Notes under the pieces: model-generated
The model's database searches: none
The model's input: the letters and a program-made list of their open reading frames with translations, nothing else
Told to the model about the DNA's origin: nothing
Translations under genes and position numbers: made by a program
Assembly (NCBI GenBank): GCA_029565735.1
Contig: JAKQNO010000032.1
Span: forward strand, 1,693-65,692
Source: a bacterium
GTDB lineage: Bacteria; Oederibacteriota; PGYV01
Reading direction: 5' to 3'
Length of the DNA: 64,000 nucleotides
In this document: positions 1-64,000 of the stretch, one piece after another
How positions within the stretch are numbered: position 1 is the stretch's first letter
Layout of the letters: every line of letters starts with the position of its first letter

Positions 1-765
1 ATTCTTGCAGTTCTGTTTTCATTTTCAATGCTTTTTGCGGGGTATAAAGAAAATGTGACAGCAGGGGTTAAGGCGTATAAATCAAAGAACTACGCGGCGG
101 CGCTGAAATATTTCAGGGCTGCATATGCTGAAAAAGAAAGCCCAAAGCTTAAACAGTACATCACAATGCTTGAAAAAAAGGTGCAGGAATCGGGCGACGA
201 CCTTCTTGAAGAAGCCGGCGTTGATTCCGAATTTTCGGGCTGGTCCACAAAGCAGAATGTTGTGGGGTTAAACACCGTGTTTATCTTCAGCGGCGTTTTT
301 GGTTTAAGGTATGAAAGGCAGATACTAAACAATCTTGGTATAGGATTAGAAGGCGGCTACGCATGGACGGGCGGTTCGGTCAGCGCGCCGGAAGGAAGCA
401 GTTCTGTTTCGGGTTCCGGTTTTGTAGCGGGCGGTTTTGTTAACTGGTACCCGCAGCAGCATGCTTTAAACGCGTGGTATCTGGGGCCTGAATTCTACTA
501 TTACTCTTATTCTCTTAAATACGACCTTACAACTACTGATTACTATTACGGGACAACCGAAACAGAGACGATAAATTTGAATTACACAATGATTACATTC
601 GGCGGACACGGCGGTTACAGGTGGATTTTTGACAACGGTATTGGAATTGATTTATCGCTTGGAATATCAATGCTTAATGCCGGGAATATAGAAATGGCCG
701 GCGTGAAAATGGCGTTAACCGGCATTATACCTACCTTTGCCGCGCTTGCTTCATACGCGTTTTAA
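1..765 (+). CDS. Outer-membrane beta-barrel protein with an N-terminal TPR-like helical module. The 5' end lies outside the window.
   Basis: The frame is open from position 1 and the hydrophobic signal-like stretch continues upstream, so the ATG at 28 is internal. The N-terminal motif KSKNYAAALKYFRAAY is TPR-like. The Gly/Tyr-rich segment with alternating beta-strand pattern ends in a C-terminal Phe (ASYAF), which is typical of OMP barrels. Confidence 0.55.
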   Translation: MLAVLFSFSMLFAGYKENVTAGVKAYKSKNYAAALKYFRAAYAEKESPKLKQYITMLEKKVQESGDDLLEEAGVDSEFSGWSTKQNVVGLNTVFIFSGVFGLRYERQILNNLGIGLEGGYAWTGGSVSAPEGSSSVSGSGFVAGGFVNWYPQQHALNAWYLGPEFYYYSYSLKYDLTTTDYYYGTTETETINLNYTMITFGGHGGYRWIFDNGIGIDLSLGISMLNAGNIEMAGVKMALTGIIPTFAALASYAF

Positions 766-771
766 ATAAAT

Positions 772-1230
772 ATGCGAAGGAACGACAAGCAGATTCAGGA
801 TAAACAGGAAATAGAAGATATACTGGCTCTGGGAAAAGTCATAAGAGTGGCTTTTTCCGGAGCCGAACCTTACCTTGTACCGCTGAATTACGGATATAAA
901 AAAGGGGTAATTTACGTACATTCCGCGCCTGAAGGCAAAAAAATACGCCTTATAAAAGACAACCCCAAAGTTGCCTTTGAAGTGACAGTTGATGATTCGC
1001 TTAAAACAGGGGAAACCGCCTGCGCGTTTGGGTATAAATACAGGTGCGTAATTGGCAGCGGTACAGCTTTAATTATTGAAGATGAATGGGAAAAGATATC
1101 GGGTTTAAACATCCTTATGAAACAGCAGGCAGGGCTTCATAATCCCATGTATGAAAAAGAAATGACGGATAAAGTGGCGGTTTTAAAGATAATAATAGGG
1201 GAAATGACCGGTAAAAAGTCCGGTTTTTAA
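772..1230 (+). CDS. Pyridoxamine 5'-phosphate oxidase-like FMN-binding protein (Pyridox_ox_2 / NimA-like family)
   Basis: The 152-aa product matches the family pattern PYLVPLNYGY..VIYVHSA.EGKK...NPKVAFEV, which is characteristic of the PNPOx-like split-barrel flavoproteins. Confidence 0.6.
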   Translation: MRRNDKQIQDKQEIEDILALGKVIRVAFSGAEPYLVPLNYGYKKGVIYVHSAPEGKKIRLIKDNPKVAFEVTVDDSLKTGETACAFGYKYRCVIGSGTALIIEDEWEKISGLNILMKQQAGLHNPMYEKEMTDKVAVLKIIIGEMTGKKSGF

Positions 1231-1328
1231 CCGTTTAAACCTTGAAAAATAAGTCAAATTAAATTTGATTTTTACCTTAAAACACCGTATAATCTAAACA
1301 TAATTCATTTATCAGGAGATAAAAAATC

Positions 1329-4300
1329 ATGATGAAAAAAGCTTATGGTATTTGCCTTGGCGCTTCAACAATAAGCGCGGTTGAACTTGGGCGCAATAAT
1401 GACAAGACAGAGGTCTTAAAGGTAATAAGAAAAGAGCACGACGGCAATCCCAAAGAGGTTTTTGTTGAAGTGGTAAAAGAACTTAACACGGGCGATGCCC
1501 CTGTATTGGTAACAGGCAGAAGGTTTCGCACGTATGTAAACCTTCCTTCCATTACCGAACCTGAAGCTGTTGAAGAAGCCCTGCAGTTGATTTCTCCCAA
1601 AGGCGAAAAGTTTGACGCCGTGGTATCTGCCGGCGGCGAAACATTCATGGTCTACCGTCTTGATTCCAATTTAAGGATAGCGGGTATTTCCACCGGAAAT
1701 AAATGCGCGTCAGGCACAGGCGAATTTTTCCTGCAGCAGATAAAAAGGATGGACCTTGGCCTTGAAACAGCAATTGAAACCGCGTTAAACGGCGAACCTT
1801 ACGCGGTATCCGGAAGATGTTCCGTATTCTGCAAATCAGACTGCACGCACGCGTTAAACAAAGGCGTTCCCGTGGGCAATGTGGCGGCGGGCCTGTGCGA
1901 AATGATAGCGGAAAAAATTGTTGAACTTGTCGTAAAAGTACCGCACGAGAAAATAATGATAACAGGCGGAACAGCCCTTAACTCCGCGGTTATTAAATAC
2001 GTAAAAGAACACCTTGAAAACGTCACTGTGCCGAAAGAAGCGCCCTATGTTGAAGCGCTTGGCGCGGCAATGGCGGCTTTTGAAAAGGGAAAAGCGGTTT
2101 CAAAGGAAATGTTTAATGAAGGGGTAACAAGTTTTACGACTTTATTGCCCCTTAAAGAAGCGGAAAAACTTGTCACGTTTAACAAGTCAGAACGCGGCGT
2201 GTTAAAGGAAGGCGACAGGTGCATTCTTGGCCTTGATGTCGGTTCAACCACAACAAAAGCAGTGCTGTTAAGGGAAAAAGACGACAGGATACTTGCGGAT
2301 ATTTATTTAAGGACAAACGGCAATCCCATAGAGGCTTCGCGCAAATGCTATGAAAGCATACTGGAGCAGATGAAGGGCGTTAAGGCCAATATAACCGGGA
2401 TAGGCGTCACAGGTTCCGGAAGGCAGATTGCCGGGCTTTATTCGCTTACCGACGGCATTATTAACGAAATTATCGCGCACGCGGCGGCCGCGGTTTATTA
2501 TGACAAAGACGTTGATACAATTTTTGAAATAGGCGGGCAGGATGCTAAGTACACGCATATCACCGCCGGCGTGGCGTCAGATTACGCCATGAACGAAGCG
2601 TGCTCCGCCGGAACAGGTTCTTTCCTTGAAGAAGCCGCTTATGAATCGCTTGGCGTGGATTACAGGGAAATTGCTGATGTTGCCATTAAGGCGAAAAGGC
2701 CGCCAAATTTCAATGACCAGTGCGCGGCTTTTATATCTTCAGACATTAAAAACGCAAGCCATGAAGGAATTACAAAAGAAGACATTCTTGCAGGGCTTGT
2801 GTATTCAATATGTTTTAACTATGTAAACAGGGTAAAAGGCCACAGGCCGGTAGGCAATAAAGTCTTTATGCAGGGCGGCGTGTGTTATAACAAGGCGGTT
2901 CCGCTTGCAATGGCCGCTATCACGCAGAAACCCATTATAGTGCCGCCTGATCCGGGCCTTATGGGCGCCTTTGGCGTAGCGCTTGAAATAAAAAAGCGCC
3001 TTGCGCTTGGACTTTTAAAAGAAGAAAATTTTGACCTTGAAAAGATTATAGGCCGCCAGGTAATCAACGAAAAACCGTTTGTCTGCGCCGGCGGAAAAGA
3101 AAAGTGCGACTTAAAGTGCAAAATTAATATGATCCGCATAGAAGATAAAGTGTATCCCTTTGGCGGCGCCTGCAACAGGTACTATAACCAGAGGTTTAAG
3201 ATAAACGTGGACGCCGAAAAACTTGACTTTGTGTCAGCAAGAAACAAACTGGCTTTTGAAAAATACTGCCCCGCGCTGCCGGTTGATGAGAAAGCGCCTT
3301 CAATAGGGATAAACAGAAGCTTTATAGTGCACCAGATTTTCCCGCTTTATTACAATTTCTTTTCAACGCTTGGATGCAGGATAATAACATCAGAAGAGAT
3401 GGACGAAGACGCGCTGCACAAACAGACCACGTCTTTCTGCTATCCGGCGCAGGTTTCGCTTGCTATGTTTTCTGACCTTATTTCCAAAAATCCGGATTAT
3501 TACTTCATGCCGCACGTTGAAGAAATGAACGTGGAAAACGGCGAACCAAGAAAAGAATTTTCCGCGACCTGTATCTTCACGCAGGGCGAAGCTTTCTGGA
3601 TGAAGCAGATATTCAGGGATAAAGGCATTGAAAGCAAAATGATAAACCCCACGCTGAATTTCGCGAAGGGTTATGAAACTGAAAAAGCCAAGTTTGTGGA
3701 AATAGGAAAAAAGTTAGGGTTTACAGCCGCAAAATCCGCCGAAGCTTTTGAAAAAGCGCTGTCAGTACAGGCGGCGTACAGGGAAGAAAAGAAAAAACTT
3801 GGCCGCGAAGTCATTGAAGAACTGCACAAGCACCCGGAACAGACAGCGGTTGTGCTTTTTGGCGCACCTCATAACGCCTTTAACGACGATACAAACAAAG
3901 GCATACCTAAAAAGCTTACCACGCGCGGTTACATGGTAATACCGTTTGACATTCTGCCGACAGAACATGAAATAATTGTGGACCCGCATGACGGCTATAT
4001 GCACTGGGAAATAGGGCAGAAAATAATCAAAGGTTCCCAGATAGTAAAAAGGGACAACCAGCTTTTTGGAATGTACATAACCAATTTCCTCTGCGCCATT
4101 GATTCGCTGCTTGTGACATATTTCAGGCGCATAATGAACCAGAAGCCGTCACTGACCCTTGAAATAGACGGCCATACCGCTGACGCGGGAATTGACACAA
4201 GGGTGGAAGCTTTTATTGATGTTGTTAAAAATTACCTTGAAATAACAAAAAAAGAACAGAAACCTGCACATTCATCCTATGTTCCGGCGCGCATACTTGT

Positions 4301-5645
4301 TGAAAATACAGGGATGTCCTTTATTGATTCCGAAGGGGAAAAATTTAAACTTACCGACAGCCGCGTAAAGATGATTCTTCCCAACATGGGTGACCTGCCG
4401 ACTCCGCTTGTGGCGGCTGTATTCAGAAAAGTGGGAATCAACACCGAAGCCATGGGCGTTGCTGACAAGGAAACTTTAAGGCTTGGAAGAAGCGTCACCA
4501 CAGGAAAAGAATGCCTTCCAATGGTGTTGTGCATTGGTTCCATGCTTAAATACCTTGAAACAAGGACAAACAAAGATGAAAAACTTGTGGTGTTTCAGCC
4601 AAGGGCCGCGGGCTATTGCAGGCTTGGACAGTACCACGTTTTCATGAACATGCTGATTAAAGAAAGAAAGATTAAGGATGTGGCGCTGTTATCGCTTGCC
4701 AATGAAGAACGCTACACAGGTTTTGGCCCCAAGCTTATGATAAACGCATGGTATGCGCTTTTAGCCGGCGATGTGCTTGATGATATAAGAAACACAATCT
4801 GGACAATAGCCAAAGACCCAATTTCAGGCGAGGAAATACTGAATCAGGAACATAAAAAAATAGAAGCAGCCCTTGACGGGTCATCAGGAATAGATTTTTA
4901 TAAGCAGATAAAAATGTCTTCCAAAGTGCTGTCGCAGATACCGCTTAAGATGAAGCTGCACGAAGCTCCTGAAGTTTCAATCATGGGAGAAATATTTGTC
5001 AGAAGGGATACATTCTCTAACAAGGGAATTGCCAAACGCCTGGCAGAAAAGGGTTTCATTGCCAGAACCGCGCACATTTCCGAATGGCTGTATTACCTGA
5101 CGTACATGATAGAAAACAAACTTCACATACCGGAATACACAATGCTTGGCTGGCTTGAATACAAAATCACCGATGCCACGCAGCGTTATATGGAAATGAA
5201 AGTTAAAAAGATTTTTGAAAAATCCGGCCTGTATGAAGCGGAACCCGTTGATATTGACGACATTGTAAGGTATTCGGAGCATATCCTTCCCAAAACCTTA
5301 AAAGGCGAACCGGGAATGATTATGGGCGTGACCATGCGCGATGTATTTAACAAATACGCGGGCGTGGTTAATATAGGGCCTTTTTCGTGCATGCCTGTCA
5401 GGTTTACGGAAGCCGTCATTTCCAACAGCCTTGATATGAAAGGCAAAAAGGAAGCGTACAAATCCGCGGGCGAAAAATTTGATCAGGGCGCGTTCGGCGA
5501 TGAAGACAGAATGCCGTTTTTAACCATTGAAGCCGACGGCAATCCGTATCCGCAGCTTTTAGAAGCGCGTTTTGACAGCTTCAGCCTTCAGGCGGCAAGG
5601 GTGGCGGAAAAGCAGGGCAAGAAGGTTGCCGTAAAAGTAAATTGA
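1329..5645 (+). CDS. Acyl-CoA dehydratase activase-related fusion protein (two BadF/BadG/BcrA/BcrD-type ATPase domains plus a HgdB/DUF2229-like C-terminal region)
   Basis: The 1438-aa product carries two actin-fold ATPase modules, with the motifs GICLGASTISAV near residue 8 and LGLDVGSTTTKAVLL near residue 300. The C-terminal ~850 aa are Cys-rich and resemble the 2-hydroxyglutaryl-CoA dehydratase D-component. Strong RBS (aggaga) upstream. Confidence 0.75.
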   Translation: MMKKAYGICLGASTISAVELGRNNDKTEVLKVIRKEHDGNPKEVFVEVVKELNTGDAPVLVTGRRFRTYVNLPSITEPEAVEEALQLISPKGEKFDAVVSAGGETFMVYRLDSNLRIAGISTGNKCASGTGEFFLQQIKRMDLGLETAIETALNGEPYAVSGRCSVFCKSDCTHALNKGVPVGNVAAGLCEMIAEKIVELVVKVPHEKIMITGGTALNSAVIKYVKEHLENVTVPKEAPYVEALGAAMAAFEKGKAVSKEMFNEGVTSFTTLLPLKEAEKLVTFNKSERGVLKEGDRCILGLDVGSTTTKAVLLREKDDRILADIYLRTNGNPIEASRKCYESILEQMKGVKANITGIGVTGSGRQIAGLYSLTDGIINEIIAHAAAAVYYDKDVDTIFEIGGQDAKYTHITAGVASDYAMNEACSAGTGSFLEEAAYESLGVDYREIADVAIKAKRPPNFNDQCAAFISSDIKNASHEGITKEDILAGLVYSICFNYVNRVKGHRPVGNKVFMQGGVCYNKAVPLAMAAITQKPIIVPPDPGLMGAFGVALEIKKRLALGLLKEENFDLEKIIGRQVINEKPFVCAGGKEKCDLKCKINMIRIEDKVYPFGGACNRYYNQRFKINVDAEKLDFVSARNKLAFEKYCPALPVDEKAPSIGINRSFIVHQIFPLYYNFFSTLGCRIITSEEMDEDALHKQTTSFCYPAQVSLAMFSDLISKNPDYYFMPHVEEMNVENGEPRKEFSATCIFTQGEAFWMKQIFRDKGIESKMINPTLNFAKGYETEKAKFVEIGKKLGFTAAKSAEAFEKALSVQAAYREEKKKLGREVIEELHKHPEQTAVVLFGAPHNAFNDDTNKGIPKKLTTRGYMVIPFDILPTEHEIIVDPHDGYMHWEIGQKIIKGSQIVKRDNQLFGMYITNFLCAIDSLLVTYFRRIMNQKPSLTLEIDGHTADAGIDTRVEAFIDVVKNYLEITKKEQKPAHSSYVPARILVENTGMSFIDSEGEKFKLTDSRVKMILPNMGDLPTPLVAAVFRKVGINTEAMGVADKETLRLGRSVTTGKECLPMVLCIGSMLKYLETRTNKDEKLVVFQPRAAGYCRLGQYHVFMNMLIKERKIKDVALLSLANEERYTGFGPKLMINAWYALLAGDVLDDIRNTIWTIAKDPISGEEILNQEHKKIEAALDGSSGIDFYKQIKMSSKVLSQIPLKMKLHEAPEVSIMGEIFVRRDTFSNKGIAKRLAEKGFIARTAHISEWLYYLTYMIENKLHIPEYTMLGWLEYKITDATQRYMEMKVKKIFEKSGLYEAEPVDIDDIVRYSEHILPKTLKGEPGMIMGVTMRDVFNKYAGVVNIGPFSCMPVRFTEAVISNSLDMKGKKEAYKSAGEKFDQGAFGDEDRMPFLTIEADGNPYPQLLEARFDSFSLQAARVAEKQGKKVAVKVN

Positions 5646-5670
5646 AAACTAAATTGAATTAACATAAAAA

Positions 5671-5698
5671 GCGCGGACTTTGTGTCCGCGCTTTTTTT
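5671..5698 (+). terminator. Rho-independent terminator
   Basis: gcgcggac-tttgt-gtccgcgc followed by a T7 run, directly after the stop of the large CDS. Confidence 0.7.
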
Positions 5699-5713
5699 AT
5701 TCAGGAGTTTATA

Positions 5714-6421
5714 ATGAATAGTGAAATTCGAGTGATTTATGAAGATGAAGATTACGCGGTGGTTGAAAAACAGGCGGGTGTTTTAACCATTCCGGACAGG
5801 TATAAGCCGGAACTTTTTAACCTTTACGCCGCGCTTAATGAAAAATACCAAAAAATATTCATTGTCCACAGGCTGGATAAGGATACAAGCGGAGTAATTG
5901 TTTTCGCGAAAAACGCAGAAGCGCACAGGGATTTAAGCATTAAGTTTGAAAAAGGGGAGGCGCACAAAACTTACCTTGCCGTATTAAAGGGGGTTCCGGA
6001 AAAAGAAAAAGGGATTATTGACCTGCCCCTTGCGCCGTTAAAAAATTATAAAAACATAATGGCCGTGAATTATAAAGTCGGCAAGAAAGCTTTGACAACA
6101 TACAGGATACTGCAAAAGTATAACGGCTACTCTTTAGCAGAGGTAAAACTGTTGACAGGCAGGATGCACCAGATAAGGGCGCATTTTCGGGCTATAGGCA
6201 ATCCTCTTGCGCTGGATGTTTTATATAATGACAAACATAAAACAAAAATAACAGCCGGAGAGATTCTGGGAACTGATGATAACAGGGAAGTAATCGCCAG
6301 GCTTACGCTTCACGCGGCACAACTGGAGTTTAAGGGAATACAAGGCAACAGTTTTAAATTCGGCGCGCCGCTGCCTTCGGATATGGTTTTACTGATAAGA
6401 ACCCTTCAAAAAACCGCATAA
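5714..6421 (+). CDS. RluA-family 23S/tRNA pseudouridine synthase (no S4 domain)
   Basis: Contains the catalytic HRLDKDTSG motif and the GRMHQIRAH motif. Length is 235 aa. Confidence 0.8.
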   Translation: MNSEIRVIYEDEDYAVVEKQAGVLTIPDRYKPELFNLYAALNEKYQKIFIVHRLDKDTSGVIVFAKNAEAHRDLSIKFEKGEAHKTYLAVLKGVPEKEKGIIDLPLAPLKNYKNIMAVNYKVGKKALTTYRILQKYNGYSLAEVKLLTGRMHQIRAHFRAIGNPLALDVLYNDKHKTKITAGEILGTDDNREVIARLTLHAAQLEFKGIQGNSFKFGAPLPSDMVLLIRTLQKTA

Positions 6422-6556
6422 ACACTATTCCATATTCTGAAATAGGTTAAACGGTTAACCTACATGCTTAAAAACAACATAAAAAAATTTGACATTATAC
6501 CATTTAAACGGTTAAACTTATATTGAAAGTGAAACACCGTTCCGGAGTATAAAAGA

Positions 6557-6569
6557 TTTTAACGTTAAA
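6557..6569. promoter_or_regulatory. Palindrome ttttaacgttaaa upstream of the secreted-protein gene (putative operator)
   Basis: Perfect inverted repeat centred on AACGTT. The same motif recurs at 15371-15384 upstream of the GH9 gene. Direct repeats ttaaacggttaa(a)c occur at 6447 and 6504. Confidence 0.3.
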
Positions 6570-6622
6570 TTGAATTTAGGGGAATTTATGACTGATATAT
6601 TCGGCAAAAAGGAGGTAATTGT

Positions 6623-9600
6623 ATGATTAAAAAAATGCCAGTATTTTTATTAATGGCCTTTTTAATACCTTCATTACTTTTTGCAGAACCAAGAATAAAC
6701 AGTTTTTCGATGAACCCTCCTAATCCTTCTTTTGGCGATACGGTTACTGTTCACGTTGAATACTGCGCGCAGAATTATAATTCAGGATGGATGGCGCTTG
6801 CGATAAGCACTCAGCCGGTAAGGGTAAACGCGGCGCTGTCAGGCGTGGGCCAGGTTTTTGTAATTTCACGCGCCGGATTTGATGTGCCGACATCAAGGCC
6901 TGCCACGACACAGGGCGGTGTTATAGGGTATCAGGTAAGCACAACTACAACAGCCGCACCTGTCTGCAATGACTGCAACAGCACAAATCCAAACGGCCAG
7001 CTTTATGTTGAAGACTGGGTTGTTCATGTTCCTACGGCTGATAATTTTCCGGGATGCGTTGTTGACAACCTTTATATGCACATTGGATTCAAAGATAATA
7101 ATATGAACGAAAGCGACTGGCATAACCTGCAGCAGCCTGCATGCGCGGGCGCGTCGCTTACGTGGTCAATGCCTCTTTTGCCTTCGGAGTTCAATATAAG
7201 AAAAAGGGTTGAAGGCGTAATTCAGGAACAAAACGACCTTGTTTTATTTTCTGTGGATTACTCTTATTCCAACGGAAGGCTTACTATAACAGATACAATT
7301 CCATCCGCGTGGGGAGGCGATCTTGAACTTGTATCTTTTGGCCCGACTTCGGTAACCGGTGGAATAGTAAGCGGCCCTAATCCCGGTGATAAAAGTGGAA
7401 CTTTTTCCTGGACGCTTCCCGACAGGACAGGCGTTAAAGGAGTTGCTGAAGGAACGGTGTGGATGCTTTACCGGCTTACAACCACGGTGCCTGTGGGCGC
7501 GCCAAGGACATACACAAATACCGTAAACGGAACTATGGGCGGAATATCAAAATCGGATGATGCTTCAATTATAACCGGGCAGGCCGCCATTGACCTTGAA
7601 AAAAGGCAAAGTCAGACGCTTGCGTATCCCGGTGATATAGTCACATATACGCTTGAATATAATATTAACGGTTCAAAGTTAATTGCATACCAGCCGTTTG
7701 ATGATATAAGCGGCGTTTATACTTCAACTCCGCCTGCGGGCTGGGGTTTTTTACCGCAGAACAGTACAAACGGAACCTGGACGGTAAGCGATGTATGTAA
7801 TACGGGAGACAGGGTAATAACCGGAAAAGTTTCAAGTGAAGCATATCCGGCAATGATTTATACCGCGCAGCCGTTCTGCGAAGGGACAATTGTGGCGGAT
7901 GCCTTAATTAATCCCGGTAATACAGGGACAGCCCAGTACGAAGGTTCTGACGCGCTTATTATAATAAGAAACAACGGGCAGCCGGGAAATCTTAATATGG
8001 CTTATGCTCTGGGTATTTCAATTGATGATAACTTTGGAAATAATCCAAACGGGAATGTAGGTTTCCAGAAATGCGTAAATGGAGGTACCTGCACGTGGCC
8101 TTTGTCCGTTAATAATATTCAGATAGTTGGAAATAAATGGTACAGGGTAAAAATAGATGTGGAAGGTGTTACATTCAGGGCAAAGGTATGGCCAAAAGGT
8201 GATTTAGAGCCCACAGGATATACAATAACATGGACAGACCCTGCACCTGCGGGCATGACATGTGATCCGGCTAATCCCGCGGGCTGGTATGCCGGAATAG
8301 GCGAACAGGGCGGGGCAATGGGTTCCACGCAGGACAGTTATAATAATTTTATGTTATATGAACCAAGGATAGCCGAAGACGCAGTTTTATATGATACGGT
8401 TCCCGCGGATATTGATTATGTGGGTGCAAGCTCTGCTCCTGCCGTTAATCCCAACTCGTTAAGTCCTCCCATGGTCAGATGGAACTTAAACGACATTATG
8501 AATGAAGGCGGTTCTTTTACCTGGTGGGGCGAAGTAATCGGCTGCGGCCCTATTACAAACGTGGGCGCCATTGACGCCAATGACCCGGTACTGCCCGTGC
8601 TTTCCAACAGGGTGGTAATGAGCGTTTACTGCGGTTCGCCCACGGTAACGCCGACTGTAACCGTCACAATGACTTCAACGCCCACAAGAACCAGCACTCC
8701 GACGGCCACAATGACTGCCACCAGGACGGTTACAAATACAGCAACGCCGACAAGGACGGTAACCGAAACAAGCACGGTTACGGTAACGCGCACAGCCACG
8801 CCCACTTCAACGGCAACAAGGACAATAACAGACACCGCGACGCCGACGGTCACGTTTACCGTATCTGCGACAAGGACAGCGACAAGGACGATAACTGACA
8901 CAGCAACGCCTACTGTATCTTTTACACACACGCCTACTGCAACGCCCACATCAACCATCACTGTAACCAGGACCAATACGCCTTCCAATACGCCCACGCC
9001 GACAATAACGCAGACATATTGGGAATCAATGACAAACACGCCCACTATTACAATAACAAGGACGGCAACGCCCACTGCCACAGAGACAAAAACAGTGACG
9101 TTTACGTCCACAATGACAGACACAAAAACTGTAACAGCGACAAGGACCGCGACTCCCACTGTCACGGTAACGCATATGGACACGGCAACAGACACTCCGA
9201 CGGTTACAATGACAAGGACCGCGACGCCGACGCACACGCAGACTTTAACGGCAACCCCAACTTTTACAATGACAGCTACAAGGACAAATACATTAACAGT
9301 AACGCCAACATCCACAGAGACGGACACGCCTACCATTACAATTACTGTCACGGATACCTTTACAATGACCGCGACACCCACAATTACCCCAAGCCCCACT
9401 ATTACCGCCACGCTTCCGCCTTTTCCTTACATTTTGAGGATAGGAGTATTCAATGAAGCAGGGGAAAGGGTGCGGCTTATATGTTCTGTCCCCACGAATA
9501 AACTGATGGAAGATGTAATGTTTTTGTCAGACGGCAGGGATACGGATGTCATAAGCAATGGGGTGGATATTACCATAACCTTAAACGGCGTTGAAACTCC

Positions 9601-10372
9601 GTTTAATATTGGCGAAGGTCATTCATCATTCATCTGGGACGGAAAAAATGACCAGGCCCAGTTTGTTTCAAACGGGCCGTACTACATTAAATTGGAACAG
9701 CTTGATGAATACGGGCATACGACATCATTAATAAAAGACATACAGTCCATCCGCTATGAAGAAGGCGTGGAAGGAAGAATATATAACGCGGCCGGAGAGC
9801 TTGTAAAGGTTATACGCGATACAACAGGGGTTAAAGCGGATAAAGTGGCGCTTAAAATTCAGGATATGATAGTTTTAGAGCCGGGGAATTCAAAGATAAA
9901 ACTGTATTATAATGAGGATCAGCATCTTGAATGGGACGGTACGAATGAAGCCGGCCTTGCCGTAAGTTCGGGGACGTATGAAATTCAGGTCATAATGAAG
10001 ACAGCGGAAGGCAAAGTTATTGAAGCGTCCAAGAGCGTGATAATATTGATAGAAAAGGCATCCTATCTTGCGGACCCGATTATCGCGCCTAATCCGGCGA
10101 ATCATAAGTATGGAAAGACAGTTATAATGTGGGATCCTGCGGCAATATTCGGAATGGCAGCCGCCAAAGGGGTTATGGAATTAAGAATTTACGCTGTCAC
10201 AGGCGAAATGGTGAAGGAAATAAGGTGCGGCCTGCAGGACGGAATGACTGTATGGGATTTAAAATCCGAATCAGGCGCGCTTGTGGCAAACGGCGTATAT
10301 ATAGTCCTGCTTGAAGCTGTCCGCGAAGACGGACAGATTAACAGGAAAAAGATAAAAATGGCTGTTAATTAA
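6623..10372 (+). CDS. Large secreted protein: ~640-aa N-terminal domain with a DUF11-like repeat, ~260-aa Thr/Pro linker, and three FlgD-Ig / T9SS-type C-terminal repeats
   Basis: Signal peptide MIKKMPVFLLMAFLIPSLLFA. The low-complexity linker is of the form TPTxTxT. The C-terminal ~90 aa (NPANHKYGKTVIMW...ELRIYAVTGEMVKEI...WDLKSESGALVANGVYIVLLEA) fit the Por-secretion C-terminal-domain pattern. Confidence 0.7.
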   Translation: MIKKMPVFLLMAFLIPSLLFAEPRINSFSMNPPNPSFGDTVTVHVEYCAQNYNSGWMALAISTQPVRVNAALSGVGQVFVISRAGFDVPTSRPATTQGGVIGYQVSTTTTAAPVCNDCNSTNPNGQLYVEDWVVHVPTADNFPGCVVDNLYMHIGFKDNNMNESDWHNLQQPACAGASLTWSMPLLPSEFNIRKRVEGVIQEQNDLVLFSVDYSYSNGRLTITDTIPSAWGGDLELVSFGPTSVTGGIVSGPNPGDKSGTFSWTLPDRTGVKGVAEGTVWMLYRLTTTVPVGAPRTYTNTVNGTMGGISKSDDASIITGQAAIDLEKRQSQTLAYPGDIVTYTLEYNINGSKLIAYQPFDDISGVYTSTPPAGWGFLPQNSTNGTWTVSDVCNTGDRVITGKVSSEAYPAMIYTAQPFCEGTIVADALINPGNTGTAQYEGSDALIIIRNNGQPGNLNMAYALGISIDDNFGNNPNGNVGFQKCVNGGTCTWPLSVNNIQIVGNKWYRVKIDVEGVTFRAKVWPKGDLEPTGYTITWTDPAPAGMTCDPANPAGWYAGIGEQGGAMGSTQDSYNNFMLYEPRIAEDAVLYDTVPADIDYVGASSAPAVNPNSLSPPMVRWNLNDIMNEGGSFTWWGEVIGCGPITNVGAIDANDPVLPVLSNRVVMSVYCGSPTVTPTVTVTMTSTPTRTSTPTATMTATRTVTNTATPTRTVTETSTVTVTRTATPTSTATRTITDTATPTVTFTVSATRTATRTITDTATPTVSFTHTPTATPTSTITVTRTNTPSNTPTPTITQTYWESMTNTPTITITRTATPTATETKTVTFTSTMTDTKTVTATRTATPTVTVTHMDTATDTPTVTMTRTATPTHTQTLTATPTFTMTATRTNTLTVTPTSTETDTPTITITVTDTFTMTATPTITPSPTITATLPPFPYILRIGVFNEAGERVRLICSVPTNKLMEDVMFLSDGRDTDVISNGVDITITLNGVETPFNIGEGHSSFIWDGKNDQAQFVSNGPYYIKLEQLDEYGHTTSLIKDIQSIRYEEGVEGRIYNAAGELVKVIRDTTGVKADKVALKIQDMIVLEPGNSKIKLYYNEDQHLEWDGTNEAGLAVSSGTYEIQVIMKTAEGKVIEASKSVIILIEKASYLADPIIAPNPANHKYGKTVIMWDPAAIFGMAAAKGVMELRIYAVTGEMVKEIRCGLQDGMTVWDLKSESGALVANGVYIVLLEAVREDGQINRKKIKMAVN
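8639..9434 (+). repeat. Coding low-complexity region (Thr/Pro-rich TPT linker)
   Basis: Imperfect ACGCCGAC(A/G)-type codon repeats encode ~260 aa of T/P/A/V only. Spurious antisense ORFs (8626-9411 minus strand, 9019-9456 plus strand) arise from this composition. Confidence 0.6.
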
Positions 10373-10744
10373 GGGTTATCAATTTTAGGGAATATGTATC
10401 TGTAGGGACATCTATGTAAAAAACAGTCAATAAAAAAAAGTATCCCTATATGAAAATTAAGCGTAAATTTTCATTGACTGTACTCCCCCTGTGGAAACCG
10501 GGAAGATATCGTTCTCTGGCAAATTGGGTTCTTTCTCTACCATGCAGTAGTAACGCATTCATTATGCTATGCATCTATGTGAGCCTCGGGTTAAACCCCG
10601 GGTCTATGGTAAATTTAAGCATCAATATAAATGGCAAGGGCTAACCAGCGCTATGTAAGGTCGGCAATTATATGCCGCTTAAACTGTCCCTATTGAGCCT
10701 CTTGGCCTATGCGATAAAATTTATTTGCCAAAGAACTGTTTATC

Positions 10745-11746
10745 TTAGTTACCGATTTTTTGCTTTATTATTTTTCCATCGTATTTTACACCGTTTTTTA
10801 TTACAGCCAGAACAGTTTTAGCTATAAGTCTGGCCACGCAGTTTCTGGCATTATGTGAGAAAACACCTTTGCTGATAAGATTTTCATAATACTCTTTAAA
10901 CGGAGTGTCGTTGGTAATCGCTGTTAATGCGGCCATCTTAAATACAGTTTTTAAAGTTCTGCTGTATCTTGTAATTCTGGCTCCGTAATCACGGTCGCCG
11001 CTGACTTTTCTGTATTTGACAAGTCCGCAATAAGCCAGAAATTTTCTGTAATTTGAAAACCTTTTTGCGTCAAGGATAACGCCGACTATTTTAACAGCTG
11101 ATTTAATTCCTATACCATCTATTTTTGCAATTCTTTTAATGTCTTTATGATTTTTGGCAAGTTCGGCAAATTTTTTTTCATATTCTTTTCTTGAGTTTTC
11201 TATACAAATTATCGTTTGTTTTATCTGGCTGATTACGAAAGAATCCGTAGGCATTCTTTTCGTGTTGTTTAATTCATAAGCCGCAAGCTGGTTTTTAGCG
11301 CGCACAGATGCTTTTATTAAATCTTCATAAGCGCTTATTAGCTTTCTTATTTCGTAATTTTCACTAATTTCATGATGTACAAGTTTCATGAGATTCTTAC
11401 TTCTTGTAAGCATCGCGAGATTTGCTGCATCTCGTTTGTCATTTTTTGGGCCGTCTAAAAGAAGCCTGTTTCTGTATGGATCAACAACTATTACCTCGTC
11501 AACCAGTTCTATTAACTCCGAATACAGGTAATGCGCCGAAGATGTTTCTTCAATTGTTACAGATTTGCTTTCTTTGATATTGCTTATATACTTCTTTAAA
11601 TATGCAATATCTGTCGGCCTTTCAAAAACTCTCGGAGTATCTCTATCCTTGTCAAGCCTTGCGATAGCCATATTGCTTTTAGACCAGTCTAGTGCTAAAA
11701 TTACCTCGTACATTGGCGTGTACCTCCTCTTTTGATTTAAAAACAC
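10745..11746 (-). CDS. IS110-family (DEDD/RuvC-like) transposase
   Basis: N-terminal ALDWSK catalytic motif and C-terminal IDGIGIKSA...YCGLVKYRKVSGD motifs, which are typical of IS110/IS1111 transposases. The true start is probably the Met at 11713 (MYEVILALDWSK). Confidence 0.8.
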   Translation of the reverse strand: MFLNQKRRYTPMYEVILALDWSKSNMAIARLDKDRDTPRVFERPTDIAYLKKYISNIKESKSVTIEETSSAHYLYSELIELVDEVIVVDPYRNRLLLDGPKNDKRDAANLAMLTRSKNLMKLVHHEISENYEIRKLISAYEDLIKASVRAKNQLAAYELNNTKRMPTDSFVISQIKQTIICIENSRKEYEKKFAELAKNHKDIKRIAKIDGIGIKSAVKIVGVILDAKRFSNYRKFLAYCGLVKYRKVSGDRDYGARITRYSRTLKTVFKMAALTAITNDTPFKEYYENLISKGVFSHNARNCVARLIAKTVLAVIKNGVKYDGKIIKQKIGN

Positions 11747-11798
11747 TTTACCGTGTTTCTAACAAAAGGGGAGTAATTTTTTACAATGTACCAGCGCT

Positions 11799-11894
11799 CC
11801 CGCGCTGTCCGCGCATGTAAAAAGATGTTCTAAATAGAAAAATGAGTCATTATAATACAAAAGAAAAAACGGACAGCGCGGGAGCGCTGTCCCT
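11799..11894. repeat. Inverted pair of a 20-nt GC-rich hairpin motif (cagcgctcccgcgctgtccg), REP-like
   Basis: Copy at 11803-11822 and its reverse complement at 11872-11891. Each copy is itself a stem-loop (ggacagcgc-ggga-gcgctgtcc). A third copy lies at 46418-46438. Confidence 0.5.
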
Positions 11895-11959
11895 GCAAAA
11901 ATTCAACGAATCTTCATACACTGCAAAAAAATCATATACATATCATTTTCTATGTATTA

Positions 11960-11987
11960 TTGACGTATTTTAAAATAATGTTATAAT
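11960..11987 (+). promoter_or_regulatory. Sigma70-like promoter for the 12017 gene
   Basis: ttgacg - 16 nt - tataat. Confidence 0.4.
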
Positions 11988-12016
11988 AACTGTCAAATAA
12001 TTAACCGGAGGATTCA

Positions 12017-12652
12017 ATGAAAAGATTAATGCTTTTACTGTCAGTGTTAATTTTTGGTTCGTTCTTATACGCGGCTGACAAAGTTCAGCTTGAAACGCTT
12101 CTGCCGGATGTTTATCTTATAACCGGTGCTAATTATGATAACCTTAACGGCAATAAAGCGTGTTCGCTTCACTGCGGCCACGTGCATTGGCTGATGAGGG
12201 CTTCTTCGGAACTTAAATCCTCCAGCGGGAAAAATTATGGCCCTAAAAATGTTGATGACTGGTCGTTTAAAACGGCCTGGGTTGAAGGTAATAAGAACAG
12301 CGGAAAAGGAGAATACCTTACATTTATTTTTCCGCGTACAACTTTTTTCGCGCGTGATTTAAAACCGTTAAACTGGGACGGTTTTTCCGTGGTAAACGGC
12401 GATATGCGCGATAAAAACGCGTGGAATAATAACGGCAGGGTAAAGACTTTCAGGGTTTACCTTAACGGGCAGCCGCTGTTTGAAGCGTATCTGGAAGACG
12501 AAATGGCTATACAGACATTTTCTTTCGCGCAGTCAGTTATGCTTAATCCGGATGATGTCATAGAAGCGGAAATTGTTGATGTCTATCCCGGAGCTAAGTT
12601 TAAAGATACCGCTGTTTCGGAATTTATGCTTCTTGGGGCTCATAAGGATTAA
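12017..12652 (+). CDS. Secreted hypothetical protein (possible galactose-binding-like / discoidin-like fold)
   Basis: Signal peptide MKRLMLLLSVLIFGSFLYA. No confident family assignment. Confidence 0.5.
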   Translation: MKRLMLLLSVLIFGSFLYAADKVQLETLLPDVYLITGANYDNLNGNKACSLHCGHVHWLMRASSELKSSSGKNYGPKNVDDWSFKTAWVEGNKNSGKGEYLTFIFPRTTFFARDLKPLNWDGFSVVNGDMRDKNAWNNNGRVKTFRVYLNGQPLFEAYLEDEMAIQTFSFAQSVMLNPDDVIEAEIVDVYPGAKFKDTAVSEFMLLGAHKD

Positions 12653-12676
12653 ATTTAAGTTTAATCATAAAACAAA

Positions 12677-12707
12677 AGCCCCGCGCCGCAAAGCCGGGGC
12701 TTTTTTT
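12677..12707 (+). terminator. Rho-independent terminator
   Basis: agccccg...cggggct stem followed by a T7 run. Confidence 0.7.
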
Positions 12708-12726
12708 ATATGATAAAAGGAGAGAT

Positions 12727-13032
12727 ATGAAAAACACGGGATTATTCAAATTCGGAAATGACATTAAGACTGTATTTAAGTCCATTATAGACAAACGCAC
12801 GCCGTGGTATGTTAAGGCTGCCGGGATAATAGGGCTGGCGTATATTGTCCTTCCTTTTGACTTTTTACATGATTACATTCCGGTTTTGGGCTGGACAGAC
12901 GACGTAACAGCCGCTGGCCTTATAATCTGGTTTATACTTGCGCTTATTCCCAAAGAAGTACTGGAGGATAATAAGCAAAAAAAAGAGATTGCAGGCGAAA
13001 TAACAGAAGCAAAGAAACCGGAAGATAAATGA
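12727..13032 (+). CDS. DUF1232 (YkvA-like) small membrane protein
   Basis: PWYVKAAGIIGLAYIVLPFDFLHDYIPVLGWTDD motif. Confidence 0.6.
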   Translation: MKNTGLFKFGNDIKTVFKSIIDKRTPWYVKAAGIIGLAYIVLPFDFLHDYIPVLGWTDDVTAAGLIIWFILALIPKEVLEDNKQKKEIAGEITEAKKPEDK

Positions 13033-13784
13033 AAAAACACCCGCTGTATATCTTTCTTATGCTGGCAATTTTATTACCCGCCATATTTGCGGCCGAAGAA
13101 GCGCAGGAAGAAGATTATTCCGCGATGTTTGATATTTCAACAGTCAGCCCTTCCATGATGACTTATGAAAGCCTTGCCATTATCTGGGAAAGTATGGACA
13201 ACGGGCAGAAGAAAAAAACCGTAAAAATGCTTAAAGAAAAATGGACCACAATGAGCAATGATGAAAAATCCGGTTTTATCGGGGAAATAACAAAGTGGTG
13301 GAACGGGCTTTCGGATAAAGAACAGTCAAAGGTTATTACAAAGACAAAAATCCGGTGGAATAAGCTGTCTGATGATGAGAAGAGGGAAATTATAGACAAC
13401 GTACAGCAGTGGTGGACGGGAATAAGCGGGGAAGAGCAGAAAAGCATACTGGCAAAAGTTCAGGATAAATGGGCGAAAATGACGGCAACTGCCAAAAAAA
13501 AGACCGTGGGATACGTTGAAACGCTGTGGAATTCCATGTCTGAAGCGGAAAAACAGACAGCTGTTTTAACCGCGAAAAACTGGTGGATGCTTCTGCCGTA
13601 CGAAGCCAAGGAAGAAGTGGTTTTAATGGCCCAGAATAAGTGGTCTGTGCTGCCGGAAGAAGATAAGGCGGTATTAAAAGAAAAAGCCAAGTACTGGTGG
13701 AACGGGTTAAAAGAAGAAGAACGCCAGCGCCTTATAGCCGACGCCATGATGAAATGGCAGGAGATTTTGAAGAGAATAAAATAA
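13029..13784 (+). CDS. Secreted repeat protein (DUF3106-like W-x-x-L-S-x-x-E-K repeats)
   Basis: Signal peptide, then about eight ~24-aa repeats of the type KWxxLSDDEKxxI..W. Confidence 0.5.
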   Translation: MKKHPLYIFLMLAILLPAIFAAEEAQEEDYSAMFDISTVSPSMMTYESLAIIWESMDNGQKKKTVKMLKEKWTTMSNDEKSGFIGEITKWWNGLSDKEQSKVITKTKIRWNKLSDDEKREIIDNVQQWWTGISGEEQKSILAKVQDKWAKMTATAKKKTVGYVETLWNSMSEAEKQTAVLTAKNWWMLLPYEAKEEVVLMAQNKWSVLPEEDKAVLKEKAKYWWNGLKEEERQRLIADAMMKWQEILKRIK

Positions 13785-13852
13785 AAGTCAGCGCATAAGC
13801 CATAGCCCATAAATAAAACACAACAAGCAACTGGTTTATATTTGTTTTGCCT

Positions 13853-14026
13853 TGGTAGACGCGGGTCTTTAGCCCGCGCGTTGTTGGTTTGTATCTGATT
13901 CTTTTAAAAAATAAAGTAATTTAAAGCGATATGTTTATTATTTTTAGTTGCGTATGTTTAAATGCCTACAGCTTAAAATGATTTTTTAATAACTCACTGC
14001 CGCGGGCTAAAGACCCGCGTCTACCA
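13853..14026. mobile_element. 174-bp MITE-like element with 26-bp perfect terminal inverted repeats (tggtagacgcgggtctttagcccgcg)
   Basis: TIR at 13853-13878 and its reverse complement at 14001-14026. Each arm contains a cgcggg/cccgcg hairpin. The core is AT-rich and non-coding. Confidence 0.5.
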
Positions 14027-14121
14027 AATCCAGACCCATATTTCGAGCTGTTTTACCGCTTTACTTCTGTCCCTCCGTGCATCCGTCCCTCTGTCCCTCA
14101 TTTTTACAATAATTCCGGTCA

Positions 14122-14156
14122 TAAAAAAAGCCCGGCACGATTTGTGCCGGGCTTTT
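14122..14156 (-). terminator. Terminator (bidirectional-type hairpin) for the minus-strand OMP gene
   Basis: gcccggcac-gattt-gtgccgggc flanked by A7 on one side and T4 on the other. Confidence 0.65.
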
Positions 14157-14170
14157 GGTTTTAATTATTG

Positions 14171-15217
14171 TTACTGGGCGTTCTTTTTAAGCCAGTTCTG
14201 TATCTGTGTGTCAGAAGGATTCTGACGGATATAGTATTTAAGGTACTGGGCAGCCCTTGCCTTATCGCCCATATAGTAATAGCACATACCAATCTTCTTA
14301 TAAAGCCCCGCGTTAGGTGCCTGTTTAACTGCGCCGCCGTAATACTTAAGCGCGCCTTTGTAATTTTTCTGTTTGTAGTAATAATCGCCCCACTTTTCAT
14401 ACTTGGATGAAGCGCCTGTAACCGCTTTTGATTTTGTGCCTGTGGCTGCTGTTGTGGAGGCAGCGCCTTCTGTTCCGCCAAAGTAGAAACTTAAGCCTGC
14501 GCCGAAATAAATGCCTGAAAGGTCAATGGCTGTTGCCTTGAAAATCTTTTCTCCGCCAATTTCTGCGTTAAAAGGAAGTTCATCGGGGTAGGTTATGGGC
14601 ATGCTTGCTATCCTGTAACCCACGTTTGCGCCAAGGCCAACCGTATCGCTTACCATAAACTTTGCGCCTGCTTCAATGTTGGCGCCAAAGAACATATTGT
14701 CAAAGTCAACAGAGTAATACTGTTCCATAGGTGTGTCGTGGAAAAAATTAATTTCCCAGAAACTCTGATAATTCATAAACATACCTGCGTCCGCTCCAAG
14801 GGATATAAAGAACTTTTCGGAAGCTGGTATGTAATACTTTCCGCCAAGGCCGAAATAACCGATTGAAAATGCCGCGTGGTTATAAAAGACCTCTTCGTCG
14901 TTTAAATCCGTGTAGGCCACTTCGTCCTGGGTGAACATAAAGTCTGTCTTAAAAAAGATTCCTACGTTAGGTGTGGCAAGGTATTCAAGCAGCAGGCTGC
15001 CTGTCGGGGCAATACCGATAAAAGTGGATGCACCGGGGTCTGTGTTTGGGAAATTGTTTGTTGCAATATATTTATAGTCTTCATCAAAGGCTGACGGATT
15101 CAACAGTGTGGCTCCGCCGCGAAGTTCAATTCCAAATTTGCCGTTCATTCCGCCTTCGGCCAGAAGGGCAGATGACAGCATTGCAAATACAAGTACCGCA
15201 ACAATCCTCTTGAACAT
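14171..15217 (-). CDS. Outer-membrane beta-barrel protein with a C-terminal TPR-like module
   Basis: Signal peptide MFKRIVAVLVFAMLSSALLA. Gly/aromatic-rich barrel segment. C-terminal YYYKQKNYKGALKYYGGAV...YMGDKARAAQYLKYYIRQNP is homologous to the N-terminal module of the 1-765 protein. Confidence 0.6.
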   Translation of the reverse strand: MFKRIVAVLVFAMLSSALLAEGGMNGKFGIELRGGATLLNPSAFDEDYKYIATNNFPNTDPGASTFIGIAPTGSLLLEYLATPNVGIFFKTDFMFTQDEVAYTDLNDEEVFYNHAAFSIGYFGLGGKYYIPASEKFFISLGADAGMFMNYQSFWEINFFHDTPMEQYYSVDFDNMFFGANIEAGAKFMVSDTVGLGANVGYRIASMPITYPDELPFNAEIGGEKIFKATAIDLSGIYFGAGLSFYFGGTEGAASTTAATGTKSKAVTGASSKYEKWGDYYYKQKNYKGALKYYGGAVKQAPNAGLYKKIGMCYYYMGDKARAAQYLKYYIRQNPSDTQIQNWLKKNAQ

Positions 15218-15370
15218 GAATATTTACCTCCGCATAATATTTAATGAATAACTGATTTTATCATATTATTGATTTTTTAGTCAATAAATTAATAGCATTA
15301 TTAACATAGACAAAAATGCATATTTTTTAAATAATATATTGCAATAAAACGGTCAAAATACTATAATCTA

Positions 15371-15384
15371 TTTTAACGTTAAAA
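15371..15384. promoter_or_regulatory. Perfect 14-bp palindrome ttttaacgttaaaa just upstream of the GH9 gene RBS (putative operator)
   Basis: Same AACGTT-centred motif as at 6557-6569. Lies 16 nt before the start codon. Confidence 0.3.
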
Positions 15385-15399
15385 CAAAAGAGGTGCAAA

Positions 15400-17109
15400 A
15401 TGGCAAGAAAACTGATCCTAATATTTGCAGGGGTGTTTATGGCGATTAATGCGGCGGCTTATTCGGAAAGTATCAAGGTTAACACAATAGGGTATAAACC
15501 TTTGGAAGAAAAGTTTGTGGTCTGCGACAAGGCGTGTTCATATTTCGCGGTTTATGATAATAAAGGAAAGAAAGTGTTTTCCAATGACATGAAAGGGCCG
15601 GTTAAGGACGCGGTATCCGGCGATGAATGCTTTACAGGGAATTTTACGCAGTTTAAAACCCCGGGGGTATATTATATAGAAATAGAAAAGGCGGGAAGGT
15701 CCGCGGAATTTGAAATCAGCGACAGTATTTACGATAAGCCCTTTGAAAAAGTCATGCACGCTTTTTACCAGCTGCGCTGCGGTATTGACATAAAAAGCAA
15801 AACAGGTTTTGAACACAAGGCGTGCCACTTAAATCCGGCGGAGTATCACGAAACAACCGGCGAAGAAGGGGAAATTGATGTAAACGGCGGATGGCACGAC
15901 GCGGGCGATTACGGCAAATACGCGGTCAACAGCGGAATTTCCACCGGCACGCTTATTTTAATGTTTGAAAGGTATAAAAACAGGCTGGAAAATATAAATA
16001 CAGGCATTCCGGCAGAGCAGAAAATAAAAAAGCTTCCTGATGTTTTAAATGAAATTAAATGGAACCTTGACTGGATGTTAAAGATGCAGGCGAAAAACGG
16101 CGGCGTTTATCATAAGGCAACGCCGCTGCAGTTTCCGCCGCTTAATATTATGCCCGAAGATGATAAAAACACTTATTTTGTCTATGAAATAACTTCCACT
16201 GCCACCGCGGATTTTGCCGCTGTAATGGCTGCCGCGGCAAGGGTGTTTAAAAGTTATGACTCTGCTTACGCGGATAAATGCCTTAAAGCCGCGGAAAAGG
16301 CGTGGGGTTATCTTGAGGCAAACTTGGGCATGGTTCCAAAAGAAGGTTATAAGAATCCTGATGACACAAAGACAGGGCAGTACGGCGATAATGACGACAA
16401 AGATGAAAGGCTTTGGGCCGCTGCCGAGCTGTTTTCAACAACAGGGAAAGACACATATAACACTTATTTCACCGCCAATTATAAAAACTGGGAAAAAGCC
16501 GTTGATAAAGCGCCGTCGTGGAGGGAAGTAAAGGAAATGGCAATGGTTTCCTACTGTATGTCGGAACAGGCGGGTAAATCCGAAGAGGCGTGCGCTTCAA
16601 TAAAGGATTCCATACGCGTCCACTGCGACACGCTTATGGCAAGGATAAATGAAAACGGCTACAGAAATGTGATGAGCGAGGATGATTATGTGTGGGGTTC
16701 AAATTCCGTCGCCTTGAATTACGCCATTAACCTTATAAGCGGCGCGGAAATACTTGCGGAGCCCAAATACAAAAAAGGCGCGCTTGAAATTCTTGGATAC
16801 ATATTCGGAATAAACCCGTTTGCAAGAAGTTATGTGACGGGAATAGGCGGTAATTATCCGTTAAACATACATCACAGGCCTTCGGCGGGAGATAAGAATT
16901 CAGAGCCGTGGCCCGGCCTTCTGGCTGGCGGGCCCAATAAAAGGCCGCAGGATAACCCGCTTAGGTCATTGCCTTTTGGGACTCCTCCGGCAAGAAGCTA
17001 CGCCGACCATGTTGATTCATACGCAAGCAATGAAATAGCGATAAACTGGAACGCGCCGCTTGCGTTTGTCCTGGCGGAATTTATATCAAATAACGTGGTG
17101 ATGGAATAA
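15400..17109 (+). CDS. Glycoside hydrolase family 9 endoglucanase with an N-terminal CelD-type Ig-like domain
   Basis: GGWHDAGDYGKY, DERLWAAAELF and the GH9 C-terminal HHR/ASNEIAINWNAPL motifs. Signal peptide present. Confidence 0.85.
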   Translation: MARKLILIFAGVFMAINAAAYSESIKVNTIGYKPLEEKFVVCDKACSYFAVYDNKGKKVFSNDMKGPVKDAVSGDECFTGNFTQFKTPGVYYIEIEKAGRSAEFEISDSIYDKPFEKVMHAFYQLRCGIDIKSKTGFEHKACHLNPAEYHETTGEEGEIDVNGGWHDAGDYGKYAVNSGISTGTLILMFERYKNRLENINTGIPAEQKIKKLPDVLNEIKWNLDWMLKMQAKNGGVYHKATPLQFPPLNIMPEDDKNTYFVYEITSTATADFAAVMAAAARVFKSYDSAYADKCLKAAEKAWGYLEANLGMVPKEGYKNPDDTKTGQYGDNDDKDERLWAAAELFSTTGKDTYNTYFTANYKNWEKAVDKAPSWREVKEMAMVSYCMSEQAGKSEEACASIKDSIRVHCDTLMARINENGYRNVMSEDDYVWGSNSVALNYAINLISGAEILAEPKYKKGALEILGYIFGINPFARSYVTGIGGNYPLNIHHRPSAGDKNSEPWPGLLAGGPNKRPQDNPLRSLPFGTPPARSYADHVDSYASNEIAINWNAPLAFVLAEFISNNVVME

Positions 17110-17198
17110 ACAGTTAATTAATTGAAATCCGGCGGTATATATAATACAATATCGTTTGACTTAAGTTTACGGGTGAAAATGCGATATTGGGGTATAAG

Positions 17199-18230
17199 AT
17201 GAAACGCGTAACGGTACAGGATATTGCGCAGAGAGCCGGCGTTACAAAAGCCACTGTTTCCATGGTGGTTAATGGTTCCAAACGCATCGGGAAAGAAACA
17301 AGGGCAAAGATAATGGACATTGTACGCGAGCTTAATTACATTCCAAATGAATCCGCAAGAAAACTTGCGCTGGGCAGAAGCGGGGTTATTGCCGTAATAG
17401 CGCCAAGGTATAACGGCCCCTATATGATGAGCGTCCTGAACGAGTTTGAAGAAAAATCATTCGCCACGGGCAGCTACCTTCACAGCATACAGGCGTATTC
17501 AACGATGCATAAAAATGATATAAGGGAAAAACTGCTTAAGCAGATTTTTTACGGAAGAAAGGCGGACGCGGTGGTTCTTATTTCCCTTAGGCCCGATGAT
17601 GAAACTGTGGAGCTTTTCAGAAGCGAAGGCATACCTTTAATACTTCTGGAAAACAAAGTTAAAGGCACGCATTCAATAAGTATTGATAACGAAGCGGGAG
17701 TATATAAAGCCGCGGATTATCTTATAAAAAAATACGGCAAAAAAATCACATTCATATCATCCATGCCGGCAAGGTCAAAAAACGCGGAAAGTAATCCTAT
17801 ATTTGACGCGCGTTTGAGCGGTTTTAAAAGGGCGTTAAGCGACAACAAGATAGAATTCCGCGGTTCCATGGTGGCATACACCCCTGATTTTGATTATCGT
17901 GAAGCGCCGGCGGCCTATAAAGAACTTAAAAGAAATAATGACGGAATAGATTCAATACTGTGCTCAACGGGGGATAAAGTCGCGTTTGGAATAATAGAAG
18001 AGATAAAGAAAGACGGGCTTAACGTTCCCGATGATATCGCGGTTATCGGCTTTGACGATTTTTTACCCCTTACGATGACATCTTCCCCGAAGATTACCAC
18101 GATAAGGCAGGATTTTTCAAAAATAGGCGGCGAAGCGTTTGATATGGTAATGAAGGCAATAAAGGATAAACCGGAAAAGGATATGAATGTCATAATACAG
18201 CCTGAATTAATAATAAGGGAGTCGGCGTGA
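17199..18230 (+). CDS. LacI-family transcriptional regulator (paralog 1)
   Basis: HTH VTVQDIAQRAGVTKATVSMVVNG, followed by a periplasmic-binding-protein fold. The ORF track starts at a TTG (17187). The ATG at 17199 is preferred. Confidence 0.85.
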   Translation: MKRVTVQDIAQRAGVTKATVSMVVNGSKRIGKETRAKIMDIVRELNYIPNESARKLALGRSGVIAVIAPRYNGPYMMSVLNEFEEKSFATGSYLHSIQAYSTMHKNDIREKLLKQIFYGRKADAVVLISLRPDDETVELFRSEGIPLILLENKVKGTHSISIDNEAGVYKAADYLIKKYGKKITFISSMPARSKNAESNPIFDARLSGFKRALSDNKIEFRGSMVAYTPDFDYREAPAAYKELKRNNDGIDSILCSTGDKVAFGIIEEIKKDGLNVPDDIAVIGFDDFLPLTMTSSPKITTIRQDFSKIGGEAFDMVMKAIKDKPEKDMNVIIQPELIIRESA

Positions 18231-19258
18231 AAAACATAACCATAAGGGATGTGGCAAAACTTGCGGGAGTTTCGCACGTTACAGTTTCCAATGTAATAAA
18301 CGGCCGCGGCAGGATGTCCGCGGAGACAAAAGAAAAGGTTTTAAAAGCCGTTAAAAAGCTTAAATTCTATCCTGATGTCATGGCAAGGACGCTTGCCGGA
18401 GGAAAGTCCAATACAATCGCCCTTATAAGTTCTTATCTGTCATCTCCTTTTGTAATTAACATACTGGCAGGGGTGGAACGCAGGCAGGCTGAATTAAATA
18501 AGTTTGCCTACCGGCTGGAACATCACAGCACAAGGGGGGCGCTGTCGGTAAAAGAAGACCTTTTAAAAAGCATCCTTTACGGGAAGAAAGCGGCCGCGGT
18601 TATTACCGTTACCATAAAGCCAAGCGCTGAACTTGTAAAAGAATTTTCAAAAAGGGGCATACCGCTTGTAATCATAGAAAATAAAGCACCGGGTGCAAGT
18701 TCGGTAACCCTGGATAATTATAAGGGCGCTTTTCTGGCAACCGAACAGCTTATAAAATCCGGAAGAAAAAAACTTGTGCTTGTAAACGGGCCGGTGGGTT
18801 CCAGTGTTTATGATGAAGAGGAAAATCCCGTGGTCTCCGAGCGCTTAAAAGGTTTTAAAGACGCGCTGGAAGAATATAATTTAAAATATGAAGACAGGAT
18901 GTCTTATCATGTGGCTTTCTACAACAGGGAAGAGGGCGAAAAAGCCATGCAGCGTATTAATAATTCCGGCGCTAAGGTAAACGGAATTTTCTGTGCGGCA
19001 GGCGACACTGCAGCGCTTGGCATAATTTATCAGTGCAGGAAGTACGGGATAAAAATTCCGCAGGATATAGCACTGGCAGGCTACGACGACATTTCAACCG
19101 CGGCAATAATGACCCCGCCTTTGACAACCGTAAGGCAGCCAATGGAACAGATGGGAAGCGCCGCGTTTGATATTGTGATGGCGGCGCTGGAAAACGGGGT
19201 TAAAAAACAGGCGGATATTGTTTTACAGCCGGAACTGATAGTAAGGGAAAGCGCATAA
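18227..19258 (+). CDS. LacI-family transcriptional regulator (paralog 2, tandem with paralog 1)
   Basis: HTH ITIRDVAKLAGVSHVTVSNVING. The C-terminus QPELIVRESA is shared with paralogs 1 and 3. Four-nucleotide overlap with the upstream gene. Confidence 0.85.
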   Translation: MKNITIRDVAKLAGVSHVTVSNVINGRGRMSAETKEKVLKAVKKLKFYPDVMARTLAGGKSNTIALISSYLSSPFVINILAGVERRQAELNKFAYRLEHHSTRGALSVKEDLLKSILYGKKAAAVITVTIKPSAELVKEFSKRGIPLVIIENKAPGASSVTLDNYKGAFLATEQLIKSGRKKLVLVNGPVGSSVYDEEENPVVSERLKGFKDALEEYNLKYEDRMSYHVAFYNREEGEKAMQRINNSGAKVNGIFCAAGDTAALGIIYQCRKYGIKIPQDIALAGYDDISTAAIMTPPLTTVRQPMEQMGSAAFDIVMAALENGVKKQADIVLQPELIVRESA

Positions 19259-19261
19259 TAA

Positions 19262-19470
19262 ATCTTAAGCTATAAGCATTAGGCAGTTAAGCATAAGCGA
19301 AAGGGAAATAAAAATAAGCAGGTAAGCATTAGGCAGTTAAGCATAAGCGAAAGGGAAATAAAAATAAGCAGGTAAGCATTAGGCAGTTAAGCATAAGCGG
19401 ACGGGAATGCCGGACTGTTTTTTATAATCTTTCGCTTATGCTTAATTGCTTATCAGCTTATTGCTTAAAG
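19262..19470. repeat. Tandem-repeat array (50-bp period, 2.5 units) plus inverted partial copies, giving a long imperfect hairpin
   Basis: Unit taagcattaggcagttaagcataagcgaaagggaaataaaaataagcagg at 19272, 19322 and 19372. The array ends with ggacgggaatgccggactgttttttataat followed by the reverse-complement segment ctttcgcttatgcttaattgcttatcagcttattgcttaaag. A related array lies at 26173-26569. Confidence 0.8.
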
Positions 19471-19586
19471 TTTAAACCGACCATCTGACCTTCCGACCTT
19501 CTGGCCCTCTTGTTTTACCCGTCTTCATAAGATATACTTTATTTACAAGGGAGTTTATGGGGCGAATACATCAAACAATACTCTGA

Positions 19587-21373
<1,787 letters not shown>

Positions 21374-21374
21374 T

Positions 21375-21707
21375 ATGCCAAAAAGGGACAATGATTACAG
21401 GAAAGAATTCAGTGAGAAAATTGACGGGGAGATAGACAAAAAAGAGCAGGCCCAAAAAGCCGGCCGTGAAACAATCTATTGGATAGGCGTTATGGGTATA
21501 GTGGGATGGTCGGTTACGCTGCCTTTGCTGGGCGGGATTTTTCTGGGAAAGTGGATTGATGAAAATTTTCCCGGCAGGTATTCGTTTACATTAATGCTGA
21601 TGTTTTCAGGGCTGGTTCTTGGGTGCTGGAACGCGTGGTACTGGGTAAAAAAGGTAAGCCGGAACAGAAAAGCAAAAGAAACAGAGGGGGAAAAAAAGAA
21701 GGGATAA
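21375..21707 (+). CDS. atpQ: AtpQ / AtpZ-like small membrane protein (ATPase_gene1 family)
   Basis: GWSVTLPLLGGIFLGKWIDENFPGRYSFTLMLMFSGLVLG matches the AtpZ/gene-1 pattern. Sits between atpC and atpR, as in N-ATPase operons. Confidence 0.6.
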   Translation: MPKRDNDYRKEFSEKIDGEIDKKEQAQKAGRETIYWIGVMGIVGWSVTLPLLGGIFLGKWIDENFPGRYSFTLMLMFSGLVLGCWNAWYWVKKVSRNRKAKETEGEKKKG

Positions 21708-21717
21708 GGAGGGTTAT

Positions 21718-22020
21718 ATGGATACAATACTTCTTTTGGCATCCGCGGCAGCGGGAATGGCAACAGCGGCTGTATACATGGCGCTGCTGAAAAAAACAGT
21801 TCGCCAGCTGACGTCAAAAACAAATCCTGCCGTGCTTGTAGCAGGGTATTTTTTAAGGCTTGCGGTCTGCGTTGCCTGCTTTGTGGCAGTGGCGTGGGGA
21901 AATCATATTGACCGCATTGCTGCCTGCCTGGCGGGATTTACTTTAATTCAGGTGATTTCAATTATTAAAGCCGGAAAGCAGCCCGGCTTTATAAAAGGCG
22001 GCAGCACACATGGAAATTAA
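21718..22020 (+). CDS. atpR: AtpR-like small membrane protein with two intramembrane Arg residues
   Basis: 100 aa with two transmembrane helices. Arg in VRQL and in FLRLAV. Position is between atpQ and atpB. Confidence 0.6.
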   Translation: MDTILLLASAAAGMATAAVYMALLKKTVRQLTSKTNPAVLVAGYFLRLAVCVACFVAVAWGNHIDRIAACLAGFTLIQVISIIKAGKQPGFIKGGSTHGN

Positions 22021-22681
22021 CCCTGATAATATGGAACTGTTTGCCATAGGGGCGCTGAAAATAAACGCGACAATATTCTATACGTGGATTGTAATGGCCG
22101 TGCTTGTGTCAGCATCCGCGGTTATCACATCAAAACTGTCAACCGGCAAGAAAGTGCCGCGCTGGCAGAGCGTGCTTGAAACGTTTGTGACTTTTATTAG
22201 CGGGCAGACAAAAGAAGTGACAGGAAGAAACCCGTGGGATTTTGTCCCTTTTCTGGGGACGCTGGCGCTCTTTATCCTTGCCTGCAACGTTATGGAAGTT
22301 GTGCCGCTTTATCATCCGCCGACATCTTCGTTTTCCACAACCGCGGCGCTTGCGGTTGCCGTTTTTTTTGCCGTGCCGTTTTTTGGAATCACGCAGAAAG
22401 GGCTGTGGAACCATTTAAAGTCTTATTTTCAGCCTTCGCCAATAATGCTGCCTTTTCACGTAATAAGCGAACTATCAAGGACAGTTTCGCTTGCAGTAAG
22501 GCTTTTTGGAAACATGATGAGCGAAAGCCTTATGATTGCCGTGTTTCTTTCTGTTGTGCCTTTATTTATTCCGCTGGTAATGCAGGGCTTTGGGCTGATA
22601 ATCGGAATTGTTCAGGCGTATATTTTCTTTACGCTTGCTTCGGTTTATATAGGTTCATCCGTGTCTGTACACGGGGAATAA
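22010..22681 (+). CDS. atpB: ATP synthase a subunit
   Basis: Conserved stator Arg in LAVRLFGNM. About five transmembrane helices. Confidence 0.85.
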   Translation: MEINPDNMELFAIGALKINATIFYTWIVMAVLVSASAVITSKLSTGKKVPRWQSVLETFVTFISGQTKEVTGRNPWDFVPFLGTLALFILACNVMEVVPLYHPPTSSFSTTAALAVAVFFAVPFFGITQKGLWNHLKSYFQPSPIMLPFHVISELSRTVSLAVRLFGNMMSESLMIAVFLSVVPLFIPLVMQGFGLIIGIVQAYIFFTLASVYIGSSVSVHGE

Positions 22682-22701
22682 AAAAGAAAGGAGGGGAACA
22701 A

Positions 22702-22980
22702 ATGGATAATGTGACGATAGTGGCCGTGGTTTCAATAATTACTTCAGGCGCGGTAATTACACTGGGTACAATGCTGCCCGCGTTTGGCGAGATGAAGGCG
22801 CTTATTAAGGCGCTTGAATCAATTACGCAGCAGCCTGACGCTTCAAATGTGTTAAGCAGAAACCTTTTTGTGGGCCTTGCCATGATTGAATCTCTGGCAA
22901 TATACTGCCTGGTAATTTCAATAATACTTATTCTGACAAACCCGTTCTGGAATTTTGTGACAAAAGCCGGAGGCGGATAA
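22702..22980 (+). CDS. atpE: ATP synthase c subunit, Na+-binding type
   Basis: 92-aa hairpin. Helix 2 carries IESLAIY (Glu, Ser and, five residues further on, Tyr). Helix 1 has a Glu in FGEMKA at the position of the Na+-coordinating Gln/Glu. RBS aaaggagggg. The longer ORF-track entry 22234-22980 is a frame artefact that overlaps atpB. Confidence 0.8.
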   Translation: MDNVTIVAVVSIITSGAVITLGTMLPAFGEMKALIKALESITQQPDASNVLSRNLFVGLAMIESLAIYCLVISIILILTNPFWNFVTKAGGG

Positions 22981-22983
22981 AAA

Positions 22984-23766
22984 ATGGAATTTGACCTGTT
23001 TACGTTCATAGCGCAGCTTATAAATTTTGCCATACTTGTCTTTCTGCTGAATAAGTTTTTATTCGGCAGGGTAAAAGCAGCCATGGATGAACGTGAAAAA
23101 AAGATTGCCGCCGGCATTGAAGCGGCCCAAAAGGCCGGCGCGGAAGCTGAAGAATCCGCGCGGCGCGCCGCTGAAGAACTGGCAAATCTTGAAAGCCGCA
23201 GGCAGGAAATGCTTGACGCTGCAAAAAAAGAGGCGCGGGATGAAGCTTTGCGGATTAAAGAGGCGTCGCGGAAAGAGGATGAGGAACAGAAAAAGAAATG
23301 GCATCTTGCGTTTGCCGCCGAACAGGACGATTACTTCAGAAAGCTTAAAGTGCATTCGGGAAGGTTTGCATGGATGGTTTCGGAAAAAATGCTGCGCGAG
23401 CTTTCCGGCGCGCAGATAGGCGAAAAAGCCGCGGAAATATTCGCGCGAAAAGTTGAAGAACTTGGCGAAAAAGAAGCATCCGGCTTCGCGGCCGCGGCAA
23501 ACAGGTCCCAAAAGCCGCTTGTAATTTTAAGTTCTTTTCCCGTTGACAGCGGGCAAAAAAACAGAATTGCGCTGCTTATGAAAGAAAAAGTGGGGTGCAA
23601 AAACGGGGTTGAATTCAGGCAGGACGCGGATATGGAATTCGGAATAGAGGCATCGGCCGAAGGTTACAGGATATCGTGGGGAGGAAAGGATTATACCGAA
23701 GCGATGCAGGACGAAGTGCTTGGTGTTTTTAAAAATGACAAAGGACAGGGCGGTTATGACGAATGA
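22984..23766 (+). CDS. atpF: ATP synthase b subunit with an extended C-terminal region (possible b-delta fusion)
   Basis: N-terminal transmembrane helix and a long charged coiled coil. The C-terminal ~90 aa ([28 protein letters not shown]...) resemble the C-terminus of a delta subunit (OSCP). No separate delta gene is present in the operon. Confidence 0.7.
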
Positions 23767-25315
23767 GAGCGGCGATATAAAAAGAAAGCTGGATAATATG
23801 CTTGATTCGGCTTTTACAGAGGCGGAAAAAAAGGCGCAGGGCATTAACGCGTCACTTGCTGCCGGTGAAACAGGCACGGTTATTGCCGTGGGAAGGGGCA
23901 TTTCTTCCGTTAAAGGGCTCTTTGGCGTTAAGTCCGATGAACTGATAAGTTTTCCCGGCGGAATATACGGCATAGCTTTTAATCTGGAGCCGGATTATGT
24001 ATCTGTGGTTATGCTTTCAAAAAGCGAAAGCGTATCCGCGGGAATGGAAGTAAAAAGGACGGGAAAAACCGTAAGCGTGCCGGCAGGCAATTCGCTGATA
24101 GGAAGGATAATTGACCCGCTTGGAAAACCGCTTGATGACGGGCCGGATATAAGCGCGGAAAAATGGTATCCCATAGAGCGGCCATCGCCTGTAATTATGG
24201 ACCGCGCGCCCGTGTCTGTGCCTTTGCAGACAGGGATACTTGCCATTGACGCGTTAATACCCATTGGCAGGGGGCAAAGGGAGCTGATTCTGGGCGACAG
24301 GCAGACAGGCAAGACCGCGGTCGCGGTTGACACGATAATAAATCAGCGCGGTAAAAATGTGATATGCGTTTACTGTTCCATAGGGCAGCAGAATTCCGCG
24401 GCCGCCAAAGTGATAGCCGCGCTTAAGGAATACGGCGCGATGGACTATACTTTTGTGGTGGCAGCCGGAGGGGACGACAGCCCGGGAATGAATTTTATAG
24501 CGCCTTATGCCGCCACTTCAATGGCGGAATTTTTTACGGAGCAGGGAAAAGATGTATTAATAGTTTACGACGATTTAAGCAAGCACGCCCGCTCTTACAG
24601 GGAGCTGTCGCTGCTGCAAAGAAGGCCGCCCGCAAGGGAGGCGTTTCCGGGCGATATTTTTTACATTCATTCAAGGCTGCTTGAAAGGGCCGCGCACTTA
24701 ACGGATAACAAAGGCGGCGGCTCGCTTACTGCGCTTCCTGTGGTTGAAACAGAGGCGCAGAATATAGCGGCTTATATACCCACAAACCTTGTATCCATAA
24801 CAGACGGCCAGATTTACCTTTCTCCAAAACTGTTTCAGCAGTCCGTGCTTCCGGCGGTTGATGTGGGAAAATCCGTGTCGCGCGTGGGCGGCGCGGCGCA
24901 GCTGCTGGCTTTCAGAAAAGAATCAGGGGATTTAAAACTTGCGTATTCGCAGTTTGAAGAATTGGAAATTTTTGAACGCTTTTCAACCAAGCTTGACGCT
25001 GAAACAAAAAAGACACTTGCGCGAGGCCACAGGATACGCGAAGTTTTAAAGCAGAAGCAGAGCAAACCTGTTCCGGTAACCGGGCAGATTGCGCTTTTAG
25101 CCGCGGTTAACAGCGGGCTTTTTGACGGTATTGATGAAAGCAAAGTATCGGCGGGCGCCGATGAAATAAGGTATAAAGTGGAAAATAAGCTTGGCAGCAT
25201 CGCGGAAAAAATTCAGTCAGGCGCGCAGTTTACTGATGAAGGCCGTGACGCTGTCCTTAAAGAAGCAAAAAGCCTTATAGCGGGCGCGCAGGAGGAAAAA
25301 GATGCGCCCGGCTGA
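23756..25315 (+). CDS. atpA: F-type ATPase alpha subunit
   Basis: P-loop GDRQTGKT. The start is ambiguous between the ATG at 23720 and the ATG at 23756 (ATGACGAATGA), which overlaps the atpF stop. Confidence 0.9.
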
Positions 25316-26174
25316 AGAGATAAAAAGAAAACTTACAGGCGCTGAATCTTTGCGGTCCATAGTAAGGACCATGAAAATACTTGCCGCGGTAAACGTAAGG
25401 CAGTATGAAAAAATGGCGGCAGAGGCGGATGATTATAATCTGGCTGTGGAAATGGGATTCAGCATATTTTTAAATCAAAATCCGTCAAAAGAATACGCGC
25501 CTTTGGCGCCGTCGGGAAAAAAGGGTTATATCATTTTAGGTTCGGATATGGGAATGTGCGGAAAATTCAATGAACTTTCGGCTGATTTTGCTTTGTCTGT
25601 TATAGAGGAACCGGAAAATGCTTTGGTTATGGCTGTGGGCGATAAAGTGGCGGGCAAGCTGGAAGACGCGGGTCTGGCGCCGGCTGATGTAATAATGTAT
25701 CCGGCTGTGCTGTCGGCGGGCATCGTGCCTATGCTGTGGGAGATATTAAACAAAGTTGAAACCTGGATGGAAAAACTTAATGTGAAGTCAATTGTGATAT
25801 GCCGTAATAAGCCGGCTGAATCAATGGGGTACGCGCCTGAAGCGAGGATGATACTTCCCATGGACCCGGCATATCTTGAAAAATTAAAAAGGACAGAATG
25901 GAAATCAAGAAGCATCCCGGTATATAAAGATGACAGGGAAAAACTTTTTTCAGGGCTTGTAAAAAACTACATATACGTGGCGCTTTACAGGGCGCTTGTG
26001 GAATCGCTTGTAAGTGAAAATACGGCAAGGCTTATTTCCATGCAGTCCGCGGAAAAACATACGGCTGAACGCATAGAAGAACTGACCCTTGAATACAATA
26101 TGGAAAGGCAGGATGCCATCACATCTGAAATACTTGACATCATCGCCGGCGCCGAAGCGGTAGAAGGGAAGTAA
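25302..26174 (+). CDS. atpG: ATP synthase gamma subunit
   Basis: 290 aa. Typical N- and C-terminal helices ([24 protein letters not shown]). Last gene of the operon. Confidence 0.85.
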
Positions 26175-26569
26175 AAATAAGCAGGTAAGCATTAAGCAGT
26201 TAAGCATAAGCGAAAAAAATAAGCAGATAAGCATTAGGCAGTTAAGCATAAGCGAAAGAATAAGCAGATAAGCATTAGGCAGTTAAGCATAAGCGAAAGA
26301 ATAAGCAGATAAGCATTAGGCGGTTAAGCATAAGCGGAAAAAAATAAGCAGATAAGCATTAGGCGGTTAAGCATAAGCGGAAAAAAATAAGCAGATAAGC
26401 ATTAGGCGGTTAAGCATAAGCGGAAGGAAAAAATAAGCAGATAAGCATTAGGCAGTTAAGCATAAGCGGAAGGAAATGCCGGACTGTTTTTATAATTTTT
26501 CGCTTATGCTTAATTGCTTATCAGCTTAATTGCTTATCAGTTTATTGCTTATCAGCTTATTGCTTAAAG
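26173..26569. repeat. Tandem-repeat array (7 direct units of ~41-45 bp) followed by ~3 inverted partial units, giving a long hairpin
   Basis: Units aagcagataagcattaggc(a/g)gttaagcataagcg separated by short A-rich linkers. The 3' end (ggaaggaaatgccggactgtttttataatttttcgcttatgcttaattgcttatcag...ttgcttaaag) is nearly identical to the 3' end of the array at 19262-19470. Confidence 0.8.
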
Positions 26570-26661
26570 TCTTCCGCCTTCAAACCTGTGGCATTTGCTC
26601 CGCTGTTGATGTATAATAACCCGTTTAAATAAATACATGGATTATTGCAGCGGGGTTATTC

Positions 26662-28233
26662 ATGAAAAAAACGGCAATCTTTCCGTTAATTGTAAAGAGC
26701 CTGAATGTACTACTGTATATACTGGCAATTGCCTGCTCGGGCTTTGCCGACACTGAAACCAATACACCCACTATTACTCCCACGTGTACCATTACCCCTA
26801 CATATAATATTGCGGTATCATCAGTATGGCGGGTAAATACCGGCGGCCCGGCATTTGTTGACAGCTGGGGGAATACATGGATGGCTGATACAAATTACAG
26901 CGGAGGATACGGGCACGGCGTTACGGTTACGGTTTCCAATACAAATGACAGCGCGCTTTATCAGGATGAAAGGTTCGGCAATCCTTTTACCTACACGTTC
27001 AATGTTCCTCCCGGAAATTATCAGGTTACGCTGAAATTCGCGGAATTGTACTGGGAAGAAGCCGGGGACAGGATATTTGACGTATATATAAACAGCACGC
27101 GCGTGCTTGATGATTTTGACATTTATGATGAAGCAGCCGTTTCTTTCAGGGCTGTCAGCAAAGTGTTTGATAATATTTCTGCCGCTGCAGGCCGGATATC
27201 AATAGAGTTCGGATCAGCCGTAATTGACAACGCGCAGGTATCCGCCCTGCAGATAAACCCCATGCCGACGGCAACGCCGCCGCTTTTGACTGCAACAGCG
27301 GGATGCGCGCACGGAATCACGGTTAACGGAATAATGGATGAAAGTTCATGGGCGTCCGCGCAGGAATATCAGGTTGCCGAACTGTGCCTTGGCACAAACC
27401 CGAACAATGTATCCGGCAGTTTTAAAACACTGTGGGATACGGAAAACTTTTACGTGGGCCTTGATGTAAATGATTTATACTTAAACGCCCCGCAGGAGGG
27501 CTGCGACAATTACAATGATTCGGCAATAGAAATATATTTTGATATGGGCAATCACCGCGGCAGCGAGACATATCCCAATTTTAAGGATGATTTTCATTTT
27601 ATGATAAGCTATGACTGCAAGGAGTTCTGCTTAAACGCCCAGGTTCCGCTGCTGCTGGACGGGCTTGAATATAAAAGCACTTATGATGCCAACGGCTACA
27701 TAATGGAAGTTATGATACCGTGGTCAGTTCTTGGCGTTGTGCCGCAAAACGGCAGCAACTATCAGTTTGACGTGCAGATTGATTTTAACGACGGCACCGC
27801 GCAGCGCGTGGGCCAGCTTGTATGGAACGGGGACGAGGATAACTGGGAAAGTTCCGCAAACCTGGGAGATGTGGTGCTTGGATTCTGCCCGCCCACACCC
27901 ACGCCAATTCCGCCCGCGCTTGAAGAGTCATTTCATGTTTACCCGAACCCGGTAAACCCGAAAATTGCGCCCGCGTCCATAAGCTATTACATCTCAAATG
28001 ATTCAGAAGTAACAATAAAAATATTCACCATAACAGGAAAACCGGTAAAAACCATTCTGGATAAAGCTTTAAAAATAAAAGCCGGCAACGGGCATACTGA
28101 AGATATCTGGGACGGAAAAAATGAAAAAGGGCAGGATGTCCTGTCCGGTGTGTATTTGTGCGCGCTGGAAGTTAAAGATAAATCAACAGGCAAAACAACA
28201 AAACTTGTAAAGAAACTGGCTGTGCTAAGGTAA
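26662..28233 (+). CDS. Secreted carbohydrate-binding protein: malectin-like domain + CBM9-like domain + T9SS-type C-terminal domain
   Basis: Signal peptide. Short TPT linker. Malectin pattern WRVNTGG...ALYQDERFGNPFTYTFNVPPGNYQVTLKFAELYWEEAGDRIFDVYIN. CBM9-like ITVNGIMDESSWASAQEY...LWDTENFYVGLDV. CTD YPNPVNP...IKIFTITGKPV...WDGKNEKGQDVLSGVYL. Confidence 0.7.
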   Translation: MKKTAIFPLIVKSLNVLLYILAIACSGFADTETNTPTITPTCTITPTYNIAVSSVWRVNTGGPAFVDSWGNTWMADTNYSGGYGHGVTVTVSNTNDSALYQDERFGNPFTYTFNVPPGNYQVTLKFAELYWEEAGDRIFDVYINSTRVLDDFDIYDEAAVSFRAVSKVFDNISAAAGRISIEFGSAVIDNAQVSALQINPMPTATPPLLTATAGCAHGITVNGIMDESSWASAQEYQVAELCLGTNPNNVSGSFKTLWDTENFYVGLDVNDLYLNAPQEGCDNYNDSAIEIYFDMGNHRGSETYPNFKDDFHFMISYDCKEFCLNAQVPLLLDGLEYKSTYDANGYIMEVMIPWSVLGVVPQNGSNYQFDVQIDFNDGTAQRVGQLVWNGDEDNWESSANLGDVVLGFCPPTPTPIPPALEESFHVYPNPVNPKIAPASISYYISNDSEVTIKIFTITGKPVKTILDKALKIKAGNGHTEDIWDGKNEKGQDVLSGVYLCALEVKDKSTGKTTKLVKKLAVLR

Positions 28234-28278
28234 GCCTTAGCCGGAAAAACAGCAGGCTGATTACGTGGCGAGGTTTAA

Positions 28279-29880
28279 TTGACAAATACTGCGGTTTTGA
28301 CAGAAAGCAGGCCTGATATAAATTTCGCGGCATGCATAAAAAAAATAATTATCATGATACTTTTTACTGTTATTTTTATGCCTGCTTATCCTGCGTTTGC
28401 CGCGCCGGGCGATTACGGCACTGAAAGCGTTTTTACGGCAGGCGCGGGTTCCAGGGCGGATGGAATGGCAGGGGCTTTTACCGCAGTGGCGGATGACCTG
28501 TCCGCCATACACTATAATCCCGCCGGCCTTGTTAACATAAAAAAACAGGAAGTGTCGCTTCTTTATTACCCGCTGTATGAAGCCGCGTCCTTTGGTTCGG
28601 TTTCTTACGGGCAGACGCTGCTTGATTTTGGCACCATAGGAGCGGGATTTTTTATTTTTTCCGTGGGCGGCATGGAAGGATATGACGCTGACGACAATCC
28701 AACATCTTCTTTTTCAAGCGGACAGTACAGGGCTGTGGTCTCATACGCAAGGATGCTGACTGAAGGGTTATCTGCCGGCGCCAATGCCAATATATACTAT
28801 TCCAATATGTCCAGATTTAACTACGCCGGCTTCGGGCTTGACGCCGGAATTCTTTACCAGCCATTTTCATTTCTGCGCGCGGGTTTCACGGCAAAAAATA
28901 TAATCCCGCCCTCTTTTTCAATGCAGTCAGTCACGGAAACGCTTGGCCGCACTTACACGCTGGGGATTTTAGGCAAATATAAAACCGGTGATTTTGAATT
29001 CAGCGGTGCTTATGACATAATGGCAGGCGAAAAGGAAGGTTTTAAGGACAGGGCAGGCATAGAAATAAAATGGGCGGGCGCGGCCGGCGTAAGGGCGGGT
29101 TACAGCGACGGGGAACTGACATTTGGCGCCGGGCTTTACCTGTATGATTTTAAATTTGATTACGCTTTTGTATCCAACGGATATTTTGGAAGGATGGACA
29201 GGTACACGCTTTCATACGCTTTTGGAATGACCCTGGAAGAACAAAAGGCGCAGAGGCGGAGGAATATTTATAATGAAGTGCGCAGGATAGTGGAAGCCAG
29301 ACTGAGGATAAAAACAAAAGAAGAGGCGGAGACGTATTACCGCAGGGCTTACGCGTATTATCAGAAACAGGAATTTGAAGACGCGCTGACCCAGGCGGAA
29401 AAGTCGCTTGAATGGAAGAAAGATTACGAGCCCTCGCTGAAAATGAAAAAAATACTTGAAGACAAGCTTAAGGAAAAGATAAAAAGCGGCGAAAGCGCGG
29501 CTTTAAGCGGGGACAATGACAGGTATATTTCCGCGGGCATTGAATTGTACGAAAAAAAACAGTATGATGAAGCCATTAAACAGTGGGAGCTTGCGCTGAA
29601 AAGCAGGCCCGGCAACAAAGCGCTTGCCTCGCTTATAGCAAAAGCAAAAAAGGACAGGGATTCGGGCGGCGGGACGGTAAGGCTGACGCGCGAACAAAAG
29701 GAAACCGCGGACAAAATGTATTATGCGGCTGTGAATAAATACACAGAGGGCGATTTAAAAGGCGCGGTTGAGATATGGAAAAAAGTGCTGGCAATAAACC
29801 CGGATGACGTGAAATCAATAAGGGATTTAAGAAAAACACAGGCGGAACTTGAAGAACTTAAAAGGCGCGGTATAGAATGA
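28279..29880 (+). CDS. Outer-membrane beta-barrel protein (PorP/SprF- or FadL-like N-terminus) fused to C-terminal TPR repeats
   Basis: N-terminal motif GSRADGMAGAFTAVADDLSAIHYNPAGL. Gly/aromatic-rich barrel of ~300 aa. The C-terminal ~230 aa are helical TPR-like (YYRRAYAYYQKQEFEDALTQAEKSL...). The real start may be the internal Met of the MILFTVIFMPAYPAFA signal peptide. Confidence 0.5.
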   Translation: MTNTAVLTESRPDINFAACIKKIIIMILFTVIFMPAYPAFAAPGDYGTESVFTAGAGSRADGMAGAFTAVADDLSAIHYNPAGLVNIKKQEVSLLYYPLYEAASFGSVSYGQTLLDFGTIGAGFFIFSVGGMEGYDADDNPTSSFSSGQYRAVVSYARMLTEGLSAGANANIYYSNMSRFNYAGFGLDAGILYQPFSFLRAGFTAKNIIPPSFSMQSVTETLGRTYTLGILGKYKTGDFEFSGAYDIMAGEKEGFKDRAGIEIKWAGAAGVRAGYSDGELTFGAGLYLYDFKFDYAFVSNGYFGRMDRYTLSYAFGMTLEEQKAQRRRNIYNEVRRIVEARLRIKTKEEAETYYRRAYAYYQKQEFEDALTQAEKSLEWKKDYEPSLKMKKILEDKLKEKIKSGESAALSGDNDRYISAGIELYEKKQYDEAIKQWELALKSRPGNKALASLIAKAKKDRDSGGGTVRLTREQKETADKMYYAAVNKYTEGDLKGAVEIWKKVLAINPDDVKSIRDLRKTQAELEELKRRGIE

Positions 29881-31367
29881 ATAAAAAATTTAAAAGCATG
29901 AAATGGGAAGTGATGGGCGTTGTGCTGTCCCTTACGCTTATCATAACGGGAATAATGAGTTTTATGCTTTTAAGCATCCATAAAAAAAGCCTTATAAACG
30001 AAGTTGAATTAAGGGGCATAAGCATTGCCCGCAACATTGCCAATAATATAGCGGATTACATAATGATGAAGTACGAACTTGAATCCGCCAAAATATTAAA
30101 GGAAGCCATGCAGAATAAAGGCGTAATTTACGCCATGGTTGTGGGGTCAAACGGGGTGATTCTTGCGCATAACGACATGACGCGGGTGAAAAAGAAATAC
30201 AAAGCCCCCGGTAAAATTACAGGCGCCACTCCGGCAAAAAACATAATTTTTGAAACGCCGTCCGGCGAAAAATTAATAGAATTTACGGCGCAGGCGGTTG
30301 CCAAACATAAGGCAAAAACAGGGACCGTGCGCGTTGCCGTATCGTATGACCTTATAAGCCGCGCGCTTAAGCTCACATACATTAATATTGCCCTGGTGAC
30401 TGTAATTGCGGTTATTTTAAGCGTCATAGGAGCCTTCTTGTTAAGTACCGCAATTACAAAGCCCATCAATATACTTGCTGAAGGCGTAAAAATTGCGGGA
30501 AGCGGAGATTTAAATCACAAGATTGTGATTAAAAGCAAAAATGAACTTGGGCTGCTGGCGGGCGCTTTCAATGAAATGACGGATGACCTTAAACGCGCGC
30601 AGAAAACAGCGCTTGAAAAAAAGGCGATGGAAAAGGAACTTGAAATCGCAAGCAGGCTTCAGGATTCGCTTCTGCCCAAAAAATTTCCGGACATGGGAAA
30701 ATATGAAGCGTCCGCGTTTTATAAACCCGCCAAAGAGATAGGCGGGGATTATTATGACGTAATTCCGCTTATGGCCGGAAAATTCGGCATTGTAATGGCT
30801 GATGTATCGGGCAAAGGCGTGCCTGCCGCGCTTATCATGACAATGTTAAGGGGCGTGTTAAATACAGAGGCAAGGCTGAATGCTGACCCTGTGAGGGTTC
30901 TTATTAACCTGAACAACGGATTGCTTGGCAGGGTGGAAGGGAATATTTTTGCGACTATTTTTTACGCCGTGCTTGATACGGCAAAAGGCGCAATTGAAAT
31001 GGCTTCGGCGGGCCACCACGAAATACTGGTTTATAAAAGCGGCGCGTCCGCGGTGGAATCTTACTGCCCCAAAGGCGCGGCAATAGGGATTTTAAAAGGC
31101 AATGATTTTGAATCGCGCCTTGAAAAAATAACAATTAATGTGGGACCAAAAGACAAACTGCTTTTATTCACGGACGGGATAAGCGAAGCAAGGGCGGCAT
31201 CCGGCGCAAGGTTTGGAATGAACAGGGTGGCGGAATCGCTGCAAAAAAACGGCGGCAAAACATGCGCTGAAATACAGCAGGGGCTGCTGCGCGACATTGA
31301 AATTTTTACGGGCGGAGAAGAACAAAGCGACGATATCGCGGTCCTGACAGTGGGCAGGACAGCATAA
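29877..31367 (+). CDS. Membrane-bound PP2C-type serine phosphatase (HAMP + SpoIIE/RsbU domain)
   Basis: Two transmembrane segments, a HAMP-like linker, and the motifs GGDYYDV and ADVSGKGVPAAL. Confidence 0.8.
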   Translation: MNKKFKSMKWEVMGVVLSLTLIITGIMSFMLLSIHKKSLINEVELRGISIARNIANNIADYIMMKYELESAKILKEAMQNKGVIYAMVVGSNGVILAHNDMTRVKKKYKAPGKITGATPAKNIIFETPSGEKLIEFTAQAVAKHKAKTGTVRVAVSYDLISRALKLTYINIALVTVIAVILSVIGAFLLSTAITKPINILAEGVKIAGSGDLNHKIVIKSKNELGLLAGAFNEMTDDLKRAQKTALEKKAMEKELEIASRLQDSLLPKKFPDMGKYEASAFYKPAKEIGGDYYDVIPLMAGKFGIVMADVSGKGVPAALIMTMLRGVLNTEARLNADPVRVLINLNNGLLGRVEGNIFATIFYAVLDTAKGAIEMASAGHHEILVYKSGASAVESYCPKGAAIGILKGNDFESRLEKITINVGPKDKLLLFTDGISEARAASGARFGMNRVAESLQKNGGKTCAEIQQGLLRDIEIFTGGEEQSDDIAVLTVGRTA

Positions 31368-31379
31368 AGGAGGAATACT

Positions 31380-31733
31380 ATGGCATTTGAAATTAAAGAA
31401 AGCACGGATAAGGGTATTGTTATCGCGGAGCTGCGCGGAGAGCTTGATTCTTCATCAGTGGCTGCTTTCACGCTGGGCTTTAAGGAAATTTCCGATAAAC
31501 ACGGAAAGGCAAAATACATTCTGGACTTGAAGGCGCTTGATTTTATCAGCTCCGCCGGCTGGACTGCATTTTTAAATGAATTCAGAAGGCTGGGCGCTTT
31601 AGGCGCTGAAATTAAACTTGCTTCCATGCAGCCGGACGCCAAAAGGGTATATTCACTTGTCGGAATAGACGGGGTAATTAAAAGTTATGAAACAGTTAAG
31701 GAAGCGGCTGACAGCTATGGAAAAAATGGCTGA
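31380..31733 (+). CDS. STAS-domain anti-sigma-factor antagonist (SpoIIAA/RsbV-like)
   Basis: 117 aa. Phosphorylatable Ser in the DFISSAGW motif. Confidence 0.8.
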   Translation: MAFEIKESTDKGIVIAELRGELDSSSVAAFTLGFKEISDKHGKAKYILDLKALDFISSAGWTAFLNEFRRLGALGAEIKLASMQPDAKRVYSLVGIDGVIKSYETVKEAADSYGKNG

Positions 31734-32199
31734 AATTAATACGGCATTATTACAGTTAAAGAAAAATACGGCTGAATCCGCCATAATAGCGGATGCCAAC
31801 GTTCATAACCTTGCCTTTATAAGGCGCTGGATAAGCTCCGCGATGAAAAAGCAGGGATTCGCGCCGGATGATATTTCGCCCATAAAAGTGTCGGTGACAG
31901 AACACTGCGAAAACATTATAAAGCACGCGTACGCGGATAAACCGGGCAAAGTGGAAATTATAATCAGGCTTGATTATCCGCGCGCCGGGATAACGGTGGT
32001 TGATTCAGGCCCGGCGTTTGACATGACCGGATATAAACCGCGGGACATATCCAAAAGGATAAAAGAAGGAATTGGCGGGAATATGGGAATAAAAACCATA
32101 ATGACCCTTTGCACAGAAGTAAAATACAGAAGGGTTAAAAACCGCAACGAAAATACCTTTATCATAAAGGCTAAAAAAACAGGAAAGGTAAAAAAATAA
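31687..32199 (+). CDS. Anti-sigma factor / serine-protein kinase (RsbW/SpoIIAB-like HATPase_c)
   Basis: N box EHCENIIKHAY and G box VVDSGPAFD. The start is more likely the ATG at 31717 or 31726 (an ATGGCTGA overlap with the upstream stop). Confidence 0.7.
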   Translation: MKQLRKRLTAMEKMAEINTALLQLKKNTAESAIIADANVHNLAFIRRWISSAMKKQGFAPDDISPIKVSVTEHCENIIKHAYADKPGKVEIIIRLDYPRAGITVVDSGPAFDMTGYKPRDISKRIKEGIGGNMGIKTIMTLCTEVKYRRVKNRNENTFIIKAKKTGKVKK

Positions 32200-33216
32200 A
32201 TGGCAACCATTAAGGATGTCGCGAAACTTGCGGGTGTATCATACAATACCGTGTCTTTTGTTGTAAACGGAGTGGATAAAGTGGCTCCCGCGACAAAAGA
32301 AAGGGTGTTAAAGGCGATAGAAGAACTTAAATACAGGCCCAATAAAACCGCAAGGGCGCTTGTCGGCGCAAAGGCGGATTCAATAGCGTTTATCAGCACG
32401 CGTTTTACGTCAATTTTTGGCATGAACATACTGCGCGAAATTGAAGACGGCGTGCATCTTGCCGGGCTGTCCGCGAACTATGACCTTATACCGTATTCCA
32501 CAAGGGGCGAAAGCAGGTTTAAAGAACAAATAATTGATTCCATAATTTATAACAGAAAAGCCGATGCCATAATAATGCTTGGCATAAAACCCGGCGCTGA
32601 ACAGATGGAACAGTTAAACAAAGCTGGCATACCGTTAATACTTATAGACGCCGCGATTGCCGGCGCGCACAGCGTTAAGTGCGACAATGAAAAGGGCGCT
32701 TTTGCCGCGGTTGAATACCTTATAGATAAAGGAAGGCGCAATATAGCATATATAGGAATGGAAGAATCAGGCGCGGAGACCTGGCCGTCTGTAACAGAAA
32801 AGAAAGAAGGGTATATAAAGGCGCTTAAAAGCCGCGGCATTTTCACCGGCAAAGAAATAATGGCAGGGGTCAGCCACAACTATATAAATGAAGGGCGCGC
32901 GATAACGCAGAACCTTTTAAAGTCGCATAAGGATATTGACGCCATATTCTGCGGCGCGGGCGACAACACGGCAATGGGCGCGATTAACGCGATAAAAGAA
33001 GCCGGGCTGCGCGTGCCGGAAGATATTGCGGTTATAGGGTATGATGACATACCCGTGGCGTCGGCTTTTACCCCGCTTTTAACCACTGTAAAACAGCCGG
33101 TGGAAAAAATGGGCAACGAGGCGTTTGTGATGACGCTGGAAGCAATGCAGGGGAAAGTAAGCAAACCCAGGAATCTTGTATTTGAACCGGAGCTGGTTAA
33201 GCGCGAATCCGCGTAA
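32200..33216 (+). CDS. LacI-family transcriptional regulator (paralog 3)
   Basis: HTH TIKDVAKLAGVSYNTVSFVVNG. C-terminus EPELVKRESA, as in the two tandem paralogs at 17-19 kb. Confidence 0.85.
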   Translation: MATIKDVAKLAGVSYNTVSFVVNGVDKVAPATKERVLKAIEELKYRPNKTARALVGAKADSIAFISTRFTSIFGMNILREIEDGVHLAGLSANYDLIPYSTRGESRFKEQIIDSIIYNRKADAIIMLGIKPGAEQMEQLNKAGIPLILIDAAIAGAHSVKCDNEKGAFAAVEYLIDKGRRNIAYIGMEESGAETWPSVTEKKEGYIKALKSRGIFTGKEIMAGVSHNYINEGRAITQNLLKSHKDIDAIFCGAGDNTAMGAINAIKEAGLRVPEDIAVIGYDDIPVASAFTPLLTTVKQPVEKMGNEAFVMTLEAMQGKVSKPRNLVFEPELVKRESA

Positions 33217-33285
33217 TAAAAATAATTTTTCTAAAGTAACTCCAACTTTAAATGCCATATAAATAACTAAAGTATTACTTTTGGG

Positions 33286-33313
33286 TTGACATATATGAAT
33301 TTATCGTTATAAT
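33286..33313 (+). promoter_or_regulatory. Sigma70-like promoter (ttgaca - 16 nt - tataat)
   Basis: Consensus hexamers 30 nt upstream of the aaaaggagg RBS of the small ORF at 33344. Confidence 0.5.
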
Positions 33314-33343
33314 ATAAATATAAATGAAAAGGAGGCGATTAAG

Positions 33344-33586
33344 ATGCCAAAGGTAGTTTCGTTCGCTACAAAAATTGAAGATGAGAAGAGGGATTTAATG
33401 CGGGATTTTTGTGAAAAGAAGGGAATAAAAATCTGGGCTTTCCTGGGTAATGCCATAGAGCATGAAATTGAGCGCGAGACTCGCAAAGAGGATTTGCTGG
33501 TTCATGAGGAATATGTGAAATATGGTAAAAAGACCGCCACTGATTTTAATGAATTCGCAAAGAAGTTGGGGTACAAATTGAAATGA
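33344..33586 (+). CDS. Small RHH (CopG-like) protein, putative antitoxin
   Basis: The strand-helix-helix pattern KVVSFATKIEDEKRDLMRDFCEKKGIKIWAFLGNAIEHEI. Own promoter. Four-nucleotide overlap with the downstream ORF. Confidence 0.4.
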   Translation: MPKVVSFATKIEDEKRDLMRDFCEKKGIKIWAFLGNAIEHEIERETRKEDLLVHEEYVKYGKKTATDFNEFAKKLGYKLK

Positions 33587-33840
33587 CAGCAATGAACCTT
33601 ATCCGTATTACCGATCCGGCTAAGAATGCAATTACGGTAATGCAGAAGGAAACGCAGAAAAAAGTAATTGATTTCATATACAGGGATTTGAGCCGACGAA
33701 CACGGCCTATGGACGAATATCAGGACACTTATAGAATAAAAGCCGACTTTTTTTGCTGTAATTTCCATGCGCTTAAGATATATTTTGAACGGGAACATAA
33801 TAAGGTTCTTATAATAGACAGGGTAATTGAAAAAAAATAA
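33583..33840 (+). CDS. Putative RelE/ParE-like toxin
   Basis: 85 aa, basic. YRIKADFF...KIYFEREHNKVLIIDRV is loosely RelE/ParE-like. Translationally coupled to the RHH gene. Confidence 0.35.
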   Translation: MTAMNLIRITDPAKNAITVMQKETQKKVIDFIYRDLSRRTRPMDEYQDTYRIKADFFCCNFHALKIYFEREHNKVLIIDRVIEKK

Positions 33841-33953
33841 ACTTAATTCTGTACTGTAAAACGGCCATATTTGAGCTGTTTTTGGGGAAAAGCAAAATAT
33901 CTTAAAAATAATTCTTGACAACCGGGCTTTGAGGGTGTAAATTTGTATTAAAG

Positions 33954-33967
33954 TATGAACGTTCATA
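33954..33967. promoter_or_regulatory. Perfect palindrome tatgaacgttcata (putative LacI-type operator), copy 1
   Basis: 14-bp inverted repeat centred on CG. Lies in the promoter region of the giant xylanase gene, overlapping a ttgaca -35 hexamer at 33916. Confidence 0.4.
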
Positions 33968-34015
33968 TATAGCTAAATCAAAAGAGACAAGGCATTATAT
34001 TTTTAAAGAAAGAAA

Positions 34016-34029
34016 TATGAACGTTCATA
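34016..34029. promoter_or_regulatory. Perfect palindrome tatgaacgttcata (putative operator), copy 2
   Basis: Identical 14-mer 62 bp downstream of copy 1 and 59 bp before the xylanase start codon. Confidence 0.4.
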
Positions 34030-34087
34030 TAAAACTTAGAATATAAGATAAGGTTGAAATAAAAATAAAAGTAAAGGGGAGCGGAAA

Positions 34088-37000
34088 ATGAAAAAATTAA
34101 GTATGCTGTTGATCGTGCTTTTGATGTTCTTTGTTCCGGTCCTGCATGCGGGCACATGTACCGTTGATGCAGGCACCACGTACCAGTACATCCGTGCCAT
34201 AGGCGCGTCAAGCGCGTGGTATGGATTGGCAGGTGCAAACGCGCAGGCGCTTTTTGCCGATGACAATGTTAACGGGCACATTGGGCTTTCTTCGTTAAGG
34301 GCAAGGATAGACCCAAACGGCAACCATGCGGCTGAAGTTAATAACCTTGTGGCTGCAAAAGCGGCAAATTCAAATTTGCTTTTCTGGGCTGCGGAATGGT
34401 CTCCTCCGCCGCAGTACAAAGCCAATAATAATGTAAACGGAAACGTAAGCAATAATACATTCCTTGGAGCTTCTTCCGGCACACCCAACAGCGCTGATAC
34501 CGGGTACGCGAATTACCTTGTTTCGTATATCCAGTACGCAAAAAGCCGCGGCATAGACCTTTATGCGATATCGCCGCAGAACGAACCAAACTGGAACCCT
34601 GATTATGAATCATGCCTTTGGACAGCGGGCCAGTTTGAAGTTTTTGTGCGCGCGTTTAAAAGCGCGCTTAATGCCGCGGGCCTTACGACCAAGATTATGA
34701 TACCGGAACCCATTAACCCGGGCGGTATGAACCTGGCCGCGACAGCAATGAACAACGCCACAACAGCATCTTACGTGGGCATACTTGGCACGCATCTGTA
34801 CGGCGCGATGCCAAACCCGCTTTCTTCATACGGTTTTACACAGGTTACAAATCAGGAATTCTGGGAAACAGAAATATCAGCCAATTCGCTGGATATATCA
34901 GGCGCTTTGGAGCAGGCGGGATGGATACAGACTTGCTTTGTTACCGCAAACATGAACGCTTTCCATTATTGGTGGATACAGGACCTGGCGACAAACGGAA
35001 ACCTTAACATAAAGGCGTACGCGCTGGGAAGTTACAGCAAATTTATCAGGCCGGGATATTACAGGATGGCAGCGACAGCAGCGCCCACATCCGGCGTGCA
35101 GGTAAGCGCTTTTAAGAACACAAACAATTCATCCCCTTCAAAGATAGTCTTTGTGGCTATCAATACTAATTCCAACTCTGTAAGCCAGACATTCGCTTTA
35201 AACAGCGTAAACGTAACATCAATAACACCGTGGATTACCAGCGCAAGCGTAAACCTTGTCGCGCAGAACGCGGTTTCTGTTTCAGGCAACACATTTACAT
35301 ACACGCTGCCGGCGCGCAGCATTGTTTCGTTTGTGGGTACAAGCGCCACAGGGCCTACGGCAACATCAACTCCGTGCACTGCAACCGCTATAACGCCGTA
35401 TCTTCAGGTTAACGGCGGCGCATGGACACAGGCAAACAGCGCGACGGTTGCTTCGCTTCCTGCGTCTGTAAATCTTGGCCCTCAGCCTGTAACAGATGGA
35501 ACTTGGAGCTGGGCCGGCCCGAACGGATTTACATCAACTTTAAGGGAGCTTACATCAATACCTTTAAGTGTTGGGACAAACGTATTCACAGCCACGTATA
35601 TAAACGCGTGCGGCGCAAAATCAACACAGGCGTTTACAATTACCGTACAGAGCTCGGCGACATCAACGGCGACAGCGGTTGTTACTGCGGTTAACACTCC
35701 CATTTCAACCCTTTTTGGCGGCAATCCGCTTATGTATCAGAAATACACCGCGGACCCGACCGCCTGCTGGTTTAACGGCAGAATGTACATCTATAATTCA
35801 CACGACAAAGACGGCGCCACGGGTTATGACATAACCGACGTGACTTTAATGTCTTCAGATGACCTTGTAAACTGGACAGATGAAGGCGAAACCTTCAAGG
35901 CGTCAAGCACCACATGGGCGGGGCTTACATACGCGCCTGCGGCTGTTTACAGGAACGGCTATTATTACCTTTATTTCGGCAACGGCGGCGGCAGCATTGG
36001 CGTTGTAAGAAGCACAAGCCCCACCGGCCCGTGGACAGACCCTGTAGGACGCGCGATAGTTACAGGCAGCACCCCCGGATGCAGCGGACTTACGTATATT
36101 TTTGATCCGGCGGTATTTATTGATGACGACGGCCAGGCGTACATGTATTTTGGCGGCGGCGGGCCCGGCAATGCAAGGGTAATAAAGCTTAACGCGGACA
36201 TGATAAGCGTAAGCGGTTCCGCGGTTACAATTGACGCGCCAAGGTATTTTGAAGCGCCGTTTATGAACAAAAGAAACGGAATTTACTACTACTCTTACTC
36301 AACAGATTTTTCGGCTTCACCGGCTGCTACAATTGACTATATGACCAGCAATAACCCAATGACGGGCTTCACGCACCGCGGCACCATACTTGGAAATCCT
36401 TCCGACAACTGCGGCAACAACAACCACGCATCCATAGTAAATGTTGGGTCGGACTGGTACATAGCGTATCACACAAGAAGGCTTTCCAACACCAACCTTG
36501 GCAACTGCAACGGAATTTATCAGAGAAGCGTTGCGCTGGACAAACTTTACTTTAACGCGGACGGCACCATACAGAAAGTTGTAACCACAACAACAGGCGT
36601 TAACGCGCTTAAATATGCAAATCCTTACACTGTTAATAAAGCGGTTACAATGGCAAAAGAATCCGGAATTCAGACCGAAACCTGCTCTGAAGGCGGTCTT
36701 GATGTAGGGTTCATAGAAAACGGCGACTGGATTCAGGTTAAGAACTTTAATTTTGGAACAGGCGCGGCAAGCTTTGAAGCGCGCGTTGCAAGCGCGGGCG
36801 CGGGCGGCAATATAGAAATCCGCGTTGGCAGCATAACAGGCACAATTGCAGGCACATGCGCTGTTCCCGTAACAGGCGGATGGCAGACATGGCAGAATGT
36901 TACATGCAATGTAACCGGATTAACCGGCGTGAAAGACATATTCTTTAAGTTCACCGGCGGCACGGGAAACCTTTTCAATGTATACACGTACCGTTTCTAT

Positions 37001-40000
37001 CAGTCAGGCAATGTAACGCCGACCAACACAGCGGTTGTTACTTCAACATTTACCAGGACAAACACGCCCACAAACACGCAGGGTATTTCAACACCCACAC
37101 CGACAAGAACCCCCACGATTCCTGTTGTAACAGGCGGATTAAGGGACCTTGCGGCGGCAAAGGGAATGCTGCTTGGCGCGGAAGCGGCAAACAGCCCGCT
37201 TAGAAACGAAGCAATTTACAGCACCACGCTTGGCAAAGAATTCAACTGGCTGGGCGGAGAAAACGAGTTTAAAGCTTATTTATGGAACGGGCCGTACAGC
37301 TACAGTTTCTCCACAACAGATTATTACAGAAACTACAGGGATGCGAACAATATGGATATGAGGGGGCACGTGCTTGTTTATTACACGGTTGTCCCAGGCT
37401 GGATGAGTTCCGGAAATTATACCAGCGCTCAGGTAAGCGATATGCTTAAGTCATATGTTCAGACAATCTCTGCCAGGTACGCTGGCAAAATGAACCAGTG
37501 GGACGTTGTAAACGAAGCTGTCACAGACGGCGCGCCTTACGGGTACCGTTCCAATGACTTCTGGTACCAGAAGCTTGGCGATTACATCCCCAACGCTTTC
37601 AGATGGGCAAGGGAAGCTGACCCTAACGCGAAACTTTATTACAATGACTACGGCAACGAAGGGTTAAACGGAAAGTCAAATTACATTTACGATATGGTTA
37701 AAAATTTAAAAGCCCAGAATGTGCCGATTGACGGCGTGGGCTGGCAGTGCCACATAAGCAGCAGCTGGCGCTTAAATGACGATATCTATGAAAACGCGCA
37801 GAGGCTGACAGCGCTTGGCCTGGAAATAACCGTGACAGAACTTGACGTTGCAATACCGGTTCCGGTTGATTCAGCTAAACTTCAGTCACAGGCAAAGGCG
37901 TACGCTGATATGACATTCTTCACCATGACACATCCGAACATAAAGAAAATGTTCCTGTGGGGCTTTACAGACAAGCATTCCTGGATACCGGGCTTTACAG
38001 ACGGGGCATCCGATGCGGCGCTTATCTTTGACACCAACTATAACAAGAAACCCGCGTATTACGCGATACAGACCGTACTTGGTTTAAATCCCGTAAACGG
38101 CATTTACAACGGCGGATTTGAAAGCTCTGTATACTGCTTCAACGAAATGTCAGGCGGGGCAATAGCCGAAGAGACATCAATAGTTCACAGCGGGTCAAAA
38201 TCCGCAAGGGTATCCAACAGGTCGCAGGCATATCAGGGCATAGGCCAGCACATACTGTGGTACCTGCTGCAGAACGGGCAGGGCACATACAGCGCAAGCG
38301 TATGGGCGCGCCTTGCTTCAGGCACGGATAACGCGAAACTTACCCTTTACATAAAGGACGACGAAGGCGGAAAATACATAAGCTTAGGTTCTGTCGCGGC
38401 GAACAGCACGCAGTGGAGCCGGGTAAGCGGTTCAGCAAACGTAACATGGACCGGGCTTTTAAGGGTTGCAAGGCTTTTTGTTGAAACAGACACCACGACC
38501 GGAAACTTCTATGTTGACGATATGGCTTTTGCAAAAGAAGGCGCTTCAACACCCACGCCTGTTTTAACAGCGACAGCAACGGCAACAGCAACTTTAACGG
38601 CAACAGCCACAGTAACCGCAACACCTGTAACCGCCTCAACATGGCGCGTGCTTGCCGGAAGCGAAGTGGATTATGTGGATTCAACAGGCGCTGTATGGTC
38701 TGCTGACACTAACTTCACGGACGGAACGCCTTACAGCACGACAAAAACAGTTTCAGGCGCGCTGCCTGCATCGTCAGACATGGCGCTGTACCAGAGCGAA
38801 CGTTACGGCAATCCGTTCACATACACGTTCAATGTTCCTGCCGGTTCTTATCAGGTAACTATGAAAATGGCAGAAACGTACTTTACGGCAGCAGGCTCGC
38901 GCAGTTTTAATGTATCTGTAAACGGTACGGAAGTAATGACAAATTACGATATCTTTGCGGAGGCAGGCGCGGACAAAGCGGTTGACAAAGTGTTTAACAA
39001 CATAGCGCCGGTCAACGGAAAAATCACCATAGGATTTGGCCCGGCAGCTGTGGATAACGCGAAAGTATGCGCTATTCAGATAATACCGCAGCCGGTAATT
39101 GCAACTTCAACGCCGACAGCGACAAACACGGCAACCAATACGGCGACAAACACAGCGACAAAGACTGCAACTGCCACGCCGACGAACACCGCGACAAACA
39201 CGGCTGTTCCTCCTACAGCTACGGCAACAAATACATCAGTACCGCCGACAAATACAGCTACCAATACAGAAGTGCCGCCTACATCAACAGGCACAATAGT
39301 ACCGCCGACAGCAACATCGACAAGTACTTCAATACCTCCGACATCCACATCAACAAACACATCGGTACCGCCGACAGCAACATCAACAAACACATCAATA
39401 CCGCCGACAAACACGGCGACAAGGACGGCAACAAATACAGCTACAAACACAGCCACAAAGACTTTCACGCATACGCCTACAATGACAGCCACGAACACGG
39501 CAATAGTTCCTACAGCGACGAACACGCAGGTTGTAGTGGCAAACTTCACCATTATGCTTAAGAACCCGGATTCAGAAAATGTTGCAAGCCCGCACCCTTC
39601 GTTCAGGGTTGTCAATACCGGAAGCGCGGCGCTTAACTTAAACGGAATGGAAGTAAGGTACTGGATAAATTCTGATTCCAACGCAGGACAGCAGGTTCAG
39701 GCGTTTATTGACTGGGCTGGAAAACTTCCGCAGGGAAGCACAATTACTCAGAACTTAACGGTATCTACGGTACAGAAAGCTCAGGGAACTCAGAATTACT
39801 ACATAAGCTTCAAGTTTAATTCGTCGGTTGTGCTTGCGCCGAATGAATTCGCGGAAGTTCAGGCAAGGTTCAACAAATCTGACTGGAGCTCTATGCTGCA
39901 GTCAAATGACTGGAGCTTCGCGTCAGGCCAGGTTTACGCTCGCACGGATAAAATGACGGCGTATGTTTCAGGAGCCCTTGTATACGGAAACGAACCTACA

Positions 40001-40381
40001 GCACAGACAAATAACCAGACGGCAAGCATAAGTAGCGTCCTTAGCTACCCGAACCCTGCTGCAAGCGGCGGCACAACATACCTGCAGTACACGGTATCCG
40101 GCGGCACCATACAGGCGCAGTCAGCGGATAATAAGTTAATGACTGTGGACGATCCGGACGCTGTTGTAACGCTTGCGGTATTTACGGCGCAGGGAAGGCT
40201 TATGTGGAAGCAGACAGTGACCGGAATTTCAAATGTGTGCGCCGGCACGCATTCGGTACAGTGGGACGGAAAGTCCGCGGCAGGCCATAAGCTTGCGGCA
40301 GGCACGTATGTACTGAAAGTAAGCATCAAATCAAAAGGTGTGGAAAACAGCAAAAACTTTGTGATACTGATTCTTAATTAA
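34088..40381 (+). CDS. Giant secreted multi-modular hemicellulase: GH30-like, Ig-like, GH43, CBM6, GH10 xylanase, CBM4_9, malectin-like, CBM3-like and T9SS-type CTD
   Basis: Signal peptide. GH30 ISPQNEPNW. GH43 Asp/Asp/Glu triad (TADPT, FDPAVFIDDDG, FEAPF). CBM6 GDWIQVKNFNFG...GGWQTW. GH10 WDVVNEA and ITVTELDV. CBM4_9 NGGFESS...FYVDDMAF. Malectin LYQSERYGNPFTYTFNVPAGSYQVTMKMAETYF. CBM3-like RYWINSDSN...NDWSF. CTD YPNPAASGG...VFTAQGRLMW...WDGKSAAGHKLAAGTYVL. TPT/TNT linkers separate the modules. Confidence 0.85.
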   Translation: MKKLSMLLIVLLMFFVPVLHAGTCTVDAGTTYQYIRAIGASSAWYGLAGANAQALFADDNVNGHIGLSSLRARIDPNGNHAAEVNNLVAAKAANSNLLFWAAEWSPPPQYKANNNVNGNVSNNTFLGASSGTPNSADTGYANYLVSYIQYAKSRGIDLYAISPQNEPNWNPDYESCLWTAGQFEVFVRAFKSALNAAGLTTKIMIPEPINPGGMNLAATAMNNATTASYVGILGTHLYGAMPNPLSSYGFTQVTNQEFWETEISANSLDISGALEQAGWIQTCFVTANMNAFHYWWIQDLATNGNLNIKAYALGSYSKFIRPGYYRMAATAAPTSGVQVSAFKNTNNSSPSKIVFVAINTNSNSVSQTFALNSVNVTSITPWITSASVNLVAQNAVSVSGNTFTYTLPARSIVSFVGTSATGPTATSTPCTATAITPYLQVNGGAWTQANSATVASLPASVNLGPQPVTDGTWSWAGPNGFTSTLRELTSIPLSVGTNVFTATYINACGAKSTQAFTITVQSSATSTATAVVTAVNTPISTLFGGNPLMYQKYTADPTACWFNGRMYIYNSHDKDGATGYDITDVTLMSSDDLVNWTDEGETFKASSTTWAGLTYAPAAVYRNGYYYLYFGNGGGSIGVVRSTSPTGPWTDPVGRAIVTGSTPGCSGLTYIFDPAVFIDDDGQAYMYFGGGGPGNARVIKLNADMISVSGSAVTIDAPRYFEAPFMNKRNGIYYYSYSTDFSASPAATIDYMTSNNPMTGFTHRGTILGNPSDNCGNNNHASIVNVGSDWYIAYHTRRLSNTNLGNCNGIYQRSVALDKLYFNADGTIQKVVTTTTGVNALKYANPYTVNKAVTMAKESGIQTETCSEGGLDVGFIENGDWIQVKNFNFGTGAASFEARVASAGAGGNIEIRVGSITGTIAGTCAVPVTGGWQTWQNVTCNVTGLTGVKDIFFKFTGGTGNLFNVYTYRFYQSGNVTPTNTAVVTSTFTRTNTPTNTQGISTPTPTRTPTIPVVTGGLRDLAAAKGMLLGAEAANSPLRNEAIYSTTLGKEFNWLGGENEFKAYLWNGPYSYSFSTTDYYRNYRDANNMDMRGHVLVYYTVVPGWMSSGNYTSAQVSDMLKSYVQTISARYAGKMNQWDVVNEAVTDGAPYGYRSNDFWYQKLGDYIPNAFRWAREADPNAKLYYNDYGNEGLNGKSNYIYDMVKNLKAQNVPIDGVGWQCHISSSWRLNDDIYENAQRLTALGLEITVTELDVAIPVPVDSAKLQSQAKAYADMTFFTMTHPNIKKMFLWGFTDKHSWIPGFTDGASDAALIFDTNYNKKPAYYAIQTVLGLNPVNGIYNGGFESSVYCFNEMSGGAIAEETSIVHSGSKSARVSNRSQAYQGIGQHILWYLLQNGQGTYSASVWARLASGTDNAKLTLYIKDDEGGKYISLGSVAANSTQWSRVSGSANVTWTGLLRVARLFVETDTTTGNFYVDDMAFAKEGASTPTPVLTATATATATLTATATVTATPVTASTWRVLAGSEVDYVDSTGAVWSADTNFTDGTPYSTTKTVSGALPASSDMALYQSERYGNPFTYTFNVPAGSYQVTMKMAETYFTAAGSRSFNVSVNGTEVMTNYDIFAEAGADKAVDKVFNNIAPVNGKITIGFGPAAVDNAKVCAIQIIPQPVIATSTPTATNTATNTATNTATKTATATPTNTATNTAVPPTATATNTSVPPTNTATNTEVPPTSTGTIVPPTATSTSTSIPPTSTSTNTSVPPTATSTNTSIPPTNTATRTATNTATNTATKTFTHTPTMTATNTAIVPTATNTQVVVANFTIMLKNPDSENVASPHPSFRVVNTGSAALNLNGMEVRYWINSDSNAGQQVQAFIDWAGKLPQGSTITQNLTVSTVQKAQGTQNYYISFKFNSSVVLAPNEFAEVQARFNKSDWSSMLQSNDWSFASGQVYARTDKMTAYVSGALVYGNEPTAQTNNQTASISSVLSYPNPAASGGTTYLQYTVSGGTIQAQSADNKLMTVDDPDAVVTLAVFTAQGRLMWKQTVTGISNVCAGTHSVQWDGKSAAGHKLAAGTYVLKVSIKSKGVENSKNFVILILN

Positions 40382-40401
40382 GGATTAAGAAGTATCAAAA
40401 A

Positions 40402-40429
40402 GCCCCGGGCATCCGCCCGGGGCTTTTTT
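40402..40429 (+). terminator. Rho-independent terminator
   Basis: gccccgggc-atcc-gcccggggc followed by a T6 run. Confidence 0.75.
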
Positions 40430-40476
40430 GTTAGGTTCTTGTTTTTTTTCTTCACTGAAAAAAAATAACTGCAAAA

Positions 40477-40524
40477 TTGACAAATCGGGCATATGTGCTA
40501 TAATTGTATTACAAATGTAATACA
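40477..40524 (+). promoter_or_regulatory. Promoter (ttgaca - 16 nt - tataat) with an embedded 20-bp palindromic operator tgtattacaaatgtaataca
   Basis: The palindrome lies between the -10 hexamer and the RBS of the antitoxin gene. This is the typical autoregulated toxin-antitoxin promoter layout. Confidence 0.55.
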
Positions 40525-40537
40525 AAGGAGGCAATAA

Positions 40538-40792
40538 ATGAAATTCGCAAATATAAGGGATTTAAGGCTTGATACAAACAGCGTGCTTAAATTAAGCGAA
40601 AAAGAGGGCCCTGTTGTGATTCTGCGCAATTCCAGGCCTGTCGCGGTTTTAAAATCAGTGACAGAAGAAGACATGGAAATTAAAGTAAATACTTTATGGC
40701 CAAAACTTCGCAATGCCGCGGAAAGGGCCGGTTATGGGCTGCATGATGTGGAAAAACTTATCCGCAGGGTAAGGCGCGGCCGCGGAAAATGA
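40538..40792 (+). CDS. Phd/YefM-family antitoxin
   Basis: 84 aa. MKFANIRDLRLDTNSVLK...GPVVILRNSRPVAVL pattern. Overlaps the downstream PIN gene by 4 nt. Confidence 0.65.
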   Translation: MKFANIRDLRLDTNSVLKLSEKEGPVVILRNSRPVAVLKSVTEEDMEIKVNTLWPKLRNAAERAGYGLHDVEKLIRRVRRGRGK

Positions 40793-41217
40793 AAAAGGGC
40801 ATCAGGGTTGTTATTGATACAAACGTTCTTATTTCGTCTTTCTGGGGTAAAAAACCTGAAGAAGTGATAAAACTGTGGGCAAAAGGCGCTGTAACAGCCG
40901 TGATAAGCCCGGATATTTTAAAAGAGTATCTTGAAGTCATACAAAGGTTTGACCTGTCAGAAGATGATATGGACGCTGTCATGGAAGTGCTGTCAGATTC
41001 CGCACATAATATATATGTCACTCCCCGTGAAAAAGTTAACGCTGTAAAAAAGGATAAATCTGACAATAAATTCATTGAATGCGCCATTGCCGGCAGGGCT
41101 GTATACATAATAAGCGGCGATAAACATCTTAGGGAGGTTAAGGAATATAAAGGGATAGAAATTCTGACACCGGCAGAACTTATTGAACTGATGAATAGTG
41201 ATAATTCCACAAAATAA
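40789..41217 (+). CDS. PIN-domain toxin (VapC-like)
   Basis: VVIDTNVLIS near the N-terminus and DNKFIECAIAGRAVYIISGDKHL near the C-terminus (PIN acidic residues). Confidence 0.8.
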   Translation: MKKGIRVVIDTNVLISSFWGKKPEEVIKLWAKGAVTAVISPDILKEYLEVIQRFDLSEDDMDAVMEVLSDSAHNIYVTPREKVNAVKKDKSDNKFIECAIAGRAVYIISGDKHLREVKEYKGIEILTPAELIELMNSDNSTK

Positions 41218-41318
41218 CACAGTTAATCACATATAACCATTTTTTTATTTAAAATTAATTAACAAAATGATTTAATGTTTATAATACGGCGGTAAGAAAA
41301 AATAACAGGAGGCACAGG

Positions 41319-42008
41319 ATGACAGACAAAGTAAACACGCAGATTAAGGAAACCGCAATTTACACGGCAGGAGGATGGGCGGTAATTATAATGCTGGCAT
41401 TAATGCCCGTGCAGGCCGTAATTTATATGATGTACCCGCCGCCGGCAACAGCATCGGGTTTTTTTGAACTTTTTGCCAAAAATACGCTTCTTGGGCTTAT
41501 AAGCACAGACCTTTTATACACCGTAACAAATATGCTTATGATCCTTATTTACGTGCCTTTATACCTGATTTTAAAAAAGACAAACGCTTCGCTTTCGCTG
41601 CTTGCGCTGATACTGTCTGTTACGGGAGTTGCCGCTTATTTTTCATCTGTGCCCGCCTTTGAAATGCTTACATTATCCGGCAGGTACGCGTCGGCAACAG
41701 AGCCCGCGAATCAGGCAATGTTTCTTGCGGCAGGGGAGACAATGCTGGCGCAGTACACAGGCACCGCGTATAACGCCTATTACGTATTAAACGCGGCTGC
41801 TCTGCTTATTTTCGCGTACCTTATGATTAAGGGCGGCGCGTTTGGAAAAACAGGGTCAATAGCCGCGCTTTTGGCGGGTTTTTTTATGATTATTCCGGCA
41901 TCAGCCGGAAAGCTTGGGCTTATTTTTTCTTTTCTATCGCTTATACCGTACGCTGTATGGCTTGTCATCGCGGCAAAGGTGTTTTTTAAACAATCCGCGG
42001 GGAAATAA
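41319..42008 (+). CDS. Polytopic membrane protein, function unknown
   Basis: About six predicted transmembrane helices. No recognisable catalytic motif. Confidence 0.5.
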   Translation: MTDKVNTQIKETAIYTAGGWAVIIMLALMPVQAVIYMMYPPPATASGFFELFAKNTLLGLISTDLLYTVTNMLMILIYVPLYLILKKTNASLSLLALILSVTGVAAYFSSVPAFEMLTLSGRYASATEPANQAMFLAAGETMLAQYTGTAYNAYYVLNAAALLIFAYLMIKGGAFGKTGSIAALLAGFFMIIPASAGKLGLIFSFLSLIPYAVWLVIAAKVFFKQSAGK

Positions 42009-42124
42009 GGGTTTTCGGACTATCTGATAGGTTGTGAAAACCATCTTGACAAGTATTATTTGCGTATTTTATTATTAAAAAATTTGATTTGGTTCTGGAA
42101 TTAACTAAACAGGGGGTATTAAAA

Positions 42125-43123
42125 ATGAGAAAGGTATTTTTATTATTATTTTTTTCAGTATTTTCATTAACTGTTTTATCATCCTGCGGCAAAGGCACTA
42201 CACCGGCTTCGCCGGGCGATAGCACCACGCAGACGCCTGTAACTACAGAGACTGTTACGGATTACCGGGCTATGGTATCGGTTCCGGCCGGAACATTCAC
42301 GCAGGCAGAAAGCGCAGGCGACAGTTTCAGCCACACTATATCAGCGTATTACATTGGCAAATATGAAGTCATCTATGATTTGTGGTATGAAGTCAGGCAG
42401 TGGGCGTTAAATAACGGGTATACTTTTGCCAATACGGGCAGGGAAGGTTCGGACGGAACCTTTGGCGCAGCGCCAACATTCGCAAAAACGGAGCCGGTAA
42501 CATACATTAATTGGCGTGACATGATTGTCTGGTGCAATGCTTACAGCCAGATGAAGGGTAAAACCCCGGTATATTGTTCGGACGCGGCATTTACAACCTG
42601 TATTAAGGATTCCACAGACGGCGACTACGGCAACAGCCGCAACGCAACAGCGGGCAGTTTTGACAATCCCTATGTAAACTGGAGCGCCAACGGTTACCGC
42701 CTGCCTACGGAAGGCGAATGGCAATACGCGGCAAGGTATAAAAACGGCACGGAATGGACATCTCCTGATTGTGCTTCGGGCGACTCCGCAAAGCATGATG
42801 TATCAACAACAATAGGCGATTATTGCTGGTATTCCGGAAATGCGCTGGCTGACACTCACTTTGTGGGGAAAAAACTTGATAATGATCTTGGAATCTATGA
42901 CATGTCGGGAAATGTGTATGAATGGGTATGGGACTGGAGTGCAAGTTACCCGTCAGGCCCCTCTTCTGATTACAGGGGCCCTTCTTTAGGCAATTACCGC
43001 GTGTTCATAGGTGGCGCATACAATTATCCTACTTATTACCAACAGACCGGCGACAGAACCGGCAAGTTTCCGCACATAGAAGATTCATTTACGGGCTTCC
43101 GTCTTGCCTGCTCCGGGTTATAA
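42125..43123 (+). CDS. Lipoprotein with an FGE-sulfatase (SUMF1/DUF323) domain
   Basis: Lipobox LSSCGK. GYRLPTEGEWQYAAR and GNVYEWVWDW motifs. The ORF-track start at 42089 precedes the RBS, so the ATG at 42125 is preferred. Confidence 0.7.
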   Translation: MRKVFLLLFFSVFSLTVLSSCGKGTTPASPGDSTTQTPVTTETVTDYRAMVSVPAGTFTQAESAGDSFSHTISAYYIGKYEVIYDLWYEVRQWALNNGYTFANTGREGSDGTFGAAPTFAKTEPVTYINWRDMIVWCNAYSQMKGKTPVYCSDAAFTTCIKDSTDGDYGNSRNATAGSFDNPYVNWSANGYRLPTEGEWQYAARYKNGTEWTSPDCASGDSAKHDVSTTIGDYCWYSGNALADTHFVGKKLDNDLGIYDMSGNVYEWVWDWSASYPSGPSSDYRGPSLGNYRVFIGGAYNYPTYYQQTGDRTGKFPHIEDSFTGFRLACSGL

Positions 43124-43188
43124 GGGAATGCAGTATTGTTGTTTATTAATTTTCAAAAATAGATTTCATTACAAGGAGATATAATTAA

Positions 43189-43935
43189 GTGGATATTCCA
43201 AGAATTTTTAACATAAGCGAAAGCGCTCACAGGATTCATAATCCCTTCACACCGGAAAAACTTGCAGCGCTTGGCGCCGCGCTGCGCCTTGAACCGGGCA
43301 CACGCGTCCTTGATCTTGGCAGCGGTTCGGGCGAAATGCTGTGCACATGGGCGCGCGATTACAGGATAACAGGCACAGGCGTTGATATGAGCGGTTTATT
43401 TACACAGCAGGCAAAACTGCGCGCTGAAGAACTTGGCGTCAGCGATAAGGTTAATTTTATCCACGGCGATGCCGCGGGTTATGTGTCAGAAGAAAAAGCC
43501 GGCGTGGCCGCCTGTGTGGGCGCTACATGGATAGGCGGCGGAGTCGCCGGAACCATCAGCCTTTTAAAACAAAGCCTTGCTCCGGGCGGAATTATTCTGA
43601 TAGGCGAGCCATACTGGCGTCAGTTGCCGGCGACAGAAGAAATTGCAAAGGGATGCCTTGCACATTCAATTTCAGATTTTATGGCCCTTCCGGAACTTCT
43701 TGCGTCGTTTGGCCGCCTTGGCTGCGGCGTTGTGGAAATGGTTCTGGCAGATCAGGATGGCTGGGACAGGTACGAAGCGGCAAAATGGCTTACAATGAGA
43801 AAATGGCTTGAAGCCAATCCAAAGGACGAAATGGCAAAAGAAGTCCGCGCCTTACTGGACACAGAACCTGTCCGCTTTGCGTCTTACACGCGTGAATACC
43901 TTGGCTGGGGCGTATTTGCCCTTATGCCGCGGTAA
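43189..43935 (+). CDS. Class I SAM-dependent methyltransferase
   Basis: Motif I VLDLGSGSGE. An acidic residue follows in the DM motif. Confidence 0.7.
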   Translation: MDIPRIFNISESAHRIHNPFTPEKLAALGAALRLEPGTRVLDLGSGSGEMLCTWARDYRITGTGVDMSGLFTQQAKLRAEELGVSDKVNFIHGDAAGYVSEEKAGVAACVGATWIGGGVAGTISLLKQSLAPGGIILIGEPYWRQLPATEEIAKGCLAHSISDFMALPELLASFGRLGCGVVEMVLADQDGWDRYEAAKWLTMRKWLEANPKDEMAKEVRALLDTEPVRFASYTREYLGWGVFALMPR

Positions 43936-44076
43936 AACAGGCAAGGCGGCTGTTTTACATAATAATCATGCCGGACATTGGAAATAAAATACCTGATATA
44001 TTCATAAATTGCAGACCCGCTTTTTTTGTGGTAATGTAGAGCAAACGATTTACAAGACAAACAAAAAAGGGAAAAC

Positions 44077-45276
44077 ATGAAAACAAAATTCGCGTCACGA
44101 ATGAAATCCGTACCGCGCTCATTTATTCGTGAAATACTTAAGGTCACAACAGACCCTGAAATAATTTCCTTTGCGGGCGGGCTTCCAAACCTTCAGATGA
44201 TACCGGTCAGGGAACTTGAAGCCGCTGCTGATAAGGTTTTTGAAAGCGACGGCACAAGGGCGCTTCAGTACAGCACCACGGAAGGTTATTATCATCTGCG
44301 CGAATGGATATGCAAAAGGTATCTGGAAAAAAAGGGGATAAAAGCATCCCCTGATGACATACTTATCACGACAGGTTCCCAGCAGGCGCTTGACCTTCTT
44401 TCCAAAGTGCTTATTGATAAAGATGACAGGGTTGTAATTGAAAAACCGGGTTACCTTGGCGCCATCCAGGCCATGTCAGTGTTTCAGCCCAAATTCAATG
44501 CTGTTGAAGTTGATGAAACAGGTGTGGATACGGATAAACTTGAAAAGGTATTTAAGGCAAAAAAACCAAAGCTGTTTTATGCTGTTCCGAATTTTCAGAA
44601 TCCGTCAGGAATAACTTATTCTGACGCAGTCAGAAAAAAGACGGCAGTGCTCTGCAAAAAATACAGCGTTCTGTTTGTTGAAGATGACCCTTACGGCGAA
44701 CTGCGCTTTGAAGGTAATGACATGCCTGCCGTTAAGAATTACCTTGGAAAAGACGGGGTTATGTTTGGTTCGTTTTCAAAGATAGTGGCGCCCGGGCTTA
44801 GGCTTGGATGGGTATTTGCGCCCAAGGATATAATGGAAAGAATAGTCACGGTTAAACAGGCGGCTGACCTGCATACAAATTTTCTGGCTCAGCGCATAAC
44901 GTACCAGTATCTTCTGGATAATTCCATAGACGCTCATATTGAAAAATTAAGGAAAGTTTACGGGGTTCATGCAAAGGCAATGTTAAGCGCCATTGAAAAG
45001 TATTTCCCGCAGGAAGTGGCTTATACAAGGCCGCAGGGCGGCATGTTTATCTGGGCAAACCTTCCAAAGGGTTTAAGCGCGATGGATATGATAAAACCCG
45101 CGCTTAAAGACAAGGTTGCTTTTGTGCCCGGCGACCCTTTTTACACTGATGTAAAAGACGCCAATACCATGAGGTTAAATTACTCCAATGCCGCGCCTGA
45201 TGTGATAACAGAGGGGATAAAAAGGCTGGGTAATACCATTAAGAAGCTAATAGGGAAAGGCTGTGCGAAAAAATAA
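44077..45276 (+). CDS. PLP-dependent aminotransferase (class I/II, 2-aminoadipate/MocR-like catalytic domain, no HTH)
   Basis: SFSKIVAPGLRLGW contains the PLP-binding Lys. 399 aa. Confidence 0.8.
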   Translation: MKTKFASRMKSVPRSFIREILKVTTDPEIISFAGGLPNLQMIPVRELEAAADKVFESDGTRALQYSTTEGYYHLREWICKRYLEKKGIKASPDDILITTGSQQALDLLSKVLIDKDDRVVIEKPGYLGAIQAMSVFQPKFNAVEVDETGVDTDKLEKVFKAKKPKLFYAVPNFQNPSGITYSDAVRKKTAVLCKKYSVLFVEDDPYGELRFEGNDMPAVKNYLGKDGVMFGSFSKIVAPGLRLGWVFAPKDIMERIVTVKQAADLHTNFLAQRITYQYLLDNSIDAHIEKLRKVYGVHAKAMLSAIEKYFPQEVAYTRPQGGMFIWANLPKGLSAMDMIKPALKDKVAFVPGDPFYTDVKDANTMRLNYSNAAPDVITEGIKRLGNTIKKLIGKGCAKK

Positions 45277-45372
45277 CTCGGTGCCGGACATTGAAAGTAG
45301 AAAGTAAAATGCTTGTTTTATATACTCTCCCCAATTGCAATCCTGCCTTTTGTATGAATGGCGGGATTACGC
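45276..45372. repeat. Partial copy of the 173-bp inverted-repeat element (left arm only)
   Basis: aactcggtgccggacattgaaagtagaaagtaaaatg followed by ccaattgcaatcctgcc. These correspond to 47663-47735 in the full copy. Confidence 0.5.
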
Positions 45373-45545
45373 CGGGGAAAACATAGACAGCAGCAGGCTT
45401 TGATTTGACAAGAATCCGCATGCAAATGTAATATAGACGCAGTTAAATTTCATAAACTCATAGAGGGGTGTTATGATGACAGATTTAAATTCCGTATAAT
45501 TTCCTTGAATATCCGCCGTTTATTTTCATTAAAAAACAAAACTGT

Positions 45546-45574
45546 TTGACTATATACACATATTTGTGTATACT
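45546..45574 (+). promoter_or_regulatory. Promoter (ttgact - 17 nt - tatact) with an 18-bp palindrome atacacatatttgtgtat in the spacer
   Basis: Near-consensus hexamers. The palindromic operator is embedded in the spacer. RBS ggagggg and a TTG start follow. Confidence 0.55.
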
Positions 45575-45594
45575 GAATATATGGAGGGGTTAAA

Positions 45595-45933
45595 TTGGTC
45601 TCTGTAACTTATGATATGACAGAATCAGTAAAAGAAATAATAAAAAAGCTGCCGGATGGGCTTAAAAAGAAAATTGAAGCTTATATTGAAATACTTAAGA
45701 TTAAGGGGCATGAAATATCGCTCCCGTACGCGGATAAGATAGAAGGATATAAGAACATGCATGAATTAAGGCCGCATTTTCATAATATTGAATTCAGGCT
45801 TTTGTATTACTGGAACGGAAATCATGTACGGTTTGTTAACGCGTTTGAAGAAAGAGGGAAAAAGAAAGAAAACAGGCGGGAGTATGAAAAAGCCGACCAG
45901 ATACGAAATATTTTAACAGGAAAGGAGCATTGA
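45595..45933 (+). CDS. HigB-like / Gp49-like (RelE superfamily) toxin
   Basis: HELRPHFHNIEFRLLYYWNGNHVRFVNAFEERGKK. The toxin gene comes first, which is the HigBA-type order. Confidence 0.6.
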   Translation: MVSVTYDMTESVKEIIKKLPDGLKKKIEAYIEILKIKGHEISLPYADKIEGYKNMHELRPHFHNIEFRLLYYWNGNHVRFVNAFEERGKKKENRREYEKADQIRNILTGKEH

Positions 45934-46271
45934 AAATGAAAAAAATAAAGATTACTGAATCAGACCTGAAAATAGCATCTGCATCAGAGGTAAAAAAGAT
46001 TTTTGCTGAAGCGGGAAAAAGCAAAGAGGGTAAAAAGACGTATGCCGATGAGATGGAACTGTTTTATTTTATGGAAAAGATACAGCAGGAATTAAAACGA
46101 CGGCATATTAGCAGATATGCTTTTGCAAAGAATGCGGGTATGAATCCGTTTGTATTATCAAGGGCAATGACTAATATTGAGGACGCAAAGTACAAAACGC
46201 TTAAAAAAATGGCCAACGGCCTTGGAAAGGGATTAAGGCTGGAACTTTACGACCTGCCAAAACACACATAA
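45930..46271 (+). CDS. HTH (XRE-family) antitoxin, HigA-like
   Basis: LKKMANGLGKGLRLELYDL HTH motif. Four-nucleotide overlap with the toxin gene. Confidence 0.6.
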   Translation: MKMKKIKITESDLKIASASEVKKIFAEAGKSKEGKKTYADEMELFYFMEKIQQELKRRHISRYAFAKNAGMNPFVLSRAMTNIEDAKYKTLKKMANGLGKGLRLELYDLPKHT

Positions 46272-46321
46272 ATAGTAGTTTCCAGAGTAGTTGGTTTATA
46301 TTTAGTTTTGTTATTAGCCCT

Positions 46322-46348
46322 GGTAGACGCGGGTCTTCAGCCCGCGGC
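46322..46348. repeat. 26-bp hairpin repeat (tggtagacgcgggtcttcagcccgcg), + orientation
   Basis: Same family as the MITE terminal inverted repeats at 13853 and 14001. The upstream flank tggtttatattt(a)gttttg is also shared with the 13.8-kb locus. Confidence 0.6.
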
Positions 46349-46959
46349 AGTTGATTTGTATTTAATGTTTGTATTTGCTTTATGAATCATTTTGTACTTA
46401 TGAATTTGTAGGGACGGCGCTCCCGCGCTGTCCGCGTATTTGATTTGTCTTCATATCTTCCGTCCCTCCGTGCATCTGTCCCTTAGTCCCTCGGTTTTTC
46501 TGACCTTCCGACCCTCTGACCCTCCGACCTTCTGCTCTTTATTCCGTCTCTCTGGATTTATTTATGGGATATGGGATATGGGATAGAAGGTTATGGGATA
46601 AATTTTCTGTATTTCCTCAAAAACTCCTTGCCAAACCCCCAACACAGCCCTATAATACTAATTGTGGAAGGGGAAATTTACAAGGAAGCGGAGGGAACAG
46701 GGCATTGGGAGTAAGAATCAGTTCGTTTTTTCCTGTTATCAATAAAAATAATTATGTTAAATCTTGCCTGTTTGTCAAAAGCGTGGGTATGGATAATTGC
46801 TTGGTTATACTTCCTACTTTCATTTATCCGCTGGAGTGTAACGAAGACGGAAGGTCTGGCACGATTTTTTTTCCTAGGGTCTTATTTATGGGATAATTTA
46901 TATTTCAAACAGTTGACCGCTTTTGTTTTAAAGTGTAAAATTATTCCGGAGGTGAAAAA

Positions 46960-47274
46960 ATGGCTGTTAAAACAAAAGATGAAATCAAAACAATTACAGA
47001 ATATATAACCGGCAGGTTTAAACCTGTTAAAGTTATTTTATTTGGTTCTTATGCCTATGGCACACCCGGTGAAAACAGCGATGTTGATATACTTGTAATA
47101 GCAAAAGACGGCGAGGATATAGACGCAAAAGAAGTACGCGCCGCTGTCAGGGAAAAGTTTGGATATGCTGATTCTTTTGATATCATTGTAAGGACTGAAA
47201 GTTACCTGAATGAACGGGCAAAGGACGGGGATTTCTTTGTAAATGAAATGATTGATAAAGGAATGGAGCTTTGA
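46960..47274 (+). CDS. Minimal nucleotidyltransferase (MNT / MntA-like antitoxin)
   Basis: GS-x9-SDVD motif (GSYAYGTPGENSDVDILVI). Confidence 0.75.
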   Translation: MAVKTKDEIKTITEYITGRFKPVKVILFGSYAYGTPGENSDVDILVIAKDGEDIDAKEVRAAVREKFGYADSFDIIVRTESYLNERAKDGDFFVNEMIDKGMEL

Positions 47275-47645
47275 AACTTTCCGCCGGAGAATGGTTTAAT
47301 AAGGCCGATGAGGATTATACGGTGGCAGCAAGGGAGTCAAAGGCGAGTCCTGTCTTTCATAATATTGTATGCTATCATGCGCAGCAGGCAGCGGAGAAAA
47401 TGCTTAAGGCATACTTGCAGGAACTTGATATAAAATTCATGAAAACCCACAGCCTGCTTAAATTGCTTGAACTTTTAAAGACGGCGGATGTTTTTATGGT
47501 TTCTTTTCAGGATAGTTTTGCTTTTATAGATGACTTAACACCGGATATCAGGTATCCAGGACCCGGAGTAACAGAAGCGGATGCTAAAAGGGCTTTGGAA
47601 ATAACGGAAAAATTAAAAGCATATATTAAGGATAAAATGAAATAA
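47271..47645 (+). CDS. HEPN-domain protein (HepT-like toxin partner of MNT)
   Basis: Four-nucleotide overlap with the MNT gene. HEPN-like helices YHAQQAAEKMLKAYL and a C-terminal DIRYPGP motif. Confidence 0.7.
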   Translation: MKLSAGEWFNKADEDYTVAARESKASPVFHNIVCYHAQQAAEKMLKAYLQELDIKFMKTHSLLKLLELLKTADVFMVSFQDSFAFIDDLTPDIRYPGPGVTEADAKRALEITEKLKAYIKDKMK

Positions 47646-47662
47646 TACAAACAAAAAGGTAA

Positions 47663-47835
47663 AACTCGGTGCCGGACCTTGAAAGTAGAAAGTAAAATGT
47701 TTGTTTGATTTTTTCTCCCAAATTGCAATCCTGCTCTTTGTGTGGCAGGGCAAACAGATAATGGGAAAAGGGCATGAGCCTATCAGACGGGAATTATCTT
47801 CCGGGACTGTTTTGCTTTCTACTTTCAAGGTATGG
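47663..47835. repeat. 173-bp element with inverted ends (ccttgaaagtagaaag ... ctttctactttcaagg)
   Basis: Left arm aactcggtgccggaccttgaaagtagaaagtaaaatg. Right arm cttccgggactgttttgctttctactttcaagg. An internal ttgcaatcctgc stem is present. A partial copy lies at 45276. Confidence 0.55.
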
Positions 47836-47876
47836 TATTGATTTTGTAAGGTGTAGATTATAAAGTGAGGGTATAA

Positions 47877-48593
47877 TTGAAACTAATAACCTGGAACTGT
47901 AATATGGCTTTTAGGAAGAAAGCCAAACACATCTTTAAATACAACCCGGATATCCTTGTCCTGCAGGAATGCGAGCGTTCTTATAAAATACCATCTGAAC
48001 TATTCGGCAATAAACCAACAAGCCCGGCGATTTGGTATGGGGACAACAAGAATAAAGGAATAGGCATCTTTACTTTTAACGGATATAAAGCAAAAGTTAT
48101 AGAGCCGCCAAAGAAAAATGATAAATGGTTCATACCTATAAAGATAATCGGGCCTGAAAAGTTTAAACTTATAGCAGTATGGGCTATGAATTACAGAGCA
48201 AATGAAGTTGTTAAAGGTGTGCGTCCTGCATTTGCAAGTATTAAAGGGCTTCACAAGTATTTGGATTCAGGTGTTATCATGGCAGGTGATTTCAATGATA
48301 ATGTATGCTGGAATTATAAAAAGCGGGGAAAAGGAGATTTTACGGACAAACAGCTGTACCTTCAAAGCCTTGGCATCCAAAGCGCTTATCATATCCATAA
48401 TGCCAAACCCCACGGAAATGAACCTCATCCGACAATTGTGTGGATGAAAAACATGAAGACAACTTATCATATTGATTATGTGTTCTGCGGGGAAAAGTGG
48501 CAGGGCAGAATAAAGGCTGTATCTATAGAAAAGCCGGGTAAGTGGCTGAAATACAGTGACCATGTGCCGGTTATGGTGGAGTTTGGCGGTTAA
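47877..48593 (+). CDS. Endonuclease/exonuclease/phosphatase (EEP) family protein
   Basis: ITWNCN, VLQECE, GDFND, IDYVF and SDHVPV match the conserved EEP catalytic positions. Confidence 0.75.
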   Translation: MKLITWNCNMAFRKKAKHIFKYNPDILVLQECERSYKIPSELFGNKPTSPAIWYGDNKNKGIGIFTFNGYKAKVIEPPKKNDKWFIPIKIIGPEKFKLIAVWAMNYRANEVVKGVRPAFASIKGLHKYLDSGVIMAGDFNDNVCWNYKKRGKGDFTDKQLYLQSLGIQSAYHIHNAKPHGNEPHPTIVWMKNMKTTYHIDYVFCGEKWQGRIKAVSIEKPGKWLKYSDHVPVMVEFGG

Positions 48594-48613
48594 CTAAACT
48601 TAAAGGAGATTAT

Positions 48614-49087
48614 ATGGAGATAAGTAAAAGCAGCAGGCACTCGAAGATAACCGGAGATTTTGGCGAACATCTGGTTCTTTACTGGTTATCTAAACACGGT
48701 TTTGAATGTGCAAATGTAGATCATACGGGGATAGATATTATTGCGAAAAATCCCGTAACAAAAGAATTAATGGGGATATCTGTTAAGAGCAGAAGCCGAA
48801 ACAAAGGAACCGAGGACACCGGCGTCAATATACCCAGAGATAACATTGAAAAATCAAAGATTGCATGCGAAGCATTTGGATGTGTTCCGTATTTTGCCGT
48901 AGTGGTAGATGGTGCTTCAAAGATTATGGTTTTCATTCTATCACTAAAAGAGCTGCAAAAAATTCATCCGCCGGCAAAACGCATTTCGTCCTGGACAATG
49001 GGGAAGAAAAAGATTGATGAATACTATGCTAATCCCGATATAAAAATTTTTGAATTTGATTATAAGACTTCGAGATGGTGGGAGTAA
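48614..49087 (+). CDS. Small PD-(D/E)xK / YraN-like nuclease-fold protein (putative)
   Basis: GDFGEHLVLYWLSKHGFE ... VDHTGIDIIAK ... GISVKSR resembles the YraN/Hjc motif order. Ser occupies the usual Glu position in the (D/E)xK motif. Confidence 0.4.
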   Translation: MEISKSSRHSKITGDFGEHLVLYWLSKHGFECANVDHTGIDIIAKNPVTKELMGISVKSRSRNKGTEDTGVNIPRDNIEKSKIACEAFGCVPYFAVVVDGASKIMVFILSLKELQKIHPPAKRISSWTMGKKKIDEYYANPDIKIFEFDYKTSRWWE

Positions 49088-49176
49088 AAAAAACACCCGC
49101 TCCGGATGTTGGAAAAGTAAATATTCAATAACATAGCGGGCAGTTTGGGACGGTTGGCTTAACAATAACTCGTTTC

Positions 49177-49203
49177 CGCGGGCTGAAGACCCGCGTCTAC
49201 CAA
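49177..49203. repeat. 26-bp hairpin repeat, - orientation (reverse complement of 46322-46348)
   Basis: ccgcgggctgaagacccgcgtctacca. Together with 46322 it brackets a 2.9-kb segment. Confidence 0.6.
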
Positions 49204-49411
49204 ATCTAAACTAAGCTGCTGAACTGCCTGTCTTATTTATGGGATATGGGATAACAGGATATAGGATAAGGGTTGGGAATAAGGATTTACACAAGACCCT
49301 TTCCATAAAAACTCCTTTACAAATTCATTTTTTTCTGTAAAATAGTCCGAAAGTGTTTTTATCCGGTAAAACTGTGTTTTATAAACACTATACTTCATGA
49401 AGGAGGAACAG

Positions 49412-51715
49412 ATGGAAAACATCGCACTAAGCCCGTTGACAGGTTCAGAACTGAACATGATCTGGATCATCTGGGGCATCGCACTTGTTGCAATTGTGTA
49501 CGGTTTCTTTCTTATGGGCGAAATCACAAGAAAAGATTCCGGCACGGCCAAAATGATCGAAATTAATAACGCGATCATGGAAGGCGCGAACGCGTACCTT
49601 GCAAGGCAGTTCAAGACAGTTGCATTACTTGTAGTTGTTCTGGCAGTTGTCCTTTATTTCACGGGGACAGCGCATGATCCCGCAATTAACCTTGGAAGGG
49701 CAATTGCTTTTGTGCTTGGCGCAACAGCATCGGCTCTTACAGGTTTTATGGGGATGAGAATGGCTGTAAAAGGAAACGTAAGGGTTGCCGCTGCCGCGTT
49801 AAAAGGCAAAGTGGAATCGCTTACAATCGCTTTCAGGACAGGCGCTATTGCCGGTATGTTCACAATCGGCCTTGGCCTTCTTGGCGCGACATCAATATTC
49901 CTTATCTATAAAGAAAACCTCTCCGAAGTTCTTGTAGGATTCGGCTTCGGCGGATGCTTGCTTGCCATGTTCATGAGGGTAGGCGGCGGTATATACACAA
50001 AGGCAGCAGACGTTGGCGCTGACCTTGTTGGTAAAGTGGAAAAGAACATACCTGAAGACGATCCCAGGAACGCGGCGACAATCGCTGACAACGTTGGCGA
50101 CAACGTAGGCGACTGCGCGGGTATGGCAGCAGACATATTTGAATCATACGAAGTAACGCTTGTTGCTTCCATGGTTCTTGGCGCGACAGTATTCGGAAAC
50201 ATGGGCGTAATTTTCCCGCTCCTTCTCCGCGCTGTAGGCGTTATCACTTCAATCATCGGAACATATTTTGTAAGGGCAAAAAACGACAACGAACCCGCTA
50301 TGAAGCCGATAAACAGGGGCTTTATGGTTTCTTCAGTTCTTTCAATCATCGGCTTTGCCGCGCTTACAATAATGTATACGCAGGGAAGCATATTTAACAT
50401 CATGTCAACAGACGCAAAATGGGCAAACGTTCTTGCGGCCAACCCGGACGCTAACGTAGTCCTTGCGTGGAAGCTTTTTGCAATCACCACAATCGGTATT
50501 TTCCTGTCATTCGCAATTTCTTCAATGACGGAATACTTTACATCAACAGAAACAAAACCTGTTCAGGAAATCGCCAAAGCGACCCTTACAGGCCCGGCAA
50601 CAACAATCCTTTCCGGAACCGCTGAAGGAATGGAAAGCAGCGTATGGGCAATCCTTTCCATCGCTGTAGCAATTGCTTCTTCAATAATCGTATTCGCGAT
50701 AAACCCGATAGGCGACGCCATTCTTGTTGTTGAACAGACACTTTACGGCGTATCGCTTCTTGGACTTGGAATGTTGACCGTAACAGGCATCATCGTTGCG
50801 GAAGACACATACGGCCCCATATCTGACAACGCCCAGGGCGTTGGCGAAATGGCAAAGCTTCCTGAAAAGGCGCGCAAGGTTCTTGACGAACTTGACGCTG
50901 TTGGAAACTCCACAAAGGCCATCACAAAAGGTTTTGCAATCGCGACCGCTGTTATCGCGGCTGTATCGCTTTTTGGTTCTTACAAAGAAATCACCGGAAT
51001 GCAGTTCATCGACATAAGCAACCCTATGGTTCTTATCGGCTTGCTTGTCGGCGGCGCGGTTCCGTTCCTTTTCAGCTCGCTTTTAATCAGGGCGGTTGGA
51101 AGGGCTGCGTTCCTTGTTGTTAACGAAGTACGCAGGCAGTTCAGGGAAATTAAGGGAATCATGACAGGCAAACAGAAACCGGAATACGGCAAAGTTGTTG
51201 ATATCTGCACAACAGCGGCTATCAAAGAACTTATCGGGCCGGGGCTTATCGCTCTTCTTATGCCTGTTATAGTAGGTTTCTTATTCAAGGCTGAAGGGCT
51301 TGGCGGATACTTAGCCGGCGTTATCGTTGTCGGACAGCTTCTTGCCGTGTACCTGTCCAATTCGGGCGGCGCATGGGACAATGCCAAGAAATTCATTGAA
51401 CAGGGCAATTATGGCGGCAAAGGTTCCGAAGCTCACAAAGCTGCGGTTATCGGCGACACCATCGGCGACCCGTTCAAAGACACAGCAGGACCCGCGTTAA
51501 ACCCGCTTATCAAGGTTATGAACCTTGTGGCTATCCTTATCGCGCCTCTTATCATCAAGAATCCGGGATATGGCCCGGGAGTTATAGCTGTTGTTGTTAT
51601 CTGCCTTGCAATCATCGGCACAGCGCTTTTCTTCTCCAAAAGGGAAGATAACAGCGGAATAGCGGCCGAAGTTGCACAGACAGTAAGCGGCAAAGCAAAA
51701 GGCAAAAAGAAATAA
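49412..51715 (+). CDS. hppA: Membrane-bound proton-translocating pyrophosphatase (H+-PPase), K+-independent type
   Basis: [29 protein letters not shown] and [14 protein letters not shown] (Lys in place of the Ala that marks K+-dependent enzymes). The ATG at 49412 is preferred because of the aggagga RBS. The track start is 49397. Confidence 0.9.
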
Positions 51716-51746
51716 CACGGAATTTATTCCGTAGGCAATAGAAAAA

Positions 51747-51772
51747 GGGCCGGTGCAAGCCGGCCCTTTTTC
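51747..51772 (+). terminator. Rho-independent terminator
   Basis: gggccgg-tgcaag-ccggccc followed by tttttc. Confidence 0.7.
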
Positions 51773-51834
51773 ATTAACACGCGTTTATTATCAAGCAGGC
51801 CTGTGTTTGCGGCAAAATTTTTGGAGGTATTATA

Positions 51835-52935
51835 ATGGAAGTAGGAATAGTCGGGCTGCCCAATGTCGGAAAGTCCACAACGTTTAACGTCTTAACCAAA
51901 ACTAAGGGCGCCGAAGTTGCCAATTACGAATTCTGCACAATTGAACCCAATGTGGGCATAGTTGCTGTTCCGGACAAACGCCTTGATTTTTTATTTAACC
52001 TTTATAATGACGGCAAGACAAAACTTGTTCCCGCGTCATTTAAATTTGTTGATATAGCAGGCCTTGTAAAAGGCGCCAGCAAGGGTGAAGGCCTTGGCAA
52101 CAAGTTTCTTGCCAATATAAGGGAAGTGGACGCCATAGCGCACGTGGTAAGGGTGTTTACAGACCAGAACGTGGTGCGCACGACAGGCAAACTTGACCCT
52201 ATAGGAGACATAGAAACCATAGAAACCGAACTTATGCTTGCTGACCTTGACAGCGTTACAAAGGGCTTTCAAAAAACCGAAAGGGCCGCCAAATCCGGCA
52301 ATGATAAAGAAGCTTTAAAAAAATATGAAGCGCTTAAGAAAGTTAAAGATACCCTTGAAAAAGGCATGCCCGCGTCTTCAATTGGCCTTACACCCGAAGA
52401 AAAACTTCAGGTAAAAGAACTTGGCCTTATGACCTTAAAGCCCATGTTATATGTTTTAAACACGGACGAGGATAAAATAGAAAACTTTGAAAAAAACTTT
52501 CCGGAATTAACCGAATACATAAAAAAAAGAAAAGCCGAATACGCCGTTATTTCCGCCAGGATAGAATCTGAAATGATGGACCTGGGCGAAGAAGAACGCG
52601 CAGATTATTTAAAAGAGCTTGGCTTTGAATACAAGGGGTTTGATGAATTTATCATGCACGCGTACAAGCTTCTGGATTTAATAACCTTTTTCACGTCCGG
52701 TTCCGATGAATGCCGCGCGTGGCCCATTCTGCGCAATTCCAAAGCCGAAGAAGCGGCCGGCAAGATACATTCCGATATCCAAAGGGGATTTATCCGCGCC
52801 GAAGTCATGAAATTTGAGGAATTTAAGGATGTAAAGGACGAATTAAAGATGAAAGAAAAAGGCCTTGTAAGAAGCGAAGGCAGGGATTACATAATGCAGG
52901 ACGGGGATATAGTGTATTTTAAGTTTAATGTTTAG
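51835..52935 (+). CDS. ychF: Ribosome-binding ATPase YchF (Obg-family GTPase fold)
   Basis: [16 protein letters not shown]1 motif and the C-terminal TGS domain. Confidence 0.9.
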
Positions 52936-53033
52936 CATCAATACCCGCTTGTGTAAAATGAAACTTGACAAAATACTTTGGCTGTGTTTTCATATTAAAA
53001 CGGGTAATTAAAACGTTAATTATGGAGGATTTT

Positions 53034-53426
53034 ATGTCAAAAAAACTTTTTTTACTTTTTATATGCGCCGCGTTTATCGCCGTTATGGGCGTTGGATGCA
53101 AGGGCAAAAGGTCTGTAAGGGTTGTGGTTGAGCATAATTACACCTGGAGCATGGAAATGATACAGGGAGATTCCAAACTGCCTGTAATAAGCGATAATGA
53201 AACAAGGACATACCCGCTGGGTGACTTTAAGGATAAAATTATTGTTGACGCGTGGAAAACCAACACGCAGACCGCAAGGATTTACGTAAAAATAATAGAA
53301 GATTTTGAACCAGGATTTTTATACCTTGCGTCTTCCGAAGTCAAACATGAAGTCTCGGAAGATGATATAAATACTCATATTGTCGCATATTATGACTTTG
53401 GAAAAGACGAAGACGAAGACAAATAA
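53034..53426 (+). CDS. Small lipoprotein, function unknown
   Basis: Lipobox MGVGCKG after MSKKLFLLFICAAFIAV. RBS ggagga. Acidic C-terminus. Confidence 0.5.
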   Translation: MSKKLFLLFICAAFIAVMGVGCKGKRSVRVVVEHNYTWSMEMIQGDSKLPVISDNETRTYPLGDFKDKIIVDAWKTNTQTARIYVKIIEDFEPGFLYLASSEVKHEVSEDDINTHIVAYYDFGKDEDEDK

Positions 53427-53507
53427 TACAGCGCCGCCAAAAGCGGTTGACTAATGTTTTTTTTCGTGTTATTTTAGGTGTCAATTATTCAATTTCAGGA
53501 GGATTTT

Positions 53508-53999
53508 ATGAAAAGACGCGCTGTTGCGCTGTTTCTTGCTTTAACAATTCTTATTGTGCCTGCATCGGCTGTTTTTGCGGCGAATGAATATGTCATAGAC
53601 GAAGTGGTAATAGAGCCAAAAGACCCTATTCTTGCGACTGTTGTGGCTTTGGGGCCCGGCTTTCTTGTCCACGGCTGGGGGCAGTTTTACAGCGAAAATT
53701 ATAAAATGGGCCTTATGTTCACAGGGCTTGAAATACTGTCTATTGGCGCCATGACATTTGGCGTAATACAGAATACCAATCCGGAAATGCTGGGTATATA
53801 CGGCGGCAACGAGGATGAAGTAAGGCGCGGCGGGGCATTGGTTTTTGGATTCGGAATTGCTGTATTTATAGGGACATGGCTTGCCGACATAGCGCTTGCA
53901 GGCCCTGCCGCTGAACAGTACAACAAGGAACACAACCTGGAGTTCAGGCTTCAGCAGGAATCTTACGCGCCGTCTTTGATGTACACCTATAATTACTAA
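53508..53999 (+). CDS. Membrane protein with signal peptide, function unknown
   Basis: Signal peptide MKRRAVALFLALTILIVPASAVFA. Two or three transmembrane helices. RBS aggagga. Confidence 0.45.
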   Translation: MKRRAVALFLALTILIVPASAVFAANEYVIDEVVIEPKDPILATVVALGPGFLVHGWGQFYSENYKMGLMFTGLEILSIGAMTFGVIQNTNPEMLGIYGGNEDEVRRGGALVFGFGIAVFIGTWLADIALAGPAAEQYNKEHNLEFRLQQESYAPSLMYTYNY

Positions 54000-54065
54000 T
54001 AAGGGCCTGTTTATCCTATAATTCCCCTAAGGCGGAATTTATATCTTTCTAACCGCGGTGGTGTT

Positions 54066-54881
54066 TTGAAAAATAAGCTGTCTGTTGCGATAATTACATA
54101 TAACGAAGAACGTATGATAAAACGCTGCCTGGAGTCGGTTAAATGGGCGGATGAAATAATAGTGGTTGATTCCGGATCCACCGACAGTACTGTTAAGACC
54201 GCAAAACAATACGGGGCGAAAGTTGTACGTAAAAAATGGATGGGGTTTTCGAAACAGAAAAATTTCGCGCTTTCGCTTGCAAAAAACAAATGGATACTTA
54301 GCCTTGACGGGGACGAACTTGTAAGCCCGGAACTGGCGCGGGAAATAAGGGAAACAATAGTAAAGCAGGGCGCGTTTTATGTATACCGTATTCCAAGAAA
54401 AAATTTTTATTATGGCGGGCGCTGGCTGAAACACGGAAGTATTTATCCGGACGCGGCCATAAGGCTGATACAAAAAAACCGGGGCGCTTTCAGGGATGTG
54501 CTGGTGCACGAAGAGATTGATTCTGATTCGCCCGCCGGTATTTTAAAACACGATATAGAACATTACAGCAAGCCCGGCATAGGCGACCATATTAACGCTT
54601 TAAGCAGGTATACAACGCTTGACGCGCAGGAAGCTTACAGCACGGGAAGAAGGGCCACCGGGTATTCGGTTCTTGTTAAACCGCTGTTCTTTTTCATAAA
54701 ACGTTATATTTTTAAGGCCGGCTTTTTGGACGGATTTGAGGGTTTTTTATATCACATTATGTCGGCCTGGTATCTTTTTATTTATGAACTGAAACTTCTT
54801 GAACTGGAGCGGCCGCTTTCCGGTTATAAACCATGGGGAAGCATATTTAAAAGGTCGCTTAGGGTTAAAAAGCAGCATTAG
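54066..54881 (+). CDS. Family 2 glycosyltransferase (LPS-core WaaE/KdtX-like)
   Basis: SVAIITYNEERMIKRCLESVKWADEIIVVDSGSTD (DxD-type GT-A fold). TTG start per the ORF track. Confidence 0.75.
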   Translation: MKNKLSVAIITYNEERMIKRCLESVKWADEIIVVDSGSTDSTVKTAKQYGAKVVRKKWMGFSKQKNFALSLAKNKWILSLDGDELVSPELAREIRETIVKQGAFYVYRIPRKNFYYGGRWLKHGSIYPDAAIRLIQKNRGAFRDVLVHEEIDSDSPAGILKHDIEHYSKPGIGDHINALSRYTTLDAQEAYSTGRRATGYSVLVKPLFFFIKRYIFKAGFLDGFEGFLYHIMSAWYLFIYELKLLELERPLSGYKPWGSIFKRSLRVKKQH

Positions 54882-54946
54882 TAAGAGGTTTAATGGGTAA
54901 AAAAATTACTCCATAAATCTATAAATATTGAGAGGAAGTATAAAAA

Positions 54947-56710
54947 ATGTTAAAAAGGACAGATTATTGCGGGGAAATAAATGAAAGTTTCATAGGCAAA
55001 CAGGTTACTGTGAACGCGTGGCTTGGGACAAGGCGCGACCACGGCGGCGTTATATTTTTTGATATGCGCGACAGGACAGGTATAGTGCAGGTTGTATTTG
55101 ACCCGGAAGCGGACGCGGCCCTGCATGAAAACGCGCATAAGTTAAGAAGCGAATTCGTGCTTGCCATAACCGGCAAAGTGCGTTTAAGGCCGGAAGGCAC
55201 ACAGAACAAAAGGATTCCCACCGGTATGATAGAAGTCCTGGCTGAAAAGCTTGAAGTGTTAAACGAATCCAAGACGCTGCCTTTTATGATTGAAGACGAC
55301 GCGGAAGTAAGCGAAGAGATACGCCTGCAGTACAGGTACCTTGATTTAAGAAGGCCCAAAATACAGAAGAACTTGATAATACGACATAAGGTATGCGAAA
55401 TTACACGCAACTACCTTAACAACGCGGGCTTCATTGAAGTTGAAACTCCCATGCTTATTAAAAGCACGCCCGAAGGCGCAAGGGATTATCTTGTGCCAAG
55501 CAGGGTAAACGAAGGCAAGTTCTTTGCGCTGCCGCAGTCGCCGCAGACCCTAAAACAGATACTTATGGTGTCAGGGCTTGATAAATATTACCAGATTGTA
55601 AAATGTTTCAGGGACGAAGACTTAAGGGCGGACCGCCAGCCGGAATTCACGCAGATAGACCTTGAAATGTCTTTTGTGGATGAACAGGACGTTATGGATG
55701 TCACCGAAGGCATTGTGCAGAATGTTTTTAACGGCGTAAAAGGCACAAACTTAAGCGGCCACTTTACAAAGATGCATTACGATGAAGCCATGGAAAAATA
55801 CGGAAACGACAAGCCTGACACAAGGTTTGAAATGCATTTAAAAACGGTTTCTGATATTTTTAAAGGTTCTGACTTTAAAGTTTTTGCCGGCGTAATTGAA
55901 AAGGGCGGCGTTGTAAAATCAATCAACTTTAAAGGCGCGGGAGAAAAACTTTCAAGAAAAGAAATTGACGACCTTGTGGCGTACGCGCAGAAATGCGGCG
56001 CGTCAGGAATGGCATGGATACGTTTTGCGGACAAACCGGAATCGCCCATTGTAAAGTTCCTTGGCGATGACAGGATAGAAATGATTAAAAAAGAGATGAA
56101 CGCTGAAAAAGGCGACATCACCTTCTTTATAGCGGATAAGTTCACGGCAGCCAATGACGTGTTAAGCAGGGTAAGGCTTCACATAGGCAAAAAATACGGC
56201 TTTATCGACGAATCAAAATTTAATTTCCTGTGGGTGACGGACTTCCCGATGTTCGCGTTTAACGAACAGGAAAACCGCCTTGACGCAAACCACCATCCCT
56301 TTACAACCGTAAAGGATGAAGACGCGCACCTGCTGGACACAGACCCGGTAAATTCAAAGGCAAAAGCGTACGACCTTATATTAAACGGCACGGAAATAGG
56401 CGGCGGAAGCATAAGGATTCACAGGCGCGACCTTCAGAGCAAAATTTTCAGCCTGTTAAAGATTTCCGAAGAAGACGCAAAGATGAAGTTTGGCTTCCTG
56501 CTTGAAGCGCTTGAATACGGCGCGCCGCCGCACGGCGGCCTGGCGCTTGGGCTGGACAGGCTTATAATGATATTAACCGGCAGCCAGTCAATAAGGGACG
56601 TTATAGCGTTCCCGAAAACCCAGAAAGCGCAGTGCCTGCTGACCGACGCGCCCGGTGAAGTTGACCTAAAACAGTTAAAAGAGCTGCATATTAAAATAGT
56701 TCAGGAATAG
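54947..56710 (+). CDS. aspS: Aspartate--tRNA ligase
   Basis: N-terminal OB-fold anticodon-binding domain. Class II motifs [18 protein letters not shown] and GGGSIRIH, and the C-terminal GLDRLIM. Confidence 0.9.
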
Positions 56711-56859
56711 ATAAAAGGGCGTTAAACGTATAACTTTCGCCCCGTTTTTCAGGTTTTATGCTTTAAAATATGGCTTTTTTCTATTATCTCTTGACATATG
56801 CACATGATATGATACTATTAAAACAATTGGGATGTGAAAAAAAGCTTAAAGGATTATTA

Positions 56860-57567
56860 ATGAAAAAACTGCCGGTTTTAGTTTTTATCGCTTTTTTTGC
56901 GGTTTATGCTCCTTTATCCGCGGCAGGCACGGTTGACACAATTAATCAGAAAGTTCAGGAAAAGCTTGATGCCATTAAAAAAGCCGGGGACACAGGCGGC
57001 CCCCTTGCCGAAGAAATTAAGATAGATAAATCAAAGGCAAAACAGGCAATTGAAGATAAAAAAGAGCCTGCAGATTACGAAATGGGCAACCTTGCGGCAA
57101 TGAATATTGTGGGCGGTTTTTTTGAAGGAGCAATAGCAGGGGCCGGCTGCGGGATGATTGGTTACGGGCAGACAAAAAACAGGGATATAAACCCGCTGGT
57201 AAACGGTTCAATAATCGGCGGCGTTTCGGGCGCTGTCCTTGCTTCGGTTCTTTCAATAGCGCAGATGCAGACAAAAAAATATTACGCGTCTGATGATTAC
57301 GGAATAAACACGGCCGTGTGGACAGTGCTTGGAAGCGCAATAGGCGCGTCAGGCGGGGCCTTGTCTTATGCTTCCACAAAACAGACAGAGAAAATAACCG
57401 AAGGCGCGGGCTACGGCGCGGCAGCCGGCGCGCTGACAGGCATTATATTATCAACCGTGGAATTTTTTGCCCCGGAAAATTTAAGGGGCAAAGTTTTTAA
57501 AGGCCACGCAATAAGGCAGATACCGGCGGAAAACGGTTTTGCGCTTGCGTTCACGGCGGAGTACTGA
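56860..57567 (+). CDS. Secreted glycine-zipper protein
   Basis: Signal peptide MKKLPVLVFIAFFAVYAPLSAAG. GxxxG-rich segments. Confidence 0.5.
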   Translation: MKKLPVLVFIAFFAVYAPLSAAGTVDTINQKVQEKLDAIKKAGDTGGPLAEEIKIDKSKAKQAIEDKKEPADYEMGNLAAMNIVGGFFEGAIAGAGCGMIGYGQTKNRDINPLVNGSIIGGVSGAVLASVLSIAQMQTKKYYASDDYGINTAVWTVLGSAIGASGGALSYASTKQTEKITEGAGYGAAAGALTGIILSTVEFFAPENLRGKVFKGHAIRQIPAENGFALAFTAEY

Positions 57568-57569
57568 TT

Positions 57570-57932
57570 ATGAAAAAAACACTTCTGGTTATATTTGCGG
57601 TAATGGCCGCTGTTGTTCCGCTTTCAGCCGGGGATATTGCCAATACCGTTGCTGTTGACACTTTGATAGGCTTTTCAGCCGGCGCGGCAATAGGCAATTT
57701 AACCGCAATCGGGCCTTACAGTGAAGGAAGCAACATAGCGGTGTTCGGAGCGGGCGGCGGAATTGGCGCGCTTGCGGGAGCGGGCGCAGGGCTGGCTTTT
57801 GGAATATGGCACGCTGTTTATAACGCGCAGAACAAGGCGCCGGAAAGAAACGCCGGTTTAAATGAAGATATAAACGTATGCTACGAACACAAAACAGATT
57901 ATTACGGCATAAGGCTGACAAAATCATTTTGA
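57570..57932 (+). CDS. Secreted glycine-zipper protein (paralog-like)
   Basis: Signal peptide, then FGAGGGIGALAGAGAGLAFG. Confidence 0.5.
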   Translation: MKKTLLVIFAVMAAVVPLSAGDIANTVAVDTLIGFSAGAAIGNLTAIGPYSEGSNIAVFGAGGGIGALAGAGAGLAFGIWHAVYNAQNKAPERNAGLNEDINVCYEHKTDYYGIRLTKSF

Positions 57933-57944
57933 GGAGGTAACAGC

Positions 57945-58382
57945 ATGAAGGTATTAAGATTTGCGGTTTTAGCGGTAATTGCATTTGCACTTGTTTTCAC
58001 TGTTGGATGCGCGGCAAGGCAGACGGTAAAGACAGACACGCCTGACGCCACAGACACATCAGCTTCCGCGGATGTTGAAGATGCAGCAACAGCGGTTGCG
58101 ACAGCAGTTCCTGTTCAGAAGTACGTTGTTAAGAAAGGCGACACACTCTGGGACATTTCTTCAATGAACAAAATCTACACCGACAACTTCCAGTGGCCGC
58201 TTCTTTTTAAGGCAAACAGGGACCAGATAGAAGACCCGGATCTTATCGAAGTTGACCAGGAACTTATCGTTAAAAAAGACTGGAACAAAACAGAAGTAAA
58301 CGACGCAAGGCAGAAAGCCATGGACACACCGCCTTTCAAACCGCACACAGCGGCAAGGAAGACACTGCCTTTAAGGTATTAA
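57945..58382 (+). CDS. LysM-domain lipoprotein
   Basis: Lipobox FTVGCAA. LysM YVVKKGDTLWDIS...PDLIEVDQELIV. Confidence 0.65.
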   Translation: MKVLRFAVLAVIAFALVFTVGCAARQTVKTDTPDATDTSASADVEDAATAVATAVPVQKYVVKKGDTLWDISSMNKIYTDNFQWPLLFKANRDQIEDPDLIEVDQELIVKKDWNKTEVNDARQKAMDTPPFKPHTAARKTLPLRY

Positions 58383-58412
58383 TTTTTTTAGCCCCGTACA
58401 GGATGGTAAAAT

Positions 58413-59393
58413 TTGCTTGATTCAAAAAAGATAAGCGTAAATCTTCATAAAGAGGCGCTTTTTAACCTTTACGGGATAGCTGACGAGAATTTAAGGTTTT
58501 TGGAAAGGCTTCTTGGCGTTGAAATAGTCGGCAGAAATGACGTGATTATAGTAAACGGCAGAAGAAAAGACATAAGCCGCGCCGAACGCGTTATTGAAAA
58601 ACTTAAGAAATACGCGGAAGGCGGAAAGGCCGTATCACGGCTTCTGGTAGAGGAAACCGTGGAAAATGACAAAGCCGGAGACAGGGAACCGCTGCCGGAA
58701 AATACCGCAAAGCAGGGCAAAAGCGCGGGGCTTCTGGTTTCAAGCAAAAGGGATCTTGTCAGGCCAAAGACAAAGAACCAGGAAAAGTACATACAGACAA
58801 TTTTTGACAATCAGATTGTATTTGGAATAGGGCCCGCGGGAACAGGCAAGACTTATCTTGCAACTGCCGCGGGCCTTTACTTTCTGCGCGAAAAACTTGT
58901 GGAAAGGATTGTCCTTGTAAGGCCTGTGGTGGAAGCGGGCGAAAACCTGGGATTTCTGCCGGGCGATTTAAAGGAAAAAATAGACCCGTATTTAAGGCCG
59001 CTGTTTGACGCGATATACGACATGATAGAACCAAGGATATTCCACGAATTGGTGGAAAATGAAATAATAGAAGTGGCGCCCCTTGCGTATATGAGAGGCA
59101 GGACGTTAAACAAGTCATTTGTTATACTTGATGAAGCGCAGAACACAACTGTTGACCAGATGAAGATGTTTTTGACAAGGACAGGCAATGATTCAAAGCT
59201 TGTAATCACCGGCGACATAACGCAGATAGACCTTCCTGTGGGAAAAAAATCCGGGCTTATCCACGCCACGGAAATATTTCAGGGAATGGATGAAGTCAAG
59301 TTTTCATATTTTGGCACGGAGGATGTATCCAGGGCCGAAGTGGTAAAAAGGATCCTGGACGCGTATGAGAAATACGATAAAAATGAAAAGTAA
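58413..59393 (+). CDS. phoH: PhoH-like ATPase
   Basis: Walker A GPAGTGKTYLA and Walker B ILDEAQN. Confidence 0.85.
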   Translation: MLDSKKISVNLHKEALFNLYGIADENLRFLERLLGVEIVGRNDVIIVNGRRKDISRAERVIEKLKKYAEGGKAVSRLLVEETVENDKAGDREPLPENTAKQGKSAGLLVSSKRDLVRPKTKNQEKYIQTIFDNQIVFGIGPAGTGKTYLATAAGLYFLREKLVERIVLVRPVVEAGENLGFLPGDLKEKIDPYLRPLFDAIYDMIEPRIFHELVENEIIEVAPLAYMRGRTLNKSFVILDEAQNTTVDQMKMFLTRTGNDSKLVITGDITQIDLPVGKKSGLIHATEIFQGMDEVKFSYFGTEDVSRAEVVKRILDAYEKYDKNEK

Positions 59394-59802
59394 AACCCGT
59401 GTAAACGTTTTTTATAAAAAAAAGGTATTCATTGGCTTTGATGTAAGCAAAACAGCGGAAAAGCTGCTTGCGCTGGAAAAAAAGAACAATACGGAAGTAA
59501 ACATCATATTTGCCGGCTCTTCGTTTATAAAAGAAATGAACCTGAATTACAGGATGAAGAACACGGATACTGACGTTATTTCATTTGAAAACGAAGGCGG
59601 AGGCGAAATTTACATTTCCGTGGACAGGGCAAAAACAGACGCCGCGGAGCTTGGAATAACGTTAAAAGAGGAATATTTAAGGCTTTTAATCCATGGCCTG
59701 CTGCATGTGATTGGCTATGACCATATAAAAGACGCGGATTTTAAAAAGATGAATATTAAAGAAAAAAAATACCTGGAAGTTTTCTATAAAAAAGGAGTAT
59801 AA
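59365..59802 (+). CDS. ybeY: rRNA maturation endoribonuclease YbeY
   Basis: HGLLHVIGYDH metal-binding motif. The start may be the ATG at 59383, which overlaps the phoH stop. Confidence 0.85.
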   Translation: MRNTIKMKSKTRVNVFYKKKVFIGFDVSKTAEKLLALEKKNNTEVNIIFAGSSFIKEMNLNYRMKNTDTDVISFENEGGGEIYISVDRAKTDAAELGITLKEEYLRLLIHGLLHVIGYDHIKDADFKKMNIKEKKYLEVFYKKGV

Positions 59803-61104
59803 ATGGAATTAGCGGCGCAGTTGCAGCTTTACATAATATTGTTTCTGTTTTTTGTGGCGGCCACATTATCTGTCGCGGAAACATCGCTTATAGGCATGAG
59901 CAGGATAAAGATAATAGCGCATATCAAAAACAACCACCCTAAGGCAAAATACTTAAAAGTGTGGATGGCGGACCCCAACAAACTGCTTGCCACGCTTTCC
60001 ATATGCGTAAACGCCGTGGCAATAACAACTTCCACCATAGGCGCTTTTCTGTCAATACGGCTGGCGCAGGCAACGGGCATTGAAGAAACCCTGCTTGCCA
60101 CTATAACCGCGGTTGTTATAACCTTTGTCATAATAATATTCGGGGAAATCACACCCAAGATATTTGCCATACATAACACGGAAAAACTTGGCCTTATGCT
60201 TGTGGGGCCCATTGTAAACCTGTACAGGATTTTAAAACCCCTTACAGAACTTTTTGTAAAGATAAGCAATCTGACCATTAAAATTCTTGGCGGCAAGCCA
60301 TCTTCAAGCATACCTGTCGTTTCAGGCAAGGATATTGACACCGTCATTGACGTCAGTATGGAAGCCGGGGTAATAAACGAGCAGGAAAAATCAATGATGC
60401 AGAACATCCTTGAAATCAAGGATACCCAGGTAAAGCACATAATGGTGCCGCGGACAAAAATGATAGGCATTGATATAACATGGGATGTGGACAGGATAAT
60501 TGATGTAATCGTGGAAGACGGCTATTCAAGGGTGCCTGTATTTAAGGAAAACTACGATAACATAATAGGAATTGTTTACGCCAAAGACATGCTTACCATG
60601 ATTAAAAACCGCGGGCTTATAATTTTTCACGACCTGATACGCATGCCGTATTTTGTCCCTGAATCCAAGTATATAGGCGATTTGTTAAAGGAATTTAAAA
60701 AAGGTAAAATGCACATGGCAATTGTTGTTGATGAATTCGGCGGCACTTCCGGCCTTGTGACCATAGAGGATATTCTGGAAGAAATAGTCGGCGAAATTAA
60801 GGATGAATATGATATAGAAGAGCCGCAGTTTAAAAAACTGGCGGAGAATTCCTATGAAGTTGACGGCCTTGCGGAAATAACCAGGCTGAACAGGGACGTA
60901 AAGATTGATATACCGCTTGAAGAAGACGTCAATACCATTGCGGGTTTTGTCACGGCGCTGTTTGGCAGGGTGCCGAAAAAAGGGGAAAAAACGGATTTTG
61001 GAAACATATCTTTTACGATATTAAGCAGTGACGCGAAAAAGATAGATAAGTTAAAAATGGACATAACGCCTGAAATAAATACGCAGGAAAAACCAGGGGA
61101 ATAA
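59803..61104 (+). CDS. corC: CorC/HlyC-family (CNNM) transporter-associated protein (DUF21 + CBS pair + CorC_HlyC)
   Basis: Four N-terminal transmembrane helices, a CBS pair (IMVPRTKMIGIDI...), and the C-terminal ITRLNRDVKIDIPLEED region. Confidence 0.8.
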   Translation: MELAAQLQLYIILFLFFVAATLSVAETSLIGMSRIKIIAHIKNNHPKAKYLKVWMADPNKLLATLSICVNAVAITTSTIGAFLSIRLAQATGIEETLLATITAVVITFVIIIFGEITPKIFAIHNTEKLGLMLVGPIVNLYRILKPLTELFVKISNLTIKILGGKPSSSIPVVSGKDIDTVIDVSMEAGVINEQEKSMMQNILEIKDTQVKHIMVPRTKMIGIDITWDVDRIIDVIVEDGYSRVPVFKENYDNIIGIVYAKDMLTMIKNRGLIIFHDLIRMPYFVPESKYIGDLLKEFKKGKMHMAIVVDEFGGTSGLVTIEDILEEIVGEIKDEYDIEEPQFKKLAENSYEVDGLAEITRLNRDVKIDIPLEEDVNTIAGFVTALFGRVPKKGEKTDFGNISFTILSSDAKKIDKLKMDITPEINTQEKPGE

Positions 61105-61117
61105 AAACTGATTTTTT

Positions 61118-61600
61118 TTAGTTTTTTATAAGTTCCAGCACAAAGAAAAAAATCATTATAAAAGTGGCGGAAAGTTTTAAAGCTATGCCCGCGATAAACC
61201 CCACAAAAGTGCCAAAAGAAACCTGTATTGATTTAAACACCTCTTTTCCCGCTGATATTTCGCCTATAAAAGCGCCGATAAAAGCGCCCAACAGCATGCC
61301 GACGGGCGGCAGTATAAAGATGCCGGCTATTGTGCCGGCTGTGGCGCCTATTATGGCGCGTTTGCTTCCGCCGAACTGCTGCGCGCCCATAATTGAGAAA
61401 ACATTATCAAGCACCGAAGAAATAACCGTCAGTATTCCGGCTATAATAAGAAAAGCAATTGAAAATTCGCCGTATTTGGAAAAATGCAGGAATAAAAGGC
61501 CGGCGTATGCCAAAGGGGGCCCTATCAGAACAGGGACCACGCACCCTATAAGCGCCAGCAGCATTAAAACTGAACCCAGAATTACAAATGTAATATCCAT
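61118..61600 (-). CDS. DUF456-family membrane protein
   Basis: GGSKRAIIGATAGTIAGIFILPPVGMLLGAFIGAFIGE pattern. Confidence 0.55.
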   Translation of the reverse strand: MDITFVILGSVLMLLALIGCVVPVLIGPPLAYAGLLFLHFSKYGEFSIAFLIIAGILTVISSVLDNVFSIMGAQQFGGSKRAIIGATAGTIAGIFILPPVGMLLGAFIGAFIGEISAGKEVFKSIQVSFGTFVGFIAGIALKLSATFIMIFFFVLELIKN

Positions 61601-61711
61601 GAAAATATTTTAATTTGTTATGGTAATATTGTAAAGATAATAATGCGCGTATAATTGGAACCGGAAAGACCGGTTAAGCGTCTAATTATTCAAATAAGCG
61701 AAAGGTATAAT

Positions 61712-62953
61712 ATGAAAAAGACAATTTGCATTCTGATGTTTATGTTTATGGTTTTTCCGTCTTTTGCTTCGGCCGATGTGCTTTCGTGGAAACAGTGCGT
61801 TAAAACAGCGCTTTCAAACAGCGGAGATTTGGCCGCTGCCAAAGAAAAGCTGAATAAGGCAATTGCCGCGAAAAACTCCTCCATTTCAAAAGTGCTGCCG
61901 TCCGTCAATGCCGGAGCCGGTTACAGCAGAAACGAGGACAGGGAAGGTTATTCTTACAGCATATCAGGTTCCCAGGTTATATTTCAGGGATTAAGGAATC
62001 TGTTCACCATACTTGCGTCAGACGCGTCACTTATGGCCGCGCGGGCGGAATATGAGCAGGCGTCAGCCCTTGCAAGGCTTAATTTAAGCCTTGCGTATAT
62101 AGAGGTGCAGAAACAGCAGGAATCCGTTGCCACAACGGAAATAATAGCGCAAAGAAGAAAGCAGCAGCTTGAACTTGTGGAGCTGAAATATAAGTCGGGC
62201 AAAGAACACAGGGGCGCGTATTTAAACGCCCAGGCATCCATGGCGCAGGCCGAAGCCGACTTCAGGCAGGCCAAAGAACTTCTGATGCTTGCCAAACTAA
62301 AGCTTGCAAGGCAGATGGGCGCGGAATTAAACACTGATTTTGTGGCTGATAAGCAGGATGAATCCATTGTCGCGGCAGAGGCGCCGGATTTTAAGGCGGA
62401 AGCGATGAACACATATGAAGTGAAAATTTATCAGGCAAACCTTGAAGCCGCGAAGCACAGGGTGATGATTTCAAGGGGCCAGTTTATGCCTTCTGTTTCC
62501 GCTTCCGCAAGCTATGGAAAATCAGGCGATACATGGCTGCCGCAGAATGAAAGCTGGTCGCTTGGCGTGAACATAAGCCTTCCGCTATTGTCGGGAATTG
62601 ACAGGTTTTCAGCGCTGTCGCAGGCGGAATCGGATTTAAAAACCGCGGAAATAGACCTTGCTGACGGAATAAAGGATACGCAGATTAAACTGACGGAAAA
62701 ATTCATAAATCTGAAGTCCGCCGAGGATGATGTAAACGTAAGAAAAAAATCCGCCGCTGCAATTGAAGAACGCGCTCAGATAGCGGACGCGCAGTACGAA
62801 ACCGGCCTTATGGCCTTTGACAACTGGGCTCTTATTCAGGATGACCTTGTAAATTCAAGAAAGTCCGTATTATTAACCGCCGCTTCTTATCAGGCGGCGT
62901 ATTCAAACTGGCTTAATGCTATAGGGAGGACAATGGAAGATGAAGCTGAGTAA
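61712..62953 (+). CDS. TolC-family outer-membrane efflux channel
   Basis: Signal peptide MKKTICILMFMFMVFPSFASA. Two repeated coiled-coil/beta halves. The track start at 61655 precedes the RBS. Confidence 0.7.
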   Translation: MKKTICILMFMFMVFPSFASADVLSWKQCVKTALSNSGDLAAAKEKLNKAIAAKNSSISKVLPSVNAGAGYSRNEDREGYSYSISGSQVIFQGLRNLFTILASDASLMAARAEYEQASALARLNLSLAYIEVQKQQESVATTEIIAQRRKQQLELVELKYKSGKEHRGAYLNAQASMAQAEADFRQAKELLMLAKLKLARQMGAELNTDFVADKQDESIVAAEAPDFKAEAMNTYEVKIYQANLEAAKHRVMISRGQFMPSVSASASYGKSGDTWLPQNESWSLGVNISLPLLSGIDRFSALSQAESDLKTAEIDLADGIKDTQIKLTEKFINLKSAEDDVNVRKKSAAAIEERAQIADAQYETGLMAFDNWALIQDDLVNSRKSVLLTAASYQAAYSNWLNAIGRTMEDEAE

Positions 62954-63911
62954 AAAAGGAAAAATTATCACGGTTGTTCTGATTATAATTGCTGTTGCCG
63001 CTTTTATCGCGGTCAAAAAACCTTTTGGCGGAAAGAAAGGGCCTGAAATGGAAGAGATTTATCCGGAAATAAGGGACATATCAATTGTAATATCCGCCAC
63101 AGGCGCTGTTCAGCCAATGAACAGGCTTGAAATAAAACCGCCTATAGCCGGAAGGATTGAAAAGGTGCTTGTAAAAGAAGGCGATGTTGTTTCAAAGGGC
63201 AGGGTGCTGGCGCTTATGAGTTCTTCTGAAAGGGCGGCGCTTCTGGACGCGGCGCGCGCGCAGGGCGAGGAAAACGTGAAAAAGTGGGAGGAAATTTACA
63301 AACCAATTTCCGTAATCGCGCCTATTAACGGCACGGTGATAGTACGGGGTGCGGAACCCGGCCAGACCGTCGGCGCGGGCGACGCCGTGTTTGTGCTGTC
63401 TGACAGGCTTGTCATTAAAACTTCTGTGGATGAAACCGACGTCGGCAAGGTTAAAGTGGGTCAAAAAGCCGTTATTACCCTTGACGCTTATTCTGACACG
63501 GAAATTCCGGGAAGTGTTTACCATATAAGCTATGAATCCAGCGTCATGAATAATGTATCCATTTACGAAACATTTATAAATCCCGATAAAGTGCCTGATT
63601 TTTTCAGGTCAGGAATGACCGCCAATGTAAGTATAATCAAGGCCGAAAGCAAAGGGGTCCTGTCGCTGCCTGTAAACGCCGTAAGGGCAAAAGACGGCGT
63701 TTCGTTTGTTATGGTAAAAAACGGAGGGGATAAGCCCAAAAGGAAAGAAGTTGTAACAGGCATTGATGACGGTTCTTATGTGGAAATTAAATCCGGGTTG
63801 TCATCCGATGAAGCTGTGCTTACGGTTAAAAACGGCTATACGCTGAATACCGCAAAAAAAAGCAATGCAACCAGCCCTTTTATGCCGGGCCGCCCGGGCG
63901 CAAGGCGCTGA
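62940..63911 (+). CDS. HlyD-family periplasmic adaptor (MacA-like)
   Basis: N-terminal transmembrane anchor, lipoyl/beta-barrel motifs, overlap with the tolC stop. Confidence 0.75.
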   Translation: MKLSKKGKIITVVLIIIAVAAFIAVKKPFGGKKGPEMEEIYPEIRDISIVISATGAVQPMNRLEIKPPIAGRIEKVLVKEGDVVSKGRVLALMSSSERAALLDAARAQGEENVKKWEEIYKPISVIAPINGTVIVRGAEPGQTVGAGDAVFVLSDRLVIKTSVDETDVGKVKVGQKAVITLDAYSDTEIPGSVYHISYESSVMNNVSIYETFINPDKVPDFFRSGMTANVSIIKAESKGVLSLPVNAVRAKDGVSFVMVKNGGDKPKRKEVVTGIDDGSYVEIKSGLSSDEAVLTVKNGYTLNTAKKSNATSPFMPGRPGARR

Positions 63912-63914
63912 AAA

Positions 63915-64000
63915 ATGATATCGGTTAAGGGGCTGTCAAAGATATATAAAACGGGAAAGGTGGAGTATCAGGCCTTAAATGATGTAAGCCTTGAAATAAA
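63915..64000 (+). CDS. ABC transporter ATP-binding protein (MacB-like). The 3' end lies outside the window.
   Basis: MISVKGLSKIYKTGKVEYQALNDVSLEI is a typical ABC N-terminus. Follows the adaptor gene. Confidence 0.5.
   Translation, partial: MISVKGLSKIYKTGKVEYQALNDVSLEI

Follow-up and report, generated by a model that had tools for sequence, protein, structure and literature searches.

Repeat-flanked MNT-HEPN and nuclease-like genes of a Candidatus Goldiibacteriota genome form neither one cassette nor one system

In known MntA/HepT-type pairs, the gene of a minimal nucleotidyltransferase (MNT) is followed by an overlapping HEPN gene. The canonical HEPN toxin carries the RNase motif Rx4-6H; HEPN-T members often lose the histidine of this motif (PMC3710099). 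A pair resembling these systems is present in a Candidatus Goldiibacteriota MAG. Its two genes are adjacent with an overlap of 4 nt, both proteins score above the Pfam thresholds and together they form a HEPN-T (PF05168)/MNT gene dyad. The nucleotidyltransferase motif GS...DxD is present in the MNT as G29-S30...D41-V-D43, while in contrast to the canonical HEPN toxin Rx4-6H is absent from the HEPN protein, in which YPGPGVTE comes after R104 and no histidine stands at +5 to +7 (read from sequence and translation). Further differences are the score of the MNT with the MntA NCBIfam model (29.4 bits, cutoff 60) and the lack of any HepT NCBIfam model matching the HEPN protein. The pair is most likely an addiction-type module; judged from its family, it would most likely act as a toxin-antitoxin system in which the MNT restrains HEPN.

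The MNT-HEPN pair is located in a 4.1-kb gap between the end of an aminotransferase gene (45276) and the start of an H+-pyrophosphatase (H+-PPase) gene (49397). All positions refer to the window, which is the whole 64-kb stretch of DNA that was analysed (Table 1). We give a probability of about 0.75 to the reading that this gap is an accretion spot for small accessory modules of low GC content. It would contain three mutually independent modules of two genes each: HigB(Gp49)/HTH, MNT-HEPN, and an EEP nuclease gene with the gene of a 157-aa Hjc-fold protein. Dispersed intergenic repeat families would stand between them, namely two hairpin families (one of them REP-like), a C/T-rich module, TATGGGATA arrays that precede promoter-like sites, and an 82-nt repeat following stop codons. 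Gain and loss of modules would probably use these repeats as recombination breakpoints, and the apparent brackets around four of the genes would be two independent repeat copies rather than mobile-element ends. The GC content of all six accessory genes is 0.36-0.40 versus 0.44-0.49 in the flanking housekeeping genes, which bears out the accessory nature that an earlier note on this DNA had ascribed to them, and each of the three modules has its own promoter-like site. The Gp49-like toxin gene and the HTH gene overlap by 4 nt; this pair and a PhdYeFM-PIN pair in the window are the two other toxin-antitoxin pairs that had been reported nearby. Downstream of a strong promoter-like site to which no gene was assigned, the region 46662-46880 folds no better than shuffled sequences (z +1.35) and has no Rfam match. 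Its small ORFs look spurious, and an sRNA or type I toxin at this position was not supported. Rfam yielded nothing relevant on the whole window at the gathering threshold or on 45200-49450 at E<=1, and ARAGORN detected no tRNA or tmRNA as a possible integration site.

Table 1. Genes, repeats and promoter-like sites of the gap between the aminotransferase and H+-PPase genes (window positions).
Feature	Coordinates	Strand	Remarks
82-nt repeated intergenic sequence, copy	45275..45356	+	directly 3' of aminotransferase stop; partner 47663-47744, 88% identity over 82 nt
Gp49/HigB-like toxin gene (module 1)	45595..45933	+	PF05973, E 1.1e-10; GC 0.357
HTH antitoxin-like gene (module 1)	45930..46271	+	HTH_3 weak match, E 0.0065; phrog_1373 transcriptional regulator, E 4.8e-5
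REP-like hairpin H1, left copy	46321..46346	+	6-7 bp GC stem; 50 nt past HTH gene end
Second hairpin family H2, GGACAGCGC-loop-GCGCTGTCC	46405..46434	.	dG -18 kcal/mol, z -2.9; further copies 11793, 11870
C/T-rich short-repeat module (family D6)	46449..46546	+	related copies 14056-14113, 19474-19515
TATGGGATA array holding left 21-nt direct repeat	46558..46600	+	
Strong promoter-like site, no gene assigned	46628..46656	+	TTGCCA-17-TATAAT; facing minus-strand site at 46778-46751
Partial third 21-nt repeat copy, then MNT promoter-like site	46882..46941	+	TTGACC-17-TAAAAT
Minimal nucleotidyltransferase MNT (module 2)	46960..47274	+	NTP_transf_2, E 2.3e-11, 44.3 bits vs gathering score 21
HEPN protein, HEPN-T (PF05168) type (module 2)	47271..47645	+	PF05168, E 1e-22, 81 bits vs gathering score 22
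184-nt inverted-repeat element	47662..47845	.	dG -73.7 kcal/mol, z -5.6
EEP nuclease, ExoIII/APE/LINE-1-endonuclease structural class (module 3)	47877..48593	+	TTG start; Exo_endo_phos 29.8 bits vs cutoff 24.5
157-aa Hjc-fold protein gene (module 3)	48614..49087	+	20 nt after EEP; AGGAG ribosome-binding site; E18, D41, S56-x-K58
REP-like hairpin H1, right copy	49177..49202	-	exact 26-mer; relatives also carry right copy
TATGGGATA array holding right 21-nt direct repeat	49233..49268	+	within PPase upstream region; relatives too
Promoter-like site of H+-PPase gene	49316..49343	+	TTTACA-16-TAAAAT; conserved in L167 and L168

The repeats and the four genes of modules 2 and 3 are real, but they are neither one cassette nor one system. 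The reading of the earlier note, a single accessory or mobile cassette at 46322-49262 that is delimited by the inverted hairpins and the 21-nt direct repeats and whose four genes would serve defence or addiction as one system, is one that we regard as very improbable. Both repeat pairs on which it was built were verified. Exact copies of the 26-mer TGGTAGACGCGGGTCTTCAGCCCGCG form the left (+) and right (-) H1 hairpins, with 0 expected from shuffles (the left one starts at 46321, one position before the coordinate given earlier), and the inverted pairing can be followed over 34 nt with 91% complementarity (46314-46347/49176-49209). Likewise, exact copies of the 21-mer TTATTTATGGGATATGGGATA occupy 46558-46578 and 49233-49253, against a chance expectation of 0. 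Exact repeats that are not due to chance are consistent with a single cassette, as are the co-oriented, compact and low-GC genes and the nuclease or toxin folds in three of the four proteins. However, the direct repeats do not flank the genes precisely, as had been claimed, since 382 nt separate the left one from the MNT start and the right one begins 146 nt past the stop codon of the 157-aa gene. They are also not nested inside the hairpins: the right direct repeat falls outside the right hairpin, and together with the 82-nt repeat the three pairs interleave (45275 < 46321 < 46558 < 47663 < 49177 < 49233). Two more H1 copies with one mismatch each are found at 13853(+) and 14001(-), which brings the total to four copies in 64 kb; therefore, H1 is not unique to the segment. 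Further copies of the 21-mer are present at 46882-46902 (81%) and 13796-13816(-) (3 mismatches), and the C/T-rich module plus array recur at 13796-14113 and, in relatives, upstream of the PPase gene. The hairpin and direct repeats thus belong to dispersed intergenic families. Among the features of a transposon or MITE, terminal inverted repeats are present (the 34-nt arms), though from a dispersed family; neither a repeat-bounded presence/absence polymorphism nor, judging by the sequence, a target-site duplication outside the arms or a recombinase or transposase inside the segment was found, and the flanks outside the arms differ. The idea that the two H1 copies are the 'left-type' and 'right-type' ends of one element was rejected, as all four copies are of one unit type. 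The 184-nt element belongs to the 82-nt repeat family by its left part and has a right arm peculiar to the window strain. A conserved long hairpin was rejected here because this arm is absent from the relatives.

The comparison with close relatives further argues against a single cassette. MNT-HEPN is absent from the nearest ones, L166, L168 and L169 (86% nucleotide identity) and L167 (93%), in which the EEP and 157-aa genes are retained together with the right hairpin and the H+-PPase gene. Their homology to the window begins at 47669, at neither the 21-nt nor the 26-nt repeat, and upstream of this breakpoint they have unrelated genes, including an IS3 OrfA-like ORF. In L166 the right H1 hairpin stands alone, with no left partner within 4.2 kb. 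At least eight contigs from several samples share an identical six-gene arrangement, and this stability, although in favor of one cassette, is explained by their belonging to one population (99-100% identity). The contigs L178, L188 and L189 break at the left H1 hairpin, and contig ends from other samples fall within the hairpin and within the 184-nt element. Among the relatives, no empty site with clean aminotransferase-PPase synteny was found, those with an aminotransferase of 72% identity not being syntenic. Because of this, gain and loss at the repeats was inferred, not observed. When metagenomes were scanned with the PPase protein, none of the matches listed was closer than 69% identity, and their upstream DNA was too short. 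As to the indel for which the earlier note had proposed a comparison with related genomes, part of the interval does vary between strains, but the breakpoint is 47669 and does not coincide with the 21-bp repeats.

The right-hand array lies in the upstream region of the PPase gene, and it could be considered that the 21-nt repeats mark a local duplication of this region upon DNA insertion, with the block between them being a single insertion. The PPase-upstream module of the relatives can be aligned to 46436-46668, the shared parts being a C/T-rich stretch (46449-46546 in the window), a TATGGG array, AAAAACTCCTT and also a -35 hexamer, and the two arrays of the window have 21 identical nt, whereas the relatives differ. 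Nevertheless, we consider this distinctly unlikely: the relatives have the EEP and 157-aa genes beside the PPase gene without MNT-HEPN, so that the block was not inserted as one piece, and the same type of module is found at 13796-14113 and so represents a dispersed family.

Co-location of the EEP gene and the small gene in other genomes, on which the earlier note had let its proposal depend, was not found outside the lineage. By tblastn and an HMM built from EEP homologues, an EEP gene was present within 6 kb of the 157-aa gene in 0 of 80 genomes from many phyla, and no conserved neighbor of the 157-aa gene was detected across the 80 loci. A Pfam census of the genes flanking its homologues revealed no family in more than 3 of 146, the neighbors being mostly housekeeping genes, and the small gene is missing from two EEP homologue contexts. 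PADLOC-DB 2.0 recognized only the MNT (candidate family PDC-S09, E 3.5e-8), while the HEPN, EEP and 157-aa proteins gave no match at E<=0.1, and PHROGs gave none for the same three proteins. With no conserved neighborhood, relatives lacking MNT-HEPN and only the MNT recognized by PADLOC, the four-gene system was not upheld. What stands of the candidate defence or addiction cassette are accessory genes with an addiction-type MNT-HEPN pair; the single 2.9-kb repeat-delimited unit does not.

The EEP and 157-aa genes are probably co-transcribed here, each being solitary elsewhere. They could form a genuine lineage-restricted two-nuclease operon for repair or defence, with the 157-aa partner promiscuous elsewhere. 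The short gap with its ribosome-binding site (Table 1), the adjacency and common orientation kept in every close relative (86-93% nucleotide identity) and a DNA-nuclease fold in both proteins are in agreement with this. One homologue of the 157-aa protein (75%) is encoded in an operon with type IIG methylase-like, PDDEXK_1 and Fic genes; therefore, the family can occur in conflict-type neighborhoods. Against it stand the 80 loci without a nearby EEP gene and their mostly housekeeping neighbors. Moreover, the closest homologues outside the lineage differ in source and depth (157-aa protein: Nanoarchaeia, 76%; EEP: Clostridium, 46%), which argues for separate origins. We regard the operon as possible but doubtful. 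Similarly tentative, and with little probability, is the view that the 157-aa gene would have been recruited in the Goldiibacteriota lineage with an ExoIII/L1-EN-like EEP gene as a lineage-specific DNA-processing or defence module. We favor the accretion spot, in which these genes would be one of three independent modules.

The domain calls made earlier for MNT, HEPN, EEP and the YraN/Hjc-like protein were correct, the last one by structure, as its sequence scores are sub-threshold. In the family alignment of the EEP protein N7, E33, D138, N140, D200, D228 and H229 are invariant, in agreement with the full set of catalytic motifs reported for it. Foldseek matched it to L1-EN, NExo, ExoIII and APE1 (E 6e-14 to 1e-10, TM 0.65-0.74). 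The Pfam score, the catalytic N/E/D/N/D/D/H set and the four-layer EEP fold place it in the EEP superfamily, in which it belongs to a distinct family of ~237 aa beginning MKIITWNCNMAFRKKA. IMG/VR contained three weak matches to the EEP protein (30-32% identity), and PDB sequence searches were uninformative for both proteins of the module. For the 157-aa protein, sequence matches to UPF0102, Mrr_cat and Hjc were all sub-threshold. Its AF2 model (pLDDT 81) gave Hjc structures as best Foldseek matches (2wcw: E 1.6e-5, TMt 0.67-0.70), and on this model the protein has a predicted restriction-endonuclease-like (Hjc) fold. The Glu-to-Ser change noted earlier in its (D/E)xK motif is real: S56-V-K58 replaces ExK, and across the family position 56 holds S, T, A or L, never an acidic residue. 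The E...D...(D/E)xK set is thus incomplete, though E18, D41 and K58 are present. The family is small and discrete, with 512 cluster representatives (50% identity) among 1.84 billion, and its conservation is unusually high (55-76% identity between bacterial and archaeal phyla). It was not found in plasmid and phage collections, with a single match in IMG/VR, and the GC content of the gene tracks that of the host (r 0.82). The gene as a mobile element with conserved flanks was rejected, since no flanking DNA is shared except between related genomes.

Two cautions follow from this locus. In genomes rich in dispersed intergenic repeats, an exact repeat pair around small genes does not equal a mobile cassette, and adjoining nuclease-like genes do not by themselves make a system. 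For an uncultured phylum, the gap would represent a strain-variable accretion spot that gains and loses toxin-antitoxin-like modules at the edges of repeats. The small, sharply conserved Hjc-like family with its altered active site is a modest curiosity that could merit biochemistry.

Compared with known systems, the EEP protein shares the fold and the conserved catalytic residues (N/E/D/N/D/D/H) with Exonuclease III, APE1 and LINE-1 endonuclease. In contrast to these, its identity is just 14-22%, and it scores far below the cutoffs of the Xth/ExoIII equivalogs TIGR00195 and TIGR00633 (32.1 vs 182.55 and 28.5 vs 99.05 bits). In the 157-aa protein E18 (in the N-terminal helix), D41 and K58 align with catalytic positions of Hjc and YraN, whereas its family has no second acidic residue and ~45 extra C-terminal residues. 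It also stays below the cutoffs of the Hjc, YraN and UPF0102 models (for YraN/UPF0102, 19.9 vs 23.6 bits with Pfam and 15.2 vs 109 bits with NCBIfam). The H1 repeats differ from REP and REPIN sequences in that no RAYT transposase was identified, the copies being counted within 64 kb only, and the 46321/49177 pair is spaced by 2.8 kb, far more than a REPIN doublet. As in REP, BIME and REPIN sequences, H1 consists of short intergenic hairpins with a GC stem that occur in several copies downstream of gene ends, and the pair at 13853/14001 is, like a REPIN, an inverted doublet with a spacing of 122 nt.

The six genes between the aminotransferase gene (ending at 45276) and the H+-pyrophosphatase (PPase) gene (starting at 49397) have a GC content of 0.36-0.40, compared with 0.44-0.49 for the flanking genes and 0.447 for the window. 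The low GC of all six indicates that the entire 4.1-kb gap is accessory, and not only the 2.9 kb for which the earlier note had proposed this. Its genes are arranged in three pairs, HigB-like/HTH, MNT/HEPN and EEP/Hjc-like; a promoter-like site precedes each of these modules, and dispersed repeats lie between them. The domains previously assigned to the MNT, HEPN, EEP and YraN/Hjc-like proteins were confirmed. A defence-island setting had also been suggested; further toxin-antitoxin pairs are indeed located nearby, but the surroundings are otherwise housekeeping and do not form a defence island. A PhdYeFM antitoxin and PIN_3 toxin pair (40538-41217), between a 2097-aa gene and housekeeping genes, is the third toxin-antitoxin module within ~9 kb.

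Features of the accessory gap and related repeat copies in the window
Feature	Position	Remarks
26-mer TGGTAGACGCGGGTCTTCAGCCCGCG	46321-46346 (+), 49177-49202 (-)	exact copies
Further hairpin copies	13853 (+), 14001 (-)	
Second hairpin family	46405; other copies 11793, 11870	after left hairpin
C/T-rich module	46449-46546; related copies 14056-14113, 19474	
TATGGGATA array		after C/T-rich module 46449-46546
21-mer TTATTTATGGGATATGGGATA	46558-46578, 49233-49253	exact copies
Promoter-like sites	46628, 46913, 49316	downstream of recurrent module
MNT	46960-47274	NTP_transf_2, E 2.3e-11
HEPN	47271-47645	PF05168, E 1e-22
EEP	47877-48593	Exo_endo_phos match above threshold
157-aa protein	48614-49087	weak YraN/Mrr/Hjc sequence signals only
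82-nt repeat pair	45275, 47663	88% identity

The inverted 26-bp hairpin repeats and 21-bp direct repeats reported to bracket the segment both exist, at coordinates correct to within 1-2 nt. Around the 26-mer pair (0 expected from shuffles) the inverted repeat reaches 34 nt with 91% complementarity. All four hairpin copies in the window have an identical type of flanking unit. The direct repeats, described as nested within the hairpins and as flanking the genes precisely, are neither: the right one falls outside the right hairpin, and 382 nt separate the left copy from MNT and 146 nt the last gene from the right copy. The aminotransferase and HEPN genes are each followed, directly past the stop codon, by a copy of a third, 82-nt repeat. 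In their order along the window (45275 < 46321 < 46558 < 47663 < 49177 < 49233) the three pairs interleave, which points to a mosaic and is at odds with a single nested bracketed unit.

In close relatives, the 157-aa gene is followed by a hairpin (-), a C/T-rich module, a TTATTTATGGG array and the PPase promoter, and the left module of the window (46436-46668) aligns with this PPase-upstream module up to a common AAAAACTCCTT and -35 hexamer. Given this module order and alignment, the 21-nt repeats are the array portions of a recurrent intergenic module that is present here in two copies upstream of promoter-like sites. Hairpin and 21-mer repeats are dispersed families and not unique brackets. 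Two strong promoter-like sites with 11/12 consensus matches each, 46628-46656 (+) and 46778-46751 (-), face each other ~100 nt apart; in the stretch around them no ORF was credible, Rfam gave no match and the fold was not unusual.

With small stems of 6-7 bp, no T-tract and a position 50-170 nt 3' of gene ends, the hairpins resemble REP elements more than terminators. An inverted doublet of this hairpin at 13838-14041 (41-nt arms, 85% complementarity, 122 nt apart), located between two convergent genes with a TATGGG-like array on one side and a C/T-rich module on the other, resembles a REPIN. Elsewhere in the window, tandem arrays of ~41-50-nt units (AAGCAGrTAAGCATTAGGCAGTTAAGCATAAGCG...) with inverted partners (19260-19460 and 26173-26560) border another repeat-flanked gene block (19608-26174). 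Long ACn-rich codon repeats encoding Thr-rich low-complexity stretches (8630-9400 and 38540-39520) are found within a 1249-aa and the 2097-aa ORF, and these runs have repeat families in common.

The window is 99-100% identical to the Candidatus Goldiibacteriota MAG GCA_035443785.1 and several metagenome contigs, with identical gene order throughout. Among same-population contigs that come from other samples, L178 ends at 46348 and L188 and L189 start at 46328, within the hairpin, and L189 stops at 47685 inside the 184-nt element (47662-47845); as assemblies are expected to break at multi-copy repeats, such contig ends are what these repeats would produce. L178 represents a 99%-identical strain from another sample. 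An additional gene of 120 aa (L178 1767-2286) separates its methyltransferase and aminotransferase genes; at this site (43936-44054) the window contains a short segment of the 82-nt family (43969-43989), making it the second repeat-associated spot to vary between strains.

A copy of the 157-aa protein with 98% identity led to a diverged relative (L166, L168 and L169 at 86%, L167 at 93% nucleotide identity). It retains EEP, the 157-aa gene, the right hairpin and the PPase gene, while MNT-HEPN is absent upstream of EEP; the two pairs are therefore separable. Homology to the window starts at 47669, on the left border of the 184-nt element, so that the breakpoint falls at neither the 26-bp nor the 21-bp repeats that had been taken to delimit the segment. 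Upstream of it, the relative has unrelated genes: one for a membrane/TPR-like protein (202/304 aa), several small ORFs of unknown type and one ORF that is IS3 OrfA-like. No left hairpin was found in 4.2 kb of L166, though the right one is present. Only in the window strain does the 184-nt element form its long hairpin (dG -73.7 kcal/mol, z -5.6); in relatives the right arm is missing. Remoter relatives (aminotransferase 72%; PPase 69% among the matches listed) showed no synteny or had too short a flank.

Conservation of the EEP/157-aa pair across genomes, as previously proposed, was analyzed within 6 kb either side of the 157-aa homologue in 80 species-representative genomes. Using tblastn and an HMM of EEP homologues, no EEP gene was detected (0/80), nor was there a recurrent neighbor family. 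In a Pfam census of flanking genes (n=146) the commonest family occurred 3 times, and most were housekeeping enzymes. EEP homologues beyond the lineage (<=46% identity; Clostridium, Paenibacillus, Chitinophagaceae, Halorussus) had no partner like the 157-aa gene in the contexts examined. Together, these results provide, beyond the immediate lineage, the lack of co-location that the earlier note had named as refuting its reading. A functional link within this lineage may nevertheless exist, as the genes are 20 nt apart in the same orientation and kept together in close relatives, synteny being its sole support. PADLOC recognized MNT alone, as candidate family PDC-S09, and a PHROGs search with HEPN, EEP and the 157-aa protein gave no match. 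The modules of the gap are separable, its repeats are dispersed, and neither the four-gene nor the EEP/157-aa combination is conserved outside the lineage. The segment is neither a discrete cassette nor a new four-gene system but an ordinary accretion spot that varies between strains, in which repeats would have served as recombination breakpoints where modules were gained or lost.

The MNT-HEPN pair presumably constitutes a toxin-antitoxin module. MNT carries the motif G29-S30...D41-x-D43 in its sequence. HEPN belongs to the HEPN-T (PF05168) type, and no His is present 4-6 residues past R104; in HEPN-T members this His is often replaced or lost, and an alternative His is possible in some (PMC3710099). 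RNase toxicity is a plausible candidate function; membership in the characterised HepT/MntA type VII family was not established. The AF2 model of EEP (pLDDT 86.5) best matched LINE-1 endonuclease, Neisseria NExo, E. coli ExoIII and APE1 (E 6e-14 to 1e-10), and N7, E33, D138, N140, D200, D228 and H229 are invariant across the family. EEP most likely works as a Mg-dependent nuclease on DNA or as a 3'-end-processing enzyme, and both EEP and the 157-aa protein would act on DNA. Assignment of EEP as an Xth equivalog was rejected.

Of what remains, the 157-aa Hjc-like family is the most novel: its active site is altered, its sequence is strongly conserved, and its distribution is patchy and solitary. 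No Pfam model covers this tight family, whose >1,600 homologues are 55-76% identical and consistently ~157 aa long; at 50% identity it accounts for only 512 of the cluster representatives among 1.84 billion proteins. Its members are spread over many bacterial and archaeal phyla, with hosts in Nanoarchaeia, Pacearchaeota, Patescibacteria, Proteobacteria, Bacillota, Chloroflexota, Planctomycetota, Bacteroidota and further groups, while the protein is absent from plasmid and phage collections. At loci L006-L085 the genes have a mean GC of 0.43 versus 0.52 for their flanks, yet correlate with host GC (r 0.82). Their contexts differ greatly, one adjoining archaeal RNA polymerase and exosome genes. 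At L173 (1029-5974), a 75%-identical homologue overlaps a PDDEXK_1 gene end by 4 nt in an operon that also contains a type IIG methylase-like (N6_Mtase/Eco57I-type) gene, an unknown 453-aa gene and a Fic gene, and adjoins a DDE transposase gene. The closest homologue outside the lineage (L006, Nanoarchaeia, 76%) lies downstream of a PF10107 'endonuclease related to archaeal Holliday junction resolvase' (5209-5976, E 1.2e-37). The reported Glu-to-Ser change is correct and is a trait of the whole family rather than decay of one copy: where the second acidic residue would stand, close and remote members alike have Ser or Thr, in rare cases Ala/Leu, and never an acidic residue, giving (S/T)xK for ExK. 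The AF2 model (pLDDT 81) best matched archaeal Hjc resolvases (E 1.6e-5, TMt 0.67-0.70), and the catalytic positions of Hjc/YraN are matched in the alignment by E18, D41 and K58.
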